From: Octopus sinensis
Taxonomy: Eukaryota
Reading direction: 5' to 3'
Assembly: GCF_006345805.1 (NCBI RefSeq)
Contig: NC_042998.1
Location: 194,866,001-194,930,000 of the forward strand
Length of the DNA: 64,000 nt
In this document: piece by piece, positions 1-64,000 of the stretch
Layout: the number at the start of each line of letters is the position of its first letter
How positions within the stretch are numbered: position 1 is the first letter of the stretch
Made by a program: the position numbers and the translations under genes
The notes under the pieces: model-generated
What the model saw: the letters and a program-made list of their open reading frames with translations, nothing else
Databases searched by the model: none
Told to the model about the DNA's origin: nothing

Positions 1-294
1 TTCTTACAAAAGAAAATTTAAGAAAATCAGGATTTTTGCTTTGCTTGCTTGTTAATTATCTATTCTTTAATCCAGTTATCCTCTAAATGAATGCATGTAT
101 TTCAGTTAGTGACCCATTATATCTCAACAGTTGGTGCATGTGCACTCGAATGGAAGAGGATTCCATTTATTGGATTATTATTTATTGTTTTTGGTATTTA
201 TTCAAATGTTGGTTTTAGTGCTAAAATTATTTCTCCCAAATAAAATATGGGATGTTCTTGGATGCAATCAGTTCTGCTTCTATTATAATGGAAA

Positions 295-507
295 GGCGGC
301 GAGCTGGCAGAAGTGTTAGCATGCTGAGCAAAATGCTTAGCGGTATTTCGTCTGTCTTTACGTTCTGAGTTCAAATTCCGCCGAGGTCGACTTTGCCTTT
401 CATCCTTTTGGGGTCCATAAATTAAGTACCAGTTGTGTACTGGGGTCAATCTAATCGACTGGCTCCCTCCCCAAAAATTTCGGGCCTTGTGCCTAGAGTA
501 GAAAAGA
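295..507 (+). mobile_element. tRNA-derived SINE, family 1 (ggcggcgagctggcagaa head)
   Basis: B-box gagttcaaattcc, core gcctttcatcctt...aaattaagtacc; flanking repeat attataatgg; many copies in the window. Confidence 0.85.
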
Positions 508-1537
508 TTATAATGGTTTTCCATTACTTATGGTTACTCCTTTTTCCTAAATTTTTATTTCTACATTTCTGTTTGGTTTATCCTAAACCTTGTTTATGTT
601 GTCTTGTGTTTTGTTCAGTTGCCTGGGAACGTCCAGTAGTTTAGCCAGCCACTCTAACCTTGTCTTCTTCATTTGGACTTTTTTCAACCAGACACATGTT
701 AGTCTGCACTTTTTATGTGTGTTTGGTGATAATGCATGATGCTTTCACTTCCATTTATTTTGGTTTCAATTAATACTGGCCTAAATTTAGCTTTCCCTAG
801 GAACAGCTGTTTCTAAATCAGTTTTCTTGCTTGTTGGGAGTTTAAATATACACATTTCCTGTTTATAATTTAGGGTATACAAGATATTGAACTACAGTAT
901 TTTGTTAGTATATTACCTCTGCCCTTTTTTTAATGTACAATTTATGCTTGTATCAATAATTTTGGTCTGACTACTGTACCATATCACTATGGATAGATAG
1001 AATATTCAGTATTAATAGGTTTAAATTCTCTAAAATGTTTAAAAAGCTGAATAAGAGAGTTTTCTTCAAATTTCTATATTACAAATAGTGTCTGTATAAT
1101 TTTGATATCTTACAAGAACATTTAGCATTTTCAAGAAATGCAGATACTTACACAGTAATATCTTTAATATTTGATTTAATTTAATCACTTTTGCTTAACT
1201 ACTAAAATACATTGCCAGATTGTTTTCAGCAGTTTTTATGAAGATCTACACTTCATAAAAAGTGGGGGAAAAAAAAAATTTAATAATCATAATGTTTGTG
1301 TTTTTCTTTTAAATTGAACCAACATGTTTATTTTCATTTAACATTAATCTTGATTAGACTGAATTATTTACAGTGCATTTGGTTTTCATGCTAATTTTAT
1401 TTTACTTTTTTATTTTTGTAACATTCTTAAATGAGAAAGTCAGTTTCTTGCTACTTCTACAGTTTATACATATAGTTCAAGGAGTTAGCCCTTTTTTTTT
1501 TTTACTTCGGTTAATATTAATTTTCACTCTACTTCAG

Positions 1538-1686
1538 GAACATCGAACTGAGATAGACGCCCGTGCTGGTACTTTCCAAGCATTTGAAATGCTTGGTCAG
1601 CAATTACTTCAAAATCAACATTATGCCAGCCCTGAAGTACAACAGAAGTTGGAAGATTTAGCTAAATCTCGTGAGGCATTAGAGCA
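1538..1686 (+). CDS. SPTAN1: alpha-spectrin exon (EHRTEIDAR...REALE)
   Basis: ttcag|GAACAT ... GAGCA|gtaagt; spectrin-repeat peptide. Confidence 0.93.
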
Positions 1687-4600
1687 GTAAGTGGAATTTG
1701 TCTTCCATAAAAATTTGATTTTAAGATTTCATCTGTTTTTCCTAATCATGAATTGGGAAGTTCTTATATTGTATTATTATATTAAGATGCAGTTCTTAAT
1801 GTTTGTCCCTTAACTGTTGGAAGAGTTAGTATCTCTTTATATGGTTGACTGGGATAGCAATGTGCCTTACTTACACTTATTGGCTATAGAAATCAAAATA
1901 TTGCCCTATTGAAATTAACACTATATAGCACCATGTGACCTCAAAGTAGGTGGTTTTAATCACTTGGGAATTGCCCAAATTCAGTATCTATATCAGTATA
2001 AAGCGTGAGGAAGTTAATAACTTTTTTCTTAGTATCTTTCAGAACAAACATGCTTTAGTCTGAAGAGCAAATGTTTTGTATTTTTAATTCTAAGAAATAA
2101 CAAGATTATTCTGTTCATTTCTCATATAAGGGACAACAGTTAACAATTAGATAATCTAATCATCTGTAATTATTTGTATTACACATAAGCCAGGTTAAAA
2201 AGGGCATTTAAATATATTCAAACTTGCCAAAATTTGTGGCAAGTTTAAAAGCTGCTGCTTGAAGGTAAATTATTTAAAGACGAAAGCAGAGACGTATCAA
2301 AAGATCAAAGTTGGATTAATGTAGGAAATAGTTGTGTAAGAAATATGAACGCACGTGGTCATATTCTTAACAAATTATTACAAGCCATAAATACCTGCAG
2401 TAACAACAGAACATAAGTGAATTGACGACAAGTCTTGCTGTGGAGAGATAAATTTTATTTATTTTACAACCGTGTCAACGTTAGGAGTTTGTAAGCGTTA
2501 ACACGTGTGTGCGTATGCAACACGTGTTTGTGTCTGTGTGTTCGTGTGTGTGACAGAACAATCAGAGTGAATGTGTTTGGTATAGAAGGGTACAGAACAT
2601 AGAATATATAATGGAATTTGGTTTACTGTTCGTGTGGCGAAGACGTTGGAAGCGACTCGAAGTTGGTACATGATGGTGGCGACGGCGAAGATAGTAGGCT
2701 TTCTGTGGTGAGTGTACATTAGCGTCGTCGCTAGTTGTAGCAGGAACAATCGTGTAGCGCTGTGGTCTGAAGTTAGTCCTTACAAGGACTGGAACCAAAG
2801 ACCAAAAGTGTCTGAAAACACTCCTTTATATACCAGTTGGGTGGCTCAAACGAGCCTCAGAAATGGAATCTTAACCAAAGGCCGTGATTGGTTGTTTCGG
2901 GACAGTGGCGCGAAAATAAGTGGAGACAAATCGCGTCACGTGTCAACAAATCAGGTTAGTGTTTACAACAGGAACAAGTTGGCCAAAGATGGCTGTAACC
3001 TCAAACGAGATCATTTCTGCCTTGCCTTTCAAATAGTGAAGATATTAGAAATCGCTATAATCATATTTCAAAATGGCTGAAACTGCCACGCTACAGTTGC
3101 AAGATATGGCATTGAGATAATATTGTAGGTAGTTATGACATCTGAACGAAGAATCTAGACCTTCGACCATCCACTTGTTTCCTGCATCTGGAGATTTATT
3201 CTAATAATTTACAAAATGTTTTCTATTTTTGAAAGTTCCTAATGTATGCTTGAAATCTTGTAGAGTTGAGATTTATGAAATACAGTCTAATCTTACCAAA
3301 TCTCTGTTTATTTCCTCTTTAAAGTGCTTGGATTGCTCGCCGCATGAAGTTAGATCAATGCCTTGAACTCCAATTGTTTTACCGTGACTGTGAACAAGCT
3401 GAAGCATGGATGGCTTCTCGTGAGGCTTTCCTTGCTGGTGATACAGTCGATGGGGACAATGTGGAGTCACTTATCAAGAAACATGAAGATTTCGATCGCG
3501 CTATTAACTCTCAGGTATCATTCTTTCATTGATGTTGTTTACCACTGTGGAGGCGCAATGGCCCAATGGTTAGGGCAGCGGACTCGCGGTCATAGGATTG
3601 CGGTTTCGATTCCCAGACCGGGCGTTGTGAGTGTTTATTGAGCGAAAACACCTAAAGCTCCACGAGGCTCCGGCAGGGGATGGTGGTGATCCCTGCTGTA
3701 CTCTTTCACCACAACTTTCTCTCACTCTTATTTCCTGTTTCTGTTGTACCTTTATTTCAAGGGGCCGGCCTTGTCACTCTCTGTGTCACGCTGAATATCC
3801 CCGAGAACTACGTTAAGGGTACATGTGTCTGTGGAGTGCTCAGCCACTTACACGTTAATTTCACGAGCAGGCTGTTCCGTTGATTTGAATCAACTGGAAC
3901 CCTCGTCGTCGTAACCGACGGAGTGCTTCCATTCATTGTTAACCACTAAAGTGCTTGATAGAAAATGATTTTTTAAAAAGGATATTTTCAATGTACATTA
4001 AACTATCTTTCTGACACATACTCTTTTTTTATTGATATATAGCAAGAGAAAATACAAACACTTGAGGCCTTTGCCCAACAACTCACTTCTGGTCAACATT
4101 ATGACAGTGATGCTATTACAGATAAGAGAGACCAAGTTCTGGACAGGTGAGATTGTTTTTTTATTTTTATTTTTTATTATTTTGCTTTTAGGGATTGGAT
4201 TAAAAAATTTAAACATCTCTATGTATTGTAAAGGTGGAAATTTGGTGCCCCCCAAGTTTCAGGAAAGATATTTCATTATATACAAGTTTTGTGTACAATG
4301 TTTCTAGATACAAATCATTAAAGTAGAATTTACTGTTTCAACTTCTGATAAAATATCAGTAATTTGGCCGATGCTGGTGGCACGTAAAATGCACCAATCC
4401 GATCGTGGCCGTACCCAGCCTCGCCTGGCACCTGTGCAGGTGGCACGTAAAAAGCACCCACTACACTCACGGAGTGGTTGGCGTCAGGAAGGGCATCCAG
4501 CTGTAGAAACACTGCCAGATCAGACTGGAGCCTGGTGCAGCCATCTGGCTTCCCAGATCCTCGGTCGAACCGTCCAACCCATGCTAGCATGGAGAACGGA

Positions 4601-7600
4601 CGTTAAACGATGATGATGTTGATGTACTAGACTTAGGTAAAATTACCACAATGTATTGTGTGTCTGCTTGTCCCCTACCGTCATTGCTTGACAACTGATG
4701 TTGATGTGCTTACGTCCCCGTAACTTAGCAGTTTGGCAAAAGAGACTGATAGAATAAGTACTAGGCTTCCAAAGAATAAGTCCTGGGGTTGATTTGTTCA
4801 ACTAAAGGTGGTGCTCCAGCATGGCTGCAGTCAAATGACTGAAACAAGTTAAAATGATAAAAGAATATCTATTTTAGACTGCATCTAGTGAACCTTGAGA
4901 TTAATTTGATTGTATTTTTAATTGTTTTTAAATTTTTACCATAACTACTGCTGATTTTCTGCCTACCATGAATTTATAAACTGGTAGATTAAATTAGAAC
5001 CTAGTCTTAGGAAAAAATCACTTTATATCACTTTATAGTAACAAGTGTTACAATTTCAAAGTTTACTCCGCTGACAGTTTTCTTGTTTTGCTCATCATTA
5101 TTGTCTTATATCTGCATTCCATGTTGTTAGGGGTTGGCTGGATTGCCACATTCCAAGTTAGTTCTTATTTGCAGTTACTACCCTCCTAGGTGTGGTTGGA
5201 GTATATATCTTCCTAGCATGTTTTCTTTTGGCATGGTTTGTACTTAGACATCCTTCCTAGCACTAACCATTTTACAAAGTGTACTGGGTGCATTTTATAG
5301 TAATACCAGCACTCTTGACAAGATTATAGACTATTGGGTGTATTTTATTGTGACACCAGCATTAATAAGGTTACATTTTACCTTGTAAGACAAAAGGAGT
5401 TCCTCTCTGCTTTATATTGTCTCTGTTTGTTTAGGACAGTATGACTAATAGAGAACTTAAAAGAGAGAACAACGGCTAGAATATTGTCTAGCATGAAGAG
5501 GGAACAGATAGATTAGGACGGTAGAGTGGAAGAGGAGAAATGGGTGACGTAACTAGCGAAGTATTAATGACATAGAGTGAATGGAGAGATTAAAGACAGC
5601 TATATGTTTGCAGCTGCTAGAATGATTGATGGATAGTTGTAGAAATGGTTAATGTTAGGAATAGATGAGGTATATCAGTAATAGGTGATTTAAGGAGAGG
5701 AAATAGTGGTTAGCATATAGAAAGGGGGGTAATGTTAGCTGGTGATGAGCATGGGTAGCGGAATTTTGAGATGATGGTGGTAAGAGTGAAGGCTGTGAAG
5801 TGATAGTAGGCAAATGGGGTTTGCACCAGATATCAATAGATTTGATGCAAACACTTGATATTCAAGTAACATGATGAGACACCCTGTTGGCATCTTCATG
5901 TTTGATGTTAAAAGAGATGGTTCAACTGGTTTATGGGGCAAGCAGAAGAGCAGATAGAGATTTGGGCCAGGAGCTTGGATATAGATATATATCCCAGCCT
6001 CTCCTATCCATTTAATCTGTGTTTTACTCTGCCTGCTTGGGTAAACAGGTTTTTAACATCATGTGTTGCCAATCATGATGATCCTTTATTGTTTCCTTTG
6101 TGTGATACAACATCAATAATCACCATTTTGTTCTGAGTCTTCTTTTTCTGCTGCTTCCACAGGTTTAATTTACTTTGAGCACTTATCACATGCTTGTACC
6201 AGTAACAATTGTGATATACTATATCTGATTCCTTTTGCATGCAGCTTTTGTCTCTTGCTCATTTGTGCTCTATTGCAACAAAGATGAATAAATTCATACA
6301 TTAACATAGATAGTTTGTAATTATTTCATTTCAAAAGGCTGTCATAAGCATTGTCAGCATCTACTATACAGATGAGTTTAAGTCTGTGGGAGCTTTTGTT
6401 TGTCATTGACTTAGTTCTCTTAGCTGAATTAGTCAAAGATTTAGAGAGAAAATTAACTTGGAAACAAAAACTAGAATCAAGAGGCCTCAAAGTAAACTTA
6501 GCTAAACTAAGGTTTTAGTTTGTAAGGCAGAAGAGAGAATCCCACTGTCCCCAGTAAATGTTCATACTTGATGCAGAAAGGGAGCAGGTAAGAATTCCTT
6601 GGTGAAGCACAATCTTCGAACATTAGGCCTCACTGAAGCAATGACTAGTGACCAAGACCTTTGGAAATATGCAGTGCATGAGAAGACCTGGCAAGCCAAG
6701 TGAGGCCATAACCCGTGGCCTATGCCAGAGGTGTAACCAGTCCACTTATGTGTACCTTTCCTTCATTGAACACTAAACTCTGCTTGCGAAGACCTGTTGA
6801 GGCAAATGAAATTGAAATCAAATCAAATTTGCAAATTCAATGACAGGCACCCGTGCCAGTGGAGTGCTAAGAGCACCATCTGAGTGTGATTGCTGCCAGA
6901 GCAGCTGACTGGCTTCTGTGCCGGTGGCACGTAAAAAGCACCATTCAAACATGATCGTTACCAACGTCGCCTTACTGGCACGTGAAAAACATTGAAGTGA
7001 GGTCGTTGCCAGTGCTGCTGGACTGGCTCCTGTGCAGGTGGCACATAAAAAACACCACTTGAGTGTGGCCGTTGCCAGTACTGCCTGACCGGCTCTCATG
7101 CCAGTGGCACGTAAAAGCACCCACTACACTCTTGGAGTGGGTGATGTTAGGAAGGGCATCAAGCTGTAGAAACTCTGCCAGATCAGATTGGAGCCTGGTG
7201 CAGCCATCTGGTTCGACAGTCCTCAGTCAAATCGTCCAACCCATGCTAGCATGGAAAGCGGATGTTAAACGATGATGATGATGATATTCTGATGGCTCCC
7301 AAGAAGTAGTTGGTAGTTTTTGTTGTCTAGCTAATCTAATTTGCAGTGGAAGTATTTTCAAATGAGAACTGATTTGAACTGTGATAACCTATCCAATCCA
7401 TGTCAGCATGAAAGAAAGGATTTAAAATTGATATGGATATTGCCAATCAAAAATATAGGTTATGCATGCAGAGATATATTATGACTGTATGGTTCTGGAT
7501 TTCAGTCTCAATGCAGCAAGTGACTTCTAATGTAGATTTTAGTTGAACAGTCCCTTGAAAGAGGAATTGATAAATGGAAACTGGGAAGCCCTGTGTGTGT

Positions 7601-10600
7601 GTGTGTGCTTGCACATGCACACTGTCTGAAAGGTCCTACAAGAATTTGTTGTGTGATAGCCAATTTGATATTAGGTTTGTCAAAATGTTTCTCCATTTCA
7701 GAAGGCTGTTTTTCTTTTTTTTTTTCACAAACTATTTTTCTTTTTATGTAGATGGGCTAAATTGAAAGAAGCTCTCATTGAAAACCGTTCCAAACTTGGT
7801 GAAGCACAGTCCCTCCAACAATTCTCACGTGATGCTGATGAAATGGAGAACTGGCTTCAAGAGAAGATCCAGATTGCATGTGATGAATCTTACCGAGACC
7901 CATCTAACATTCAGGTAAGGTATTAAATATTCTGTCATCCTGTACATTAACTAGGCTGTATCTTTTTTTATTTTATTTATTTGCTTATTTTGCTCAATAT
8001 AATTATTTCATTCTCTGTTGATAGTGAAATCGTGGATATTTTTCTGTTTAGAACGTAACTGGTGTCAGAGATGGTGTTTAGTTGTTAATTAGTGGCAAAA
8101 AAAAAATCGTCATTGTTTTAATGTCCACTTTTCTATGCTGGGTTGGATGGAGTGTTGTTGAGCCAGACTTTCTACCTTTCCTGTTGCCAATCCTTACCTG
8201 TTTCCAGGCAAGGTTCCTCATGGCTAGACATGTTCTTGCAGAATATTGGAAATGAAGAACACTGTTTGTGTAACAATAATAATCATTTTACAATTCTCAC
8301 ATGATGTCAAGACAAATAGACAAGTATACATACACTATATGCATATACACATATATACATCGAGCTTCTTTCAGTTTCCATCTATCATATTTATTTACAA
8401 GCCTTTTTTTGATCTGAGGCTATAGTAAAAGACATTTGCTCAAGGTGTCGCACTGTGGAACTGAACTTACAACTGTGTGGTTGGGAAGCATACTTAACCA
8501 CAAAACAGCACAGCTCCCATGACTTTAGGAAACATCTTTTCACGCTGAGAGTTGCTGAAGCATGGAACAAACTGCCGGCATCAGTTGTTAGTTGTCGGAG
8601 CACTGTATCCTTCAAAACTTCCATGCTTTCTGAAATTCGCCAACGCTACTCCTGATTTTCTCCCCTCCATACACATGCAAGCATGTATCTGACTCATGCA
8701 TTGTTCGCTTTCCAGACATTTGTACATTACTGCATATACTCTATATGCACTCTCTTAGTTTATTCATGCTCTTTTATACAATAAAGCATAATGATTTTAC
8801 TTTTTAAGCTTAATCTCTTAATCTCATGTCTTGGATACTTAGAACATATTTACAAAGTCAGAAAACAGCACAGCTCCCATGATTTTCGGAAAGATTTTTT
8901 CACGCTGAGAGTTGCTGAAGCATGGAACAAACTGCCGGCATCAGTTGTCGGAGCACTGCATCCTTCAAAGCTTCCATGCTTTCTGAAATTCGCCAACGCT
9001 ACACCTGATTTTCTCCCCTCCATACACATGCAAGCATGTATCTGACTCATGCATTGTTCGCTTTCCAGACATTTGTACATTACTGCATATGCTTTATATG
9101 CACTTTTTGACAAGTTGTGGTGCACCTGAGCACTGTATACAATAATTTCATTATTATTAAAAGAGATTCCTTATCTAAGAGAATTGATTAATAAGAATGT
9201 GAAACTGATTTAGCTTTAGTTTGAACTGAAAATTTTTCAAAAAATTTGTTCATGTAACATTTGCTGAAAACCTGAAGTTGAAAGATTGACTGGAAATTAG
9301 TCTCTAAATTCTATTTCTTACTGAATGAATCTGTCTGAGAACATGTACACATTGAATGTTCTGTTGGCTCTCACTTGCTCTCTGCTTAATCATTTGTCAC
9401 AAATGTTGCAGTGAATTGTCATTTTCATTGCTGTTCTCTGGTTGCTTTTGTTTTCTACTTTCTCTTCTCTTTCTATCTATCTGTCTTTCTTTTCAGTTCT
9501 TTGTCTTGTTATTCTATTTAATCTGATCCTTTCCGTGAAAATTATTTCATGAGGTGTTTCTTTCCATCTGACCATTGCAGGAGTTGAATGTGGAGAGAAA
9601 CAGCTGGGTACAGGAGGTACAAGTTGACCTGACCTCTGGGTTCTCTCCCCTTCTTCATTTTCATACCCGTCCCTTTCCTTTCTCTTCTCCTGCTTGTTTC
9701 TCTCGTTCTTTCCAACCTCATTTCCATTAATGTGAATGTTTGCAGTGCTGTTGCTTCCATGTTTTAACTGTCCCAATTCTTACAGAAATGTTTATGGCAA
9801 GCCATTTGTCTTGGTTCTGAGTCTACAGAACCTTACTGTATATGCTTTATCTATGTTACTATCATAGCTAAACTACTAATAAACAACTTCAGAGCTCTTG
9901 GAATTGTACCCGATTGGCAAGTGACTCGAATGGTTAAAAACGAATTCCCCACAATATAACTAAAAGATCATCCCAACTCTATTGATGATGTTTAGCTACT
10001 TAGCTACTCTTACAACTGAATTATTTTCACCTCTTAAACCCTATGTAATGTGTGTGTCACATTCAAAATATGAGCTGTTGCAACTATTGTATTATTCAAC
10101 TTGACTCTTTTACTGGTTCCCCTCATTGAACTGATCCCTACTGGAGCAGAATAAGTTAATTTTGCCTTGTTTTAAGCATTAAAGCTTATCAGACGTGTCA
10201 GTTATGAAACAACATCGCCTCCTCATCTTTTATCATTATAGTTCCTCAGTGACAGCATCTTTTTTATCTTGACTAGTAGAGACAGAAAACCTTTCAAATT
10301 AACCTTTTCAGTTTTACTTAATACAGAATTCATATCTTTTGCTTTCCTCTCTCTCTCTCCGACTGCATGAGCCTGCTCCCTTCTTTATATGAAACATTGC
10401 GATCTCTCAGGGATTTCATTTAATGTTAAATTTGAATCAACTAACCAAATTGTATTTTGTCCGTTTGTGTGCATTGCATTTGAAGTGATAGAATTAATGT
10501 TTTACCAATATTGACAGCAAAAAGGATAATAAAAAAAATTATTAGTCCACAATTAACTCCTTGATTATTTCTACAACAAACTGATTGCCATCATTGATGA

Positions 10601-13600
10601 TAAAACTTGGTTTTCCGTTGTAGAAAACTGCATCTTTTGAATATACAGAGAGCATTTGAATGCTTTTTTAGTTAAGTCTCATTAACTCTAACTTTACTAC
10701 CAGATTTTATTAGTCTATACGTATGCTAAATATTCTTGAAGCTGCCATAAATAAAGTCCTCATGCAAGGTTGATGAAGCAAGCTTCATTAGAGAAGTAGC
10801 AATATTCTAAAAATTTGATGGAAAAAACACTTCCTATCTTTTTTCTTTTCAATCCTATACTTTTGAAAAGAATTTGAGTTATTGGGTCTAATTTAATCAT
10901 AATTAATATATAGTATTTAGAAGGAATTTCATTCTAAAATATCTAACAGAACTTGGTCACCTGTATTTAAACCTGGTTTCTTGTATTAGTCAATGCATTG
11001 ACAGATAACAATCAACTGGCATTGCATTTCAGTTTCTGTTTATTGCTCTTGTTGTGTGCATCTTGTAAATTTTCATACCTTATATTATTTCTTAAAATGC
11101 CATTAATTATGGATTTTATATTAAATGCCTTCTACTTTCCTCTTTAATATCAATTACTGTTAAATAGCTGTTTTTTGTATGAGACTAAGAAAAAGTCATT
11201 TTTGTTCATTATGGATGACACATTGCATAATCCACATTGGATAATCCACATACTTTTGTAGCTGAAGGAGTGGAAATTACCATTGATTCTTGATGTAGTT
11301 GAAAAGATATTAGAAAACACTGAATAAAGCTATTTTCTTCAAATGTTTTGAAGTTTCATTTCTAAGTAGTTAATACAGAATGATTGTTGAGACTTTAATC
11401 TCTAATATATATATTTATAATAATTCAGTTATTGTTGTTCTAAGCTGTTGACTCTAAACTTTGCCACTGATGTTGCTTTCTGTTTTTGTCTGCCCTTAAT
11501 CTAAATGAAGCTCCATTGTGGAGTATTTTATAACAAAGAATACCTTGTAAATTCAGGTATTCAAAACAATTTATGCAAACAGCTAAGTTTTCAAACGTAT
11601 CCTCTAATGCTAACAAGAATGAATGAAGGTGTGTAAAATATAGCCTAAAGATATTGTTGGCTGTAATTTTAGAGAACTGTATATGACACGAATTTGATAT
11701 ATTTATTCTTCTCAGAGCAAACATCAGAAACATCAAGCTTTTGAAGCTGAACTGGCTGCCAATGCTGACCGATTACAGGCCTTATTATCAACAGGTAACA
11801 GTAAGTGTCCAGGAATTCAATGGGTAATTCCTGGTGTTTCTATTTCTTTGAGAAAATGTGTGTATGATGATGAAGTAAATTTGCATTGTGATTGGAACTT
11901 GTTAATCCTCTTTATTTTCTTGTTAGTTAATCCTCTTTATTTTTGGATTAACTGAGCATTCTGTTTGCTTAGTGTGTTTATCTATGTGGAATACAAATGT
12001 ATTCTCAAAATTGACACCATAGAAACTGTTATGCACATTACATTGACAATAACTGTTGATTTTCTGCCTGGGGTCATATAACTACGCGTATGATCTTGTT
12101 CTTCATGTAGACTTGATTGATCGTTCCCAATGTGCTGGTTCAGAAGATGCAGTACAAGCCCGACTTGAAAGTCTCTCACATCAGTGGGAGTCTCTTGTTA
12201 CAAAATCAACTGAGAAAAGCGAAAAACTGAAGGAAGCCAACAAGCAACAGTCTTACAATGCCGGCGTTAAGGATATTGATTTCTGGTTGGGTGAGGTACG
12301 ACTATCATTTCTTTCTCCAAACAAATAGTTTATCATCAGTGGAGGCGCAATGGCCCAGTGGTTAGGGCAGCGGACTCGCAGTCGTAGGATTGCGGTTTCG
12401 ATTCCCAGACTGGGCGTTGTGAGTGTTTATTGAGCGAAAACACCTAAAAAGCTCCACGAGGCTCTGGCAGGGGATGGTGGTGATCCCTGCTGTACTCTTT
12501 CACCACAACTTTCTCTCACTCTTACTTCCTGTTTCTGTTGTACCTGTATTTCAAAGGGCCGGCCTTGTCACTTTCTGTGTCACGCTGAATATCCCCGAGA
12601 ACTACGTTAAGGGTACATGTGTCTGTGGAGTGCTCAGCCACGTTAATTTCACGAGCAGGCTGTTCTGTTGATTCGGATCAACCGGAACCCTCGTCGTCGT
12701 AACCGACGGAGTGCTTCCATCCAGTTTATCATCAACATTTCTCATATTCTTTCTAGACTTCGTTTTCTCTGTTGTTTGGGACACTGTTTGTCAACTTTTG
12801 CTATATTCCATAGGTGGAACAAATGTTGGCGTCTGAAGACTATGGCAAAGATTTGGCTTCTATCCAGAATCTGCTTAAGAAACATCAACTTCTTGAAGCT
12901 GATGTTGGTGCTCATGAGGTAAGTAATGCATTTTCATATGAACTAGAATATTATCTATTACAAACTTGCATAATTTCCTCAAATGTCCAGATTATTTTCT
13001 AAAGGATACACATCTGTCTATTATATAATACTAGCAGAATTGCCCGGCGATGCTCGGGGCTGAATTGCTTGAAAGTAGTGTTAATGATTGCACTGAATTA
13101 TGATGATTATTCAGGCAAATATTGATATAAATTTACGGTGGGAGATAAGGACTTAACGATCGAACGTGTGCCATTGCATTGTTTTGGGGGAACCAAATTT
13201 CTAATGAGCATTATAGGGGCACCAACTTTAAGTTTGAGAATGTGTGGTGGTAGTCCGGGGGGCTCAAAGGAATTGAGTACCTCTATTGGATAGTTGATGA
13301 CGTCCTCTGGGTCAGGAGTTGTATCGATAGACTTATATATACATAGACATCCCCAGGAATGATTTTTAGCATTTCATCATTAATATGGTGAACAGTTTTA
13401 TTCCTCGGGGCCAGAATAGCCCTTTGGTCAATCCAATCCATATTCTGATAATTAACTTGTAGATCTGGGAACACTGCATCTCTGAGATCAGAAGGCGTTT
13501 TAACAATGGTACAAATGGAATCGATGGCAATATTACCATTTTCATCCCCTGGTATTTTGCCTTCGCCAAGTTGAGAGTTAAAAAGGTCGAGTTGCGTCCC

Positions 13601-16600
13601 CATGACAGTCTGTACCAGGAATAGCTGGATATTGATGGAGTTGAGTTAAAAAGGTCGAGTTGCGTCCCCTAGACAGTCTGTGGTTTGTGTTTCTGATTCT
13701 CGACCCCATGTCAAATTTATCGATTTTTTTCAGAACTGTGGGAACTTTTCAAAATTTTCGCTGCGTTAGTTTTGAATTATGACATTGGGCTATGTGTGTG
13801 TCAAGTTTCATCAGAATCGGTTGAAAGCCGTGGTCAGGGTGAGGGTACAACCTAACAGACACGCAGACAGACAAACTGCCGTTTATATAGAAAGAGATTT
13901 ATTTGTCTATTATATGATATTAATTCTTATTGTATTTAAGAAGATGGATATTGGATTGATGTGAGACATAGGCATTAAATAGGGAAGTTCCGAGAGCCTG
14001 GAGAGAAATGTGGTGAGACTGAATTGTTGAATATGTAATGTTAAACTGTATAAAAGATACAAATGTGCTGAGTGATTGACTGTACATTAAGTATATCAAC
14101 TGAGGAACGTAGAAAAGACAACTGCACTGTTATGTGTAATGAAAACTGTTTGAGAAAGTTGAATGAAAATATGTATACGATTAGGAGAGGGAGATAGAAA
14201 GATGTAGCAAGAAGTGGGGAGTTGAGTTTTCAAGACATGAGGCCCCATAGAAAAGCTGACAAAATACTGAAACATATGGTATTATAGTATATATTTCTTT
14301 ACTACCCACAAGGGGCTAAACAACACAGAGGGGACAAACAAGGACAGACAAACGGATTATGTCGATTATATCGACTCCATTGCGTAACTGGTACTTAATT
14401 TATTGACCCTGAAAGGATGAAAGGCGACCTCAGCGGAATTTGAACTCAGAAGGTAATGGCAGACGAAATACGGCTACGCATTTCATCCGGCGTGCTAACG
14501 TTTCTGCCAGCTTGCCGCCTATGGTATTATAGTATAGCTGGCCTGTTTAGATTATTATGTGGCATGCTGTTCATTTGCTATATTATCTCTATATACAGAA
14601 ATATAAAGAGGTTCTATCTAGTTTTGTGGCTTATTTTATTAATGACTGCTTTGGAAACAGTGAGATAGATTTTTCAGATTGGGAATAGGGGTAATTAAAT
14701 AAGGTGGATTGGGTTAATGTGTTCAGGTCACTAATTGGAGGTGGAAATCGTTTTCGAGACTAAAGAATTGGTTCCAGAGTACCTTGGGAAAGTTTTTTCT
14801 TTTAAAGCCTTGGGTTCACCTGTTTCTTGAAAGTGGAAGTTAATAGATGGAAACTACAGGAAGCTTTGTCATGTGTCTGTATTTATGACTGTAATCAGTA
14901 TGCCGAGTTGCGTCCCTTTACAGAAAAAGATGACGTAGCCATTTAATCTTTATATATAAAAGTGAGGTTGTGTGCTGTCTGTCTCCTACGATTTAGATTC
15001 CTAACTACTCCCACATTTTGCGGTGCAGTTTAACCAAAACCGGGTATCTTATAGTCGTGATTCATATCGAGCCCTTCTGGGTATTATTAGCGCTCGTCTA
15101 CGATGAGTCTATGATTTAAAAAGAAATTTACCATCAATTTTTCCCATTTTTAATGCATTTTTGGCATATATAAGGGAAGTAACTCTCTAAAAATTTATTA
15201 TTAAATCTCAGAATGTTAAAAGCTACAGTAACACCCCACCCCCTTTGTGGTTAGCCATATTGAGATGGCTATTATACTTTACATCTCTAAAAAATGCTTA
15301 TATAGTTATTTCCCTTACAAACCCGAGCAACGCTGAGCGATACTGCTAGTAGAGTAATAAAGTAAATATTAGACTGAGTAATGAAATTTATATGATTGAC
15401 TCATGCCTCCGCATGGTTCAGTCCAAAGAGTGAAACTAGTAAAGTGAAACTAGGATGAAGTATAGGTTGTGAGGGATATTTCATAACAGAATTGATGGAA
15501 GGGGGAATAGGTTTAGAGAGTCTACTAGTTCTGAGGATTTTAGGGTTAGATTTATTATTTGTTTTGATGTGATTATCGAAAATTAATGCCGTTAAAATTT
15601 CTCATCTCCAATCACCCTTCTCTTCTATAATTTATTGTATAGCTGAGAAATTTCGTATTCAGGATTTCACATTGCTTTTCTTCGTTCAGTGGTCAATAAA
15701 AAAACAAGTACCAGATGTACATTGAAGTTCTAGTTAATTGACAGTAGTACCTTTAGTTACAAAATTATATTAAAAAAAAAAAAAGAATGTAAAGATTGCA
15801 AATGATTCTATTAAATTTTTTTTCAATTTAGGATCGTATCAAAGATTTGAACACTCAAGCTGACCAGTTTTTAGAAGCTGGGGTCTGGGATGTTGACAGT
15901 ATTGCCGAACGTAAGAAGACAATTAATGAAAGATACGAAAGGTAATAATGCTTTTAATAGACTAAACCTTAAATTGTTTAGTTACCTTGTTTTAAAAAAT
16001 ATCCTTTCATCTTTTCTCCTTTTTTTTTTTCATTTCAGAATTAAAGAGCTTGCTGAACAACGCCGTGTTAGGCTCAGTGAGTCTAACACCAGGCACCAGT
16101 TCATGAGAGATATTGATGATGAAGAGGCTTGGATTAAGTATGTTAATTCTTAATTTCTATTTTTGACAGAAATTATAGTTATTATTGTTGGAATTTGGAA
16201 GAAACTTAACAAAAACCATTTTCCATTCTAGAGAAAAGAAAATTCTTGTAAATTCTACTGACTATGGCCGTGATTTAACTGGGGTTCAAAACTTGAGGAA
16301 AAAACACAAACGACTTGAAGCTGAGCTGAATAGTCATGAACCAGCCATCCAGGTAATATCTTTATATTCCAGTTGACATTTCATGGGTGCTTTATATATT
16401 TTCTTTGTATCTTTTGGGATCATTATTATTTTAGATTTGAAATTGCCTTCAATTTGATACTTTTCTTTTCAGTTTGTCCAGGAAACTGGCCGACGTCTGA
16501 TTGCTGAGTCCGATATTAATGTTGCTGACATAGAAGCCCGTCTTGATGGCTTGGCACAAAGTTGGCAAGAACTAAACCAGCTATGTGTCCACAGGTCTGT

Positions 16601-19600
16601 AGCCTTTTCTGGATTTTGCAGAAATAGTCGTTGGCTTCATTATCTATTTTGCTAAAGTCAATTTTGAATTTCATTTCTTATATGGTACTTCTCAATTTTA
16701 CCTCTGGAATAGCACTTATAGAAAGTCTCTTAGTTAGATTGCCAGTTGACTAAGTTTTGCTGTCGCTTGCAGGTGGATGGGAAATAGTCTTTTGCCTGCT
16801 TCCTATACCAATTCAAGGAAGTCCCATTTTAGATCAATGGTGTCAACATGGGTACTCTCAGTAGCATGCCCTCATATTTTGTTGTCTGTATTACAGATTT
16901 AGTATGCTATCTAAATAAGATAAATATTGTTTGATGCTATAATGTACTCTTGTATAAATATATATTCTCTTTGCTTTTAACTTAATATCTGGTTTCTATT
17001 TATATTGTTGCTATTTTATAAAAGCTAACTCTAAATTGTTCATGCTACATAAAGTGGTGCATTTCCGCTTGATATCCTAAGTAATCATTGTTTCTTTTGC
17101 AGAGGTCAGAAACTAGAACAATCATATGCATTCCAACAATTTACAGCCAATGTTGAGGAGGAAGAAGCCTGGATAACTGAGAAACTACATTTGTTATCTG
17201 GTGGAGATTATGGTGACACTATGGCTGCCGTACAGGTAATTTGTTTTCACAAACGTACAGAGTGATTCTTTTAGTAAAATTTTGATTGGAAAGAGTAAGA
17301 ATTTGAAAAATAAGTTACTGTGATCGTTACCAACGTCACCTTACTATCGTTACCGACGTCGCCTTACTATCGTTACCGATGTCACCTTACTGGCACCTGT
17401 GCTAGTGGCATGTGTAAAAGGATTCGAGCGAGGTCGTTGCCAGTACCGCCTGACTGGCCCCCGTGCTGGTGGCATGTAAAAATCACCCACTACACTCTCG
17501 GAGTGGTTGGCGTTCGGAAGGGCATCCAGCTGTAGAAACTCTGCCAAATCAAGATTGGAGCCTGGTGCAGCCATCTGGTTCGCCAGACCTCAGTCAAAAT
17601 CGTCCGACCCATGATAGCATGGAAAGCGGATGTTAAACGATGATGATGACTGTGAAGACATGGTAGTTACTTGATTGACTCAGAATTTCTTACAGTGGGG
17701 ATGAGGTATTAATGAATCACCTTTTTATATGGTGAAGGTGTGGTTTTGGGCATTAAGAAAAACAAAAAATATTCCCACTTTTTTTAGAGTTTTAAATTGA
17801 TCCTTATTTAAAAATCATTTAAAAATAACTTGCGACCAGAAGATAATATAGAACAATGTAGGTGCAGGCATGGCTTTGTGGTTAAGTTTGCTTCCTAAGA
17901 GTGTGGTTTTAGGTTCAGCCCCACTGCATGGCACCTTGAGTGAGTATCTACTATAGCTTCAGGTTGACCAAAGCTTTGTGAGTGAATTTAGACAGAAACT
18001 GAAAGAAGCTTGTAGTGGGGCACGGTATGTGTAATATGTTTATGCTTGTGTCTCCTGGTCCTGACATTACACAATGGTTGTAAACAAGCATCACTATCAT
18101 ACAAGTGGCTGTTTGTTTTCAATCTTACGTGAAAACGTGTTCAGCCATAGGGAAATATTACTTTAAAACAATTGAGGTTTGGTGACAAGAAGAACCTCAA
18201 CAAATTTACAACAACAAATTGTGTCTAATTCATGCAAGCATTGAGAAGTGAACATTAAAACAATAATGGTGACTCTTAAACATGTTTTAGTGAATTTGTA
18301 TTGAGAGAGAGAATTCAGTGTTACATGCATTTGTCATTTGTAAAATACTAGTCAAATTTTATCTTAGCTTCTATATTTATATGGATTTGTCTTATATTGT
18401 TTGTAGGGTCTGCTCAAGAAACATGAGGCTTTTATCACAGACTTCCAAGTTCACAAAGACAGATGTATGGAGATTCAACGAGAGGGGCAGAATTTAATTG
18501 ATGAGGTATGAATTATTTTTATTTTTCTCTTTATATCTTGATTTGTTTATTCCAATAAGGGAGTCACTTTTGTACTGATTAAGATCCTGTTTTGTATTGC
18601 ATATCATAATTTCTGCTGGAGGCAGAATTGTTTTTGTGAATAAAATTGTTTCAACTATAGTTTTTTTTTTTTTTTTTTTTTAACAATTGATAGCATTTCG
18701 AGTAATAATAAGATAACTTTTGTTTTAAATATCATAAAAAAAATGATGCATGTGATATTTGTATTCAATATTTTATTGAATGTCTCTTCAGAACAATCAC
18801 AATGCTCCAGCCATCCAACAACGTATCAATAGTCTCCAAGAAAAGTTGGCCTCCCTTGAGAATGCTGCAGCACAGAGACACACAGGGTTGGTTGACAATT
18901 CTGCCTTCTTACAGTTTATTTGGAAGACTGATGTTGTGGAAAGCTGGATAGGTAGGTGTATATTTTTGTTTTGTTTTGGCTAATATTGGTTGGGTGGAAT
19001 CAACATACGTTTTTGACTGGAGTATTAATGCCTTGCAAATGATTTATTTCATTCCAATAAGGCTAGAGGAAAAGGAATACCTCCTCTGTAGCAAGATGCT
19101 TGTTTCTGTCTCTCTGTCATACTCTAACCTTTCATCATCTGACACAAGATCACTTCCTCCAATGTCCCCTCCCCTCTCAAGAATTCCTTGTCTTGCAAGT
19201 TGCTTGGTAACCCTGCTGGTGCTGATGCCACATAAAATGCATCCTGTCCACACTGTGAAGTGGTTGGCATTTGGAAGGGCATCCAACTGTAAAAACCATC
19301 CCAAAACACCTTGCCTGTGCTGGTGCCATGTAAAATGCACTCAGTCCACTTGGTGGGGTGATTAGTATTAGGAAGGGCATCCAGCCAAAAAAACCATGCC
19401 AAAACAGAGACAGAAACCTGGTGTAGTCTTCTACCTGACTGACTCCTGTCGAGCCATACAACCCATGCCAGGGTTGAAAGGCAGACAGTAAACAATGATG
19501 ATGATGTACATTACCAGTAGTGATTTATTTTTGAATGATGTTAAGTAAAGTCAGTCTTGGCATGATATGAGCCCAGAATGTAGACATAACTAAATACTGA

Positions 19601-22600
19601 AAGCTTTTGTGCTAATGCTTTTGTAAGCTGTATGATATTGGTGAGATTGATGTGGTTGAAGTTTGGCTTATGTGGTTGTAAATTGCAGTCTAATAGAAGG
19701 AAAGTATTCTGGAGGAATGACTTTCTGTAGAGAAAGAACTAGACATAATGGCTAGTGTAGAGTCTAGGGGAACACAGAAAGAGAATAGCAGATGTGTTGG
19801 TTGAGATTGGGTGAAGATGGAATGTAACTAGCTTGCTTTGAGAGATAGGGGATATTGTAGTAGAAAAGACAGTGAAGTGAAAGTGTGCAAGCAAGCTTGA
19901 TGACTTTCTTTTTTGATGTGGTTTCAGATTTGTATTTGTGTAGAAATTGCACTGTTTTAGATGAGGGGTCAGTAGTACGTTATGAATTTCACTTGATCTT
20001 TGTAGAGTCAGCAGTTGTTTGGAGCTCTGAAAAGGAAGGCTGGTTCTTGTGATTATAAGGCTTGTTATTTTGGTCTGATGCACTTCCATTTTTGCTACTC
20101 TATCATCTTCTGAGGAAGAAGTTAATATTAGCAATTAATACAGGTCTGAAAAAATAGTGTTGATAGTTTGTAGTTAAAAAAAATAACTGCTGCTACCAGC
20201 AAATATGGTTTTATAATATTTAATTAGAGACAATAACTGTTACTGGTTGTATAATATCAAATTAGTTACAATAGCGATTATTGGCTATATAATTAATTAC
20301 TGACAGTAGCAATTACTTGTTATATAATATTTAATAAGTGACAATAAAAATCCTGGTTTTGTATTTAATTAGTAACAATACATTCCTGGTTAAAGAAGTG
20401 TTATATTATGTGCTGTTCCTTGTAGCAAACGTTGCAAACTCCTCTGTATATGATAGTGTATTCATAGAAATGGTGTAACACAATTATAAAAGCAGTTCTG
20501 TTGAGCTATGAAGTAACTAACTGCGAATAACTGTTCTAAATTATTTAGGTGAATAATTAATAAGTGAATAACTGTTCTAATTTATTTAATTAGTGATGAA
20601 AACTGTGATTAGAATCCCATTGATATTCTAAATTATTCAAGTCATCTCTAAATGGTGCATTACTTAATTTGTGCTAATGAAAAGACAGTAATGGCAGGTG
20701 TTAAAGTGTTTGGAAGAACTTCAGTGATCCTTTATTTTTGTGTGAAGCATGTATTAAAGGTGTGTGAGAGTGAGAATATCGAGCTAAAATTTAAGAGGCA
20801 GTGTAAAAATATCAATGTCAATACAAATACTTCACCTCACTTTCTTTGATTGTCTGTCTTGGTAACCCTATGTTTATAACATTGACATAACATCACAAAC
20901 AGCACACCCTCCTTCAGAATGAGAAAATATTTCAGCTGCGATTAGTTGCTGACGCTGAGTCACCACTGACACTTCCCTTCCTACAAAACCATTAAGCCCT
21001 CCTCCAAGAGAAGATAATTTGATTGACAGGTGAACTTAAAATAACTATTCTGTCTCTCATTCTTCCCTCATTATCTACAACAGCTATTTCCAACCAACAC
21101 ACTTGGCCTTCTTGCTTTAATCATTCCTCTTATTCCCAACTCCAAACTCTATCTCTGGAATTCTCTCCCTGCTTCATATTTCCTTCATAATTTCTAACTT
21201 TCAATCAGATTGATGTCAACAGGTTAGGAATGCCTGCAAACGCCACAGGTACTCTCCTCCAAAGGCCAGATTAGAAGAACCAGTGAAGACAGAATTGAAA
21301 TGTACAGATGGAAATGGATACGACAGTGTAATTAAGAAGTTTGCTTCACACCCACATAGTTCTGGGTTCGGTCCCATTGTAGTCTTGTGCAAGTGTCCCC
21401 TACTATAGCATTGGGTTAATGAAAACATTGCAAGTGAAATTTTGTGAACAAAAACTGAATTGCTCATTGTGAGTGTGAGCACAGAATGAAAACTCATGAA
21501 GTCGAACAAAAATATCTTCTTGTTAGCAGTTCTGCCTCATTTGTGTCCCTTCACATGCAGGTCAATGAGATTAATAGAAAAAGACCAAAGTACTGTTGTA
21601 GATATAACTGACTAAAATACTTGAAGGTGCCTCAGCATGGCCTCAATCCATCTATAAAGATGAATGGGGAAGTAATGCGTATTGATAACGAGTGATGCTT
21701 TACGAATTATAGAACTAATGGTGATAAATTATTTTTTCTAATTTCAGCGGACAAAGAAACCCAAGTTCGCTCAGATGACTATGGCCGTGACCTTTCCTCT
21801 GTACAGACCCTGTTGACCAAGCAGGTAAATAGTTACATCAACATACTCAATTTATCATAAAATGTATTTTGTGGCTTCAAAAACCTACTTTTGATAATAA
21901 TAATAATGATAATGATTATGATGATGGTCATAAATAATAGTTTCATTAATACTTTTTGCAGGAAACTTTCGATGCTGGACTACAGGCTTTTGAGAAAGAA
22001 GGTATTCATACTATCACCGCCTTAAAAGAACAGCTTATTGCATCCAATCATGCTCAGACTCCGGCCATTGAGAAACGCTACAATGATGTAATTGCACGGT
22101 AGGATATTTACTTCTTCATTGATTATAGTTACTGTTATGTACTTGTTATTGCTGGGGAAGTGTGGTGTACCTGGACCCAAATGTAGATCATCATCGCTTA
22201 ATGTATGCTAGCATGGGTTGGACAATTTGACTGAGGTCTGATGAACCAGATGGCTGCGCCAGACTCCAATCTGATCTGGCAGAGTTTCTACAGCTGGATG
22301 CCCTTCCTAACGCCAGCCACTCCAAGAGTGTAGTGGGTGCTTTTATGTGCCACCGGCACGAGGGCCAGTCAGGCGGTACTGGCAACGGCCACGCTCAAAT
22401 GTTGCTTTTTATGTGCCACCTGCTCAGGAGCCAGCCCAGCGGCACTGGCAATGACCCTGCTTGAATGTTTTTTCACGTGCCACCAGTACAAGTGCCAGTA
22501 GGCAACGCAGGTAACAATCACGCTAGAGTGGTGTTTTTTAAGTGCCATCGGCACGGAGGCCAGCTTGTTGCTCTGGCAACGATCACACTCGTATGGTACT

Positions 22601-22747
22601 CTTAGTGCTCCACTAGCACGGATGCTAGTCATCGAATTTGATTTCAATTTCACTTGCCTCAACAAGTCTTCGCAAGTAGAGTTTAGTGTCCAATGAAGGA
22701 AAGGTATGTATAAGTGGGCTGGTTACACCCCTGGCATTACTGTTTCT

Positions 22748-22816
<69 letters not shown>

Positions 22817-25800
22817 CTAGCAGTATCGCCCGGCGTTGCTCAGGTTTGTAAGGGAAATAACTATAAAGCATTTTTAGAGTTATAGCCAAAAAATAGCAAA
22901 AAATGGGAAAAAAAATTATGGTAAATTTTTTTTGAGTTAAAAAAGGTGGAGTTGCGTCCCCTAGACGGTCTGTGGTTTGGGTTTCTGATTCTCGACCCCA
23001 TGTCGAATTTATCGATTTTTTTCAGAACTGGGGGAACTTTTCAAAATTTTCGCTGCGTTAGTTTTGAATTATGACATTGGGCTATGTGTGTGTCAAGTTT
23101 CATCAGAATCGGTTGAAAGCCGTGGTCAGAGTGAGGGTACGAGAAAACAGACATACAGAAAACGCACAGACAAACTGCCGTTTATATATAGAGAGATATA
23201 TGAATGTGAAGGGCTTTCTATGAAGTCTAAAATTGTGTGAATTCTTTGGCTGCAATTGTTTGTAAAAAGTTGACTAAAATATGATATAATGGAATAATTA
23301 GGTTATTATTAAGGTCTCAGTGGTATCAGCATCAAACTGATGAGAGGCCCTGTATACAGTTGCTTTGACCTGCTAGAAATAGCAGACAAACATGCATCAG
23401 GTCTATCTCTATTGTCTTTAAAAAGGGAAATACAGTGTCCAAAAAAGACAGGATGGTCATAGCTGGATAAGAGCTGACTTGGGAGCTAAACAACTGTTAT
23501 TTTAAATCACTGAGAGATTCTTTACTCTGTCAGTTATATTTGGAAACATCTATGTAATCACTGTATCCTTCTAATCATATAAATTATGTTATTAAAACAT
23601 TTTATTTTGTTAATTTTTCATTACTTTAGATTATATTTCCCTGTTTGTTGCCGCTCACCTCTTCATCTACTGCCAGTACTCCTTTCACTTGATATTCTAA
23701 AGTTTGTTGATAGTGGAAATCTACTTTTTAAATAACTAAACTCTGAGCAAACAAATATTTATAATGCCCCCCCCCCACACACACTTAAATGGTATTTTCA
23801 AGTCAAAAAGCTATGGCCAGTGTTCAGTTCTGGTTCTCTTTTGCATTATGTGAATAAGAAATTAAAATCTTTCACTGGATAGGACATTGCTGTTTTGCAG
23901 GTAATTCACTGCTGCAAGCCAACAAAATAGTTATCAGTTCCATGAACCTGATATTGCTTATAGCAATTAATTATTTCATCCATAGTCTCTGCTTAGAACT
24001 AAGTGGGTTAGACAGTCAAAAGTTATGGTCCCAACTCACGACGAATTGTCTCTTACCCCTTCAGCTTAACCTTCTTTTATTGAAGTCTCAAATATTTGTA
24101 ATTGATTAAATCGAGTCGGTAGATTTATAAATTTCCTTTATGTTGTCCTTTTCAGATGGAAGAAACTTTTGGATGATTCTGAATCCCGTAAACAAAGGTT
24201 GTTGAAACTCCAAGAGCAGTACCGCAAAATTGAAGACCTCTACCTTAATTTCGCTAAGAAGGCTTCAGCTTTTAACAGTTGGTTTGAGAATGCTGAAGAA
24301 GATCTCACTGATCCTGTCAGGTGTAATTCAGTAGAAGAAATTAAGGTAAATATAGCTAGCCAGATTTTCTTCCTGTTATGAATGATTTGAGAATAATTTA
24401 ATATGATCTTTAAACTTGAGTTTATTAGTGCCGTAAAATTCATTTAGTTGTATGGTAATATGTATTTCTATATGTTTGACAAATTGCTATTTGTGTAGGC
24501 CCTGAGGGAAGCACATGACCAATTCAAAGCATCATTAAGTGCTGCTCAGGCTGATTTTAACCAACTCGCCAGTCTGGACAAACAAATAAAGAGTTTTAAT
24601 GTTGGCCCTAACCCTTATACATGGTTCAACATGGATGCATTGGAAGACACTTGGAGAAACCTACAGAAAATCATTAAGGTACAGTATTTCTAGTCACATA
24701 TTTATTTTTGTTCTGTGGTGTATTAGACCTTGTTGTCTTTAACCCTTTCGTTACTGTATTTATTTTGAGATGCTCTGTGTTTCTTTCAGTTACTTTAAAT
24801 ATAACAAAGAATTTAGTAAAATTATTTAGTTATCATTAAGCTAGTGTTGGGAACATAAATTGTGACTAAAGTTTAGTGGAAGATTTTAATTCAAAACTCA
24901 TGAAAACAAGACATTTGTACACAGAGCCAAAGCCGGTTTCAGCTGGGTTGGTAACGAAAGGGTTAAGTGCTGTCTGATGTTTATCAATTTTGTTTCACAC
25001 CATCACATATGTTTATCAAATTCATTGTTCTATAACTTGTTTACAGGAACGTGATGGTGAGCTGAACCGAGAACAACAAAGACAAGAAGAGAATGATCAA
25101 CTTCGTAAACAATTTGCTCAAGCTGCTAATGCTTTCCATTCTTGGCTGACTGAGACAAGGTCTGTATTCATCTGCTGCTGAGTAATAATTCCACTTCTAT
25201 ATTACATACCTTCAGCTGAATTTATGCTAGAGATTTCTTTATCAAAGATATTAAATCTATCTTACTAAGAAGTACAGTATATTTTTTGTGTTCATTAAAA
25301 CATTCCAGATTATTTCTTTAGCTATCATTTTCCAGTAAACTTTATGTATGAAAATTTTATTGGAAGTTAAAATATATGATTCAGATATGGAGTATTGTTT
25401 TCACATAGTTAATGTTTAAATGATTTAATGTTTTGAGTTTTTGCTGTTTAATTGATATATTTTTTATCTTTTCTTTTTTCTACAACTTTTGTTTTCTATT
25501 GTACCTGGTACTTCTACTCTACTACTTGCTGTGAATTCAGACTCTGGCTTTTGGATGGGTTATTACAGTTTTTTTCCTTTTTAGCATGATGCCTCATTTG
25601 GCCCACTGATAAGACAGATCAGTGTGTTTATTTGCCTACTTAGTCCTGAGGATGGTGCTTACCCCTAACATGTTGCAATGCCTCTTTAATACCTTATCTT
25701 ACATTAGGTCCTATTTAAATTTCTCGAGGCATGTTAGCAACTAATCCAGTAATCCATGTATTGGTTCCCTCAAATTAATCTAGTACACATCGTTAATAAA

Positions 25801-28800
25801 ACCAAGCATGAAGTATATTATTAACATAACATCCCAATCTAAATCCCCGGAAGCAGTTGCTTGAAGCTGAAACTTAGGTTGAAGTATTCATAACTGAACA
25901 TTTTTATCATTGTGTGCACTTAGATTTAGTTTAACAACAGTAAAATAATCAACTTACAGATGTAAAAATTAATCAGCTAATTATCATTTAATTGCTCATA
26001 CCCCTACTAAATGACTGACATACTTCAAAACGAAATCTTAACAAATGAAGCTTTTTAGACATTTAGTCTGTCTGAAATAATTGGAAGGAAGGCTGTTTAT
26101 TTAGAAGTGGTTGGGTAAGGGATTGTGTTTGGTAGTGTTGGTGGAGCTGTTGGAGGGAAGAACCAAATTCTTAATTAGCTAACAATACATTGAAATATTA
26201 AAGGATCTTTAAAGTATTGTTAGAAGATAAAATATGTAAGTTGAGTACATGTGTATGAGAATATACTTTCATTACTGGTCACTAACACTGAATCATCTTT
26301 TTGTTTTCTATTAATGATTGGTTTAATATTACAAGTTATATTATGAAAAGTTTATAAATGGTCTTGAATCCTTTACTTCGAATTGTAATGACAGTTTTCA
26401 TTCTCCCTCTTTCCTTGCTTGTTCATGATTCATTCTATTTTCTGAAGTATTTGGTCCCTATAAAAGTAGATACATTTCATTGAATTTCTTATCCAACAAT
26501 TCATTGGGTCTTACCCAACAATTCATTTGATATATTGGTTATTTGTTAACCAGTATATTTATTCCTTTGTTCCTAAAACCTAAATATACTGCTAGATTTT
26601 TTTTCCTTCCCTGGAACCACCTGACTTATACTAACCCAACCTATTATGAGTTACTACTAAGTGTTATGCCTTTTAACAATAATGGTTTAGATTTGTTTTT
26701 CCAAAAGCATGACAAATAGCTTTAAGAAATAAAACAGTTTGCCTGGAATTCTAATGAACTTGCTGATCTCAAGCATGTGTTAAAAAAAAATTTGTATTGT
26801 GAAATATTTCATAGAGTTTTGGTAAAAATGTAAGTTAAATTAGTATTTAAAGTAAATATTTATTGAACAATATTATTATACATGTAAACGAAAACTGTTC
26901 TTCATAAATTGGTTTTCACTACTTATTCATACTGTATCCTTATTTTTTGCTTATTCTGAGATTCCCCTTTTTAGGCTTGTGCCATTCTACATTGGCCTCT
27001 TTAAAGATTACAATTGAACATATTTATTGAAGCTATCAAAATGTCTTTCAATTAATTTTTATTTCTTTACTGTAGATTGTATTGGTTTCTAACATAGGCA
27101 CAAGGCTATTTCTTATGTCAATTTTATTTCTATTGTAATCTATATCTATTTGTATATATTTTTTTTAACAGAGCTGCTATGATGGAGGGCTCAGGAAGTC
27201 TTGAAGATCAGTTGGAAGCTGTTAAGGTGAGAATCAATTGTGTAAATACAAGATTTTAGAATTAGAAGGCAGATATAGAATTGAGTCAGTTTTTTAATCT
27301 CTCATAGTTACTTCATGTATCTCAAATTAAGAATAAGTACACGATATCTCTGTGTTGTAAGATGTGACTAAAAGGGTTTTAAAACATTGCCTCATAAAGC
27401 CTGTTTAACCCATGCCGGCACGAAAAAGCAAACATAAAACATGCACTGTACTTATTAAGATCACACTAATCACTGCATTTGATATTTAAAGTTATGGAAT
27501 TGGTCTCCCTTGCCATTTTTTTAATCAAAATTATTTTTCTGCTCAGAATAAATCATTTGGACAGTGATTGTTCTCACCACTAAGGACATAATTTTTAGTA
27601 AATTTTTTGGCTTGGTTGTTCCAAAAGTATAGTAACCAGAATAAGAACAGGTTGGAAGAAGTTCAGGAAGCTTCTGCCACTGCTGGCAACACAGGTCTTT
27701 CCCTCACAATGAAGGGTAGATTATATAACACTTGTGTAAAAACTGCAATGCTGCATGGTAGTGAGATATGGACCTTGTAAGCAGAGGAACTGAGGGAACT
27801 GGAAAGAAATGAAGCAATCTGACTCTGTTGGATATGCATTGTAAGTGTGCATGAATAACATGGTGCAAAGATGCCATGAGAAAAATAGTACAAGAGAAAT
27901 CAGATGTGAACAAAAAGCAAGACTGCACTGGTATGATCATGTAATGCATGTGGATGGCAAGTGTATAAAGAATTGCCATTCATTTAATGCAAATAGGGTT
28001 TGTAGAAGAGGGAGACCCAGCAAGACATTGACAAAGTGATTAAGGCTGATCTTAGGATGTTGAACCTCATGGAAGGAATGACTGGTGGTACGCAGTTCTC
28101 AAGATCTGCCCAATTTGGTGAAACTAAGTTCTGAAAGTGTGTGTGCATATGTGTGTAGAGTAAGAAACCTATTCTGTCTGGCTCCTTCTTTCATACTCTA
28201 ACCTCTCCTGTCCTACCATAAAGCCACATCTCCTGAGATTTGTAATCTTGTAAGCTGCAAAGCAACATCACTTGTAATCATCATCATCGTCATCTGTTTT
28301 CCATACTGGCATGGGTTGGACAGTTTGACCAGACTGGCATGCTGGAAGACTGCACCAGACTCCAGTTTGATTTGGCATGGTTTTCTATGGCTGGATGCCC
28401 TTCTTAATGTCATCCACTATCTGAGAGTGTAATGGGTGCTTTTATGTGCCACCGGCACGGGTGCCATTTGTGTGACATCAGGCATGAAAAAAGCACCCAG
28501 TACATACTGTAAATTGGTTGGCATTAGGAGGTGCATCCTGTAGAAACCATGCCGCAATAGGCACGTAAAAAGCACCATCTGATTGTGGCCGTTGCCAGCC
28601 TCGTCTGGCCCCCGTGCCGGTGGCACGTAAAAAGCACCATCCGATCGTGGCCGTTTGCCAGCCTCGTCTGGCACCTGTGCAGGTGGCACATAAAAAGCAC
28701 CCACTACACTCTCGGAGTGGTTGGCGTTAGGAAGGGCATCCAGCTGTAGAAACACTGCCAGATCAGACTGCATGGAAAACGGACGCTAAACGATGATGAT

Positions 28801-31800
28801 GATGATGACGACTGAAGTCCTTGGACACACCTGATTCTGTCAGACCATTTCTCCAATGAATTCTTTAAAATGGTTATTGTAGCAGGAGAATTTTATGTTG
28901 TTTCCATTGTCATTTGTATTTGTTTTTCTATGCTTGTATGGGACCCTCTCCAACACAGTGTCTTGCCACTTGTTGCAGCCTTTAGTCCTCTCTTTCCTGA
29001 GATGTACCTTCACCACCTTTTCCTATTGTTTTTCTAGATCTTCCAGTTTTCCTGTTAGTTTATTCATGCTTTTTTACACAATAAAGCATAATGATTTTAC
29101 TTTTTAAGCTTAATCTCATGTCTTGGATACTTAGAACATATTTACAAAGTCAGAAAACAGCACAGCTCCCATGACTTTCGGAAAGATTTTTTCACGCTGA
29201 GAGTTGCTGAAGCATGGGACAAACTGCCGGCATCAGTTGCTAGTTGTCGGAGCACTGCATCCTTCAAAACTTCCATGCTTTCTGAGATTCACCAACACTA
29301 CACTGATTTTCTCCCCTCCATACACACACAAGCATGTATGTGACTCATACATTGTTCGCTTTCCAGACATTTGTACATTACTGCATATGCTTTATATGCA
29401 CTTTTGACAAGTTGTGGTGCACCTGAGCACTGTATACAATAATTTCATTATTATTATAACAATTTCTCATCTTATGTTGCAAGGGATGCTGAAAAGAATC
29501 TTGTAGTCTGAAGTATTAATTTGAAGTTACATACAAATGTTTATTGACTAATTAGGTTAGATCAGCTAAATCAGATTATCTATTTTTATAGTTTGTCATC
29601 TTTAATTTGGACTTCACATTTAGAAGTTAGTATCTGAAAGACTTGTAACTAGTATAATGAAAATATTTCTAACTTGTCGGTATGTAGTAGTAGTAGTAGC
29701 AATGAGAAGTGAATTCTTTAGATGTTATCTTTTGAATGAAAGTACTATGTTCATTTTTGGTATTTTATATTAAATTTTAGCGAAAAGCATCTGAAGTTAG
29801 AGCACAGAAAGGCCAATTAAAACGGATTGAAGATCTTGGTGCAGCCATGGAGGAGAGACTTATTTTAGATAATAGGTAAGAAATCTTTCAAAATAATTTC
29901 CTGCTTTTTATTTCTGGAAATTGTGGTGGTACTATCATTTACATTAAATTACTTATATTTGTTTAATGTTGAAGATAATGGTATTTGATTTTTAATTATA
30001 TATTAATTTTTATCATTTCTTATTAGGTACACAGAACATAGTACTGTTGGTTTGGCCCAGCAGTGGGATCAACTGGACCAATTAGGTATGAGAATGCAAC
30101 ATAACTTAGAACAACAAATCCAAGCTCGGTAAGAGACTATATAGTTTATATATCAGTTCCCTATAAATTGTTTTAATGTTAAATTAATGGTAGCGACTGG
30201 TTGGTTGTTATATGTTACTGTTAGTAATTTGTTTGTTATCATGGATGTAGAACTTGTATATATTGCTAAATTCTCTTAAATATTTCTAGATATGAAGTTT
30301 GGCTCATAGTTTATCCAAATACAGTAATACTTCACTTTACGGGGATGTGCTTTACGAGACCCTGGGTTTATGAGATTTTACAAGTTTTTTCTGTTTATGA
30401 GTTTTTACTTTACTAGTGTTCCCTGGGAACGAATTTGTGTATCGTGGTATTACTGTACTTTGAAACATCTAGTAATTATTGGTAATCACTTTTTCGTCAG
30501 ATCATGGGTTCTGGCTTGCTCCATGTTTTTGACTAAATTGTTATGGCAGAAATAAATAAAATATTGATGTTTGGCTTCTGGAATATTGCCAAGATTTGTA
30601 GAATATTGTATAAAGTATTATGTCCATGACTAGTGAAATAGTTCCAACTAAGCGTCAAAGTAACTCTCTTCCACTTTACTCGTTTGTTTGAACAACATGG
30701 AGGTGATTTCTTCACTTTTTTTTCATTAGCATTTAAACCTTTCAAATTACTATTATTTCTCTTTCCATTACAGAAACCGCAGTGGTGTGTCAGAAGATGC
30801 TTTGCGAGAATTCAGCATGATGTTCAGGTGAGCTGATATAGCAAATTATGATGGTGTAATCTCTTCTCCCTCTTTTTGACTGTACTAGTCTTACCTAAGA
30901 CAGTAAAATTCTAGGAAATCTCATTAAGAGAAAAGTTCTTGTTCAGATGTTAGAATTCTATTCTCAAACTGAAATGTTTTTCCTGAATTATCGTTTTTAT
31001 AGCTGTGAAATTTCACACTCCTGGCTTACTTTGATGTTTCTATTTGACATAACTATCTATTTTCCAGACACTTTGACAAAGACAAGAGTGGCAAACTTGA
31101 CCACCAAGAATTTAAATCTTGCTTACGAGCTTTGGGTTATGATTTACCAATGGTTGAAGAAGGTCAGGTTGACACGGAATTCAAAGCAATTTTGGATACT
31201 GTAGATCCCAACAGGTCAGTAAAATTTTTCATGCTCTTGTTTTTGATTAAATTAAAACCTCATGAATTTTGTATGTATTTTGTTAATTTATAGTAACTAC
31301 TTAGATTCATCTGTAAATTGGTTTCTATGTTAATAGCTTTGTAAAATAAATGGAAAAATAAATGCAACATGATGGTTATGCTAGCCATTCCATTTGAACA
31401 CTGCTTTGAGGTGTTTTAATAATTTTCTGAATCTTGAATGTTTTCTTTTCAATAGTTTTAGAAACAGCTTTTTGGAATTAATCTAAATTATTCACTTTGA
31501 CTATGGAGAGAGAAAAAAACTTAATTATTTTTCTGAATCTAATTTGTTGCAGAGATGGACAAGTCAGTCTGCAAGAATATATGGCATTTATGATTAGCCG
31601 AGAGACCGAAAACGTTCAATCTAGCTCTGAAGTGGAACAAGCCTTCAGAGCACTCACTTCAGGAGAGAAACCTTATATAACAGCCCAAGAACTATATGCA
31701 GTAAGTTTTATGATATTGACTATTTTGAATAATTGTCTTAATGTTAATCTTTTCAAAGAAAAACTTAAAAGAACTCTCTTGAATTTAACCATGATTTTAA

Positions 31801-31993
31801 AGTATTGTCTTATCAACTGTTAGTAGTTTGTTTCCTACCTTTAACTTTGACATTCTTTTCTTTCTAGAACCTGAGCAAAGAACAAGCAGATTATTGCATC
31901 AGTCGTATGAAACCCTACACAGACAAGACTGGTCGGTCAATACCGGATACATACGACTTCACTGAATTCACCAGATCTTTGTTCATCAATTAG
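1538..31993 (+). CDS. SPTAN1: Alpha-spectrin (non-erythroid type), 3' part of a multi-exon gene; 5' exons lie upstream of the window
   Basis: 26 exons with GT-AG boundaries and compatible phases sum to 3249 nt (1082 aa + TAG). Diagnostic peptides: [100 protein letters not shown], and EF-hands [12 protein letters not shown] and [12 protein letters not shown]. Confidence 0.97.
2439..3095 (-). mobile_element. solo LTR, antisense to spectrin
   Basis: TG...CA termini, 5-bp flanks cttgc/gttgc; minus-strand CCAAT (~2890), TATATAAAG (~2828) and AATAAA (~2456) in U3-R-U5 order; CpG-rich relative to the intron. Confidence 0.6.
3325..3514 (+). CDS. SPTAN1: alpha-spectrin exon ([18 protein letters not shown]...RAINSQ)
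   Basis: taaag|TGCTTGG ... TCTCAG|gtatca. Confidence 0.93.
3546..3931 (+). mobile_element. tRNA(Arg)-like SINE, family 2
   Basis: head ggcgcaatggccca.tggttagggcagcggactcgcgg with A/B boxes; near-identical copies at 12339 and 51490. Confidence 0.88.
4043..4146 (+). CDS. SPTAN1: alpha-spectrin exon ([10 protein letters not shown]...DQVLD)
   Basis: tatag|CAAGAG ... GACAG|gtgaga. Confidence 0.9.
4367..4625 (+). mobile_element. RTE-type retroposon 3' end with (GAT)n tail
   Basis: ggaagggcatccagctgtagaaac...catgctagcatgga...gttaaacgatgatgat; repeated many times in the window. Confidence 0.75.
4660..4865 (+). mobile_element. SINE family 3, 3' part
   Basis: reverse complement of the cagtcatttgactg...gtcaagcgatg module seen at 37755 and 63470. 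Confidence 0.7.
6400..7285 (+). mobile_element. decayed RTE LINE fragment plus long 3' UTR with internal ~70-bp repeats and (GAT)n tail
   Basis: [16 protein letters not shown]-type RT remnant at ~6460-6510; same tail as 4367. Confidence 0.72.
7752..7914 (+). CDS. SPTAN1: alpha-spectrin exon ([10 protein letters not shown]...DPSNIQ)
   Basis: tgtag|ATGGGC ... ATTCAG|gtaagg. Confidence 0.93.
8502..9158 (+). mobile_element. two tandem CR1/L2-type LINE 3' ends
   Basis: [21 protein letters not shown]-terminal motif at ~8527 and ~8887; ends aatttcattattatta. Confidence 0.8.
9581..9616 (+). CDS. SPTAN1: candidate alternative cassette exon of alpha-spectrin ([12 protein letters not shown])
   Basis: ctgaccattgcag|GAG...GAG|gtacaa; 36 nt, phase 0-0, no stop; flanked by pyrimidine tracts; lies at the NIQ/SKHQ junction. 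Confidence 0.45.
11716..11800 (+). CDS. SPTAN1: alpha-spectrin exon ([13 protein letters not shown]...TGN)
   Basis: ctcag|AGCAAA ... AACA|gtaagt. Confidence 0.92.
12111..12295 (+). CDS. SPTAN1: alpha-spectrin exon ([14 protein letters not shown]...DFWLGE)
   Basis: tgtag|ACTTG ... GGTGAG|gtacga. Confidence 0.93.
12339..12722 (+). mobile_element. tRNA(Arg)-like SINE, family 2
   Basis: 12-bp TSD agtttatcatca (12327-12338 / 12723-12734). Confidence 0.9.
12814..12918 (+). CDS. SPTAN1: alpha-spectrin exon ([13 protein letters not shown]...GAHE)
   Basis: catag|GTGGAA ... CATGAG|gtaagt. Confidence 0.93.
13031..13897 (-). mobile_element. non-autonomous Helitron carrying a PIF1-like helicase fragment
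   Basis: 5' TC, 3' hairpin + CTAG, inserted at A|T; minus-strand peptides [46 protein letters not shown] (frameshifted). Confidence 0.9.
14290..14520 (-). mobile_element. SINE family 1
   Basis: reverse complement of the family 1 head and core. Confidence 0.85.
14947..15349 (+). mobile_element. non-autonomous Helitron
   Basis: a|TCtttatatataaaag ... cccgagcaacgctgagcgatactgCTAG|t. Confidence 0.82.
15832..15941 (+). CDS. SPTAN1: alpha-spectrin exon (DRIKDLNTQ...INERYE)
   Basis: tttag|GATCGT ... GAAAG|gtaata. Confidence 0.92.
16039..16137 (+). CDS. SPTAN1: alpha-spectrin exon (IKELAEQRR...EEAWI)
   Basis: ttcag|AATTAA ... ATTAA|gtatgt. Confidence 0.92.
16232..16352 (+). CDS. SPTAN1: alpha-spectrin exon ([14 protein letters not shown]...HEPAIQ)
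   Basis: tctag|AGAAAA ... ATCCAG|gtaata. Confidence 0.93.
16473..16594 (+). CDS. SPTAN1: alpha-spectrin exon (FVQETGRRL...LCVH)
   Basis: ttcag|TTTGTC ... CACAG|gtctgt. Confidence 0.88.
17103..17235 (+). CDS. SPTAN1: alpha-spectrin exon (GQKLEQSY...DTMAAVQ)
   Basis: tgcag|AGGTCA ... GTACAG|gtaatt. Confidence 0.93.
17320..17650 (+). mobile_element. RTE-type 3' end with (GAT)n tail
   Basis: same module as 4367 and 7100; 5' end has three tandem ~21-bp atcgttaccgacgtcaccttact units. Confidence 0.78.
17860..18270 (+). mobile_element. diverged tRNA-derived SINE (family 3-related head)
   Basis: ggtgcaggcatggct...ggttcagccccactg...ctactatagc pattern. Confidence 0.6.
18407..18505 (+). CDS. SPTAN1: alpha-spectrin exon (GLLKKHEAF...NLIDE)
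   Basis: tgtag|GGTCTG ... GATGAG|gtatga. Confidence 0.93.
18792..18951 (+). CDS. SPTAN1: alpha-spectrin exon (NNHNAPAIQ...DVVESWI)
   Basis: ttcag|AACAAT ... GATAG|gtaggt. Confidence 0.93.
19215..19506 (+). mobile_element. diverged RTE-type 3' end
   Basis: ggaagggcatcca motif twice; (GAT)n tail. Confidence 0.65.
20850..21225 (+). mobile_element. decayed CR1/Jockey-type LINE 3' fragment
   Basis: LWNSLPA-like motif (ctctggaattctctccctgct) in C/T-skewed sequence. Confidence 0.4.
21748..21824 (+). CDS. SPTAN1: alpha-spectrin exon ([25 protein letters not shown])
   Basis: ttcag|CGGACA ... AAGCAG|gtaaat. Confidence 0.93.
21962..22098 (+). CDS. SPTAN1: alpha-spectrin exon ([11 protein letters not shown]...DVIA)
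   Basis: tgcag|GAAACT ... GCACG|gtagga. Confidence 0.93.
22168..22738 (-). mobile_element. RTE-type long 3' UTR element, antisense
   Basis: reverse complement of 6720-7285. Confidence 0.8.
22817..23196 (-). mobile_element. non-autonomous Helitron in a (TA)n tract
   Basis: 5' TC and 3' CTAG with hairpin; 5' ~260 bp nearly identical to 13640-13897; 3' part matches 15285-15349. Confidence 0.85.
24156..24345 (+). CDS. SPTAN1: alpha-spectrin exon (WKKLLDDS...CNSVEEIK)
   Basis: ttcag|ATGGAA ... ATTAAG|gtaaat. Confidence 0.94.
24499..24678 (+). CDS. SPTAN1: alpha-spectrin exon (ALREAHDQF...NPYTWF...LQKIIK)
   Basis: tgtag|GCCCTG ... ATTAAG|gtacag. Confidence 0.94.
24743..24962. mobile_element. 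piggyBac-type MITE
   Basis: TTAA TSDs; 12-bp TIR ccctttcgttac / gtaacgaaaggg. Confidence 0.88.
25047..25159 (+). CDS. SPTAN1: alpha-spectrin exon (ERDGELNRE...HSWLTET)
   Basis: tacag|GAACGT ... ACAAG|gtctgt. Confidence 0.93.
25541..25558 (+). CDS. SPTAN1: candidate 18-nt microexon of alpha-spectrin ((R)LWLLDG)
   Basis: ttgctgtgaattcag|ACTCTGGCTTTTGGATGG|gttatt; phase 2-2; peptide matches the vertebrate alphaII-spectrin TYLLDG segment at the same position. Confidence 0.75.
27172..27226 (+). CDS. SPTAN1: alpha-spectrin exon ([18 protein letters not shown])
   Basis: aacag|AGCTGC ... GTTAAG|gtgaga. Confidence 0.92.
27640..28130 (+). mobile_element. decayed RTE LINE RT C-terminal fragment
   Basis: [43 protein letters not shown] motifs with stops and frameshifts. 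Confidence 0.82.
28278..28810. mobile_element. two RTE-type 3' ends in opposite orientation
   Basis: (CAT)n at 28278 and (GAT)n at ~28790; mirrored ggaagggcatcc modules. Confidence 0.75.
29055..29457 (+). mobile_element. CR1/L2-type LINE 3' end with the same 5' leader as 8755-9158
   Basis: near-identical to 8755-9158 from ttagtttattcatgct onward. Confidence 0.82.
29781..29875 (+). CDS. SPTAN1: alpha-spectrin exon (RKASEVR...ERLILDN)
   Basis: tttag|CGAAAA ... AATAG|gtaaga. Confidence 0.93.
30027..30128 (+). CDS. SPTAN1: alpha-spectrin exon ([13 protein letters not shown]...QQIQA)
   Basis: attag|GTACAC ... GCTCG|gtaaga. Confidence 0.95.
30322..30455. mobile_element. Tc1/mariner (pogo-like) MITE
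   Basis: TA flanks; TIR cagtaatac / gtattactg. Confidence 0.7.
30774..30827 (+). CDS. SPTAN1: alpha-spectrin exon ([17 protein letters not shown])
   Basis: tacag|AAACCG ... TTCAG|gtgagc. Confidence 0.93.
31068..31214 (+). CDS. SPTAN1: alpha-spectrin exon, EF-hand 1 ([20 protein letters not shown]...VDPN)
   Basis: tccag|ACACTT ... AACAG|gtcagt. Confidence 0.95.
31553..31700 (+). CDS. SPTAN1: alpha-spectrin exon, EF-hand region ([20 protein letters not shown]...ELYA)
   Basis: tgcag|AGATGG ... TATGCA|gtaagt. Confidence 0.95.
31868..31993 (+). CDS. SPTAN1: alpha-spectrin last coding exon ([10 protein letters not shown]...FTRSLFIN*)
   Basis: tctag|AACCTG ... TAG; typical alpha-spectrin C-terminus. 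Confidence 0.94.
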   Translation, partial: NLSKEQADYCISRMKPYTDKTGRSIPDTYDFTEFTRSLFIN

Positions 31994-32756
31994 CATTTTC
32001 TTATTATTTTCTAATCTCCTTGTAGCTGGCTTTGACAATAATTATTGCCTTTCTTCTCCATTTTCTTTCCTTATCTCTTCTTCTTCAAAAGCTTCCAGGC
32101 ACTTTTGATACGTTGCTTCTTAGTGTGGCACCAACCATTTGCTAGATGGTTATAATCCTCCGTGGTGCCGGTCTGTGTACTTTCTATCATGTCATATTTA
32201 ATAGACATGTCTTCTAAAAAATCTATTCAGAGCTTGCTCCTTCCTGTTCTTATATGTCTACCTTCTTTCTCAGATGTATTCTTCAGTGGCAATCTCAGTA
32301 ACTGTATTGCTAAACTAAATGTAGCAGAAAGCCAAAATTATTTTATTATAAAATATATTTGAAAATAAATTCACTCACCAAATGTCCACTTTATTCTGTC
32401 CAGTTGCTGTGAGACCTGTGCAAGTTTTCTTCTTAGCTTCTTCAAGCTTATAAACTTTCAACATTTTCTGTATTCTCTCTGTTGGCACCTCTAACTGCCT
32501 GGTAAAGATATCTGATAGTCATGAAGAAATCTAGGGATAGGCTTGTCTGATTAGGTTGTGAGATGTATAGTGAGATGTAAGACAGATGGGCCATATTTTA
32601 TACCAATTCACTGCTTCTCTTCTTCTTTAACACTTGAGCAAGTTCCTAAGAAAAGTCTAAACTAATTCACTGTATCTACTAGGTTAATATATATATGGAA
32701 GGATTTTGTTATTTGGAAAGAGGTTCTTGGACATGTTGCTAGCTATTTTTATCTAC

Positions 32757-32804
32757 AATAAAATGCCTTCACCTTCTCAAAATGTCTTGTGTATTTTTTG
32801 TTTT
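32757..32804 (+). terminator. likely polyadenylation signal of alpha-spectrin (alternative AATAAA at 32364-32369)
   Basis: AATAAA at 32757-32762 followed ~20 nt later by a GT/T-rich tract (tgtcttgtgtattttttgtttt). Confidence 0.6.
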
Positions 32805-33375
32805 ACTTAACTACAGGTAATAAATGATTATGTCTTTGAAGATAATTTTGTTAAAATCTAATTTAACAACAGCACATCACCAGCTTATCACCATTTCAGA
32901 TTTCATTTTCTCTGTACATGCTCTCACAATTACTGAGTTATTTTCCACAGGTAGCTTAAATTACAGGGAAGAACAACTAATTTTGTTTGATATTCGGTGG
33001 GGTAGAGAAGATGTGTATGCACGTACACACACACACACACAACACACACACACTATTGTTTTCACATCCACTTTTTCATACTTGCATGGGTTAGAACTTT
33101 TGGGGTAGAGCTTCTATGACCAGAGTCTTCCTGATGCTAACCATCACCATGCAAGGTAAATAATTCCCTAGTCTACCAATGAGTTTCCTAGACATGCTCT
33201 TGTGGTGAACTGCAAATGAAGGACACTATGAACAAGAGGGCTGTGTTTTTGGTCAGCAAACACTTGTGAAGACAAGGGGAAATACTCTTTCTCTCTCTGA
33301 CGGGGACACACACACATGCGCACCAGACCTCAGTTTCCATCTACCAATTTCACTCAAGGTATTGGTTAGCCCAAA

Positions 33376-33630
33376 GGCGGCCAGCTGGCAGAAACGTTAG
33401 CACGCCGGGTGTAATGCGGTAGCCGTATTTCGTCTGCTGTTACGTTCTTTGTTCAAATTCCGCCGAGGTCGACTTTGCCTTTCATCCCTTCGGAGTCGAT
33501 AAATTAAGTACCAGTTACGCATGTGTGTATGTATGTGTGTGTGTGTATGAGATGTAATCGACTTAATCCGTTTATCTGTCCTTGTTTGTCCCCTCTGTGT
33601 TTAGCCCCTTGTGAGTAGTAAAGAAATAGG
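33376..33630 (+). mobile_element. SINE family 1
   Basis: TSD ggtattggttagccca on both sides. Confidence 0.88.
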
Positions 33631-33879
33631 TATTGGTTAGCCCATCACTACAATATAGAATACTATCCAACAGTGTTTATGCAGTGGGACGATACACATA
33701 TTCACATGGCACTGAAGAAAACTCTTAACCTCACAGCTGTATGAGGGAGATTCGGTTAGTATTTCTTGTAGGTTTAATGATTAGATGCGCCTTAATTGGC
33801 TGTTAAAATTCATTAAAATCATTGTAAAATGTCCAGAGTGGTGATGGTAAGTATGAATGTCTGCCTAAGGCTACTAATA

Positions 33880-36500
33880 ATTAGATCTTCTTTTCACTGG
33901 GCACATGTGAAAGAGATTTTCTATCCAGACTAGAAAATCTCTTTCACATGTAGGACATGTATGGGAAGGTGCAGTGTGTAGGGCACTGATATTCTTTAGC
34001 AAAGTGAGTGCTTCTCAGACGCATTCTTTTGCTTTTAGAGGTTTAGGTACTGGTGTGAATCAGACTGCACCAGTTGTGTTGGCTTGGGACAAGCAACTCA
34101 CAGCAGTCTTTGAGAAATTGTTTTAGGCAGTTACTAAACTTCTTTTTGCTAACCAACAGTGATGTTTCCTATTTATTGCCCACAAGGGGCTACACACAGT
34201 GGACAGACAAAGGGATTAAGTCGATTACATCGACCCCAGTGTGTAACTGGTACTTAATTTATCGACCCTGAAAGGATGAAAGGTAAAGTCGACCTCTGCG
34301 GAATTTGAACTCAGAACGTAAAGACAAGCGAAATACCCCTAAGCATCTCGCCCGGCGTGCTAACGTTTCTGCCAGCTCGCCACCTTACCAACAGTGCTGT
34401 TTCTCTTATAGAATTCTTCTTAGAAGAGCATGCGATTGACATGCTCAAGCCATTTCACCTGAACTTTCTGCAAAAGAGACTTAAGATGTTGGCTTGCTGT
34501 GGTAATCCAGAGTCAAGTGTACTGACCTGCTAGTAGATGTGCTGATGTTTCTTATAGACTGTCTAGGACTCGTAGGTTTAGAAGATGTTGTGAGAACTGT
34601 ATGGTAGACTTTTACTTTGTTGGTACCGCTTTTGAGAGCGTGCTGGTGAATCACCTGACTACCTGTCGCTTTTGTCCATTCATAGTGGCCGTAGTTTCTT
34701 GGTACAGATTTCTAGAGGCAGGCTGGTGCATGACCTTCGGCCTTCTTTATGCTTATATGACCTCAAAATTGTCACAGATTGTTGTGAACTAGTTCATTTC
34801 CTAACTACGTCTCTTGCTCACTAACAAGGTTGAGAAGGAATTCATCAAGAACAACCTCTTGGAAATGGCTTAATGACAAGTGTTATACAACTTATCTATT
34901 TCTTTACTACCCACAAGGGGCTAAACACAGAGGGGACAAACAAGGACAGACAAAGGGATCAAGTTGATTACACTGACCCCAGTGCGTAACTGGTACTTAA
35001 TTTATCGACCCCGAAAGGATTAAAGGCAAAGTCTACCTCGGCGGAATTTGAACTCAGAACGTAACGGCAGACGAAATACGGCTACGCATTTCGCCCGGTG
35101 TGCTAACGTTTCTGCCAGCTCGCCAGTACCGGATGTGGGTGTCAGAAGTGCTACAATCGAAAGTATTGCTTAATATTACCGAAAACATAGTGGGGGGTAG
35201 CACACAGTCTTGTTTAATGCCATTCGTTACTGGAAAGGTGTCAGATGCTCCTCCACTATTCTCTACGCGGACCATCATGCTGTCGTAGAACTTTCAAACT
35301 ATAATACTAAATCTGCCAGTGCAAGAAAATTTCTTCGTCGTTCCTGCTGGCCATATTATCAGGTCGACGATGTAGAGATGTTATTGGCTGCGTAAAACAT
35401 TCCTTGATTCACACGGAAAATTCATTAACTTTCTGGGAGTAGGCTTTGTTTTAAGCGACCTGATAGACAATTGAGCAGGTTCACGGGTTAGGATCTTGTC
35501 GGCGATGGATATGGGGGACATTGCTCTGTGTTGTCCCATGAAAGTGATGTCAAACTCATGGTTCACTTCTATTTGTAGAATGCAGGCAATAAAGTTCGCA
35601 TTGACGGAATATGGCCAGTTGAGCACTGTATCAGTGTTCTGCCTCTCTCTCTCTCTCTCATCTCCTGTTTGTCTATGAACGTCTGTCAGTGCTGAGGAGT
35701 AGAGATGATTCAGAGGGCCGTATATAGTCTTGTGTAGTAGAATCGTCCAAGTCCCACTTATTTGCATAGCTTTGGATCTTACCTGCTGCCTTTACTTTGA
35801 GCAAAAAGACTGGAATTTTTCAGGCCCTCGAATTTACTGCTCGGGGAACTAAATAAAGGTTGTTTTTATTACTTAGATCTTTGATGGGATCAGAGATGTG
35901 GATTCTGCTTAGCAAGAAGAGTTTCGCTCTCCTTGACGTTCCTATCAAACCAGTCTTGGTTGTTGCAACTAGCTGGTCCGACAGACTCCAAAGGGAATAT
36001 GATGGCATCATTGAAAGAGGCCCATTATTATTCAATTCTACCTTATCTCTATGAGAGCCGAATCACTCTACTGCCTGTCTGTGAAGAAGTCCGGTATAAT
36101 TATTTGTTTTAGCTTGGAAGCATCGATTTTTCTTGACAGAGCTCCTCTGTTGCGCTGGATGTGCAGGCTCGTTTTCAACATGACAGTAGGTATCATAGAT
36201 GGCTACGTCAGACGCCCTACTGATCTCTTATCCTGACGATGACGTGGTGGAACAGATGACAATGGGACATAATATTTGTAGCGGAAGGACCACGAGCAAT
36301 ACGTTCTGAGAAGCAAAAGCTCATTGTTGTAGCTTTCAATGCCATGCTAACCTTAACTCTAACCCCCTGAGGTTTCATAGTCGGCCCCAATCCTTACACA
36401 TTGAAGTCACCAAGGAGGATAATTTTCTCCAAATTGTGGACACCAGTCTGGACCTTGCCAACTTTTTCCTAAAACTTTCCTTTTGCATCGCTTGGGGTTA
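33880..36500 (-). mobile_element. old decayed RTE (BovB-like) LINE interrupted by SINEs at ~34167-34384 and ~34896-35124
   Basis: minus-strand QDWFD (~35965), FPVTNGIKQDCVLPPTMFS (RT), and a C-terminal HTCPTCER zinc-finger remnant (~33950). Confidence 0.75.
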
Positions 36501-36601
36501 TCGATGTTGGACACCGATGAAGGCTGCACTATTTTGCAACTAGTGGGAGTTTTAGATGCATCAGGCAGTCATCAAGTTCTTCTGGTAGTAAATGTGGTGG
36601 C

Positions 36602-36632
<31 letters not shown>

Positions 36633-37734
36633 GTATGATAAAAGCCATCTTGGGTTATGTTATGTCAGGAGGAAGATTAGAAGAGTTCTTGGCAAGTGAC
36701 CAGAAAACTCCACCACTATGTGTCAGGCGATATCAATCTAGAAGGGTACCATTAAGGGTCGTGAAGGAATCCGGTAAGTGCTAGAGATAACAGGTACACA
36801 ACATTCTTCATCTCTGCTGGTTAATTATTTCGAGAGTGAACAAGCGAGGGAGCTTTTGCATTGTCACACGACCTACTAGAAATAACAGCCAAATCTCTCT
36901 CAAAACACACCTTAGTGTCTTAGAAAGGATACATTGAATAACATGAATTAGGACCAAGTCATGCTGGAAAATGAAGGCATGACAGATGACACGGGGCTAT
37001 CAATAGAAACAGTAACAATCGCGACGGCCACTTGGAAACTGTGATATTTGGGGATTGTGGGTTTGCAGAAGAACATAGTTGTGTAGGATGGGGTGGCAGA
37101 CATGAAGAGCACTAGAGGACTAGTGGAGTTCCATTCAACATAGTTTAGTTGAAGTACCAGGAAATAGAAAGGTGTATGGAGTAGATTGTCTTGATGAAGC
37201 ATTGACCAGATGATCCGATGAAGAAGAGTAAAGGACGAAGCTGAAGTCAAGGCCCAGTTCAGAGGTGAGAAAGGAGTAAAGAGTGTCGGTGTGTTGAACT
37301 GGGTTATGTGTAAGTGAGGATATGAACTGGCCAAGACAAATAATAATAATAAATTCCGAGAGGCATAATGAATTGTTTCGGTTCAAGTACATGACTGCCA
37401 TTTATTATTGACCCAAGAAACACCGAAGACAAAGTCGAACTTGGAGGGATTTGAACTCATAACGTAAAGAGACGTACTAAATATTACACTGTAAACACTC
37501 TACTGATTCTGCAAACAGTTCAGACTAGAATATTTCAGAGTCATTACCTAAACAAATGTACTACATGCAGCATCACCAGCTAAGAATAGACCACATACCG
37601 ACTTGTTTACAATTCAAAATTGCGCTAAGTTTGTGTATTTGTGTGGTGATGAAGAGTACTGTATTGTGTGTGTACGTACATATTATATGGAGACTGTATG
37701 TTTAAAGCAGGTATTGCATAGTGCTCTTTTACCT

Positions 37735-38128
37735 TTTTTTTTCTTTTACTTGTTTCAGTCATTTGACTGTGGCCATGCTGGAGCACCGCCTTTAGTCGAG
37801 CACATCGACCCCAGGACTTATTCTTTGTAAGCCTAGTACTTATTCTATCAGTCTCTTTTGCCGAACCGCTAAGTTACGGGGATGTAAACACACCAACATC
37901 GGTTATCAAGCGATGTTGGGGGGACAAACACAGACACTAACACATACACACATACATATATATATACATATATACGACGGGCTTCTTTCAGTTTCCGCCT
38001 ACCAAATCCACTCACAAGGCTTTGGTCGGCCCAAAGCTATAGTAGAAGACACTTGCCCAAGGTTCCACACAGTGGGACTGAACCCGGAACCATGTGGTTG
38101 GTGAGCAAGCTATTTACTATACAGCCAC
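37735..38128 (-). mobile_element. SINE family 3 with an internal microsatellite
   Basis: tRNA-like head (gggactgaacccggaacc on +); matches 63447-64000. Confidence 0.85.
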
Positions 38129-39487
38129 ATTTGTTTGTATACATGTGAAGTGTGCATGTATGTGTATATATGTTTCTTTATTATCCACAAGGGGCTAAAC
38201 ACAGAGGGGACAAACGGATTAAGTCGATTACATCGACTATATAGTGTGTAACTGGTACTTAATTTATCGACCCCGAAAGGATGAAAGGCAAAGTCAACCT
38301 CGGCGGAATGATGTATGTGTATATAATATGCATAATGCTAGCCATTCATTGCATGTTTGTGTGTGTGTGTGTGTGTGTGCAGTGAATATAGTGTGTAAAA
38401 TGTGTGAGTTGCGCATGATATGTGAATTTTGGCATGTTTGTAGGGGAATGAATAACTGTGTAGATACATGTAGTCTATCAAGTGTGTAAACAACTCAGCA
38501 TGAGCTTAATACAATAGTAAACAGTAAGTTTTCAAATAAACATTCCCCTTTTCCTTTTTTCTCATGTCACACAATTCTCTCTCCGCTCCACCTCTCTCCT
38601 TCTCTCCCTCACATCCCAAACACTTGTTCCTCTATCTTCCACTTTCTCATGCTCCCGACGATGTCTCTCGCTCTCGCATTCCCTGCGATCTCAAGTACTA
38701 TCCCCTCATCACCCTCATAACCCACAAACTTTCCCCCAACCCTCCTCTACTCCATATCCCAGACAGGGTCCTTATCCCTCTCCCTTATCTCCCAGACAAT
38801 CGCCCCCTTTTCTATCTCGTGTTTAAACACCCGCCCCTATCAGAGAAACCCCAGTTTTGTTGACTGTTGACAGGGACCAGAGTTTAATGACCTAAGCTGT
38901 AATTGTATGTATGCATGCATACATGCATGTATGTATGTTTGTCGTTATGTGCTTAAGTGTTGTCTTTTTTTTTAAATTCTGTGAATTCTCTTCTGAAAAA
39001 AAAAAAAAAGAGGGGGCTGTTTTTGAATAACAAACAAACCTTCACAAATGGAACTTAAGCAGTAACATTTTTCCACTTACAGATGCAATTTTAGGGTACA
39101 TATCAGCAAGTCACTTTGTCGACCTAAACCCCACTTAGTAAATGCAACCAAGAGAAAAATATGTATGTATGGCTGAATTGTTAAGAAGTTTCTTTTGTAA
39201 CCATGATTTCCTAGGTTCAATCCCACTGCGCGACATCGTGGTCAAATGTCATGTTTCCTTACAGTCTTGGTTGACCCATACATTCTAAGTGAAACTTGCA
39301 AGGGAGAAACTGTGTAGAAATCCGTCGGATTGATTGTATCTGTAATTCAAAGCTTTGGTTTTTTGAATATCAAACTCATTCTCCCTGGAACTGCTCACGC
39401 TAACTCAATGAGCTGGTAATTCAAATGATCGAACAAATGAGTCTTCATCATACTGCAAAATTTTTGATTCAACACTATATGTTTATA

Positions 39488-39773
39488 TATCACGTGATCA
39501 CGTGATCGACCAGACAATCATATGTTGTTACACATCGCTGGTCACAATGCGTTCGCATTGTTTTAGCCTTCGAATGACGCCACCCCGCTGGCTAAGCAAG
39601 CAGGCCAACAGGAGAAAGAGTACAGCAGGGATCACCTCCCCCCTGCCGGAGCCTCGTAGAGCTTTTAGGTGTTTTCGCTCAATAAACACTCACAACGCCC
39701 GGTCTGGGAATCGAAACCGCGATCCTGCGACCGCGAGTCCGCTGCCCTAACCATTAGGCCATTGCACCTCCAC
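39488..39773 (-). mobile_element. tRNA(Arg)-head SINE with a different 3' body from family 2
   Basis: same ~140-bp head as 3546 and 12339, then an unrelated tail ending gatcacgtgatcacgtgat. Confidence 0.82.
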
Positions 39774-40719
39774 ATGTTTGTATATAGATATATGAATGCA
39801 TGCGTGCATGTATGTACACATCCTGTATGTATCTATATACTTATCTCATCTAAATTATTAAAAAAACAAGACGTTAAAAAAATAAAATGTCTAATATACA
39901 GAGAAATCTTAAAGCTTAGAGCCTTTCACTTGCACAATGGATGGCACAATATAAATATAGTGTGTCATAGTAAATGTATGCACACCGTTTGAAGACAAAG
40001 GCATAATGCTGTAGAAATGTCTGAGATAAAATTCTTTTCATAGATATTAATTTGAAAAAAACGTTAAGTTGAAAAAAATACGAATAGCAACGACAGTACC
40101 GACAATACTATTCCATCTTTTATAAACGTTGTGGCTCAAAACAAGCAATTGATTTTCATCATCCCCCAAAACAGGTGAAGAAATAGTCGACGTATGTGAC
40201 AAAGACAAGTACTTCCTTACTTGACGAATTCATCTAGAAAAGAGCGAGGAATTGAGGAGGGATATTCCCATTTTTCAAAAGATAGAGGAATCTTCTATGT
40301 GTCTTCAACAGAGGAGTTAGAAGGAGTCCTGGTCGATGCGAAGCAGGATGCGTGCTCCATCAATCGGGACAAGACATTTAGAAATATATCTGGGTTTTTA
40401 AAAATCGAGAACCAGGCGATGAGATAGGTAGAGTTAATGTGCCATACAGCTACCCACGGACTGGTTCCTTAGTACATGGTTCTCAGCAAGCAATATTGGA
40501 TCAGACGTTGACACTTGGCTTATCTCAAACAGAGGTGTCTTCACATATGCCTTAAGCTTTACCGAGTACTCTTATAGTCATAGAGGATCATCAAATATCC
40601 CTACAGACACCAATTGATCACATATTGTTGGGGTTCGCCACATGCCAGTACAGTTGTGTGAATAATAATAATCCTCATTGACACCGTGAAAGATCAGGTA
40701 GTCGATTCCATTTTAAAGG

Positions 40720-40834
40720 ATTGTTGTTGTTGTTGTTGTTGTTGCTGTTGCTGCTGCTGCTGCTGCTGCTGTTGTTGTTGTTGTTGTCGTCGTCGTCGTC
40801 GTCGTCGTTGTTGTCGTTGTTGTCGTTGTTGTCG

Positions 40835-40886
<52 letters not shown>

Positions 40887-40914
40887 GTTGTTGTTGTTGT
40901 TGTTGTTGTTGTTG

Positions 40915-40946
<32 letters not shown>

Positions 40947-40977
40947 TTGTTGTTGTTGTTGTTGCTGTTGTTGCTGC

Positions 40978-41037
<60 letters not shown>

Positions 41038-41075
41038 CGTTGTCGTCGTTGTCGTTGTTGTTGTTGTTGTTGTTG

Positions 41076-41124
<49 letters not shown>

Positions 41125-41130
41125 GAGGAG
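40720..41130. repeat. compound trinucleotide microsatellite (TTG/CTG/TCG)
   Basis: direct reading; mirror copy at ~60620-60780 is much shorter. Confidence 0.97.
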
Positions 41131-41555
41131 GAGTGAGAGAGCAGTGCATGCCATCAAAGTGACACTGGTGTAATATATATACGAAGCCCAGTATACCCAT
41201 CATGACTACCCGTCTGATAAGGGTACACCAGGCACATACATCGCAACCACATGTGCGCGACATGGTGATCTCATATCAAGATAAACAGCACATGACCTTG
41301 CAGGTGGGGGCCCATCCTACTCAAAAGGTCCCTGAATAAGGATTGTTTAAGGATGTTGAACGAACTACCCATGTTTCCAAAGGTGAATTATCCAAACCTC
41401 TAAGAATTCCTTTTAACACACGGCTATGATGCTCCCCCACGACTTCTGTTCGTGATCAGAGATGCACATATCGTCAGTCACTAAGGAACATGGTCAACTG
41501 GTTAAAGTCAAACAATTGATAATTGGTATTGAGCAGAATATTTGCTGTAGCCCTT
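41131..41555 (-). mobile_element. ~480-bp microsatellite-associated retroposon (5'-truncated); second copy on + at 42533-43001
   Basis: shared sequence ...gggtagtcatgatgggtatactgggcttcgtat...cactttgatggca.gcactgct. Confidence 0.75.
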
Positions 41556-41570
41556 TTATTTATTTATTTA

Positions 41571-41597
<27 letters not shown>

Positions 41598-41602
<5 letters not shown>

Positions 41603-41690
41603 TCACTACCTGGAATCGAACTCGGAATCGAACTCGGAATCTTGGGGTTAGTAGCCCGCGCTCTTAACCACTATGCCATATGCCTGTGGG

Positions 41691-41691
<1 letters not shown>
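41598..41691 (-). mobile_element. short tRNA-like SINE in a (TAA)n tract (mirror 60065-60158, +)
   Basis: A-box tggcatagtggtt and tandem-duplicated B-box gagttcgattcc. Confidence 0.72.
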
Positions 41692-41740
<49 letters not shown>

Positions 41741-42100
41741 AGGTGAGCTGGCAGAAAGGTTAGCATGCCGGGTGAAATGCTTAGCGGTTTTTCGTCTGCC
41801 GTTACGTTCTGAGTTCAAATTCTGCCAAGGTCGACTTTGCCTTTCATCCTTTCGGGGTCGATAAATTAAGTACCAGTTACGCACTGGGATCGATAATAAT
41901 CGACTTAATCCGTTTGTCTGTCCCTGTTTGTCCTTTCTGTGTTTAGCCCTTGTGGGTAGTAAAGAAATAGGTATTTCGTTTGTCTTTACGTTCTGAGTTC
42001 AAATTCCGCCGAGGTCGACCTTGCCTTTCATCCTTTCAGGGTCGATGTAACCGACTAGCCCCTTTATTCAAAAAATTTTCAAGGCCTTCATCCTAGAGTG
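41741..42100 (+). mobile_element. SINE family 1, composite/tandem copy
   Basis: family 1 head and core followed by a second partial core. Confidence 0.8.
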
Positions 42101-43001
42101 ATGATGATGATGGTAATAATAATAATAACAATAATAATAATGCCCTGATGCAGTACCAGACAGTGGCTTTCATGGCTTCCCATCTTAACCGATTGGAAGT
42201 GTTATCATGTACATTGTTTTGTTGTTGGGGACTACAAAACATTTGATGACTTGCTGTAACGTATTCCTCACTACTACTACTACTACTACTAATCTTTTTC
42301 TACTATAGGCACAAGGCCTGAAATTTTGGGAAGGAGGACTAGTCGATTACATCGACCTCAGGGTTTCACTGATCCTTATTTTATTGACTCCGAAAGGATG
42401 AAAGGCAAAGTCGACCTTGGCAGAATTTGAACTCAGAACTCAGAATGTAGCGACTACAGAACGTTTGATAACTTGCTGTAACATTTCTCAGTAATAATAA
42501 TAATAATAATAATAATATTAATAATAATAAATACCCTGGTGCAGTACCAGGTGGCTTCTGATCTTAACTGATTGGAAGTGTTATCATGTACATTCTTTTG
42601 TCTTGGTATAAAAGATGGACTACAGCAAATATTCTGCTCAATACCACAGATTTGCTCGTCAGTTGTTTGACCTTAACCAGTTGAGCATGTCCCTTAGTGG
42701 CTGACGATATGTGCATCTCTGATCACGAGCAGAAGTAGTGGGGGAGCATCATAGCCATGTGTTGAAGCAACCCTTATTCAGGGACCTTTTGAGCAGGATG
42801 GGTTACTCGACCAGAAGAAAATTCTAACTGGGCCTCACCTGCAAGGTCATGCGCTGTTTATCTTGATATGAGATCCCCCATGTTGCGCACATATGGTTGT
42901 GATGCATATGCCTGGTGTACCCTTATCAGACGGGTAGTCATGATGGGTATACTGGGCTTCGTATACTTGTTGCCCAGTGTCACTTTGATGGCACGCACTG
43001 C

Positions 43002-43530
43002 TAGACCGACAAGACTATAAAAGCTAATAAACCGGATATTATTATAAAAGATCAGACAAAAAAGATGTGTTTATTAACTGACATGAGTATCCCTTGCGAT
43101 CACAATATAGTGGCGAAAGAATTTGACAAGATTAGTAAATATAAAGACCTGCTAATAGAAATTGATAAAATGTGGCATCTCAAGGCGACTACAGTACCAG
43201 TGATTGTAGGATCTCTAGGAATGATAAAAAAAGGTACTGAAACCTATTTGAAAATGATTCCAGGCTTACCATCCCTACAGGAAGTGCAAAAATCATATTA
43301 ACTGGAATGGCTCATGTACTGAGAAGAGCATTATCGCTGTGAAAACAACATCCATCCATGAATTTATTTATTTATTAATTTTTAAATACATATTTTATCT
43401 GTGAATTTGCGTGTGTAATCTGGGAATGCATACAATGAGCTTCTCTGCCCTAGGTGTATGGAAAACACCCGGCGAGAAATGGAAGAAAATTTGAAGAAGG
43501 AAGGAAAAAACATAATAATAATAATAATAA
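43002..43530 (+). mobile_element. R4/Dong-like non-LTR retrotransposon 3' fragment (restriction-like endonuclease), (TAA)n tail; mirror 58212-58740 (-)
   Basis: NKPDIIIKD...TDMSIPCD.N...KE.DK..KY.DL..EI..MW...VPVIVGSLG; frameshift near 43290. Confidence 0.88.
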
Positions 43531-44242
43531 TAGCAATAATAATTAGCAATAGTAATAGTAGTAATTGTTGGTGTAGTGTAGTAATAGTGGTAGCTGTAAT
43601 TGTTACTGTAGTAGAAATAGTAATTGTAGTCACGTAGTATTGATGATAAGTGTTATGGGTGGCAATATTACCATTTGTAGCGGAGGTAGTAATAATAATA
43701 ATATACTACTACTACCTCACACACACACACACCACCACCACCACCACCACCACCACCACCACCACCACCACTAATACTACTACTACTACTACTACTACTT
43801 GGTGGTGTCAATAACTGTGGTTGTAGGAGTGTCATTCTAATGCCACCCATGCAGTGAAGCCGAGCTCTCAGCCACATCTCACTCATCTGATTCCTCCTCT
43901 GTTCTAAGAATAGCTTTCATGGCTAAAAGAATGCAATGTTGTCGACATTGTTGACTACGAAGTAAACAAACGTACACACACGTGCACACACACACACACA
44001 CAACACATGAGTGATAGACACATTCTCTTATGAATGTGCGTATATATTGTGTGCGCGTGCTTGTGTGTGTGTGTATGTCTGTTAAACAAAACAATGAGTT
44101 AATAAATCGGAGTGACAAGTCACATGTATATGAACAATATAGACAAATACAGGTATGTCAAATACCATACAACATAAATTCTTGATTCACTGGAATTATC
44201 TCCGTCTCCAGAAAATGTGTTACACCTGCCAAATGGTAATTG

Positions 44243-44466
44243 AGGCGGCGAGCTGGCAGAATTGTTAGCACGCCGGGCGAAATACGTAGCCGTATTTCGT
44301 CTGCCGTTACGTTCTGAGTTCAAATTCCGCCGAGGTCGACTTTGCCTTTCATCCTTTCGGGGTCGATAAATTAAGTACCAGTTACGCACTGGGGTCGATG
44401 AAATCCGTTTGTCTGTCCTTGTTTGTCCTCTCTGTGTTTAGCCCCTTGTGGGTAGTAAAGAAATAG
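44243..44466 (+). mobile_element. SINE family 1 (mirror ~57297-57520, -)
   Basis: TSD ggtaattga. Confidence 0.9.
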
Positions 44467-44570
44467 GTAATTGACAATAGTGCCATAAGAAAAGGGAAGG
44501 TAACCTCAATTATTCACCAAAGGTGACATGCCATTAAAGGAAATGGCAGACTTTTTGTCTGACGATAAAA

Positions 44571-44628
44571 GGACAAACGTAGACACTTGTTTCTACCTGA
44601 ACAGGCATCATCAGTACGGCAATTGTCC
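44571..44628 (-). ncRNA. minimal type I hammerhead ribozyme (family B, left-arm copy)
   Basis: exact reverse complement of 57135-57192. Confidence 0.78.
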
Positions 44629-45371
44629 CAACCTGTCTCATGTAGTCAAGGAACGTAGAAATATACAAAAGAAGTAGAATATATTTATGATCTAGGTGAT
44701 TGGCACAAGTTAAGCAAAAATGAGAAATAATAAGAGAAATAAGAGAAATAAGAATGGTGAATGATGAGTGGTATGTAAATGAACAACATGGACAAATACA
44801 TGTATATCAAATACGATATAACAAATTCTTAATTTAGTAAAATTTTCTCCACCGCTAGTGTATGTGTCACGGGTACCAAAAGACAATTAAGAACAGCTCC
44901 ATATGAGAAGGGGAGATAACACCAAGAATAAAGAATTCTCCAAAGTCCATGCAACATTTAGGAAAAAGACATTCTTATTGCTTTGAGGAAAGAGGACAAA
45001 CGTGGACATGATATGTAGCCACACACATATTTTCAATTACGCATATAAACACATATACATACACACACGCATACATAACATATACACGCACATATATGTT
45101 TTACTGTACAGCAGAATTACTCTACAGGTTTTAGCCGATAATGCATATGTAAATTAAAGCTGTCAGTCTTACGATATCACCATGGATAGAAAAAGAGGGG
45201 TCACCAGAACCCCTTTCAGTCTTTATTGTTACTGATTGTCCTTGACGATATTGTAAATAATGAAATTCGACAAAAAGGCAATTAAGTGCTGGCTGAAACC
45301 TGTGAGTTACTCTATTGAACCTCAACTCTGTTGGCCTCAATATTGAAAACTGCTAACACATAAGATGTTGC

Positions 45372-45700
45372 CGTGTTGTTAAGAAGCTTTCTTCCCAACC
45401 ATGTGGTCCTGGGTTTAGTCCCACTGCAGGGCACATTGGATCATCTTCTACTATAGTCGTGCCGAGCAAAGCATTCTGAGTGGATTCGGTATGTATGTAT
45501 ACGTGCTTGTGTTTGAGTTGTATTTGGCCCCACATCATTGCATGACAACCGGTGTTGATTAGTTTTGTGTCCTCGTACATAAGCGGTTCGGCAAAAGAAA
45601 CCAATAGAAGAGTCAGTATCATACTTGAAAAAATGTCCTAGGGTCAGTTTATTCAAGTAAACTCTTCAATGCAGTGTCATAGCATGGATACAGTCCAAAG
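45372..45700 (+). mobile_element. diverged SINE family 3 (mirror ~56040-56392)
   Basis: tRNA-like head and gcggttcggcaaaaga module. Confidence 0.7.
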
Positions 45701-45779
45701 CAAATGGAAGATACTACACCTGTCTCTCTAGTTAACTACTTATTCCATTTAAACAGAATAAAAGGAGACACGTGGGATA

Positions 45780-46798
45780 GAGAATCATTGAAGAGGTCAC
45801 AGGATGTGTGGCGAAAGAATTTTGATAAAGAAACTAAAATAATAATAAAAATAAAGTAGAAATGAAAACCAAGTATATAGTGCATGTGTTTAATTAGCAA
45901 AATATGACCATCCCCGAATACAACAAGAAAGCTCCACCGAGTACGGCATAAAGGGATGGATTCTAGAGAAATATAAAGCATACTTCAATAGTAGCAGGAA
46001 GTGAAGATTATGTCTGGCTAACAAAAGAGCGATATTAAAGAGTTCTCAGGTCCCAGGCGTCTACCTGAACAGCAGAAGGGGAAAATTATAATCCATGCCT
46101 ACATGGAAGGAAGTACCTCATCATGACAATAATTCCCAATTCCCTAGATTCAGCCCTCTCTCCACTAATACCTGAGAATCCGGCAAAATGTTTGACCAGA
46201 ACATGCACCAACGCACTCACAAACACACATGCCTTAACACGGCAGACATCCACCCTATTCCAGACCCTTTTCCACACCCTGCCAATACAAGCTCCTACAT
46301 ATGTTGTACCTCTACACACATTCCATTCATACATAAATGCCCCAAAGAATTCAACCAAAAGTTTCAACCAAAACATTAAAGGAAAAACAACACACTAACG
46401 AAGACAGGTGTGTATGCAGCCTCTGGGCACCACCCCTCCCTGAAAACGCTACACACATTCCACTTCTACAAGAACACCAATCCTAAAACATGCATACACT
46501 TCCCATACACTCTTTTTCAGAAAGCTCTTGTCCCCTCACAACACCCCCAGAAATGATGTTTTGGTTCCAAGTCTCATAAGTCTTAACTTAACACTTTGTT
46601 CGGTTCGCTTCATCGTCTTTTCACAGCAACTGCAAACCAGATGTGTCTGTTCATCTCCGACAATAAAGAGCAGTCCCCATAGTTCATTCCATAACTGCCA
46701 TCTCTGAAGAGCGCAGGCTTACATAATAGAGCTATTACCTATCAGTGCGAAACTGATTTGTAAGATCGGCCGTAATGGATATATAATGCTGTACACTC

Positions 46799-46800
<2 letters not shown>
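45780..46800 (+). mobile_element. Penelope-like element 3' portion (decayed GIY-YIG C-terminus, 3' UTR, hammerhead); mirror ~54935-55960 (-)
   Basis: WILEKYKAYFNSSRK*RLCL..KRAILK....YLNSR...PCLHGRKY resembles the PLE endonuclease tail; ends at a (TA)n tract. Confidence 0.72.
46688..46779 (+). ncRNA. type I hammerhead ribozyme (family A)
   Basis: CTGAAGA 46704-46710; stem II gcgc/gtgc; GAAA 46749-46752; 2-bp stem III; GUA cleavage triplet (after 46762); long imperfect stem I tccataactgccatct / agatcggccgtaatgga. Confidence 0.78.
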
Positions 46801-46878
<78 letters not shown>

Positions 46879-46901
46879 TATATATACATATATATATATA
46901 C

Positions 46902-46955
<54 letters not shown>

Positions 46956-46960
46956 ACACA
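46801..46960. repeat. (TA)n microsatellite
   Basis: direct reading; mirror at ~54780-54934. Confidence 0.95.
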
Positions 46961-47289
46961 CACGCACACACATACACAACAACAACAACACACACACAGA
47001 GGTAATCATTCCGTAAGTCAGGGATGACATTGAAATAAAAATGCGAGAAGCCTTTGAAGACAGAAGACAGTGATAAGGATGAATAACACGACAGTAATGA
47101 ATTGAGCTCAAAACAGAGAATACGATTGGTTAAAATTCGAAGAATTAAACTACGTAAAAGTTACAAAATACATTTTTCTCAAAAAAACTAATTGAAATTA
47201 ATGTTTTCTTTTGACACATTCTACCAGTATACGAAGTTTCAAATTATTTAATTAAGTAGAAAATTCTGTCCATCTTTTAGAAAAGATCC

Positions 47290-47324
<35 letters not shown>

Positions 47325-48194
47325 TAACAATAACGATGATGATGATGATGATAATAATAATATTAATAATAATAATAATAATAATAATTATAATAACAAT
47401 AATAATAATAAACTTTAAAAAATTCCCAGTATTTTCTTTAAGAATAATGGTGAACATTTATAAAATATTTTTATCGACTCAATGTTTCAATGGGTTTGAT
47501 CTCCGATTGTCAGCACTCCCCTTCCTGGATATGCGTAGCAGAAGTGTAATTGTCAGAAATGTTTTCAGTTTGACACATCTAGACTTGAATACCCCAATAT
47601 CGGCCCCACAAGGCTTTTTCATTCCAGCTGTCACATGACCTCGTCAGTAGACGAACCGGTTGTTTCTATTGGTCAGTTTTCAGCCGTCTAATCGTGTTGG
47701 CGCAGCAGTTTATTTTTCCTTACGCGGGAAATATTTCACCAGCTTCTGGGAGCCATCTATTCCCCATAAGTACGGCGTTTCTCGACTGTTCTAGGTCTTT
47801 GGCACGCGTCACTGACCACACACGCAACTCGTCTCCAGCAACGATGTTCTGATACCAGCCAGACTCCGCTTTCATCTCCATCAGACGCCTGTCTTCATCA
47901 TTGCTGTATGAAGACCACACAGACCAACAGCTACCTCTACACACCACCAACAGTAGGTCAACCATGTCTACAGCATCAACAGTCCAGTCTAACCATGAAA
48001 TTCTCTCATACATGTTTGTAATAACCTGTAATGTTATGTTAATTCATTAAGGCAATCATAAATCGTCGCTTACCAGTTCATTTCATCTCAAGTTATATAT
48101 ATCCACTAGCGCTATGACCCGGCAACGCCGGGTCATAGTGCTAGAGCATGCATATACGGCTGCGTGCGTGCGCACATACACGCGAGAACTGTCC

Positions 48195-49670
48195 AAATTT
48201 TGGGTAAAATTTTCGGGAAATTTTGGGGGAAAATTTTCGGTGAATATTTTCGGCAATTTTTTAGGGAAAATTTTCATTGGGTAAAATTTTCGGTGAAAAT
48301 TTTCGAAAAATTTTGGGTGAAAATTTTCGAAAAATTTTTGGGTAAAATTTTCGGGAAATTTTGGGGGAAAATTTTCGATGAATATTTTCGGGAAATTTTT
48401 GGGGGAAAATTTTCGGGAATTTTGGGGGAAAATTTTCGGTGAAAATTTTCTAAAAAATTTTGGGGAAAATTTTCAGTGAAAATTTTCAGAAAATTTTTGC
48501 TGAAAATTTTCGGTGAAAGTTTTCGAAAAATTTTTGGAGAAAATTTTCTAAAAATTTTTGGTGAAAATATTCGAAATATTTCTGGGTAAAATTTTCGAAA
48601 AATTTTTGGGTAAAATTTTCGGGAAATTTTTGGGGAAAATTTTCGGTGAATACTTTCGGGAATTTTTAGGGAAAATTTTCATTGGGTAAAATTTTTGGTG
48701 AAAATTTCCGAAAAATTTTCGAAAAATTTTTGGCTAAAATTTTCGGGAAATTTTGGGGGAAAATTTTCGATGAATATTTTCGGGAATTTTTTAGGGAAAA
48801 TTTTCATTGGGTAAAATTTTCGGTGAAAATTTTCTAAAAAATTTTTGGGGAAAATTTTCAGTGAAAATTTTTGAAAAATTTTTGGGGAAAATTTTCGGGA
48901 AATTTTTGGGTAAAATTTTCGAAAAATTTTGTAGGAAAATTTTCGAAAAATTTTTGGGTAAAATTTTCAGTAAATTTTTGGGTAAAATTTTCGAAAAATT
49001 TTTGGGTAAAATTTTCGGTGAAAATTTTCAGAAAATTTTTGGGGAAAATTTTCAGTGAAAATTTTTGAAAAATTTTTGGGGAAAATTTTCGGGAAATTTT
49101 TGGGTAAAATTTTCGAAAAATTTTGTAGGAAAATTTTCGAAAAATTTTTGGGTAAAATTTTCAGTAAATTTTTGGGTAAAATTTTCGAAAAATTTTTGGG
49201 TAAAATTTTCGGTGAAAATTTTCAGAAAATTTTTGGGGAAAATTTTCGGGAAATTTTCGGGTAAAATTTTTGGGTAAAATTTTCGGTGAAAATTTTCGAA
49301 GAATTTTTGGGGAAAATTTTCAGAAAATTTTCGGCGAAAATTTTTGAAAAATTTTTGGTGAAAATTTTCGGTCAAAATTTTCGAAAAATTTGGGGGAAAA
49401 TTTTCGGTCAAAATTTTCGAAAAATTTTTGGGGAAAATTTTCAGTGAAAATTTTGGAAAAATTTTTGGGGAAAATTTTCGAAAAATTTTGGGGGAAAATT
49501 TTCAGTGAAAATTTTCGGTGAATATTTTCGGGAAATTTTTGGGGAAAATTTTCAGTGAAAATTTTCGAAAAATTTTTGGGTAAAATTTTCGGTGAAAATT
49601 TTCGAAAAAGTTTTGGAGAAAATTTTCGAAACATATCTGGGTAAATTTTCGGTCGAAATTTTCGAAAAAC
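48195..49670 (+). repeat. A4T4 satellite (12-13 bp units such as gggtaaaattttc, gaaaattttc), including a ~194-bp higher-order duplication
   Basis: direct reading; identical ORF starts at 48871 and 49065. Confidence 0.95.
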
Positions 49671-50519
49671 TTAATACCTATGTCTGTCCTTGTTTGTCCC
49701 CTCTATGTTTAACCCCTTGTGGGTAATAAAGAAATAGGTGTAATGGGGGTGTACTTGTCGAGAGAGGTTAGGAGATGCAAGTATATAGACATAGATAAAG
49801 GGATGACGAATAGCAAATGTCAGATACTGTCACCCTTTAAGTTACCACCAATACAGGCCAGAGGTGACGAAAGTGGCGGGGAGGGCGTTGTGATGATAAT
49901 AAGGTGGTTGTAAAAGATAATGAAGATCTGAAGCTGAAGGGGACCTGATACTACTAGAAGTGAGGAGAGATTTAGGACTCATCTGGTTATAGCGGTGCTA
50001 GAAATAGGTGCCCATAATATTGAATTTAAAGATCTGTAGTGTTGATGAAGGTGGGAACCGAGGGGTAAAATTAAAGATTTAAAAGTGACAAAAAATTCAG
50101 TCGAAAATAAAGATAAATTCATAAATGAAGGACATTTATTTATTATGTTTAAGTATAGTGAAATTATAAAGCCCAGAGACGAAGGTGATATAGTGCTAAT
50201 GGACAATAGAAATGAGATATAGTAATTATATTAGTGAAGAGAACATGAAAGTTAAATTAATTATATATATCTTAGTAATTCGTGTATAACTCCAAACCAC
50301 CAGAAGAATGAACTAGTAGTGTTCTATTAGGTACGAGAGTGTTTTGATATTCTGTTAGTTATAATCTAGGTTAGAGGCGTTAAATGTGAAATGAAGAAGA
50401 GAATGAGAATCTTCAAAGAAAAGATAAAAAGATATGGAGATACCGTGGTTTTACTAATTTAATTAAGTAAGCTCATATAATGTCTAAACTATATGTTATG
50501 AGAATCAAAAATAAAACTT

Positions 50520-52030
50520 GAATGACTTAAACATTTGTGGACACACGTAGGGAAGGCTTCATACTGCTTGTTTAATAATTGTTCAAGGTTATGTGGCAAG
50601 ATTTGTGAGGATTCCCTCAAACAAGCAACAGGGGTATGCTGGCCTTGATATGGAGGACCTGAATCAATATGTTGTGTGGTATATTCTTTTTCCTAAGTTA
50701 GTGTATCTTCTCTGCGAGAGAAGTATACTGTTTATCACATCTAAAAGAGTTTAAATCTGCAGAGTATCTTCGCTTAGAATTAACAATAGCACCTATATAA
50801 CTCTTGATACAGTTTTGAAGTTTGTTAAGGACCGTACACTTGTAGACCACATTAAACCTCCTGCAGTGAGCTTGCAGTGGGCATTTATTCCCAACTTTTA
50901 AGTTGCAATGGGATCTATTTGGTTTATGCGTTTTTTCCGCTATGTGAATTGGAGAATGCAAGATTAGAAGGTGCACCATGGTTTAAGGCGGTTCCTTCTA
51001 ATCCGCTCTCAGTGTATTAGTTGTTTTCGATGTCACTTGTATTGTTATCGTAGGGATTGGTGACTGAAAGCATAGATATTTCTGACTCTTGGGAAAGACT
51101 AAGAGCTGCATTATTCTCTTGGTTTGTAGCAGAAACACTACTATTGTAATTGGTACTAATATTGTTGTTGTTGTTGTTGCTGTTGTTATTTTTGTTGTTA
51201 ATGCTAATACTGTTTGTGTTATCCCTAGTGTTATTATTACTGATACTATCGCCATAATTTCGACAGTTATTAGCGTTAGTAATAGCACCACTGTCAATAG
51301 GATTCTCGTTAACGTTAGTATTGTAATTGTTATTATCGTTTCTATTATTAGGATTAACAATAATATCATAATTATGGCTATTGTTGTAATTATTATCATC
51401 ATTATTGGCCATTGAGCTAAGGAGAAAGGGTTATTGCTATCATCATTTAAATTTTGTTTGTCATGATCAGCTTACTTCGATAACATAGAGGCGCAATGGC
51501 CCAGTGGTTAGGGCAGCGGACTCGCGGTCATAGGATCGCGGTTTCGATTCCCAGACCGGACGTTGTGAGTGTTTATTGAGCGAAAACACCTAAAGCTCCA
51601 CGAGGCTCCGGCAGGTGATCCCTGCTGCACTCTTTCACCACAACTTTCTCTCACTCTTACTTCCTGTTTCTGTTGTACCTGTATTTCAAAGGGCCGGCCT
51701 TGTCACTCGCTGTGTCACGCTGAATATCCCCGAGAACTACGTTAAGGGTACACGTGTCTGTGGAGTACTCAGCCACTTACACGTTAATTTCACGAGCAGG
51801 CTGTTCCGTTGATCGGATCAACCGGAACCCTCGTCGTCGTAACCGACGGAGTGCTTCCATCCCACTTCGATAACTTAGATGACAGAAGTGGTTCCCGGCG
51901 AATATATAATGAAAGAATAAAATAATCGGTTCGATCCGCGCTCTAAGTAGCCGAAGCCCTGGGGTTTAACTACTGCGGCTAATTTCCCAGCGAACTAGTT
52001 ATATAATTTATTAAACATGTGGTATATGAT
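50520..52030 (-). mobile_element. decayed Penelope-like element (GIY-YIG endonuclease with an Asn-rich upstream segment), interrupted by a SINE
   Basis: KCPLQAHCRRFNVVYKCTV...KSYIG...KRRYS..LNSF (50698-50979). Confidence 0.8.
51490..51863 (+). mobile_element. tRNA(Arg)-like SINE, family 2
   Basis: TSD acttcgataac(a/t)taga. Confidence 0.9.
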
Positions 52031-52146
52031 TCTGTATATATATATATTTATTCATAACCCATGATGTTTTGGTATTGCAGTTGATTGCAGTTGTAAAAAT
52101 ATGTGAGCTATGTGCGTGTGTGTGCGTGTGTGTGCGCGCGTGTGTG

Positions 52147-52206
<60 letters not shown>

Positions 52207-52736
52207 CGCTCGTATGCTTATTGTTTAGCATGAAGGAGAAAATATAAACATTGAGGGGGTTACACAGAAGTTACAAACAGTTTAGTTCTGAAATGGGGTG
52301 GGATTACGGAAAGTATTTAGTACGAGACATTGTTATGACGAGAAGAGAGGGGGTAGGTGCAAAGTGTAAGTCAAAAGTGGGGGGGGGGGTTATAGTGTTT
52401 ATGTAGTTGTACCGTACGGTGCTGTCAAAGGATGCTGAATTGCCGATGTTCCCTACATGATATTCTTGAGGTCACGGCTATTTTGAGGGTGTGTGTATGT
52501 TTATCGAGTGGGATGTGTTTAATAAGCGTGTGGGCGAGTCCTGTGTGCAGATCTTAAGGAAGGCGTGAAAGATGTCATCTTCATTGCAACGTGTTTGAAG
52601 CTGTACGTAAACAAAAGAATGTGAAAGAAATGAAGAGACTCGAGTTGAAAGTGACGGTTGGAAAGACTAGTGTCAACACATGCTGACCGAAAGTTTGTAA
52701 TTAGAGATAAGTTAGCTTTGTATCAGGACAAAATTG

Positions 52737-53150
52737 GGATCTTTTCGGTTTGAACGGCAGTTTTTAACATGATTTCTAGGTAACTAAAAAATTTTAAACT
52801 TCCCATACTGGTAGAATGTGTTTATAAAGCAATCTTTTTCTCTTGGCTTTATTGAGAAAATTCTATGGTTTGTAAGATATTTGTTGTTGTTTTTTTCTTC
52901 AATTTCTGCAATTTCAACCAATCACTGACGTCTATTGAGGTGAAAACATTCTGTGCCATGTGAATATGTCCCTCGTTTAAGAAACAGATTGGGTTTATTT
53001 ACATTTGTGAAGAAAAAAAATATACCCTTCCCCCACCCCTAACCCTAAAAGAGATTGAAATGCAATAGATCGATTCTAGGGTCATAATTATGGGTGACAA
53101 TTTCATATGACACCGCTAGAAAAAAACTGCCGTTCAAATCGAAAAGATCC
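52737..53150. mobile_element. MITE with GG...CC ends and 8-bp TSD (Merlin-like)
   Basis: TIR ggatcttttcggtttgaacggcagttttt / aaaaactgccgttcaaatcgaaaagatcc; TSD caaaattg at 52729-52736 and 53151-53158. Confidence 0.85.
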
Positions 53151-53282
53151 CAAAATTGCCAGGTGATTATTTAAACAAATAATACCCTCAGTTTAGGAAT
53201 AAATATTCCGAGTTCGAATTTCATCTTTTACTGTATACATATGTAACGAAGATGAGGTGAGTGAGAAAGATGTATGTGGAAA

Positions 53283-53637
53283 TCTCTAAACGGCAAAATG
53301 TCTGTGTGTGTGTCCTTTATACAAATCCACAATTTTTCAGTTAGAGGGCTCGCACTTTCTATGGTCATTCAAAACCGTACAAGGGTGGTCGTGCACATCT
53401 TTACATTTCCTCAGTCACCCCGCAAAGCCATTAAAAATCAATAGAAGTGACATTTTTGTGAATTTTCTATCCAAAGCCCAATCAAAATGCTCGAAACTTG
53501 ATACATCAATTGAATGCCAGCTAGCTGTATGTGATTGGTCAGAGATTTGGACAGTTCTCGCGTGTATGTGCGCACGCACGCAGCCGTATATGCATGCTCT
53601 AGCACTATGACTCGGCGTTGCCGGGTCATAGCGCTAG
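53283..53637 (+). mobile_element. non-autonomous Helitron spanning the inner edge of the right arm; only its last ~93 bp are present in the left arm (48106-48198)
   Basis: a|TCtctaaacggc ... ctatgactcggcgttgccgggtcatagcgCTAG|t. Confidence 0.85.
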
Positions 53638-54412
53638 TGGATATATATAACTTGAGATGAAATGAACTGGTAAGCGACGATTTATGATTGCCTTAATGAA
53701 TTAACATAACATTACAGGTTATTACAAACATGTATGAGAGAATTTCATGGTTAGACTGGACTGTTGATGCTGTAGACATGGTTGACCTACTGTTGGTGGT
53801 GTGTAGAGGTAGCTGTTGGTCTGTGTGGTCTTCATACAGCAATGATGAAGACAGGCGTCTGATGGAGATGAAAGCGGAGTCTGGCTGGTATCAGAACATC
53901 GTTGCTGGAGACGAGTTGCGTGTGTGGTCAGTGACGCGTGCCAAAGACCTAGAACAGTCGAGAAACGCCGTACTTATGGGGAATAGATGGCTCCCAGAAG
54001 CTGGTGAAATATTTCCCGCGTAAGGAAAAATAAACTGCTGCGCCAACACGATTAGACGGCTGAAAACTGACCAATAGAAACAACCGGTTCGTCTACTGAC
54101 GAGGTCATGTGACAGCTGGAATGAAAAAGCCTTGTGGGGCCGATATTGGGGTATTCAAGTCTAGATGTGTCAAACTGAAAACATTTCTGACAATTACACT
54201 TCTGCTACGCATATCCAGGAAGGGGAGTGCTGACAATCGGAGATCAAACCCATTGAAACATTGAGTCGATAAAAATATTTTATAAATGTTCACCATTATT
54301 CTTAAAGAAAATACTGGGAATTTTTTAAAGTTTATTATTATTATTGTTATTATAATTATTATTATTATTATTATTAATATTATTATTATCATCATCATCA
54401 TCGTTATTGTTA

Positions 54413-54444
<32 letters not shown>

Positions 54445-54807
54445 GGATCTTTTCTAAAAGATGGACAGAATTTTCTACTTAATTAAATAATTTGAAACTT
54501 CGTATACTGGTAGAATGTGTCAAAAGAAAACATTAATTTCAATTAGTTTTTTTGAGAAAAATGTATTTTGTAACTTTTACGTAGTTTAATTCTTCGAATT
54601 TTAACCAATCGTATTCTCTGTTTTGAGCTCAATTCATTACTGCCGTGTTATTCATCCTTATCACTGTCTTCTGTCTTCAAAGGCTTCTCGCATTTTTATT
54701 TCAATGTCATCCCTGACTTACGGAATGATTACCTCTGTGTGTGTGTTGTTGTTGTTGTGTATGTGTGTGCGTGTGTGTATACATATATATATATATATAT
54801 ATATATA

Positions 54808-54857
<50 letters not shown>

Positions 54858-54880
54858 GTGTATATATATATATGTGTGTA

Positions 54881-54934
<54 letters not shown>

Positions 54935-54956
54935 TCGGAGTGTACAGCATTATATA

Positions 54957-55047
54957 TCCATTACGCCGATCTTACAAATCAGTTTCGCACTGATAGGTAA
55001 TAGCTCTATTATGTAAGCCTGCGCTCTTCAGAGATGGCAGTTATGGA
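54957..55047 (-). ncRNA. type I hammerhead ribozyme (family A, right-arm copy)
   Basis: mirror of 46688-46779 with a 1-nt deletion in distal stem I. Confidence 0.76.
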
Positions 55048-57134
55048 ATGAACTATGGGGACTGCTCTTTATTGTCGGAGATGAACAGACACATCTGGTT
55101 TGCAGTTGCTGTGAAAAGACGATGAAGCGAACCGAACAAAGTGTTAAGTTAAGACTTATGAGACTTGGAACCAAAACATCATTTCTGGGGGTGTTTGTGA
55201 GGGGACAAGAGCTTTCTGAAAAAGAGTGTATGGGAAGTGTATGCATGTTTTAGGATTGGTGTTCTTGTAGAAGTGGAATGTGTGTAGCGTTTTCAGGGAG
55301 GGGTGGTGCCCAGAGGCTGCATACACACCTGTCTTCGTTAGTGTGTTGTTTTTTCCTTTAATGTTTTGGTTGAAACTTTTGGTTGAATTCTTTGGGGCAT
55401 TTATGTATGAATGGAATGTGTGTAGAGGTACAACATATGTAGGAGCTTGTATTGGCGGGGTGTGGAAAAGGGTCTGGAATAGGGTGGATGTCTGCCGTGT
55501 TAAGGCATGTGTGTTTGTGAGTGCGTTGGTGCATGTTCTGGTCAAACATTTTGCCGGATTCTCAGGTATTAGTGGAGAGAGGGCTGAATCTAGGGAATTG
55601 GGAATTATTGTCAGGATGAGGTACTTCCTTCCATGTAGGCACGGATTATAATTTTCCCCTTCTGCTGTTCAGGTAGACGCCTGGGACCTGAGAACTCTTT
55701 AATATCGCTCTTTTGTTAGCCAGACATAATCTTCACTTCCTGCTACTATTGAAGTATGCTTTACATTTCTCTAGAATCCATCCCTTTATGCCGTACTCGG
55801 TGGAGCTTTCTTGTTGTATTCGGGGATGGTCATATTTTGCTAATTAAACACACGCACTATATACTTGGTTTTCATTTCTACTTTATTTTTATTATTATTT
55901 TAGTTTCTTTAAAAAATTCTTTCGCCACACATCCTGTGACCTCTTCAATGATTCTCTATCCCACGTGTCTCCTTTTATTCTGTTTAAATGGAATAAGTAG
56001 TTAACTAGAGAGACAGGTGTAGTATCTTCCATTTGCTTTGGACTGTATCCATGCTATGACACTGCATTGAAGAGTTTACTTGAATAAACTGACCCTAGGA
56101 CATTTTTTCAACAGCAACTGCAAACCAGATTTTTTCAAGTATGATACTGACTCTTCTATTGGTTTCTTTTGCCGAACCGCTTATGTACGAGGACACAAAA
56201 CTAATCAACACCGGTTGTCATGCAATGATGTGGGGCCAAATACAACTCAAACACAAGCACGTATAGACACATACCGAATCCACTCAGAATGCTTTGCTCG
56301 GCACGACTATAGTAGAAGATGATCCAATGTGCCCTGCAGTGGGACTAAACCCAGGACCACATGGTTGGGAAGAAAGCTTCTTAACAACACGGCAACATCT
56401 TATGTGTTAGCAGTTTTCAATATTGAGGCCAACAGAGTTGAGGTTCAATAGAGTAACTCACAGGTTTCAGCCAGCACTTAATTGCCTTTTTGTCGAATTT
56501 CATTATTTACAATATCGTCAAGGACAATCAGTAACAATAAAGACTGAAAGGGGTTCTGGTGACCCCTCTTTTTCTATCCATGGTGATATCGTAAGACTGA
56601 CAGCTTTAATTTACATATGCATTATCGGCTAAAACCTGTAGAGTAATTCTGCTGTACAGTAAAACATATATGTGCGTGTATATGTTATGTATGCGTGTGT
56701 GTATGTATATGTGTTTATATGCGTAATTGAAAATATGTGTGTGGCTACATATCATGTCCACGTTTGTCCTCTTTCCTCAAAGCAATAAGAATGTCTTTTT
56801 CCTAAATGTTGCATGGACTTTGGAGAATTCTTTATTCTTGGTGTTATCTCCCCTTCTCATATGGAGCTGTTCTTAATTGTCTTTTGGTACCCGTGACACA
56901 TACACTAGCGGTGGAGAAAATTTTACTAAATTAAGAATTTGTTATATCGTATTTGATATACATGTATTTGTCCATGTTGTTCATTTACATACCACTCATC
57001 ATTCACCATTCTTATTTCTCTTATTTCTCTTATTATTTCTCATTTTTGCTTAACTTGTGCCAATCACCTAGATCATAAATATATTCTACTTCTTTTGTAT
57101 ATTTCTACGTTCCTTGACTACATGAGACAGGTTG

Positions 57135-57192
57135 GGACAATTGCCGTACTGATGATGCCTGTTCAGGTAGAAACAAGTGTCTACGTTTGTCC
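57135..57192 (+). ncRNA. minimal type I hammerhead ribozyme (family B)
   Basis: ggacaa-ttgc-cgta-CTGATGA-tgcct(gttc)aggta-GAAAC-aagt-GTC-tacg-t-ttgtcc; predicted cleavage after C57181. Confidence 0.8.
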
Positions 57193-59605
57193 TTTTATCG
57201 TCAGACAAAAAGTCTGCCATTTCCTTTAATGGCATGTCACCTTTGGTGAATAATTGAGGTTACCTTCCCTTTTCTTATGGCACTATTGTCAATTACCTAT
57301 TTCTTTACTACCCACAAGGGGCTAAACACAGAGAGGACAAACAAGGACAGACAAACGGATTTCATCGACCCCAGTGCGTAACTGGTACTTAATTTATCGA
57401 CCCCGAAAGGATGAAAGGCAAAGTCGACCTCGGCGGAATTTGAACTCAGAACGTAACGGCAGACGAAATACGGCTACGTATTTCGCCCGGCGTGCTAACA
57501 ATTCTGCCAGCTCGCCGCCTCAATTACCATTTGGCAGGTGTAACACATTTTCTGGAGACGGAGATAATTCCAGTGAATCAAGAATTTATGTTGTATGGTA
57601 TTTGACATACCTGTATTTGTCTATATTGTTCATATACATGTGACTTGTCACTCCGATTTATTAACTCATTGTTTTGTTTAACAGACATACACACACACAC
57701 AAGCACGCGCACACAATATATACGCACATTCATAAGAGAATGTGTCTATCACTCATGTGTTGTGTGTGTGTGTGTGTGCACGTGTGTGTACGTTTGTTTA
57801 CTTCGTAGTCAACAATGTCGACAACATTGCATTCTTTTAGCCATGAAAGCTATTCTTAGAACAGAGGAGGAATCAGATGAGTGAGATGTGGCTGAGAGCT
57901 CGGCTTCACTGCATGGGTGGCATTAGAATGACACTCCTACAACCACAGTTATTGACACCACCAAGTAGTAGTAGTAGTAGTAGTAGTATTAGTGGTGGTG
58001 GTGGTGGTGGTGTGTGTGTGTGTGAGGTAGTAGTAGTATATTATTATTATTACTACCTCCGCTACAAATGGTAATATTGCCACCCATAACACTTATCATC
58101 AATACTACGTGACTACAATTACTATTTCTACTACAGTAACAATTACAGCTACCACTATTACTACACTACACCAACAATTACTACTATTACTATTGCTAAT
58201 TATTATTGCTATTATTATTATTATTATTATGTTTTTTCCTTCCTTCTTCAAATTTTCTTCCATTTCTCGCCGGGTGTTTTCCATACACCTAGGGCAGAGA
58301 AGCTCATTGTATGCATTCCCAGATTACACACGCAAATTCACAGATAAAATATGTATTTAAAAATTAATAAATAAATAAATTCATGGATGGATGTTGTTTT
58401 CACAGCGATAATGCTCTTCTCAGTACATGAGCCATTCCAGTTAATATGATTTTTGCACTTCCTGTAGGGATGGTAAGCCTGGAATCATTTTCAAATAGGT
58501 TTCAGTACCTTTTTTTATCATTCCTAGAGATCCTACAATCACTGGTACTGTAGTCGCCTTGAGATGCCACATTTTATCAATTTCTATTAGCAGGTCTTTA
58601 TATTTACTAATCTTGTCAAATTCTTTCGCCACTATATTGTGATCGCAAGGGATACTCATGTCAGTTAATAAACACATCTTTTTTGTCTGATCTTTTATAA
58701 TAATATCCGGTTTATTAGCTTTTATAGTCTTGTCGGTCTAGCAGTGCGTGCCATCAAAGTGACACTGGGCAACAAGTATACGAAGCCCAGTATACCCATC
58801 ATGACTACCCGTCTGATAAGGGTACACCAGGCATATACATCACAACCATATGTGCGCAACATGGGGGATCTCATATCAAGATAAACAGCGCATGACCTTG
58901 CAGGTGAGGCCCAGTTAGAATTTTCTTCTGGTCGAGTAACCGATCCTGCTCAAAAGGTCCCTGAATAAGGGTTGCTTCAACACATGGCTATGATGCTCCC
59001 CCACTACTTCTGCCCGTGATCAGAGATGCACATATCGTCAGCCACTAAGGGACATGCTCAACTGGTTAAGGTCAAACAACTGACGAGCAAATCTGTGGTA
59101 TTGAGCAGAATATTTGCTGTAGTCCATCTTTTATACCAAGACAAAAGAATGTACATGATAACACTTCCAATCAGTTAAGATCAGAAGCCACCGCCTGGTA
59201 CTGCACCAGGGTATTTATTATTATTAATATTATTATTATTATTATTATTATTACTGAGAAATATGTTACAGCAAGTTATCAAACGTTCTGTAGTCGCTAC
59301 GTTCTGAGTTCTGAGTTCAAATTCTGCCATGGTCGACTTTGCCTTTCATCCTTTCGGAGTCAATAAAATAAGGATCAGTGAAACCCTGAGGTCGATGTAA
59401 TCGACTAGTCCTCCTTCCCAAAATTTCAGGCCTTGTGCCTATAGTAGAAAAAGATTAGTAGTAGTAGTAGTAGTAGTGAGAAATACGTTACAGCAAGTCA
59501 TCAAATGTTTTGTAGTCCCCAACAACAAAACAATGTACATGATAACACTTCCAATCGGTTAAGATGGGAAGCCATGAAAGCCACTGTCTGGTACTGCATC
59601 AGGGC

Positions 59606-59638
<33 letters not shown>

Positions 59639-60009
59639 ATCATCATCATCACTCTAGGATGAAGGCCTTGAAAATTTTTTGAAGAAAGGGGCTAGTCGGT
59701 TACATCGACCCTGAAAGGATGAAAGGCAAGGTCGACCTCGGCGGAATTTGAACTCAGAACGTAAAGACAAACGAAATACCTATTTCTTTACTACCCACAA
59801 GGGCTAAACACAGAAAGGACAAACAGGGACAGACAAACGGATTAAGTCGATTATTATCGATCCCAGTGCGTAACTGGTACTTAATTTATCGACCCCGAAA
59901 GGATGAAAGGCAAAGTCGACCTTGGCAGAATTTGAACTCAGAACGTAACGGCAGACGAAATACCGCTAAGCATTTCACCCGGCATGCTAACCTTTCTGCC
60001 AGCTCACCT

Positions 60010-60065
<56 letters not shown>

Positions 60066-60644
60066 CCCACAGGCATATGGCATAGTGGTTAAGAGCGCGG
60101 GCTACTAACCCCAAGATTCCGAGTTTGATTCCGAGTTCGATTCCAGGTAGTGACCTGAATAATAATAATAATAATAATAATATAAATAAATAAATAAAAG
60201 GGCTACAGCAAATATTCTGCTCAATACCAATTATCAATTGTTTGACTTTAACCAGTTGACCATGTTCCTTAGTGACTGACGATATGTGCATCTCTGATCA
60301 CGAACAGAAGTCGTGGGGGAGCATCATAGCCGTGTGTTAAAAGGAATTCTAAGAGGTTTGGATAATTCACCTTTGGAAACATGGGTAGTTCGTTCAACAT
60401 CCTTAAACAATCCTTATTCAGGGACCTTTTGAGTAGGATGGGCCCCCACCTGCAAGGTCATGTGCTGTTGATCTTGATATGAGATCACCATGTCGCGCAC
60501 ATGTGGTTGCAATGCATGTGCCTGGTGTACCCTTATCAGACGGGTAGCCATGATGGGTATACTGGGCTTCGTATATATATTACACCAGTGTCACTTTGAT
60601 TGCATGCACTGCTCTCTCACTCCTCCTCCTCCTCCTCCTCCTCC

Positions 60645-60707
<63 letters not shown>

Positions 60708-60711
60708 GCAG

Positions 60712-60743
<32 letters not shown>

Positions 60744-60748
60744 ACAGC

Positions 60749-60781
<33 letters not shown>

Positions 60782-61526
60782 CCTTTAAAATGGAATCGAC
60801 TACCTGATCTTTCACGGTGTCAATGAGGATTATTATTATTCACACAACTGTACTGGCATGTGGCGAACCCCAACAATATGTGATCAATTGGTGTCTGTAG
60901 GGATATTTGATGATCCTCTATGACTATAAGAGTACTCGGTAAAGCTTAAGGCATATGTGAAGACACCTCTGTTTGAGATAAGCCAAGTGTCAACGTCTGA
61001 TCCAATATTGCTTGCTGAGAACCATGTACTAAGGAACCAGTCCGTGGGTAGCTGTATGGCACATTAACTCTACCTATCTCATCGCCTGGTTCTCGATTTT
61101 TAAAAACCCAGATATATTTCTATATGTCTTGTCCCGATTGATGGAGCACGCATCCTGCTTCGCATCGACCAGGACTCCTTCTAACTCCTCTGTTGAAGAC
61201 ACATAGAAGATTCCTCTATCTTTTGAAAAATGGGAATATCCCTCCTCAATTCCTCGCTCTTTTCTAGATGAATTCGTCAAGTAAGGAAGTACTTGTCTTT
61301 GTCACATACGTCGACTATTTCTTCACCTGTTTTGGGGGATGATGAAAATCAATTGCTTGTTTTGAGCCACAACGTTTATAAAAGATGGAATAGTATTGTC
61401 GGTACTGTCGTTGCTATTCGTATTTTTTTCAACTTAACGTTTTTTTCAAATTAATATCTATGAAAAGAATTTTATCTCAGACATTTCTACAGCATTATGC
61501 CTTTGTCTTCAAACGGTGTGCATACA

Positions 61527-61717
61527 TTTCACCCAAAAATTTTTCGAAAATTTTCACTGAAAATTTTCCCCAAAATTTTCGAAAATTTTTGGGGAAACTT
61601 TCCATAAATATTTTTCGAAAATCTTTCCCGAAAATTTTCCTCCAAAATTTTTTGAAAATTTTCACCGAAAATTTTACCCAAAAATTTTTAGAAAATTTTC
61701 ATGGAAAATTTTACCCA
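61527..61717 (-). repeat. A4T4 satellite, opposite orientation to 48195-49670
   Basis: gaaaattttaccc-type units directly after the right arm. Confidence 0.93.
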
Positions 61718-61719
61718 TA

Positions 61720-62596
61720 ATAGTCACTGACCGAAAAGTCCTCTAGAACAGACTTGTCAGTTCATCTTCGTAAACGCCCAGAGTCACCCCTTGGACGTCG
61801 TCGTACTTTCTCGCCACTGATCCTCTATAAATTTCTAAAGTGGTACATTTACCGATCCTGTTGTCCGACAAGTAGAGGACAGTGAGCGTCTGACGATATT
61901 CTAGGTGCCAGGCGCCCAGTCTTGGACTGTCTTTTATCCAGGACTGCAGCTCCGCCAAAGAGACGGGTTGCGGAAACACATGCCTCACAATCTTAGTCTT
62001 ATTGTTTTTGTTGGAGTTGTTGTGAATGTGTTGCAGTTGTGGTATCAGAATATGCTTTTGTTGAGTTCTTGGAGTAGGACTATGTAGTCTCTTCCTCTTT
62101 CGCCGAGCAACCTTTTGTCACCGCGATCCATTGATCGCCCATCTCTTCTTTCCCCGTGTCATTGTAGTTGATGTTGGTTTGGGAAGTAGATGTCGATGTT
62201 GATGATAATTGTTTAGTTATCATCTGTGGTGGTCGTACTGGGAACGCTGGATACCACCTCTGTGTCGCTGGTCCTGGATTGGTCATCATCTCTAGGTGTG
62301 GCGATTGCACTGGTGGTAACATATGGTGCGGGGCTTGTCACTCTATCGGTGACGATGATAATGGTTTGTTCATCATCTGTGGCGGTGGTATTGGGGTCGT
62401 GAGTAACGTCCTCTGTGACGTTGGTCCCGGACTGATCCTCATCTCTGGCTGTAGCGATTGTACTTGCGTGAGACCTGGTTAATCTGCTAATATTGATGTT
62501 GGACGGTATTGCTGGTAATGCGAATAGCAGGTCTATGTGTCACCGTAGCTTCATAGATGACTCCTTCAGCCTCACATCGGCCTCCTATTGGACATT
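61720..62596 (-). pseudogene. decayed unknown ORF, possibly a retroelement ORF1, with an internal duplication
   Basis: minus-strand ORF pieces 62080-62322 and 61743-61988; coding-like composition; repeat period ~153 bp. Confidence 0.35.
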
Positions 62597-62597
<1 letters not shown>

Positions 62598-62637
<40 letters not shown>

Positions 62638-62704
62638 TAATAATAATGATAATAATAATAATAATAATAATATAATAATAATAATAATAATAATAATGAT
62701 AATA

Positions 62705-62745
<41 letters not shown>

Positions 62746-62749
62746 TATG

Positions 62750-62801
<52 letters not shown>
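62598..62801. repeat. (TAA)n microsatellite, expanded tail of the adjacent CR1-type element
   Basis: direct reading. Confidence 0.93.
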
Positions 62802-62804
<3 letters not shown>

Positions 62805-63150
62805 AATTATTGTATACAGTGCTCAGGTGCACTACAACTTGTCAAAAGTGCGTATAAAGCATAAGCAGTAATGTACAAATGTCTGGGAAGCGAACAGTGT
62901 ATGAGTCAGATACATGCTTGCGTGTGTATGGAGGGGAGAAATCAGGTGTAGTGTTGGCGAATCTCAGGAAGCATGGAAGTTTTGAAGGATGCAGTGCTCC
63001 GACAACTAACAATTGATGCCGGCAGTTTGTTCTATGCTTCAGCAACTCTTAGTGTGAAAAAATGTTTCCGAAAATCATGGGAGCTGTGCTGTTTTCTTAC
63101 TTTGTAAATATGTCCACGGGTGTTAGACGGGTGTAGTTTGAACACACTGC
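62802..63150 (-). mobile_element. CR1/L2-type LINE 3' end
   Basis: reverse complement of the 8845-9158 module, with native upstream LINE sequence instead of the shared leader. Confidence 0.82.
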
Positions 63151-63258
63151 AAGAACACACTGCCTCATCCCTTGCATTGTGGGTACTTGTTAAAATGTTT
63201 TTTTTTATGTTAGGTACACAACTGAAGGAGACGTAGAAAGTTTATATTTTTGTCTTTG

Positions 63259-63325
63259 TATAGGGTCTGACGAGCTGTCCACAAGGCTTTGGTTTTGTGG
63301 ATACGAAGCCTTTGGTAACTCTATG
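63259..63325 (+). ncRNA. type I hammerhead-like motif (family C) with a GAAG core variant
   Basis: tatagggt-CTGACGA-long stem II (tgtccacaa/ttgtggata)-GAAG-cc(ttt)gg-TA-actctatg; 8-bp stem I. Confidence 0.62.
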
Positions 63326-63446
63326 TCCAAAATTTAAATTTTTGTTATATATATGATATATTAAGGTACTGTGCAGTGGGACTGAACCTGAAACTATGTC
63401 ATGCATACATATGCACACACACACACAGACTTGTATATAATATATA

Positions 63447-63674
63447 CTCTTTTACTCTTTTATTTGTTTCAGTCATTTGACTGTGGCCATGCTGGAGCAT
63501 CGCCTATAGTCGAGCAAATCGACCCCAGGACTTATTCTTTTGTAAGCCTAGTACTTATATCGGCCTCTTTTGTCGAACCGCTAAGTTACGGGGACGTAAA
63601 CACACCAGCATCGGTTGTCAAGCGATGTTAGGGGGAGAAACACAGACACACAAACATATACACACACACATACA

Positions 63675-63706
<32 letters not shown>

Positions 63707-63755
63707 CATACATACATACATACTACATACATACATACATACATACATACATACA

Positions 63756-63839
<84 letters not shown>

Positions 63840-64000
63840 TATATATACATATATACGACGGGCTTCTTTCAATTTCCGTCTACCAAATCCACTCACGAGG
63901 CTATCGTAGAAGACACTTGCCCAAGGTGTCATGCAGTGGGATTGAACCCGGAACCATGTAGTTCGTATGCAAGCTACTTACCACACAGCCATTCCTATGC
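63447..64000 (-). mobile_element. SINE family 3 with expanded internal (CATA)n/(TA)n
   Basis: matches 37735-38128. Confidence 0.87.

What the first reader, a model, noticed from the sequence alone, without database searches (positions are those of the whole stretch)
25541..25558. 18-nt microexon matching the vertebrate repeat-21 (alpha-LELY type) exon
Seen: ag|ACTCTGGCTTTTGGATGG|gt, phase 2-2, turning TETR-AAMM into TETR-LWLLDG-AAMM. It has a long U-rich tract with UGC ~14 nt upstream, a weak donor, a 7-bp hairpin (cactgat/atcagtg) ~45 nt downstream, and a 2-kb intron without recognisable TEs. Established: vertebrate SPTAN1 has TYLLDG here; the 18-nt exon 46 of SPTA1, partly skipped in the alpha-LELY allele, lies in the alpha/beta dimer nucleation region; upstream UGC marks SRRM3/4 (eMIC)-regulated microexons. 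Inference: an ancient bilaterian microexon tuning spectrin dimerisation, easily missed by annotation.
Basis: partly seen in the sequence, partly recalled or inferred. Interest (0 to 1): 0.75.

Follow-up and report, generated by a model that had tools for sequence, protein, structure and literature searches.

The report
Ancient optional spectrin microexon in octopus
An octopus alpha-spectrin gene has an 18-base exon that is spliced in or out and adds six amino acids where mammalian red-cell spectrin carries a similar six-residue piece (likely the exon skipped in a common human low-expression allele), so it is likely a very old optional exon, already in gene databases, whose effect on spectrin assembly is untested.

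Summary
The exon is real. 25541-25558 is an 18-nt, phase 2-2 cassette exon of octopus alpha-spectrin. Spliced contigs show inclusion in 5 of 7 laid runs (roughly 54-64% by contig depth); one run looks skip-only. RefSeq already has it (9 of 15 listed Octopus isoforms), so annotation did not miss it. An insert at the same residue occurs in other molluscs, an annelid, a brachiopod, centipedes (identical LWLLDG), chelicerates, insects, a hemichordate and a starfish, often as an optional isoform. Pig SPTA1 has AYFLDG there. Homology to human exon 46 is likely; SPTAN1 was not retrieved. A model puts the insert at the end of helix A of the last repeat, pushing the next six residues into the A/B loop. 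Unlike alpha-LELY, skipping is the common invertebrate form, so it is probably not destabilising here. The splice signals fit the eMIC code, but tissues were unknown, and fly, mouse and human eMIC tables do not list the same-site exon. The hairpin is chance-level.

The parts
25541..25558 (+). 18-nt cassette microexon, phase 2-2, adds LWLLDG after R of TETR in the last spectrin repeat (alpha-21)
   Evidence: joints and loose ends; RefSeq isoforms
25047..25159 (+). upstream constitutive exon (helix A of the repeat up to TETR); donor AAG|gtctgt
27172..27226 (+). downstream constitutive exon ([18 protein letters not shown]); its first six codons resemble the insert in pattern
25438..25540 (+). extended acceptor region: longest AG-free zone of the gene, pyrimidine-rich tract, loose YTRAY branch-point matches at -93/-89, TGC at -14, purine-rich last bases
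25559..25564 (+). weak donor (TGG|gttatt), lowest score among 25 donors of the gene
25604..25624 (+). 7-bp hairpin with 7-nt loop; chance-level, not counted as functional
25160..27171 (+). 2012-nt host intron (381 nt + exon + 1613 nt); no window-shared repeats; few substitutions near the exon among laid runs
1535..31993 (+). 3' half of the alpha-spectrin gene (about residue 1357 of the longest stored isoform to the stop codon); the 5' half lies before the window

Best explanation
This is an alternatively spliced 18-nt exon of octopus alpha-spectrin, likely inherited from the bilaterian ancestor and likely homologous to SPTA1 exon 46, whose six residues are predicted to replace the last turn of helix A of the final spectrin repeat and to lengthen the following loop, which would give two working isoforms that differ next to the alpha/beta pairing site. 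Shown: the splice sites, both mRNA forms, an insert at the same residue across protostomes and in two invertebrate deuterostomes, and AYFLDG at that residue in pig SPTA1. Predicted: with the exon, LWLLD ends helix A and GAAMMEGTGT forms a 10-residue, low-confidence loop. Inferred, not modelled: without it AAMME ends the helix and the loop shrinks to about 4 residues. Inferred: a weak donor and a long AG-free, UGC-bearing acceptor make skipping the default and inclusion dependent on an activator, most plausibly the eMIC form of Srrm2/3/4 (about 45%). Inferred and untested: a change in alpha/beta affinity or in contacts at the actin junction (about 40%).
For: Splicing. Conservation: identical LWLLDG in cuttlefish, scallops, abalones, a freshwater mussel and two centipedes; MWLLDG, YWLLDG, MWLLEG or MWLLDP in snails, spiders, scorpion, mites, an annelid, oyster, mussel and a brachiopod; 8-residue versions in beetles, thrips and locust, 10 in flies; DYVVMGGG in a hemichordate, TIINR in one starfish. 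Both isoforms are on record for octopus, cuttlefish, abalone, scallop, brachiopod, annelid, snails, a mite, thrips, flies, hemichordate and starfish. Pig SPTA1 reads ETR(2175)-AYFLDG, 3 of 6 identical. Human exon 46 begins at c.6531, the third base of codon 2177, the same phase as here. AlphaFold on 70 sequences (mean pLDDT 82.6): helix 185-243 ends at the D of the insert, loop 244-253. Interchangeability: a tick isoform has MWLLDG in place of the xxMMEG hexapeptide, and HMMER aligns skip-form TSMMEG onto AYFLDG. Skip spacing (W to L = 15) is the mode, 34 of 64 parsed distant representatives. Alpha-20/21 pairs with beta-1/2 (PMC4466138 passage). An eMIC-like exon is in the genome.
Against: Intron positions outside octopus were not seen, only protein inserts. 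The starfish and hemichordate inserts are divergent and could be independent gains in an old intron. Many isoforms and taxa show no insert (202 of 329 parsed stored proteins, redundant; none in the barnacle, horseshoe crab, hymenopteran, Asterias, Patiria or Glandiceps entries read). Only the inclusion form was modelled, from an unnamed relative, and the loop is its least reliable part (pLDDT < 50 at 246-249). Contig depths are rough. The same-site exon is not listed as eMIC-dependent in the fly, mouse or human tables searched. There is no CUAAY branch point.
Confidence: 0.62

Rival explanations
1. It is a bona fide neural, eMIC-dependent microexon in octopus (and perhaps ancestrally), and the partial inclusion reflects neurons mixed with other cells. 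This can hold together with the best explanation; it is a claim about regulation.
For: Longest AG-free zone, highest pyrimidine fraction, TGC at -14 and weakest donor match the code described in PMC8797185; eMIC-like exon over the Pfam cut-off in the genome; one run, X13, is skip-only while five others include at 54-64%.
Against: Tissue labels are not shown by the tool. The fly same-site exon is absent from the Drosophila exon-group sheet; in mouse and human the eMIC target in this gene is the 15-nt exon elsewhere. The 2026 preprint names only APBB and MADD as bilaterian-ancestral neural exons. No CUAAY, one CUCU only.
Confidence: 0.4
2. Repeated gain: the intron after TETR is old and permissive, and small exons arose there separately in protostomes, ambulacrarians and vertebrates, converging on a hydrophobic-acidic-Gly helix end.
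For: Divergent deuterostome inserts of 5 and 8 residues; another shared hotspot in this gene, where octopus has a 36-nt exon at the junction that holds the vertebrate 15-nt exon; the insert resembles the next six codons (8 of 18 nt, p = 0.08), as a local duplication could.
Against: Identity between octopus and centipede, and aromatic-hydrophobic-L-D-G with the same length in pig SPTA1, are hard to reach by chance.
Confidence: 0.15
3. It works as in alpha-LELY: the skipped form is unstable or cannot pair, and skipping only doses functional alpha-spectrin.
For: Reviews state that exon-46 skipping halves alpha-spectrin and impairs stable dimers; title of Wilmotte 1997 seen in reference lists.
Against: The skipped form is about 40% of transcripts in most runs and about all in X13, is the only form in the entries read for several taxa, and has the modal spacing among distant relatives. 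In SPTA1 the residues after the insert are SLLKETG, one shorter and without xxMMEG, which would explain a vertebrate-only dependence.
Confidence: 0.07
4. Splicing noise or a chance ag..gt match without function.
For: 7 such patterns lie in this intron.
Against: High inclusion in 4 of 5 studies, protein-level conservation across phyla, and fewer substitutions near the exon (1 of 21 within 250 nt, 5.4 expected; p = 0.016, or 0.09 after merging clusters).
Confidence: 0.01

Closest known systems
SPTA1 exon 46 (partly skipped in the alpha-LELY allele, c.6531-12C>T)
   Same: Same repeat, same insertion point after the R of ETR, six residues, 3 of 6 identical to pig AYFLDG, same start phase.
   Different: There, skipping is caused by an intron variant and lowers functional protein; here both forms are abundant and the skipped form is the common invertebrate one. 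Downstream residues differ (SLLKETG against AAMMEGSG).
SRRM3/4 (eMIC)-dependent neural microexons, e.g. the 15-nt SPTAN1 exon (HsaEX0061551, MmuEX0044723)
   Same: Short, frame-preserving, same gene family; UGC, long AG-free zone and weak donor match the published code.
   Different: The known eMIC target in SPTAN1 lies at another junction; neural specificity and eMIC dependence of this exon are not shown.
RefSeq isoforms of Octopus bimaculoides and O. sinensis spectrin alpha chain (e.g. XP_014784352.1, XP_036356528.1)
   Same: Contain exactly this insert; skip isoforms XP_014784353.1 and XP_036356527.1 lack it.
   Different: Automatic models, without comment on regulation, age or homology.
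Bilaterian-ancestral microexons of APBB1/2/3 (6 nt) and MADD (9 nt), bioRxiv 10.64898/2026.09.05.749416
   Same: Very small in-frame exons kept across protostomes and deuterostomes.
   Different: Those were inferred to be neural-specific throughout; the main text does not mention spectrin; its supplementary datasets could not be seen.

Membership tests
SPTA1 exon 46 homologue | Lies in the last spectrin repeat of an alpha-spectrin, before the EF hands | tested here: met
SPTA1 exon 46 homologue | Six residues inserted directly after the R of ETR, with a similar sequence | tested here: met
   pig SPTA1 R2175 + AYFLDG; unnamed SPTA1-like P0450 has DHFLDG
SPTA1 exon 46 homologue | Exon starts at the third base of that Arg codon and is 18 nt (phase 2-2) | tested here: inconclusive
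   c.6531 = base 3 of codon 2177 fits, but human-pig numbering offset and exon length are recalled; no vertebrate genomic DNA was available
   no SPTAN1 sequence came up; motif not found in papers
alpha-LELY-type behaviour | Skipped chain unstable and unable to form dimers | not testable with these tools
   indirect evidence points against it:
eMIC-dependent neural microexon | 3-27 nt, frame-preserving, alternatively spliced | tested here: met
eMIC-dependent neural microexon | UGC close to the acceptor and a long AG-free zone | tested here: met
   TGC at -14 (2 of 24 constitutive acceptors have one); 104 nt, longest of 25
eMIC-dependent neural microexon | Long pyrimidine tract rich in UCUC | tested here: inconclusive
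   highest pyrimidine fraction, but one CUCU only and a YYYY count within the constitutive range
eMIC-dependent neural microexon | Strong CUAAY branch point (an enrichment in the published set) | tested here: not met
   only loose YTRAY matches at -93 and -89
eMIC-dependent neural microexon | eMIC-encoding gene in the genome | tested here: met
   PF15230 match over the cut-off, locus L001; one exon only
eMIC-dependent neural microexon | Neural-specific inclusion | not testable with these tools
   runs carry no tissue labels
eMIC-dependent neural microexon | Inclusion depends on SRRM3/4 or eMIC | not testable with these tools
   same-site exons are not listed as targets in the fly, mouse and human tables searched

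The most novel reading that the evidence does not exclude
A bilaterian-ancestral, activator-dependent microexon switches the helix end and loop of the spectrin dimer-nucleation repeat in neurons. Invertebrates keep both forms because the next six codons can stand in for it; vertebrate red-cell spectrin lost that stand-in, so the human alpha-LELY allele is a return to the ancestral skipping pattern in a protein that can no longer tolerate it.
Probability: 0.25. Interest if true: 0.65.

Novelty: new member of a known kind. Interest (0 to 1): 0.42.

Why it matters
Very few microexons can be traced to the bilaterian ancestor (one 2026 preprint names two neural ones), and this exon keeps its six residues between octopus and centipede and nearly so in a mammal. 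It links a well-known human modifier allele to a normal splicing choice in invertebrates and gives a simple, testable reason why skipping harms red-cell spectrin but apparently not invertebrate spectrin. The exon itself is already in automatic annotations, and its regulation and effect are untested, which limits the surprise.

Tried and rejected
Hairpin as a regulator: rejected; no Rfam match above gathering score in the intron (one weak hit, E = 0.53). 'Missed by annotation': rejected. No RNA holder listed on record in the run search; runs were judged spliced from GT..AG joints and from exon depth far above intron depth. X5 showed no inclusion contig, but its skip joint carries only 48-63% of flank depth, so it was not counted as skip-only. 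Single-sequence fold was too poor to use (mean pLDDT 49.4); the skipped form was not folded. No complex was predicted: no beta-spectrin chain was in hand, and a textbook pair would not decide between isoforms. Origin by tandem duplication of the next 18 nt: not shown (p = 0.08). Vertebrate SPTAN1 was not obtained. Atlas search added nothing. Ten literature searches found no description of this exon in invertebrates or of its homology to exon 46; Wilmotte 1993, the cardi+ paper, Syrbe 2017 and one DOI tried from recall were not held. Earlier scan notes were unrelated. One constitutive junction (near 16625-17101) could not be mapped and was left out of the 24-intron comparison.

Full report
Setting. 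The window holds the 3' half of an alpha-spectrin gene on the + strand, about 1535 to 31993; its exons match stored Octopus proteins, most at 90-100%. Twenty-four introns were mapped to the base; one junction near 16625-17101 failed and was left out.

Observation. The 18-mer lies at 25541-25558 between AG and GT, 381 nt after exon 25047-25159 and 1613 nt before exon 27172-27226. Joined in frame it gives TETR-LWLLDG-AAMM; both forms are substrings of stored RefSeq proteins. The bare pattern is not special (7 candidates in the intron, 3 stop-free), so it needed outside evidence.

Splicing. Seven of 21 listed runs were laid, all as contigs, none on record as RNA. One search shows the joint 25159->25541 (GT..AG) in 4 of 4 runs and the downstream exon as the loose end behind 25558 in 3 of 4. 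One search shows the skip joint in 4 of 4. X1 has a 76-nt contig, 18-19 longer than the skip contigs, and raised depth over the exon. Depth ratios give 54-64% inclusion in X1, X7, X9, X12 and X17 (4 studies). X13 is skip-only (skip depth 1.03-1.10 of the flanks). X5 is undecided. Contig depth is a rough measure and tissues are not given.

Annotation. Nine of 15 listed Octopus RefSeq isoforms (of a 34-member cluster) carry the insert. It is not missed.

Age. Among 443 stored proteins, 329 had a parsable site: 202 without insert, 47 with LWLLDG, the rest variants (isoforms are redundant). Named carriers: cuttlefish, scallops, abalones, Sinanodonta and two centipedes (LWLLDG); snails, spiders, scorpion, mites (MWLLDG); Owenia (YWLLDG); oyster and mussel (MWLLEG); Lingula (MWLLDP); clams (7-8 residues); beetles, thrips, locust (8); flies (10); Ptychodera (DYVVMGGG, 6 of 11 isoforms); Acanthaster (TIINR). 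No insert was seen in the barnacle, horseshoe crab, hymenopteran, Asterias, Patiria or Glandiceps entries read. Pig SPTA1 (PDB 8IAH chain 8) reads WILETR(2175)-AYFLDG-SLLKETGTLE. [quoted passage not shown] No vertebrate SPTAN1 sequence was retrieved. These are protein inserts; exon boundaries were seen only in octopus.

Mechanism, protein. An AlphaFold model of an unnamed relative with the insert (70-sequence alignment, mean pLDDT 82.6) ends helix A at the D of LWLLDG and leaves a 10-residue loop with pLDDT < 50 at 246-249; its best PDB match is the modelled C-terminal part of SPTA1 in the spectrin-actin junction. The insert and the next six residues share the pattern x-x-hydrophobic-hydrophobic-acidic-Gly. 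A tick isoform uses MWLLDG instead of that hexapeptide, and HMMER aligns skip-form TSMMEG onto AYFLDG. I infer that either hexapeptide can end the helix, so the exon swaps the helix end and adds six residues to the loop. The skip spacing is the mode among distant, unnamed representatives (34 of 64 parsed, of 146 new proteins), so skipping is probably the older state. Repeats 20-21 make the high-affinity contact with beta 1-2 (PMC4466138 passage), so an effect on pairing is plausible but untested. In SPTA1 the stand-in is gone (SLLKETG, one residue shorter), which would explain why exon 46 is needed there (Wilmotte 1997, title only) while the skipped form is abundant in octopus.

Mechanism, splicing. 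Against 24 constitutive introns the exon has the longest AG-free zone, the highest pyrimidine fraction, the weakest donor and a TGC at -14, matching most of the eMIC code in PMC8797185 (passage). It lacks CUAAY and has one CUCU. The genome has an eMIC-like exon. Against this, alpha-Spec is absent from the Drosophila exon-group sheet (absence could reflect coverage filters), and in mouse and human the SPTAN1 eMIC target is a 15-nt exon at another junction (PMC8797185 table S2; PMC7935315 supplements, files 13-19 not searched; PMC12626420 passages and supplements, file 13 not searched). Membership is therefore left open. Substitutions among laid runs are fewer near the exon (p = 0.016, or 0.09 with clusters merged), which is suggestive only. 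The hairpin is chance-level.

Literature. Ten searches found no account of this exon in invertebrates; the library lacks most subscription papers. The 2026 preprint (passages and section 9) names two ancestral neural microexons and never mentions spectrin in its main text; its supplements were not seen and may list this exon. PMC3249148, PMC6521328 and PMC6745925 were read as passages only.

Verdict. Observation confirmed; interpretation partly supported. A new member of a known kind: an old, optional spectrin microexon, likely homologous to SPTA1 exon 46, already annotated automatically. Interest 0.42.

Noticed in passing
window 9581-9616: A 36-nt alternative exon (12 residues, phase 0-0; 6 of 15 listed Octopus isoforms) sits at the same junction as the vertebrate SRRM4-dependent 15-nt SPTAN1 exon, with unrelated sequence and no TGC at -22..-7; seen only in Octopus among stored proteins.
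   Followed up: partly
window 11794 and 11800: Two donors 6 nt apart both fit stored isoforms (a 2-residue difference, 1 of 15 isoforms).
   Followed up: no
window 39972-48198 and 53545-61529: Inverted duplication of about 8 kb at 98% identity, with AT-rich tandem repeats between the arms; a real inversion-duplication or an assembly artefact.
   Followed up: no
window 1687-3324: The only other long intron tested that shares no repeat with the rest of the window; it might hide a regulated element.
   Followed up: no
P0330 (tick isoform X2): MWLLDG stands in place of the usual xxMMEG hexapeptide instead of being added to it.
   Followed up: partly
L001 (G000:C11337, - strand): Exon with a PF15230 match over the cut-off, the likely eMIC part of octopus Srrm2/3/4, on a small unplaced contig.
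   Followed up: partly
Octopus proteins P0151, P0193, residues about 172 and 1336: Two more optional inserts (6 and 22 residues) in the same protein; neither was found in this window, so they likely lie upstream.
   Followed up: no

What the first reader, a model, noticed from the sequence alone, without database searches (positions are those of the whole stretch)
39972..61529. 8-kb inverted duplication with reconstructable breakpoints
Seen: arms 39972-48198 and 53545-61529 around a 5346-bp spacer, with no TSD. A Helitron is intact across the right inner edge (53283-53637) but cut at the left inner edge, so the right inner edge is native. The novel joins are 48198 and 61529, both entering the same satellite through short aaat/ttt microhomology. 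Inference: ancestral A-R-S'-sat'-B became A-R|sat-S-R'|sat'-B by two template switches or a staggered-break inversion. The arms differ by scattered SNPs, indels and microsatellite lengths, so they are not an identical read copy, although a haplotype mis-join remains possible.
Basis: partly seen in the sequence, partly recalled or inferred. Interest (0 to 1): 0.75.

Follow-up and report, generated by a model that had tools for sequence, protein, structure and literature searches.

The report
Duplication-flanked inversion at a flip-prone satellite
In non-coding DNA of an octopus-type genome, an 8-kb stretch is present twice in opposite orientation around a 5-kb spacer, both new joins also occur in short-read data and lead into the same kind of short repeat, and the layout likely arose when a break in that repeat was repaired by copying errors, a known kind of rearrangement.

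Summary
Arms 39972-48198 and 53545-61529 are inverted copies differing at 26 of 7097 non-repeat sites (0.37%) around a 5346-bp spacer. Dispersed repeats are intact across 39972 and 53545 and cut at 48198 and 61529, so those two joins are new; both enter an AAAATTTTCGG-type satellite through AAAT. Exact junction-spanning short-read contigs exist: 48198 in two runs of one study, 61529 in one run of another (possibly the assembly's source). Two runs about 1.5% diverged pass 61529 on single contigs without the join. An artefact is therefore unlikely; the event is probably young and perhaps polymorphic. It is a duplication-flanked inversion (dupINV type), most likely one satellite break repaired by two microhomology template switches; a three-break chromatid exchange cannot be excluded. 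No coding exon was found in it. One addition: this satellite switches strand within 8 of 20 other clusters against 1 of 29 other tandem arrays, but 0 of 20 carry a kb-scale duplication. That both satellite pieces were once one array is untested.

The parts
39960..40044 (.). Old ~85-bp dispersed repeat that crosses the left outer edge (39972); marks that edge as native
   Evidence: most of the 39 matches elsewhere in G000 start 7-13 bp left of 39972, at 73-81% identity
39972..48198 (+). Left arm R (8227 bp): unique DNA, SINEs, microsatellites and other repeat fragments; no Pfam-supported exon
42906..45494 (.). Tract with no substitution between the arms over 2339 compared sites (conversion, haplotype mosaic or polishing)
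   Evidence: P = 0.0006 for a gap this long under random placement of 26 substitutions
48105..48198 (-). Cut 3' end of the Helitron-like element on the left arm
48195..48202 (+). New join J2 (arm end to satellite) through AAAT
   Evidence: exact contigs 48169-48234 in X18 and 48169-48224 in X19
48199..49669 (+). Satellite piece T1 (12/24/37-bp periods, palindromic AAAATTTT cores)
   Evidence: two T1 variant motifs match exactly only here in G000
49670..53544 (.). Rest of the single-copy spacer S; begins with the 3' part of a SINE-like repeat abutting T1
53283..53637 (+). Intact non-autonomous Helitron-like element across the right inner edge (53545); marks that edge as native
53545..61529 (-). 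Right arm R' (7985 bp), inverted copy of R
61526..61533 (-). New join J4 (satellite to arm start) through AAA(T)
   Evidence: exact contig 61500-61555 in X1; not the form carried by the long contigs of X3 and X5
61530..61717 (-). Satellite piece T2, opposite in orientation to T1
   Evidence: its variant motif is found only here in G000
61702..61990 (+). Fragment of an old (~80% identity) dispersed repeat, cut on its left by T2 at a stretch resembling the satellite
   Evidence: 10 of 10 fetched copies continue leftwards in non-satellite sequence

Best explanation
This is a 13.3-kb inverted block with an 8.2-kb duplicated arm whose two new joins both enter an AT-rich satellite through AAAT, and it likely arose from one break in a resident satellite array repaired by two microhomology-mediated template switches. 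Shown: the arms, the two native and two new edges, the junction words in short-read contigs, and lack of the 61529 join on the contigs of two more diverged runs. Inferred: the ancestor read A-R-S'-T1'-T2-B; after a break between T1' and T2 the distal 3' end primed at AAAT at the start of R, copied R-S'-T1' (13.3 kb) until the broken template ended, then re-primed or was joined at AAAT at the end of R. One break explains why both joins fall in the satellite. Predicted: the 99.6%-identical arms would now allow gene conversion and recurrent flipping of the spacer.
For: Edge polarity from two independent repeats. AAAT at both joins, no insertion, no TSD. Junction contigs exact in X18, X19 and X1. 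X3 and X5, 18/1065 and 14/1015 letters different from the window on their listed long pieces, cross 61529 unbranched; arm difference is 0.37%. AAAT occurs 0.072 per base in T1 against 0.010 in the window. The family switches strand inside 8 of 20 other clusters, often at the AAAATTTT core, against 1 of 29 other tandem arrays (Fisher P = 0.002; 0.014 if the two marginal cases are dropped). Three T1/T2 variant motifs have no exact second copy in G000, so no donor array is in sight. The reconstructed T2-T1 join fits the satellite's grammar as a minority form (G follows the T-run in 204 of 1457 units).
Against: T2 is not closer to T1 (local score 222) than to other arrays (up to 251), and their 45-bp exact match is reached by 19 of 188 chunks from other arrays: one ancestral array is not shown. 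The outer satellite ends also abut cut repeats (49670, 61702-61717), so earlier or simultaneous joins exist there. Microhomology of 3-4 bp is cheap in this satellite and also fits end joining. No single run showed both joins in the listed rows (tables were cut: 5156 and 4558 pieces not shown), and no record spans the whole structure. 0 of 20 other satellite loci carry a two-armed inverted duplication of 1 kb or more.
Confidence: 0.55

Rival explanations
1. Same real structure, made by staggered double-strand breaks on paired chromatids or homologues (start of R, end of R, satellite) and end joining, leaving a reciprocal chromatid without R.
For: Gives an identical product (PMC1885836, passages; PMC7584159, passages). 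Short microhomology fits end joining. Patchy arm differences fit arms taken from two homologues.
Against: Needs three breaks within 14 kb rather than one. The single-chromatid version needs 8.2 kb of unwinding; the Drosophila duplications reached about 1.9 kb at most.
Confidence: 0.25
2. The satellite was not resident: T1 and T2 are patches copied in from elsewhere during one four-switch repair event that also deleted the DNA between S' and B.
For: All four satellite ends abut cut repeats with short or imperfect likeness; T2 is no closer to T1 than to other arrays; arrays elsewhere also abut unrelated fragments.
Against: No donor for three variant motifs in G000 (the assembly may lack it). T1 shows local internal duplication (247 bp at 99.2%) and 5 of its 7 chunks match best within T1. 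Four switches instead of two.
Confidence: 0.12
3. Assembly artefact: chimeric long reads or a mis-join of two haplotypes.
For: Arm difference (0.37%) is below the 1.22% heterozygosity reported for one octopus species (bioRxiv 10.1101/2023.05.16.540928, passages). X1 may be the source sample. No spanning long read was seen.
Against: Both join sequences exist exactly in short-read contigs, 48198 in a second study. A mis-join of a normal and a simply inverted haplotype yields only one new join next to both native ones, not two (reasoning).
Confidence: 0.05
4. A foldback-type transposon with satellite arms (48199-61717) that captured host DNA.
For: The block starts and ends with the satellite in opposite orientations.
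Against: No TSD; array ends at other loci share no common terminus or flank; the right end cuts an old repeat at a look-alike stretch; no transposase hit among 133 ORFs scanned.
Confidence: 0.03

Closest known systems
dupINV class of complex structural variants (PMC5338099, passages on CNV-flanked inversions)
   Same: An inversion with a duplication at one flank only; three break positions, two new joins.
   Different: Invertebrate, non-coding, only 13.3 kb inverted with 62% of it duplicated; the undamaged-copy-number end lies in a satellite.
Drosophila inversions with inverted duplications at one breakpoint (Ranz et al. 2007, PMC1885836, passages)
   Same: Inverted duplication of formerly single sequence at the two ends of an inversion; 12 of their cases duplicate only one breakpoint region.
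   Different: Their duplications have median 321 bp, at most about 1.9 kb, about 88% identity; this one is 8.2 kb and 99.6% identical, around a 5.3-kb spacer.
MMBIR/FoSTeS forward switch and backward copying, as proposed for D. subobscura O7 (PMC7584159, passages)
   Same: Short microhomology at joins, a structure-prone sequence at a break, inverted duplication explained by repair rather than staggered cuts.
   Different: Here both joins use a quasi-palindromic satellite; no filler bases; no gene is moved.
Non-autonomous Helitron (marker element 53283-53637)
   Same: 5' TC, 3' hairpin, CTAG end, A|T site; the defining ends are recalled, not from a library call.
   Different: A passenger that dates the edge; nothing suggests it caused the event.

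Membership tests
Duplication-flanked inversion (dupINV) | Two inverted copies of a formerly single segment at the ends of an inverted block | tested here: met
Duplication-flanked inversion (dupINV) | Two new joins, with the other two edges native | tested here: met
   join words in reads
Duplication-flanked inversion (dupINV) | Ancestral haplotype with one copy and the predicted order | tested here: inconclusive
   X3 and X5 lack the 61529 join on their contigs; their letters beyond 61529 and the S-satellite-B order were not shown
Duplication-flanked inversion (dupINV) | Copy-number gain of the arm in read depth | tested here: inconclusive
   Only contig depths were available and the arm interior had no cover in X1 and X19; the tool warns that depth is no copy number
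MMBIR/FoSTeS product | Short microhomology at each join | tested here: met
   AAAT at J2, AAA(T) at J4; weak, as AAAT is 7 times denser in the satellite
MMBIR/FoSTeS product | Templated insertions or clustered new mutations at the joins | tested here: not met
   No inserted bases; 1 substitution in the first 750 bp and 1 in the last 780 bp of the arms
MMBIR/FoSTeS product | Replicative origin rather than break and join | not testable with these tools
   Both routes give the same product
Foldback-type transposon | Target-site duplication and conserved termini across copies | tested here: not met
Non-autonomous Helitron (53283-53637) | 5' TC, subterminal hairpin, 3' CTAG, insertion between A and T | tested here: met
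   12 loci examined: hairpin and TAG|T end in 12 of 12 (CTAG in 11, GTAG in 1); the window copy starts A|TC

The most novel reading that the evidence does not exclude
The AAAATTTT-core satellite is a dispersed, strand-flipping fragile element: its palindromic cores let broken or stalled ends re-prime on either strand, so its arrays (roughly thousands, from 1 of 15 control 40-kb stretches holding one) seed fold-back inversions from tens of bases to over 10 kb, this locus being a large, young and still polymorphic case whose spacer keeps toggling.
Probability: 0.2. Interest if true: 0.55.

Novelty: new member of a known kind. Interest (0 to 1): 0.27.

Why it matters
By itself it is a clean, read-supported example of a known rearrangement class in non-coding DNA about 8 kb past the last coding exon of a spectrin-type gene, with no gene visibly altered. 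Its value is as a marker: base-exact joins, a likely polymorphism that PCR can type, and a natural substrate for measuring gene conversion and spacer flipping between 8-kb inverted arms in a cephalopod. If the satellite proves to be a general source of fold-back rearrangements, it would offer a testable small-scale mechanism for the reshuffling of octopus genomes.

Tried and rejected
Kb-scale inverted duplications as a hallmark of this satellite: 0 of 20 satellite loci (19 of 40 kb, one 19.6-kb contig) and 0 of 15 control stretches had a two-armed inverted match of 1 kb or more at 93% identity or better; the longest were 523 and 529 bp. Kinship of T2 with T1 by shared 45-mer: not significant, 19 of 188. 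Donor arrays: none exact, one 1-mismatch hit for one of three motifs. Rfam on 36000-64000: 36 matches, none at a gathering score, including a stretch near 61880 that I had taken for hammerhead-like from memory. Pfam on 133 ORFs (low-complexity ones dropped, right-arm duplicates left out): nothing credible in 39972-61717. Arm interior and several bins had no cover; this proves nothing, as a filter drops records. Depth ratios (J4 41.7 against 63.1 for B in X1; J2 45.9 against 42.2 for B in X19) hint at one carrier copy in X1 and two in X19, but are not copy numbers. Paper searches for this satellite or locus (listings and abstract starts only) showed none; and 41 gave the comparison papers. No supplements were read.
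Full report
Observation. Self-BLAST of the window gives one long inverted match, and global alignment fixes the arms at 39972-48198 and 53545-61529 with a 5346-bp spacer. The arm start has two full copies in G000, both here. Outside masked tandem repeats the arms differ at 26 of 7097 sites (0.37%) and 8 indels. No other two-armed inverted match of 500 bp or more at 95% lies in 124 kb around the locus, and there is no N gap. The genome is octopus-type; that label rests on recalled repeat motifs and on earlier notes, not on a test of mine.

Which edges are new. A 352-bp high-copy element with Helitron-type ends is intact across 53545 (40 of 40 scored candidates; ends) and cut at 48198. An old 85-bp repeat crosses 39972 by 7-13 bp in most of its matches and is cut at 61529. 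So 39972 and 53545 are native, 48198 (J2) and 61529 (J4) new. Both new joins run through AAAT into a satellite with AAAATTTT cores, T1 (48199-49669) and T2 (61530-61717, opposite strand), with no inserted bases and no TSD.

Is it real. I laid short-read contigs of 6 of the 24 runs listed. On 47420-48290, X18 holds an exact 66-bp contig 48169-48234 and X19 an exact 56-bp contig 48169-48224; both are study P7. On 60790-62190, X1 (study P1, possibly the source sample) holds an exact 56-bp contig 61500-61555. Each has 30 letters on the arm side, one short of the tool's bridging rule, as expected at a branch of a 31-letter graph. The tables are cut, so I cannot say whether X1 and X2 hold J2 or X19 holds J4. 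X3 and X5 (studies P2, P3) cross 61529 on single 1199- and 1292-bp contigs, with 773 and 765 letters beyond that do not follow the window; those letters were not shown and are presumed to be flank A. Contigs drop rare variants, so this is absence from the contigs only. X3 and X5 differ from the window at 18 of 1065 and 14 of 1015 letters on their listed long pieces, while X19 has 0 of 298 in B. The arms are thus about a quarter as far apart as those lineages, which suggests a young event; if the arms came from two homologues it may be younger still. Contig depths hint that X1 carries one copy and X19 two, but are no copy number.

The satellite. One exact 34-mer has 36 hits in G000. I fetched 20 of the 27 other loci with flanks and 15 control stretches 1 Mb away; 1 of 15 controls also held an array. 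Arrays abut varied, unrelated flanks and interleave with other short repeats. Strand switches occur within 8 of 20 clusters, several at the palindromic core; two are marginal (a 50-bp end block; a block repeated with each unit). Among 29 other tandem arrays in the same stretches 1 had an adjacent inverted block (P = 0.002, or 0.014 with 6 of 20). The two sets were chosen and scored differently, so this is a lead. Against a general role, 0 of 20 loci and 0 of 15 controls carry a two-armed inverted duplication of 1 kb or more.

Was there one array. Three variant motifs of T1 and T2 have no exact copy elsewhere in G000, and T1 shows local internal duplication, both fitting a resident array. But T2 is no closer to T1 than to other arrays, and the outer ends of T1 and T2 abut a partial SINE-like repeat and a cut old repeat. 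The single ancestral array remains inferred.

Mechanism. The derived minus strand reads B'-T2-R-S'-T1'-R'-A'. This is what a 3' end left by one break in the satellite would make by priming at the start of R, copying to the end of the broken template and switching to the end of R; it explains both joins falling in the satellite with one break (inference, 0.55). Staggered double-strand breaks on paired chromatids give the same product (PMC1885836 and PMC7584159, passages read; 0.25). A single-chromatid stagger would need 8.2 kb unwound, against at most about 1.9 kb seen in Drosophila. Satellite patches copied in (0.12), artefact (0.05) and foldback transposon (0.03) follow.

After the event. Substitutions between the arms are clumped: 2339 consecutive compared sites without one (P = 0.0006; dispersion P = 0.026). 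Gene conversion between the arms, a mosaic of homologues, or polishing with cross-mapped reads all fit; I could not separate them.

Function. Of 133 ORFs scanned against Pfam, none in 39972-61717 gave a credible hit; spectrin-repeat and EF-hand exons lie on the + strand upstream, with a last exon and stop at 31868-31993 read by eye. The rearrangement starts 8 kb further on. An effect on regulation or a long 3' UTR was not tested.

Comparison and verdict. It is a duplication-flanked inversion as catalogued in humans (PMC5338099, passages) and Drosophila, unusual only in the large duplicated share. Searches for a paper on this satellite or locus showed none in their listings. Real, young, known kind, interest 0.27; the flip-prone satellite is the part worth following.

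Noticed in passing
L059:3095 to window 31993 (+): 3' part of a spectrin-type gene: spectrin-repeat exons, EF-hand exons and a Ca-insensitive EF-hand exon, stop at 31991-31993 read by eye; alpha-spectrin-like by recall.
   Followed up: partly
window 13110-13373 (-): Pif1 2B-domain ORF (E 3e-14) inside the spectrin-type gene, probably a Helitron fragment.
   Followed up: no
window 50701-50982 (-) and 62490-62600 (-): ORF fragments that look like Penelope-type GIY-YIG regions by recall; no Pfam hit. 62193-62590 is a dispersed repeat at 76-86%.
   Followed up: partly
window 48072-48134: A 1949-bp contig in X2 and X19 matches these 63 bases exactly and then leaves the window sequence: another locus or allele sharing the element's 3' end; unexplained.
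   Followed up: no
runs X19, X3, X5: All carry the label organism B, yet X19 is identical to the window in B (0 of 298) while X3 and X5 differ by about 3% there; labels do not track the sequence.
   Followed up: no
L056 (11-14 kb beyond the window end) and several other loci: A 184-bp tandem repeat family of about 97.7% unit identity, also in L105, L121-type loci and controls.
   Followed up: no
L018, L021, L031, L032, L137-L138: The satellite is interleaved with a ~32-bp repeat and other modules in patchworks of 2-10 kb, with inverted modules; contig C886 repeats a ~1.4-1.7-kb higher-order unit.
   Followed up: partly
L019 and L024: Two arrays are followed by nearly the same stretch of what looks like one LINE family (recall), a possible chimeric insertion signature.
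   Followed up: no
G000:C8:46424501 locus, 18616-18946 and 21272-21598: A 330-bp inverted pair at 97% with one copy abutting the array end; a small analogue or two copies of a repeat.
   Followed up: no
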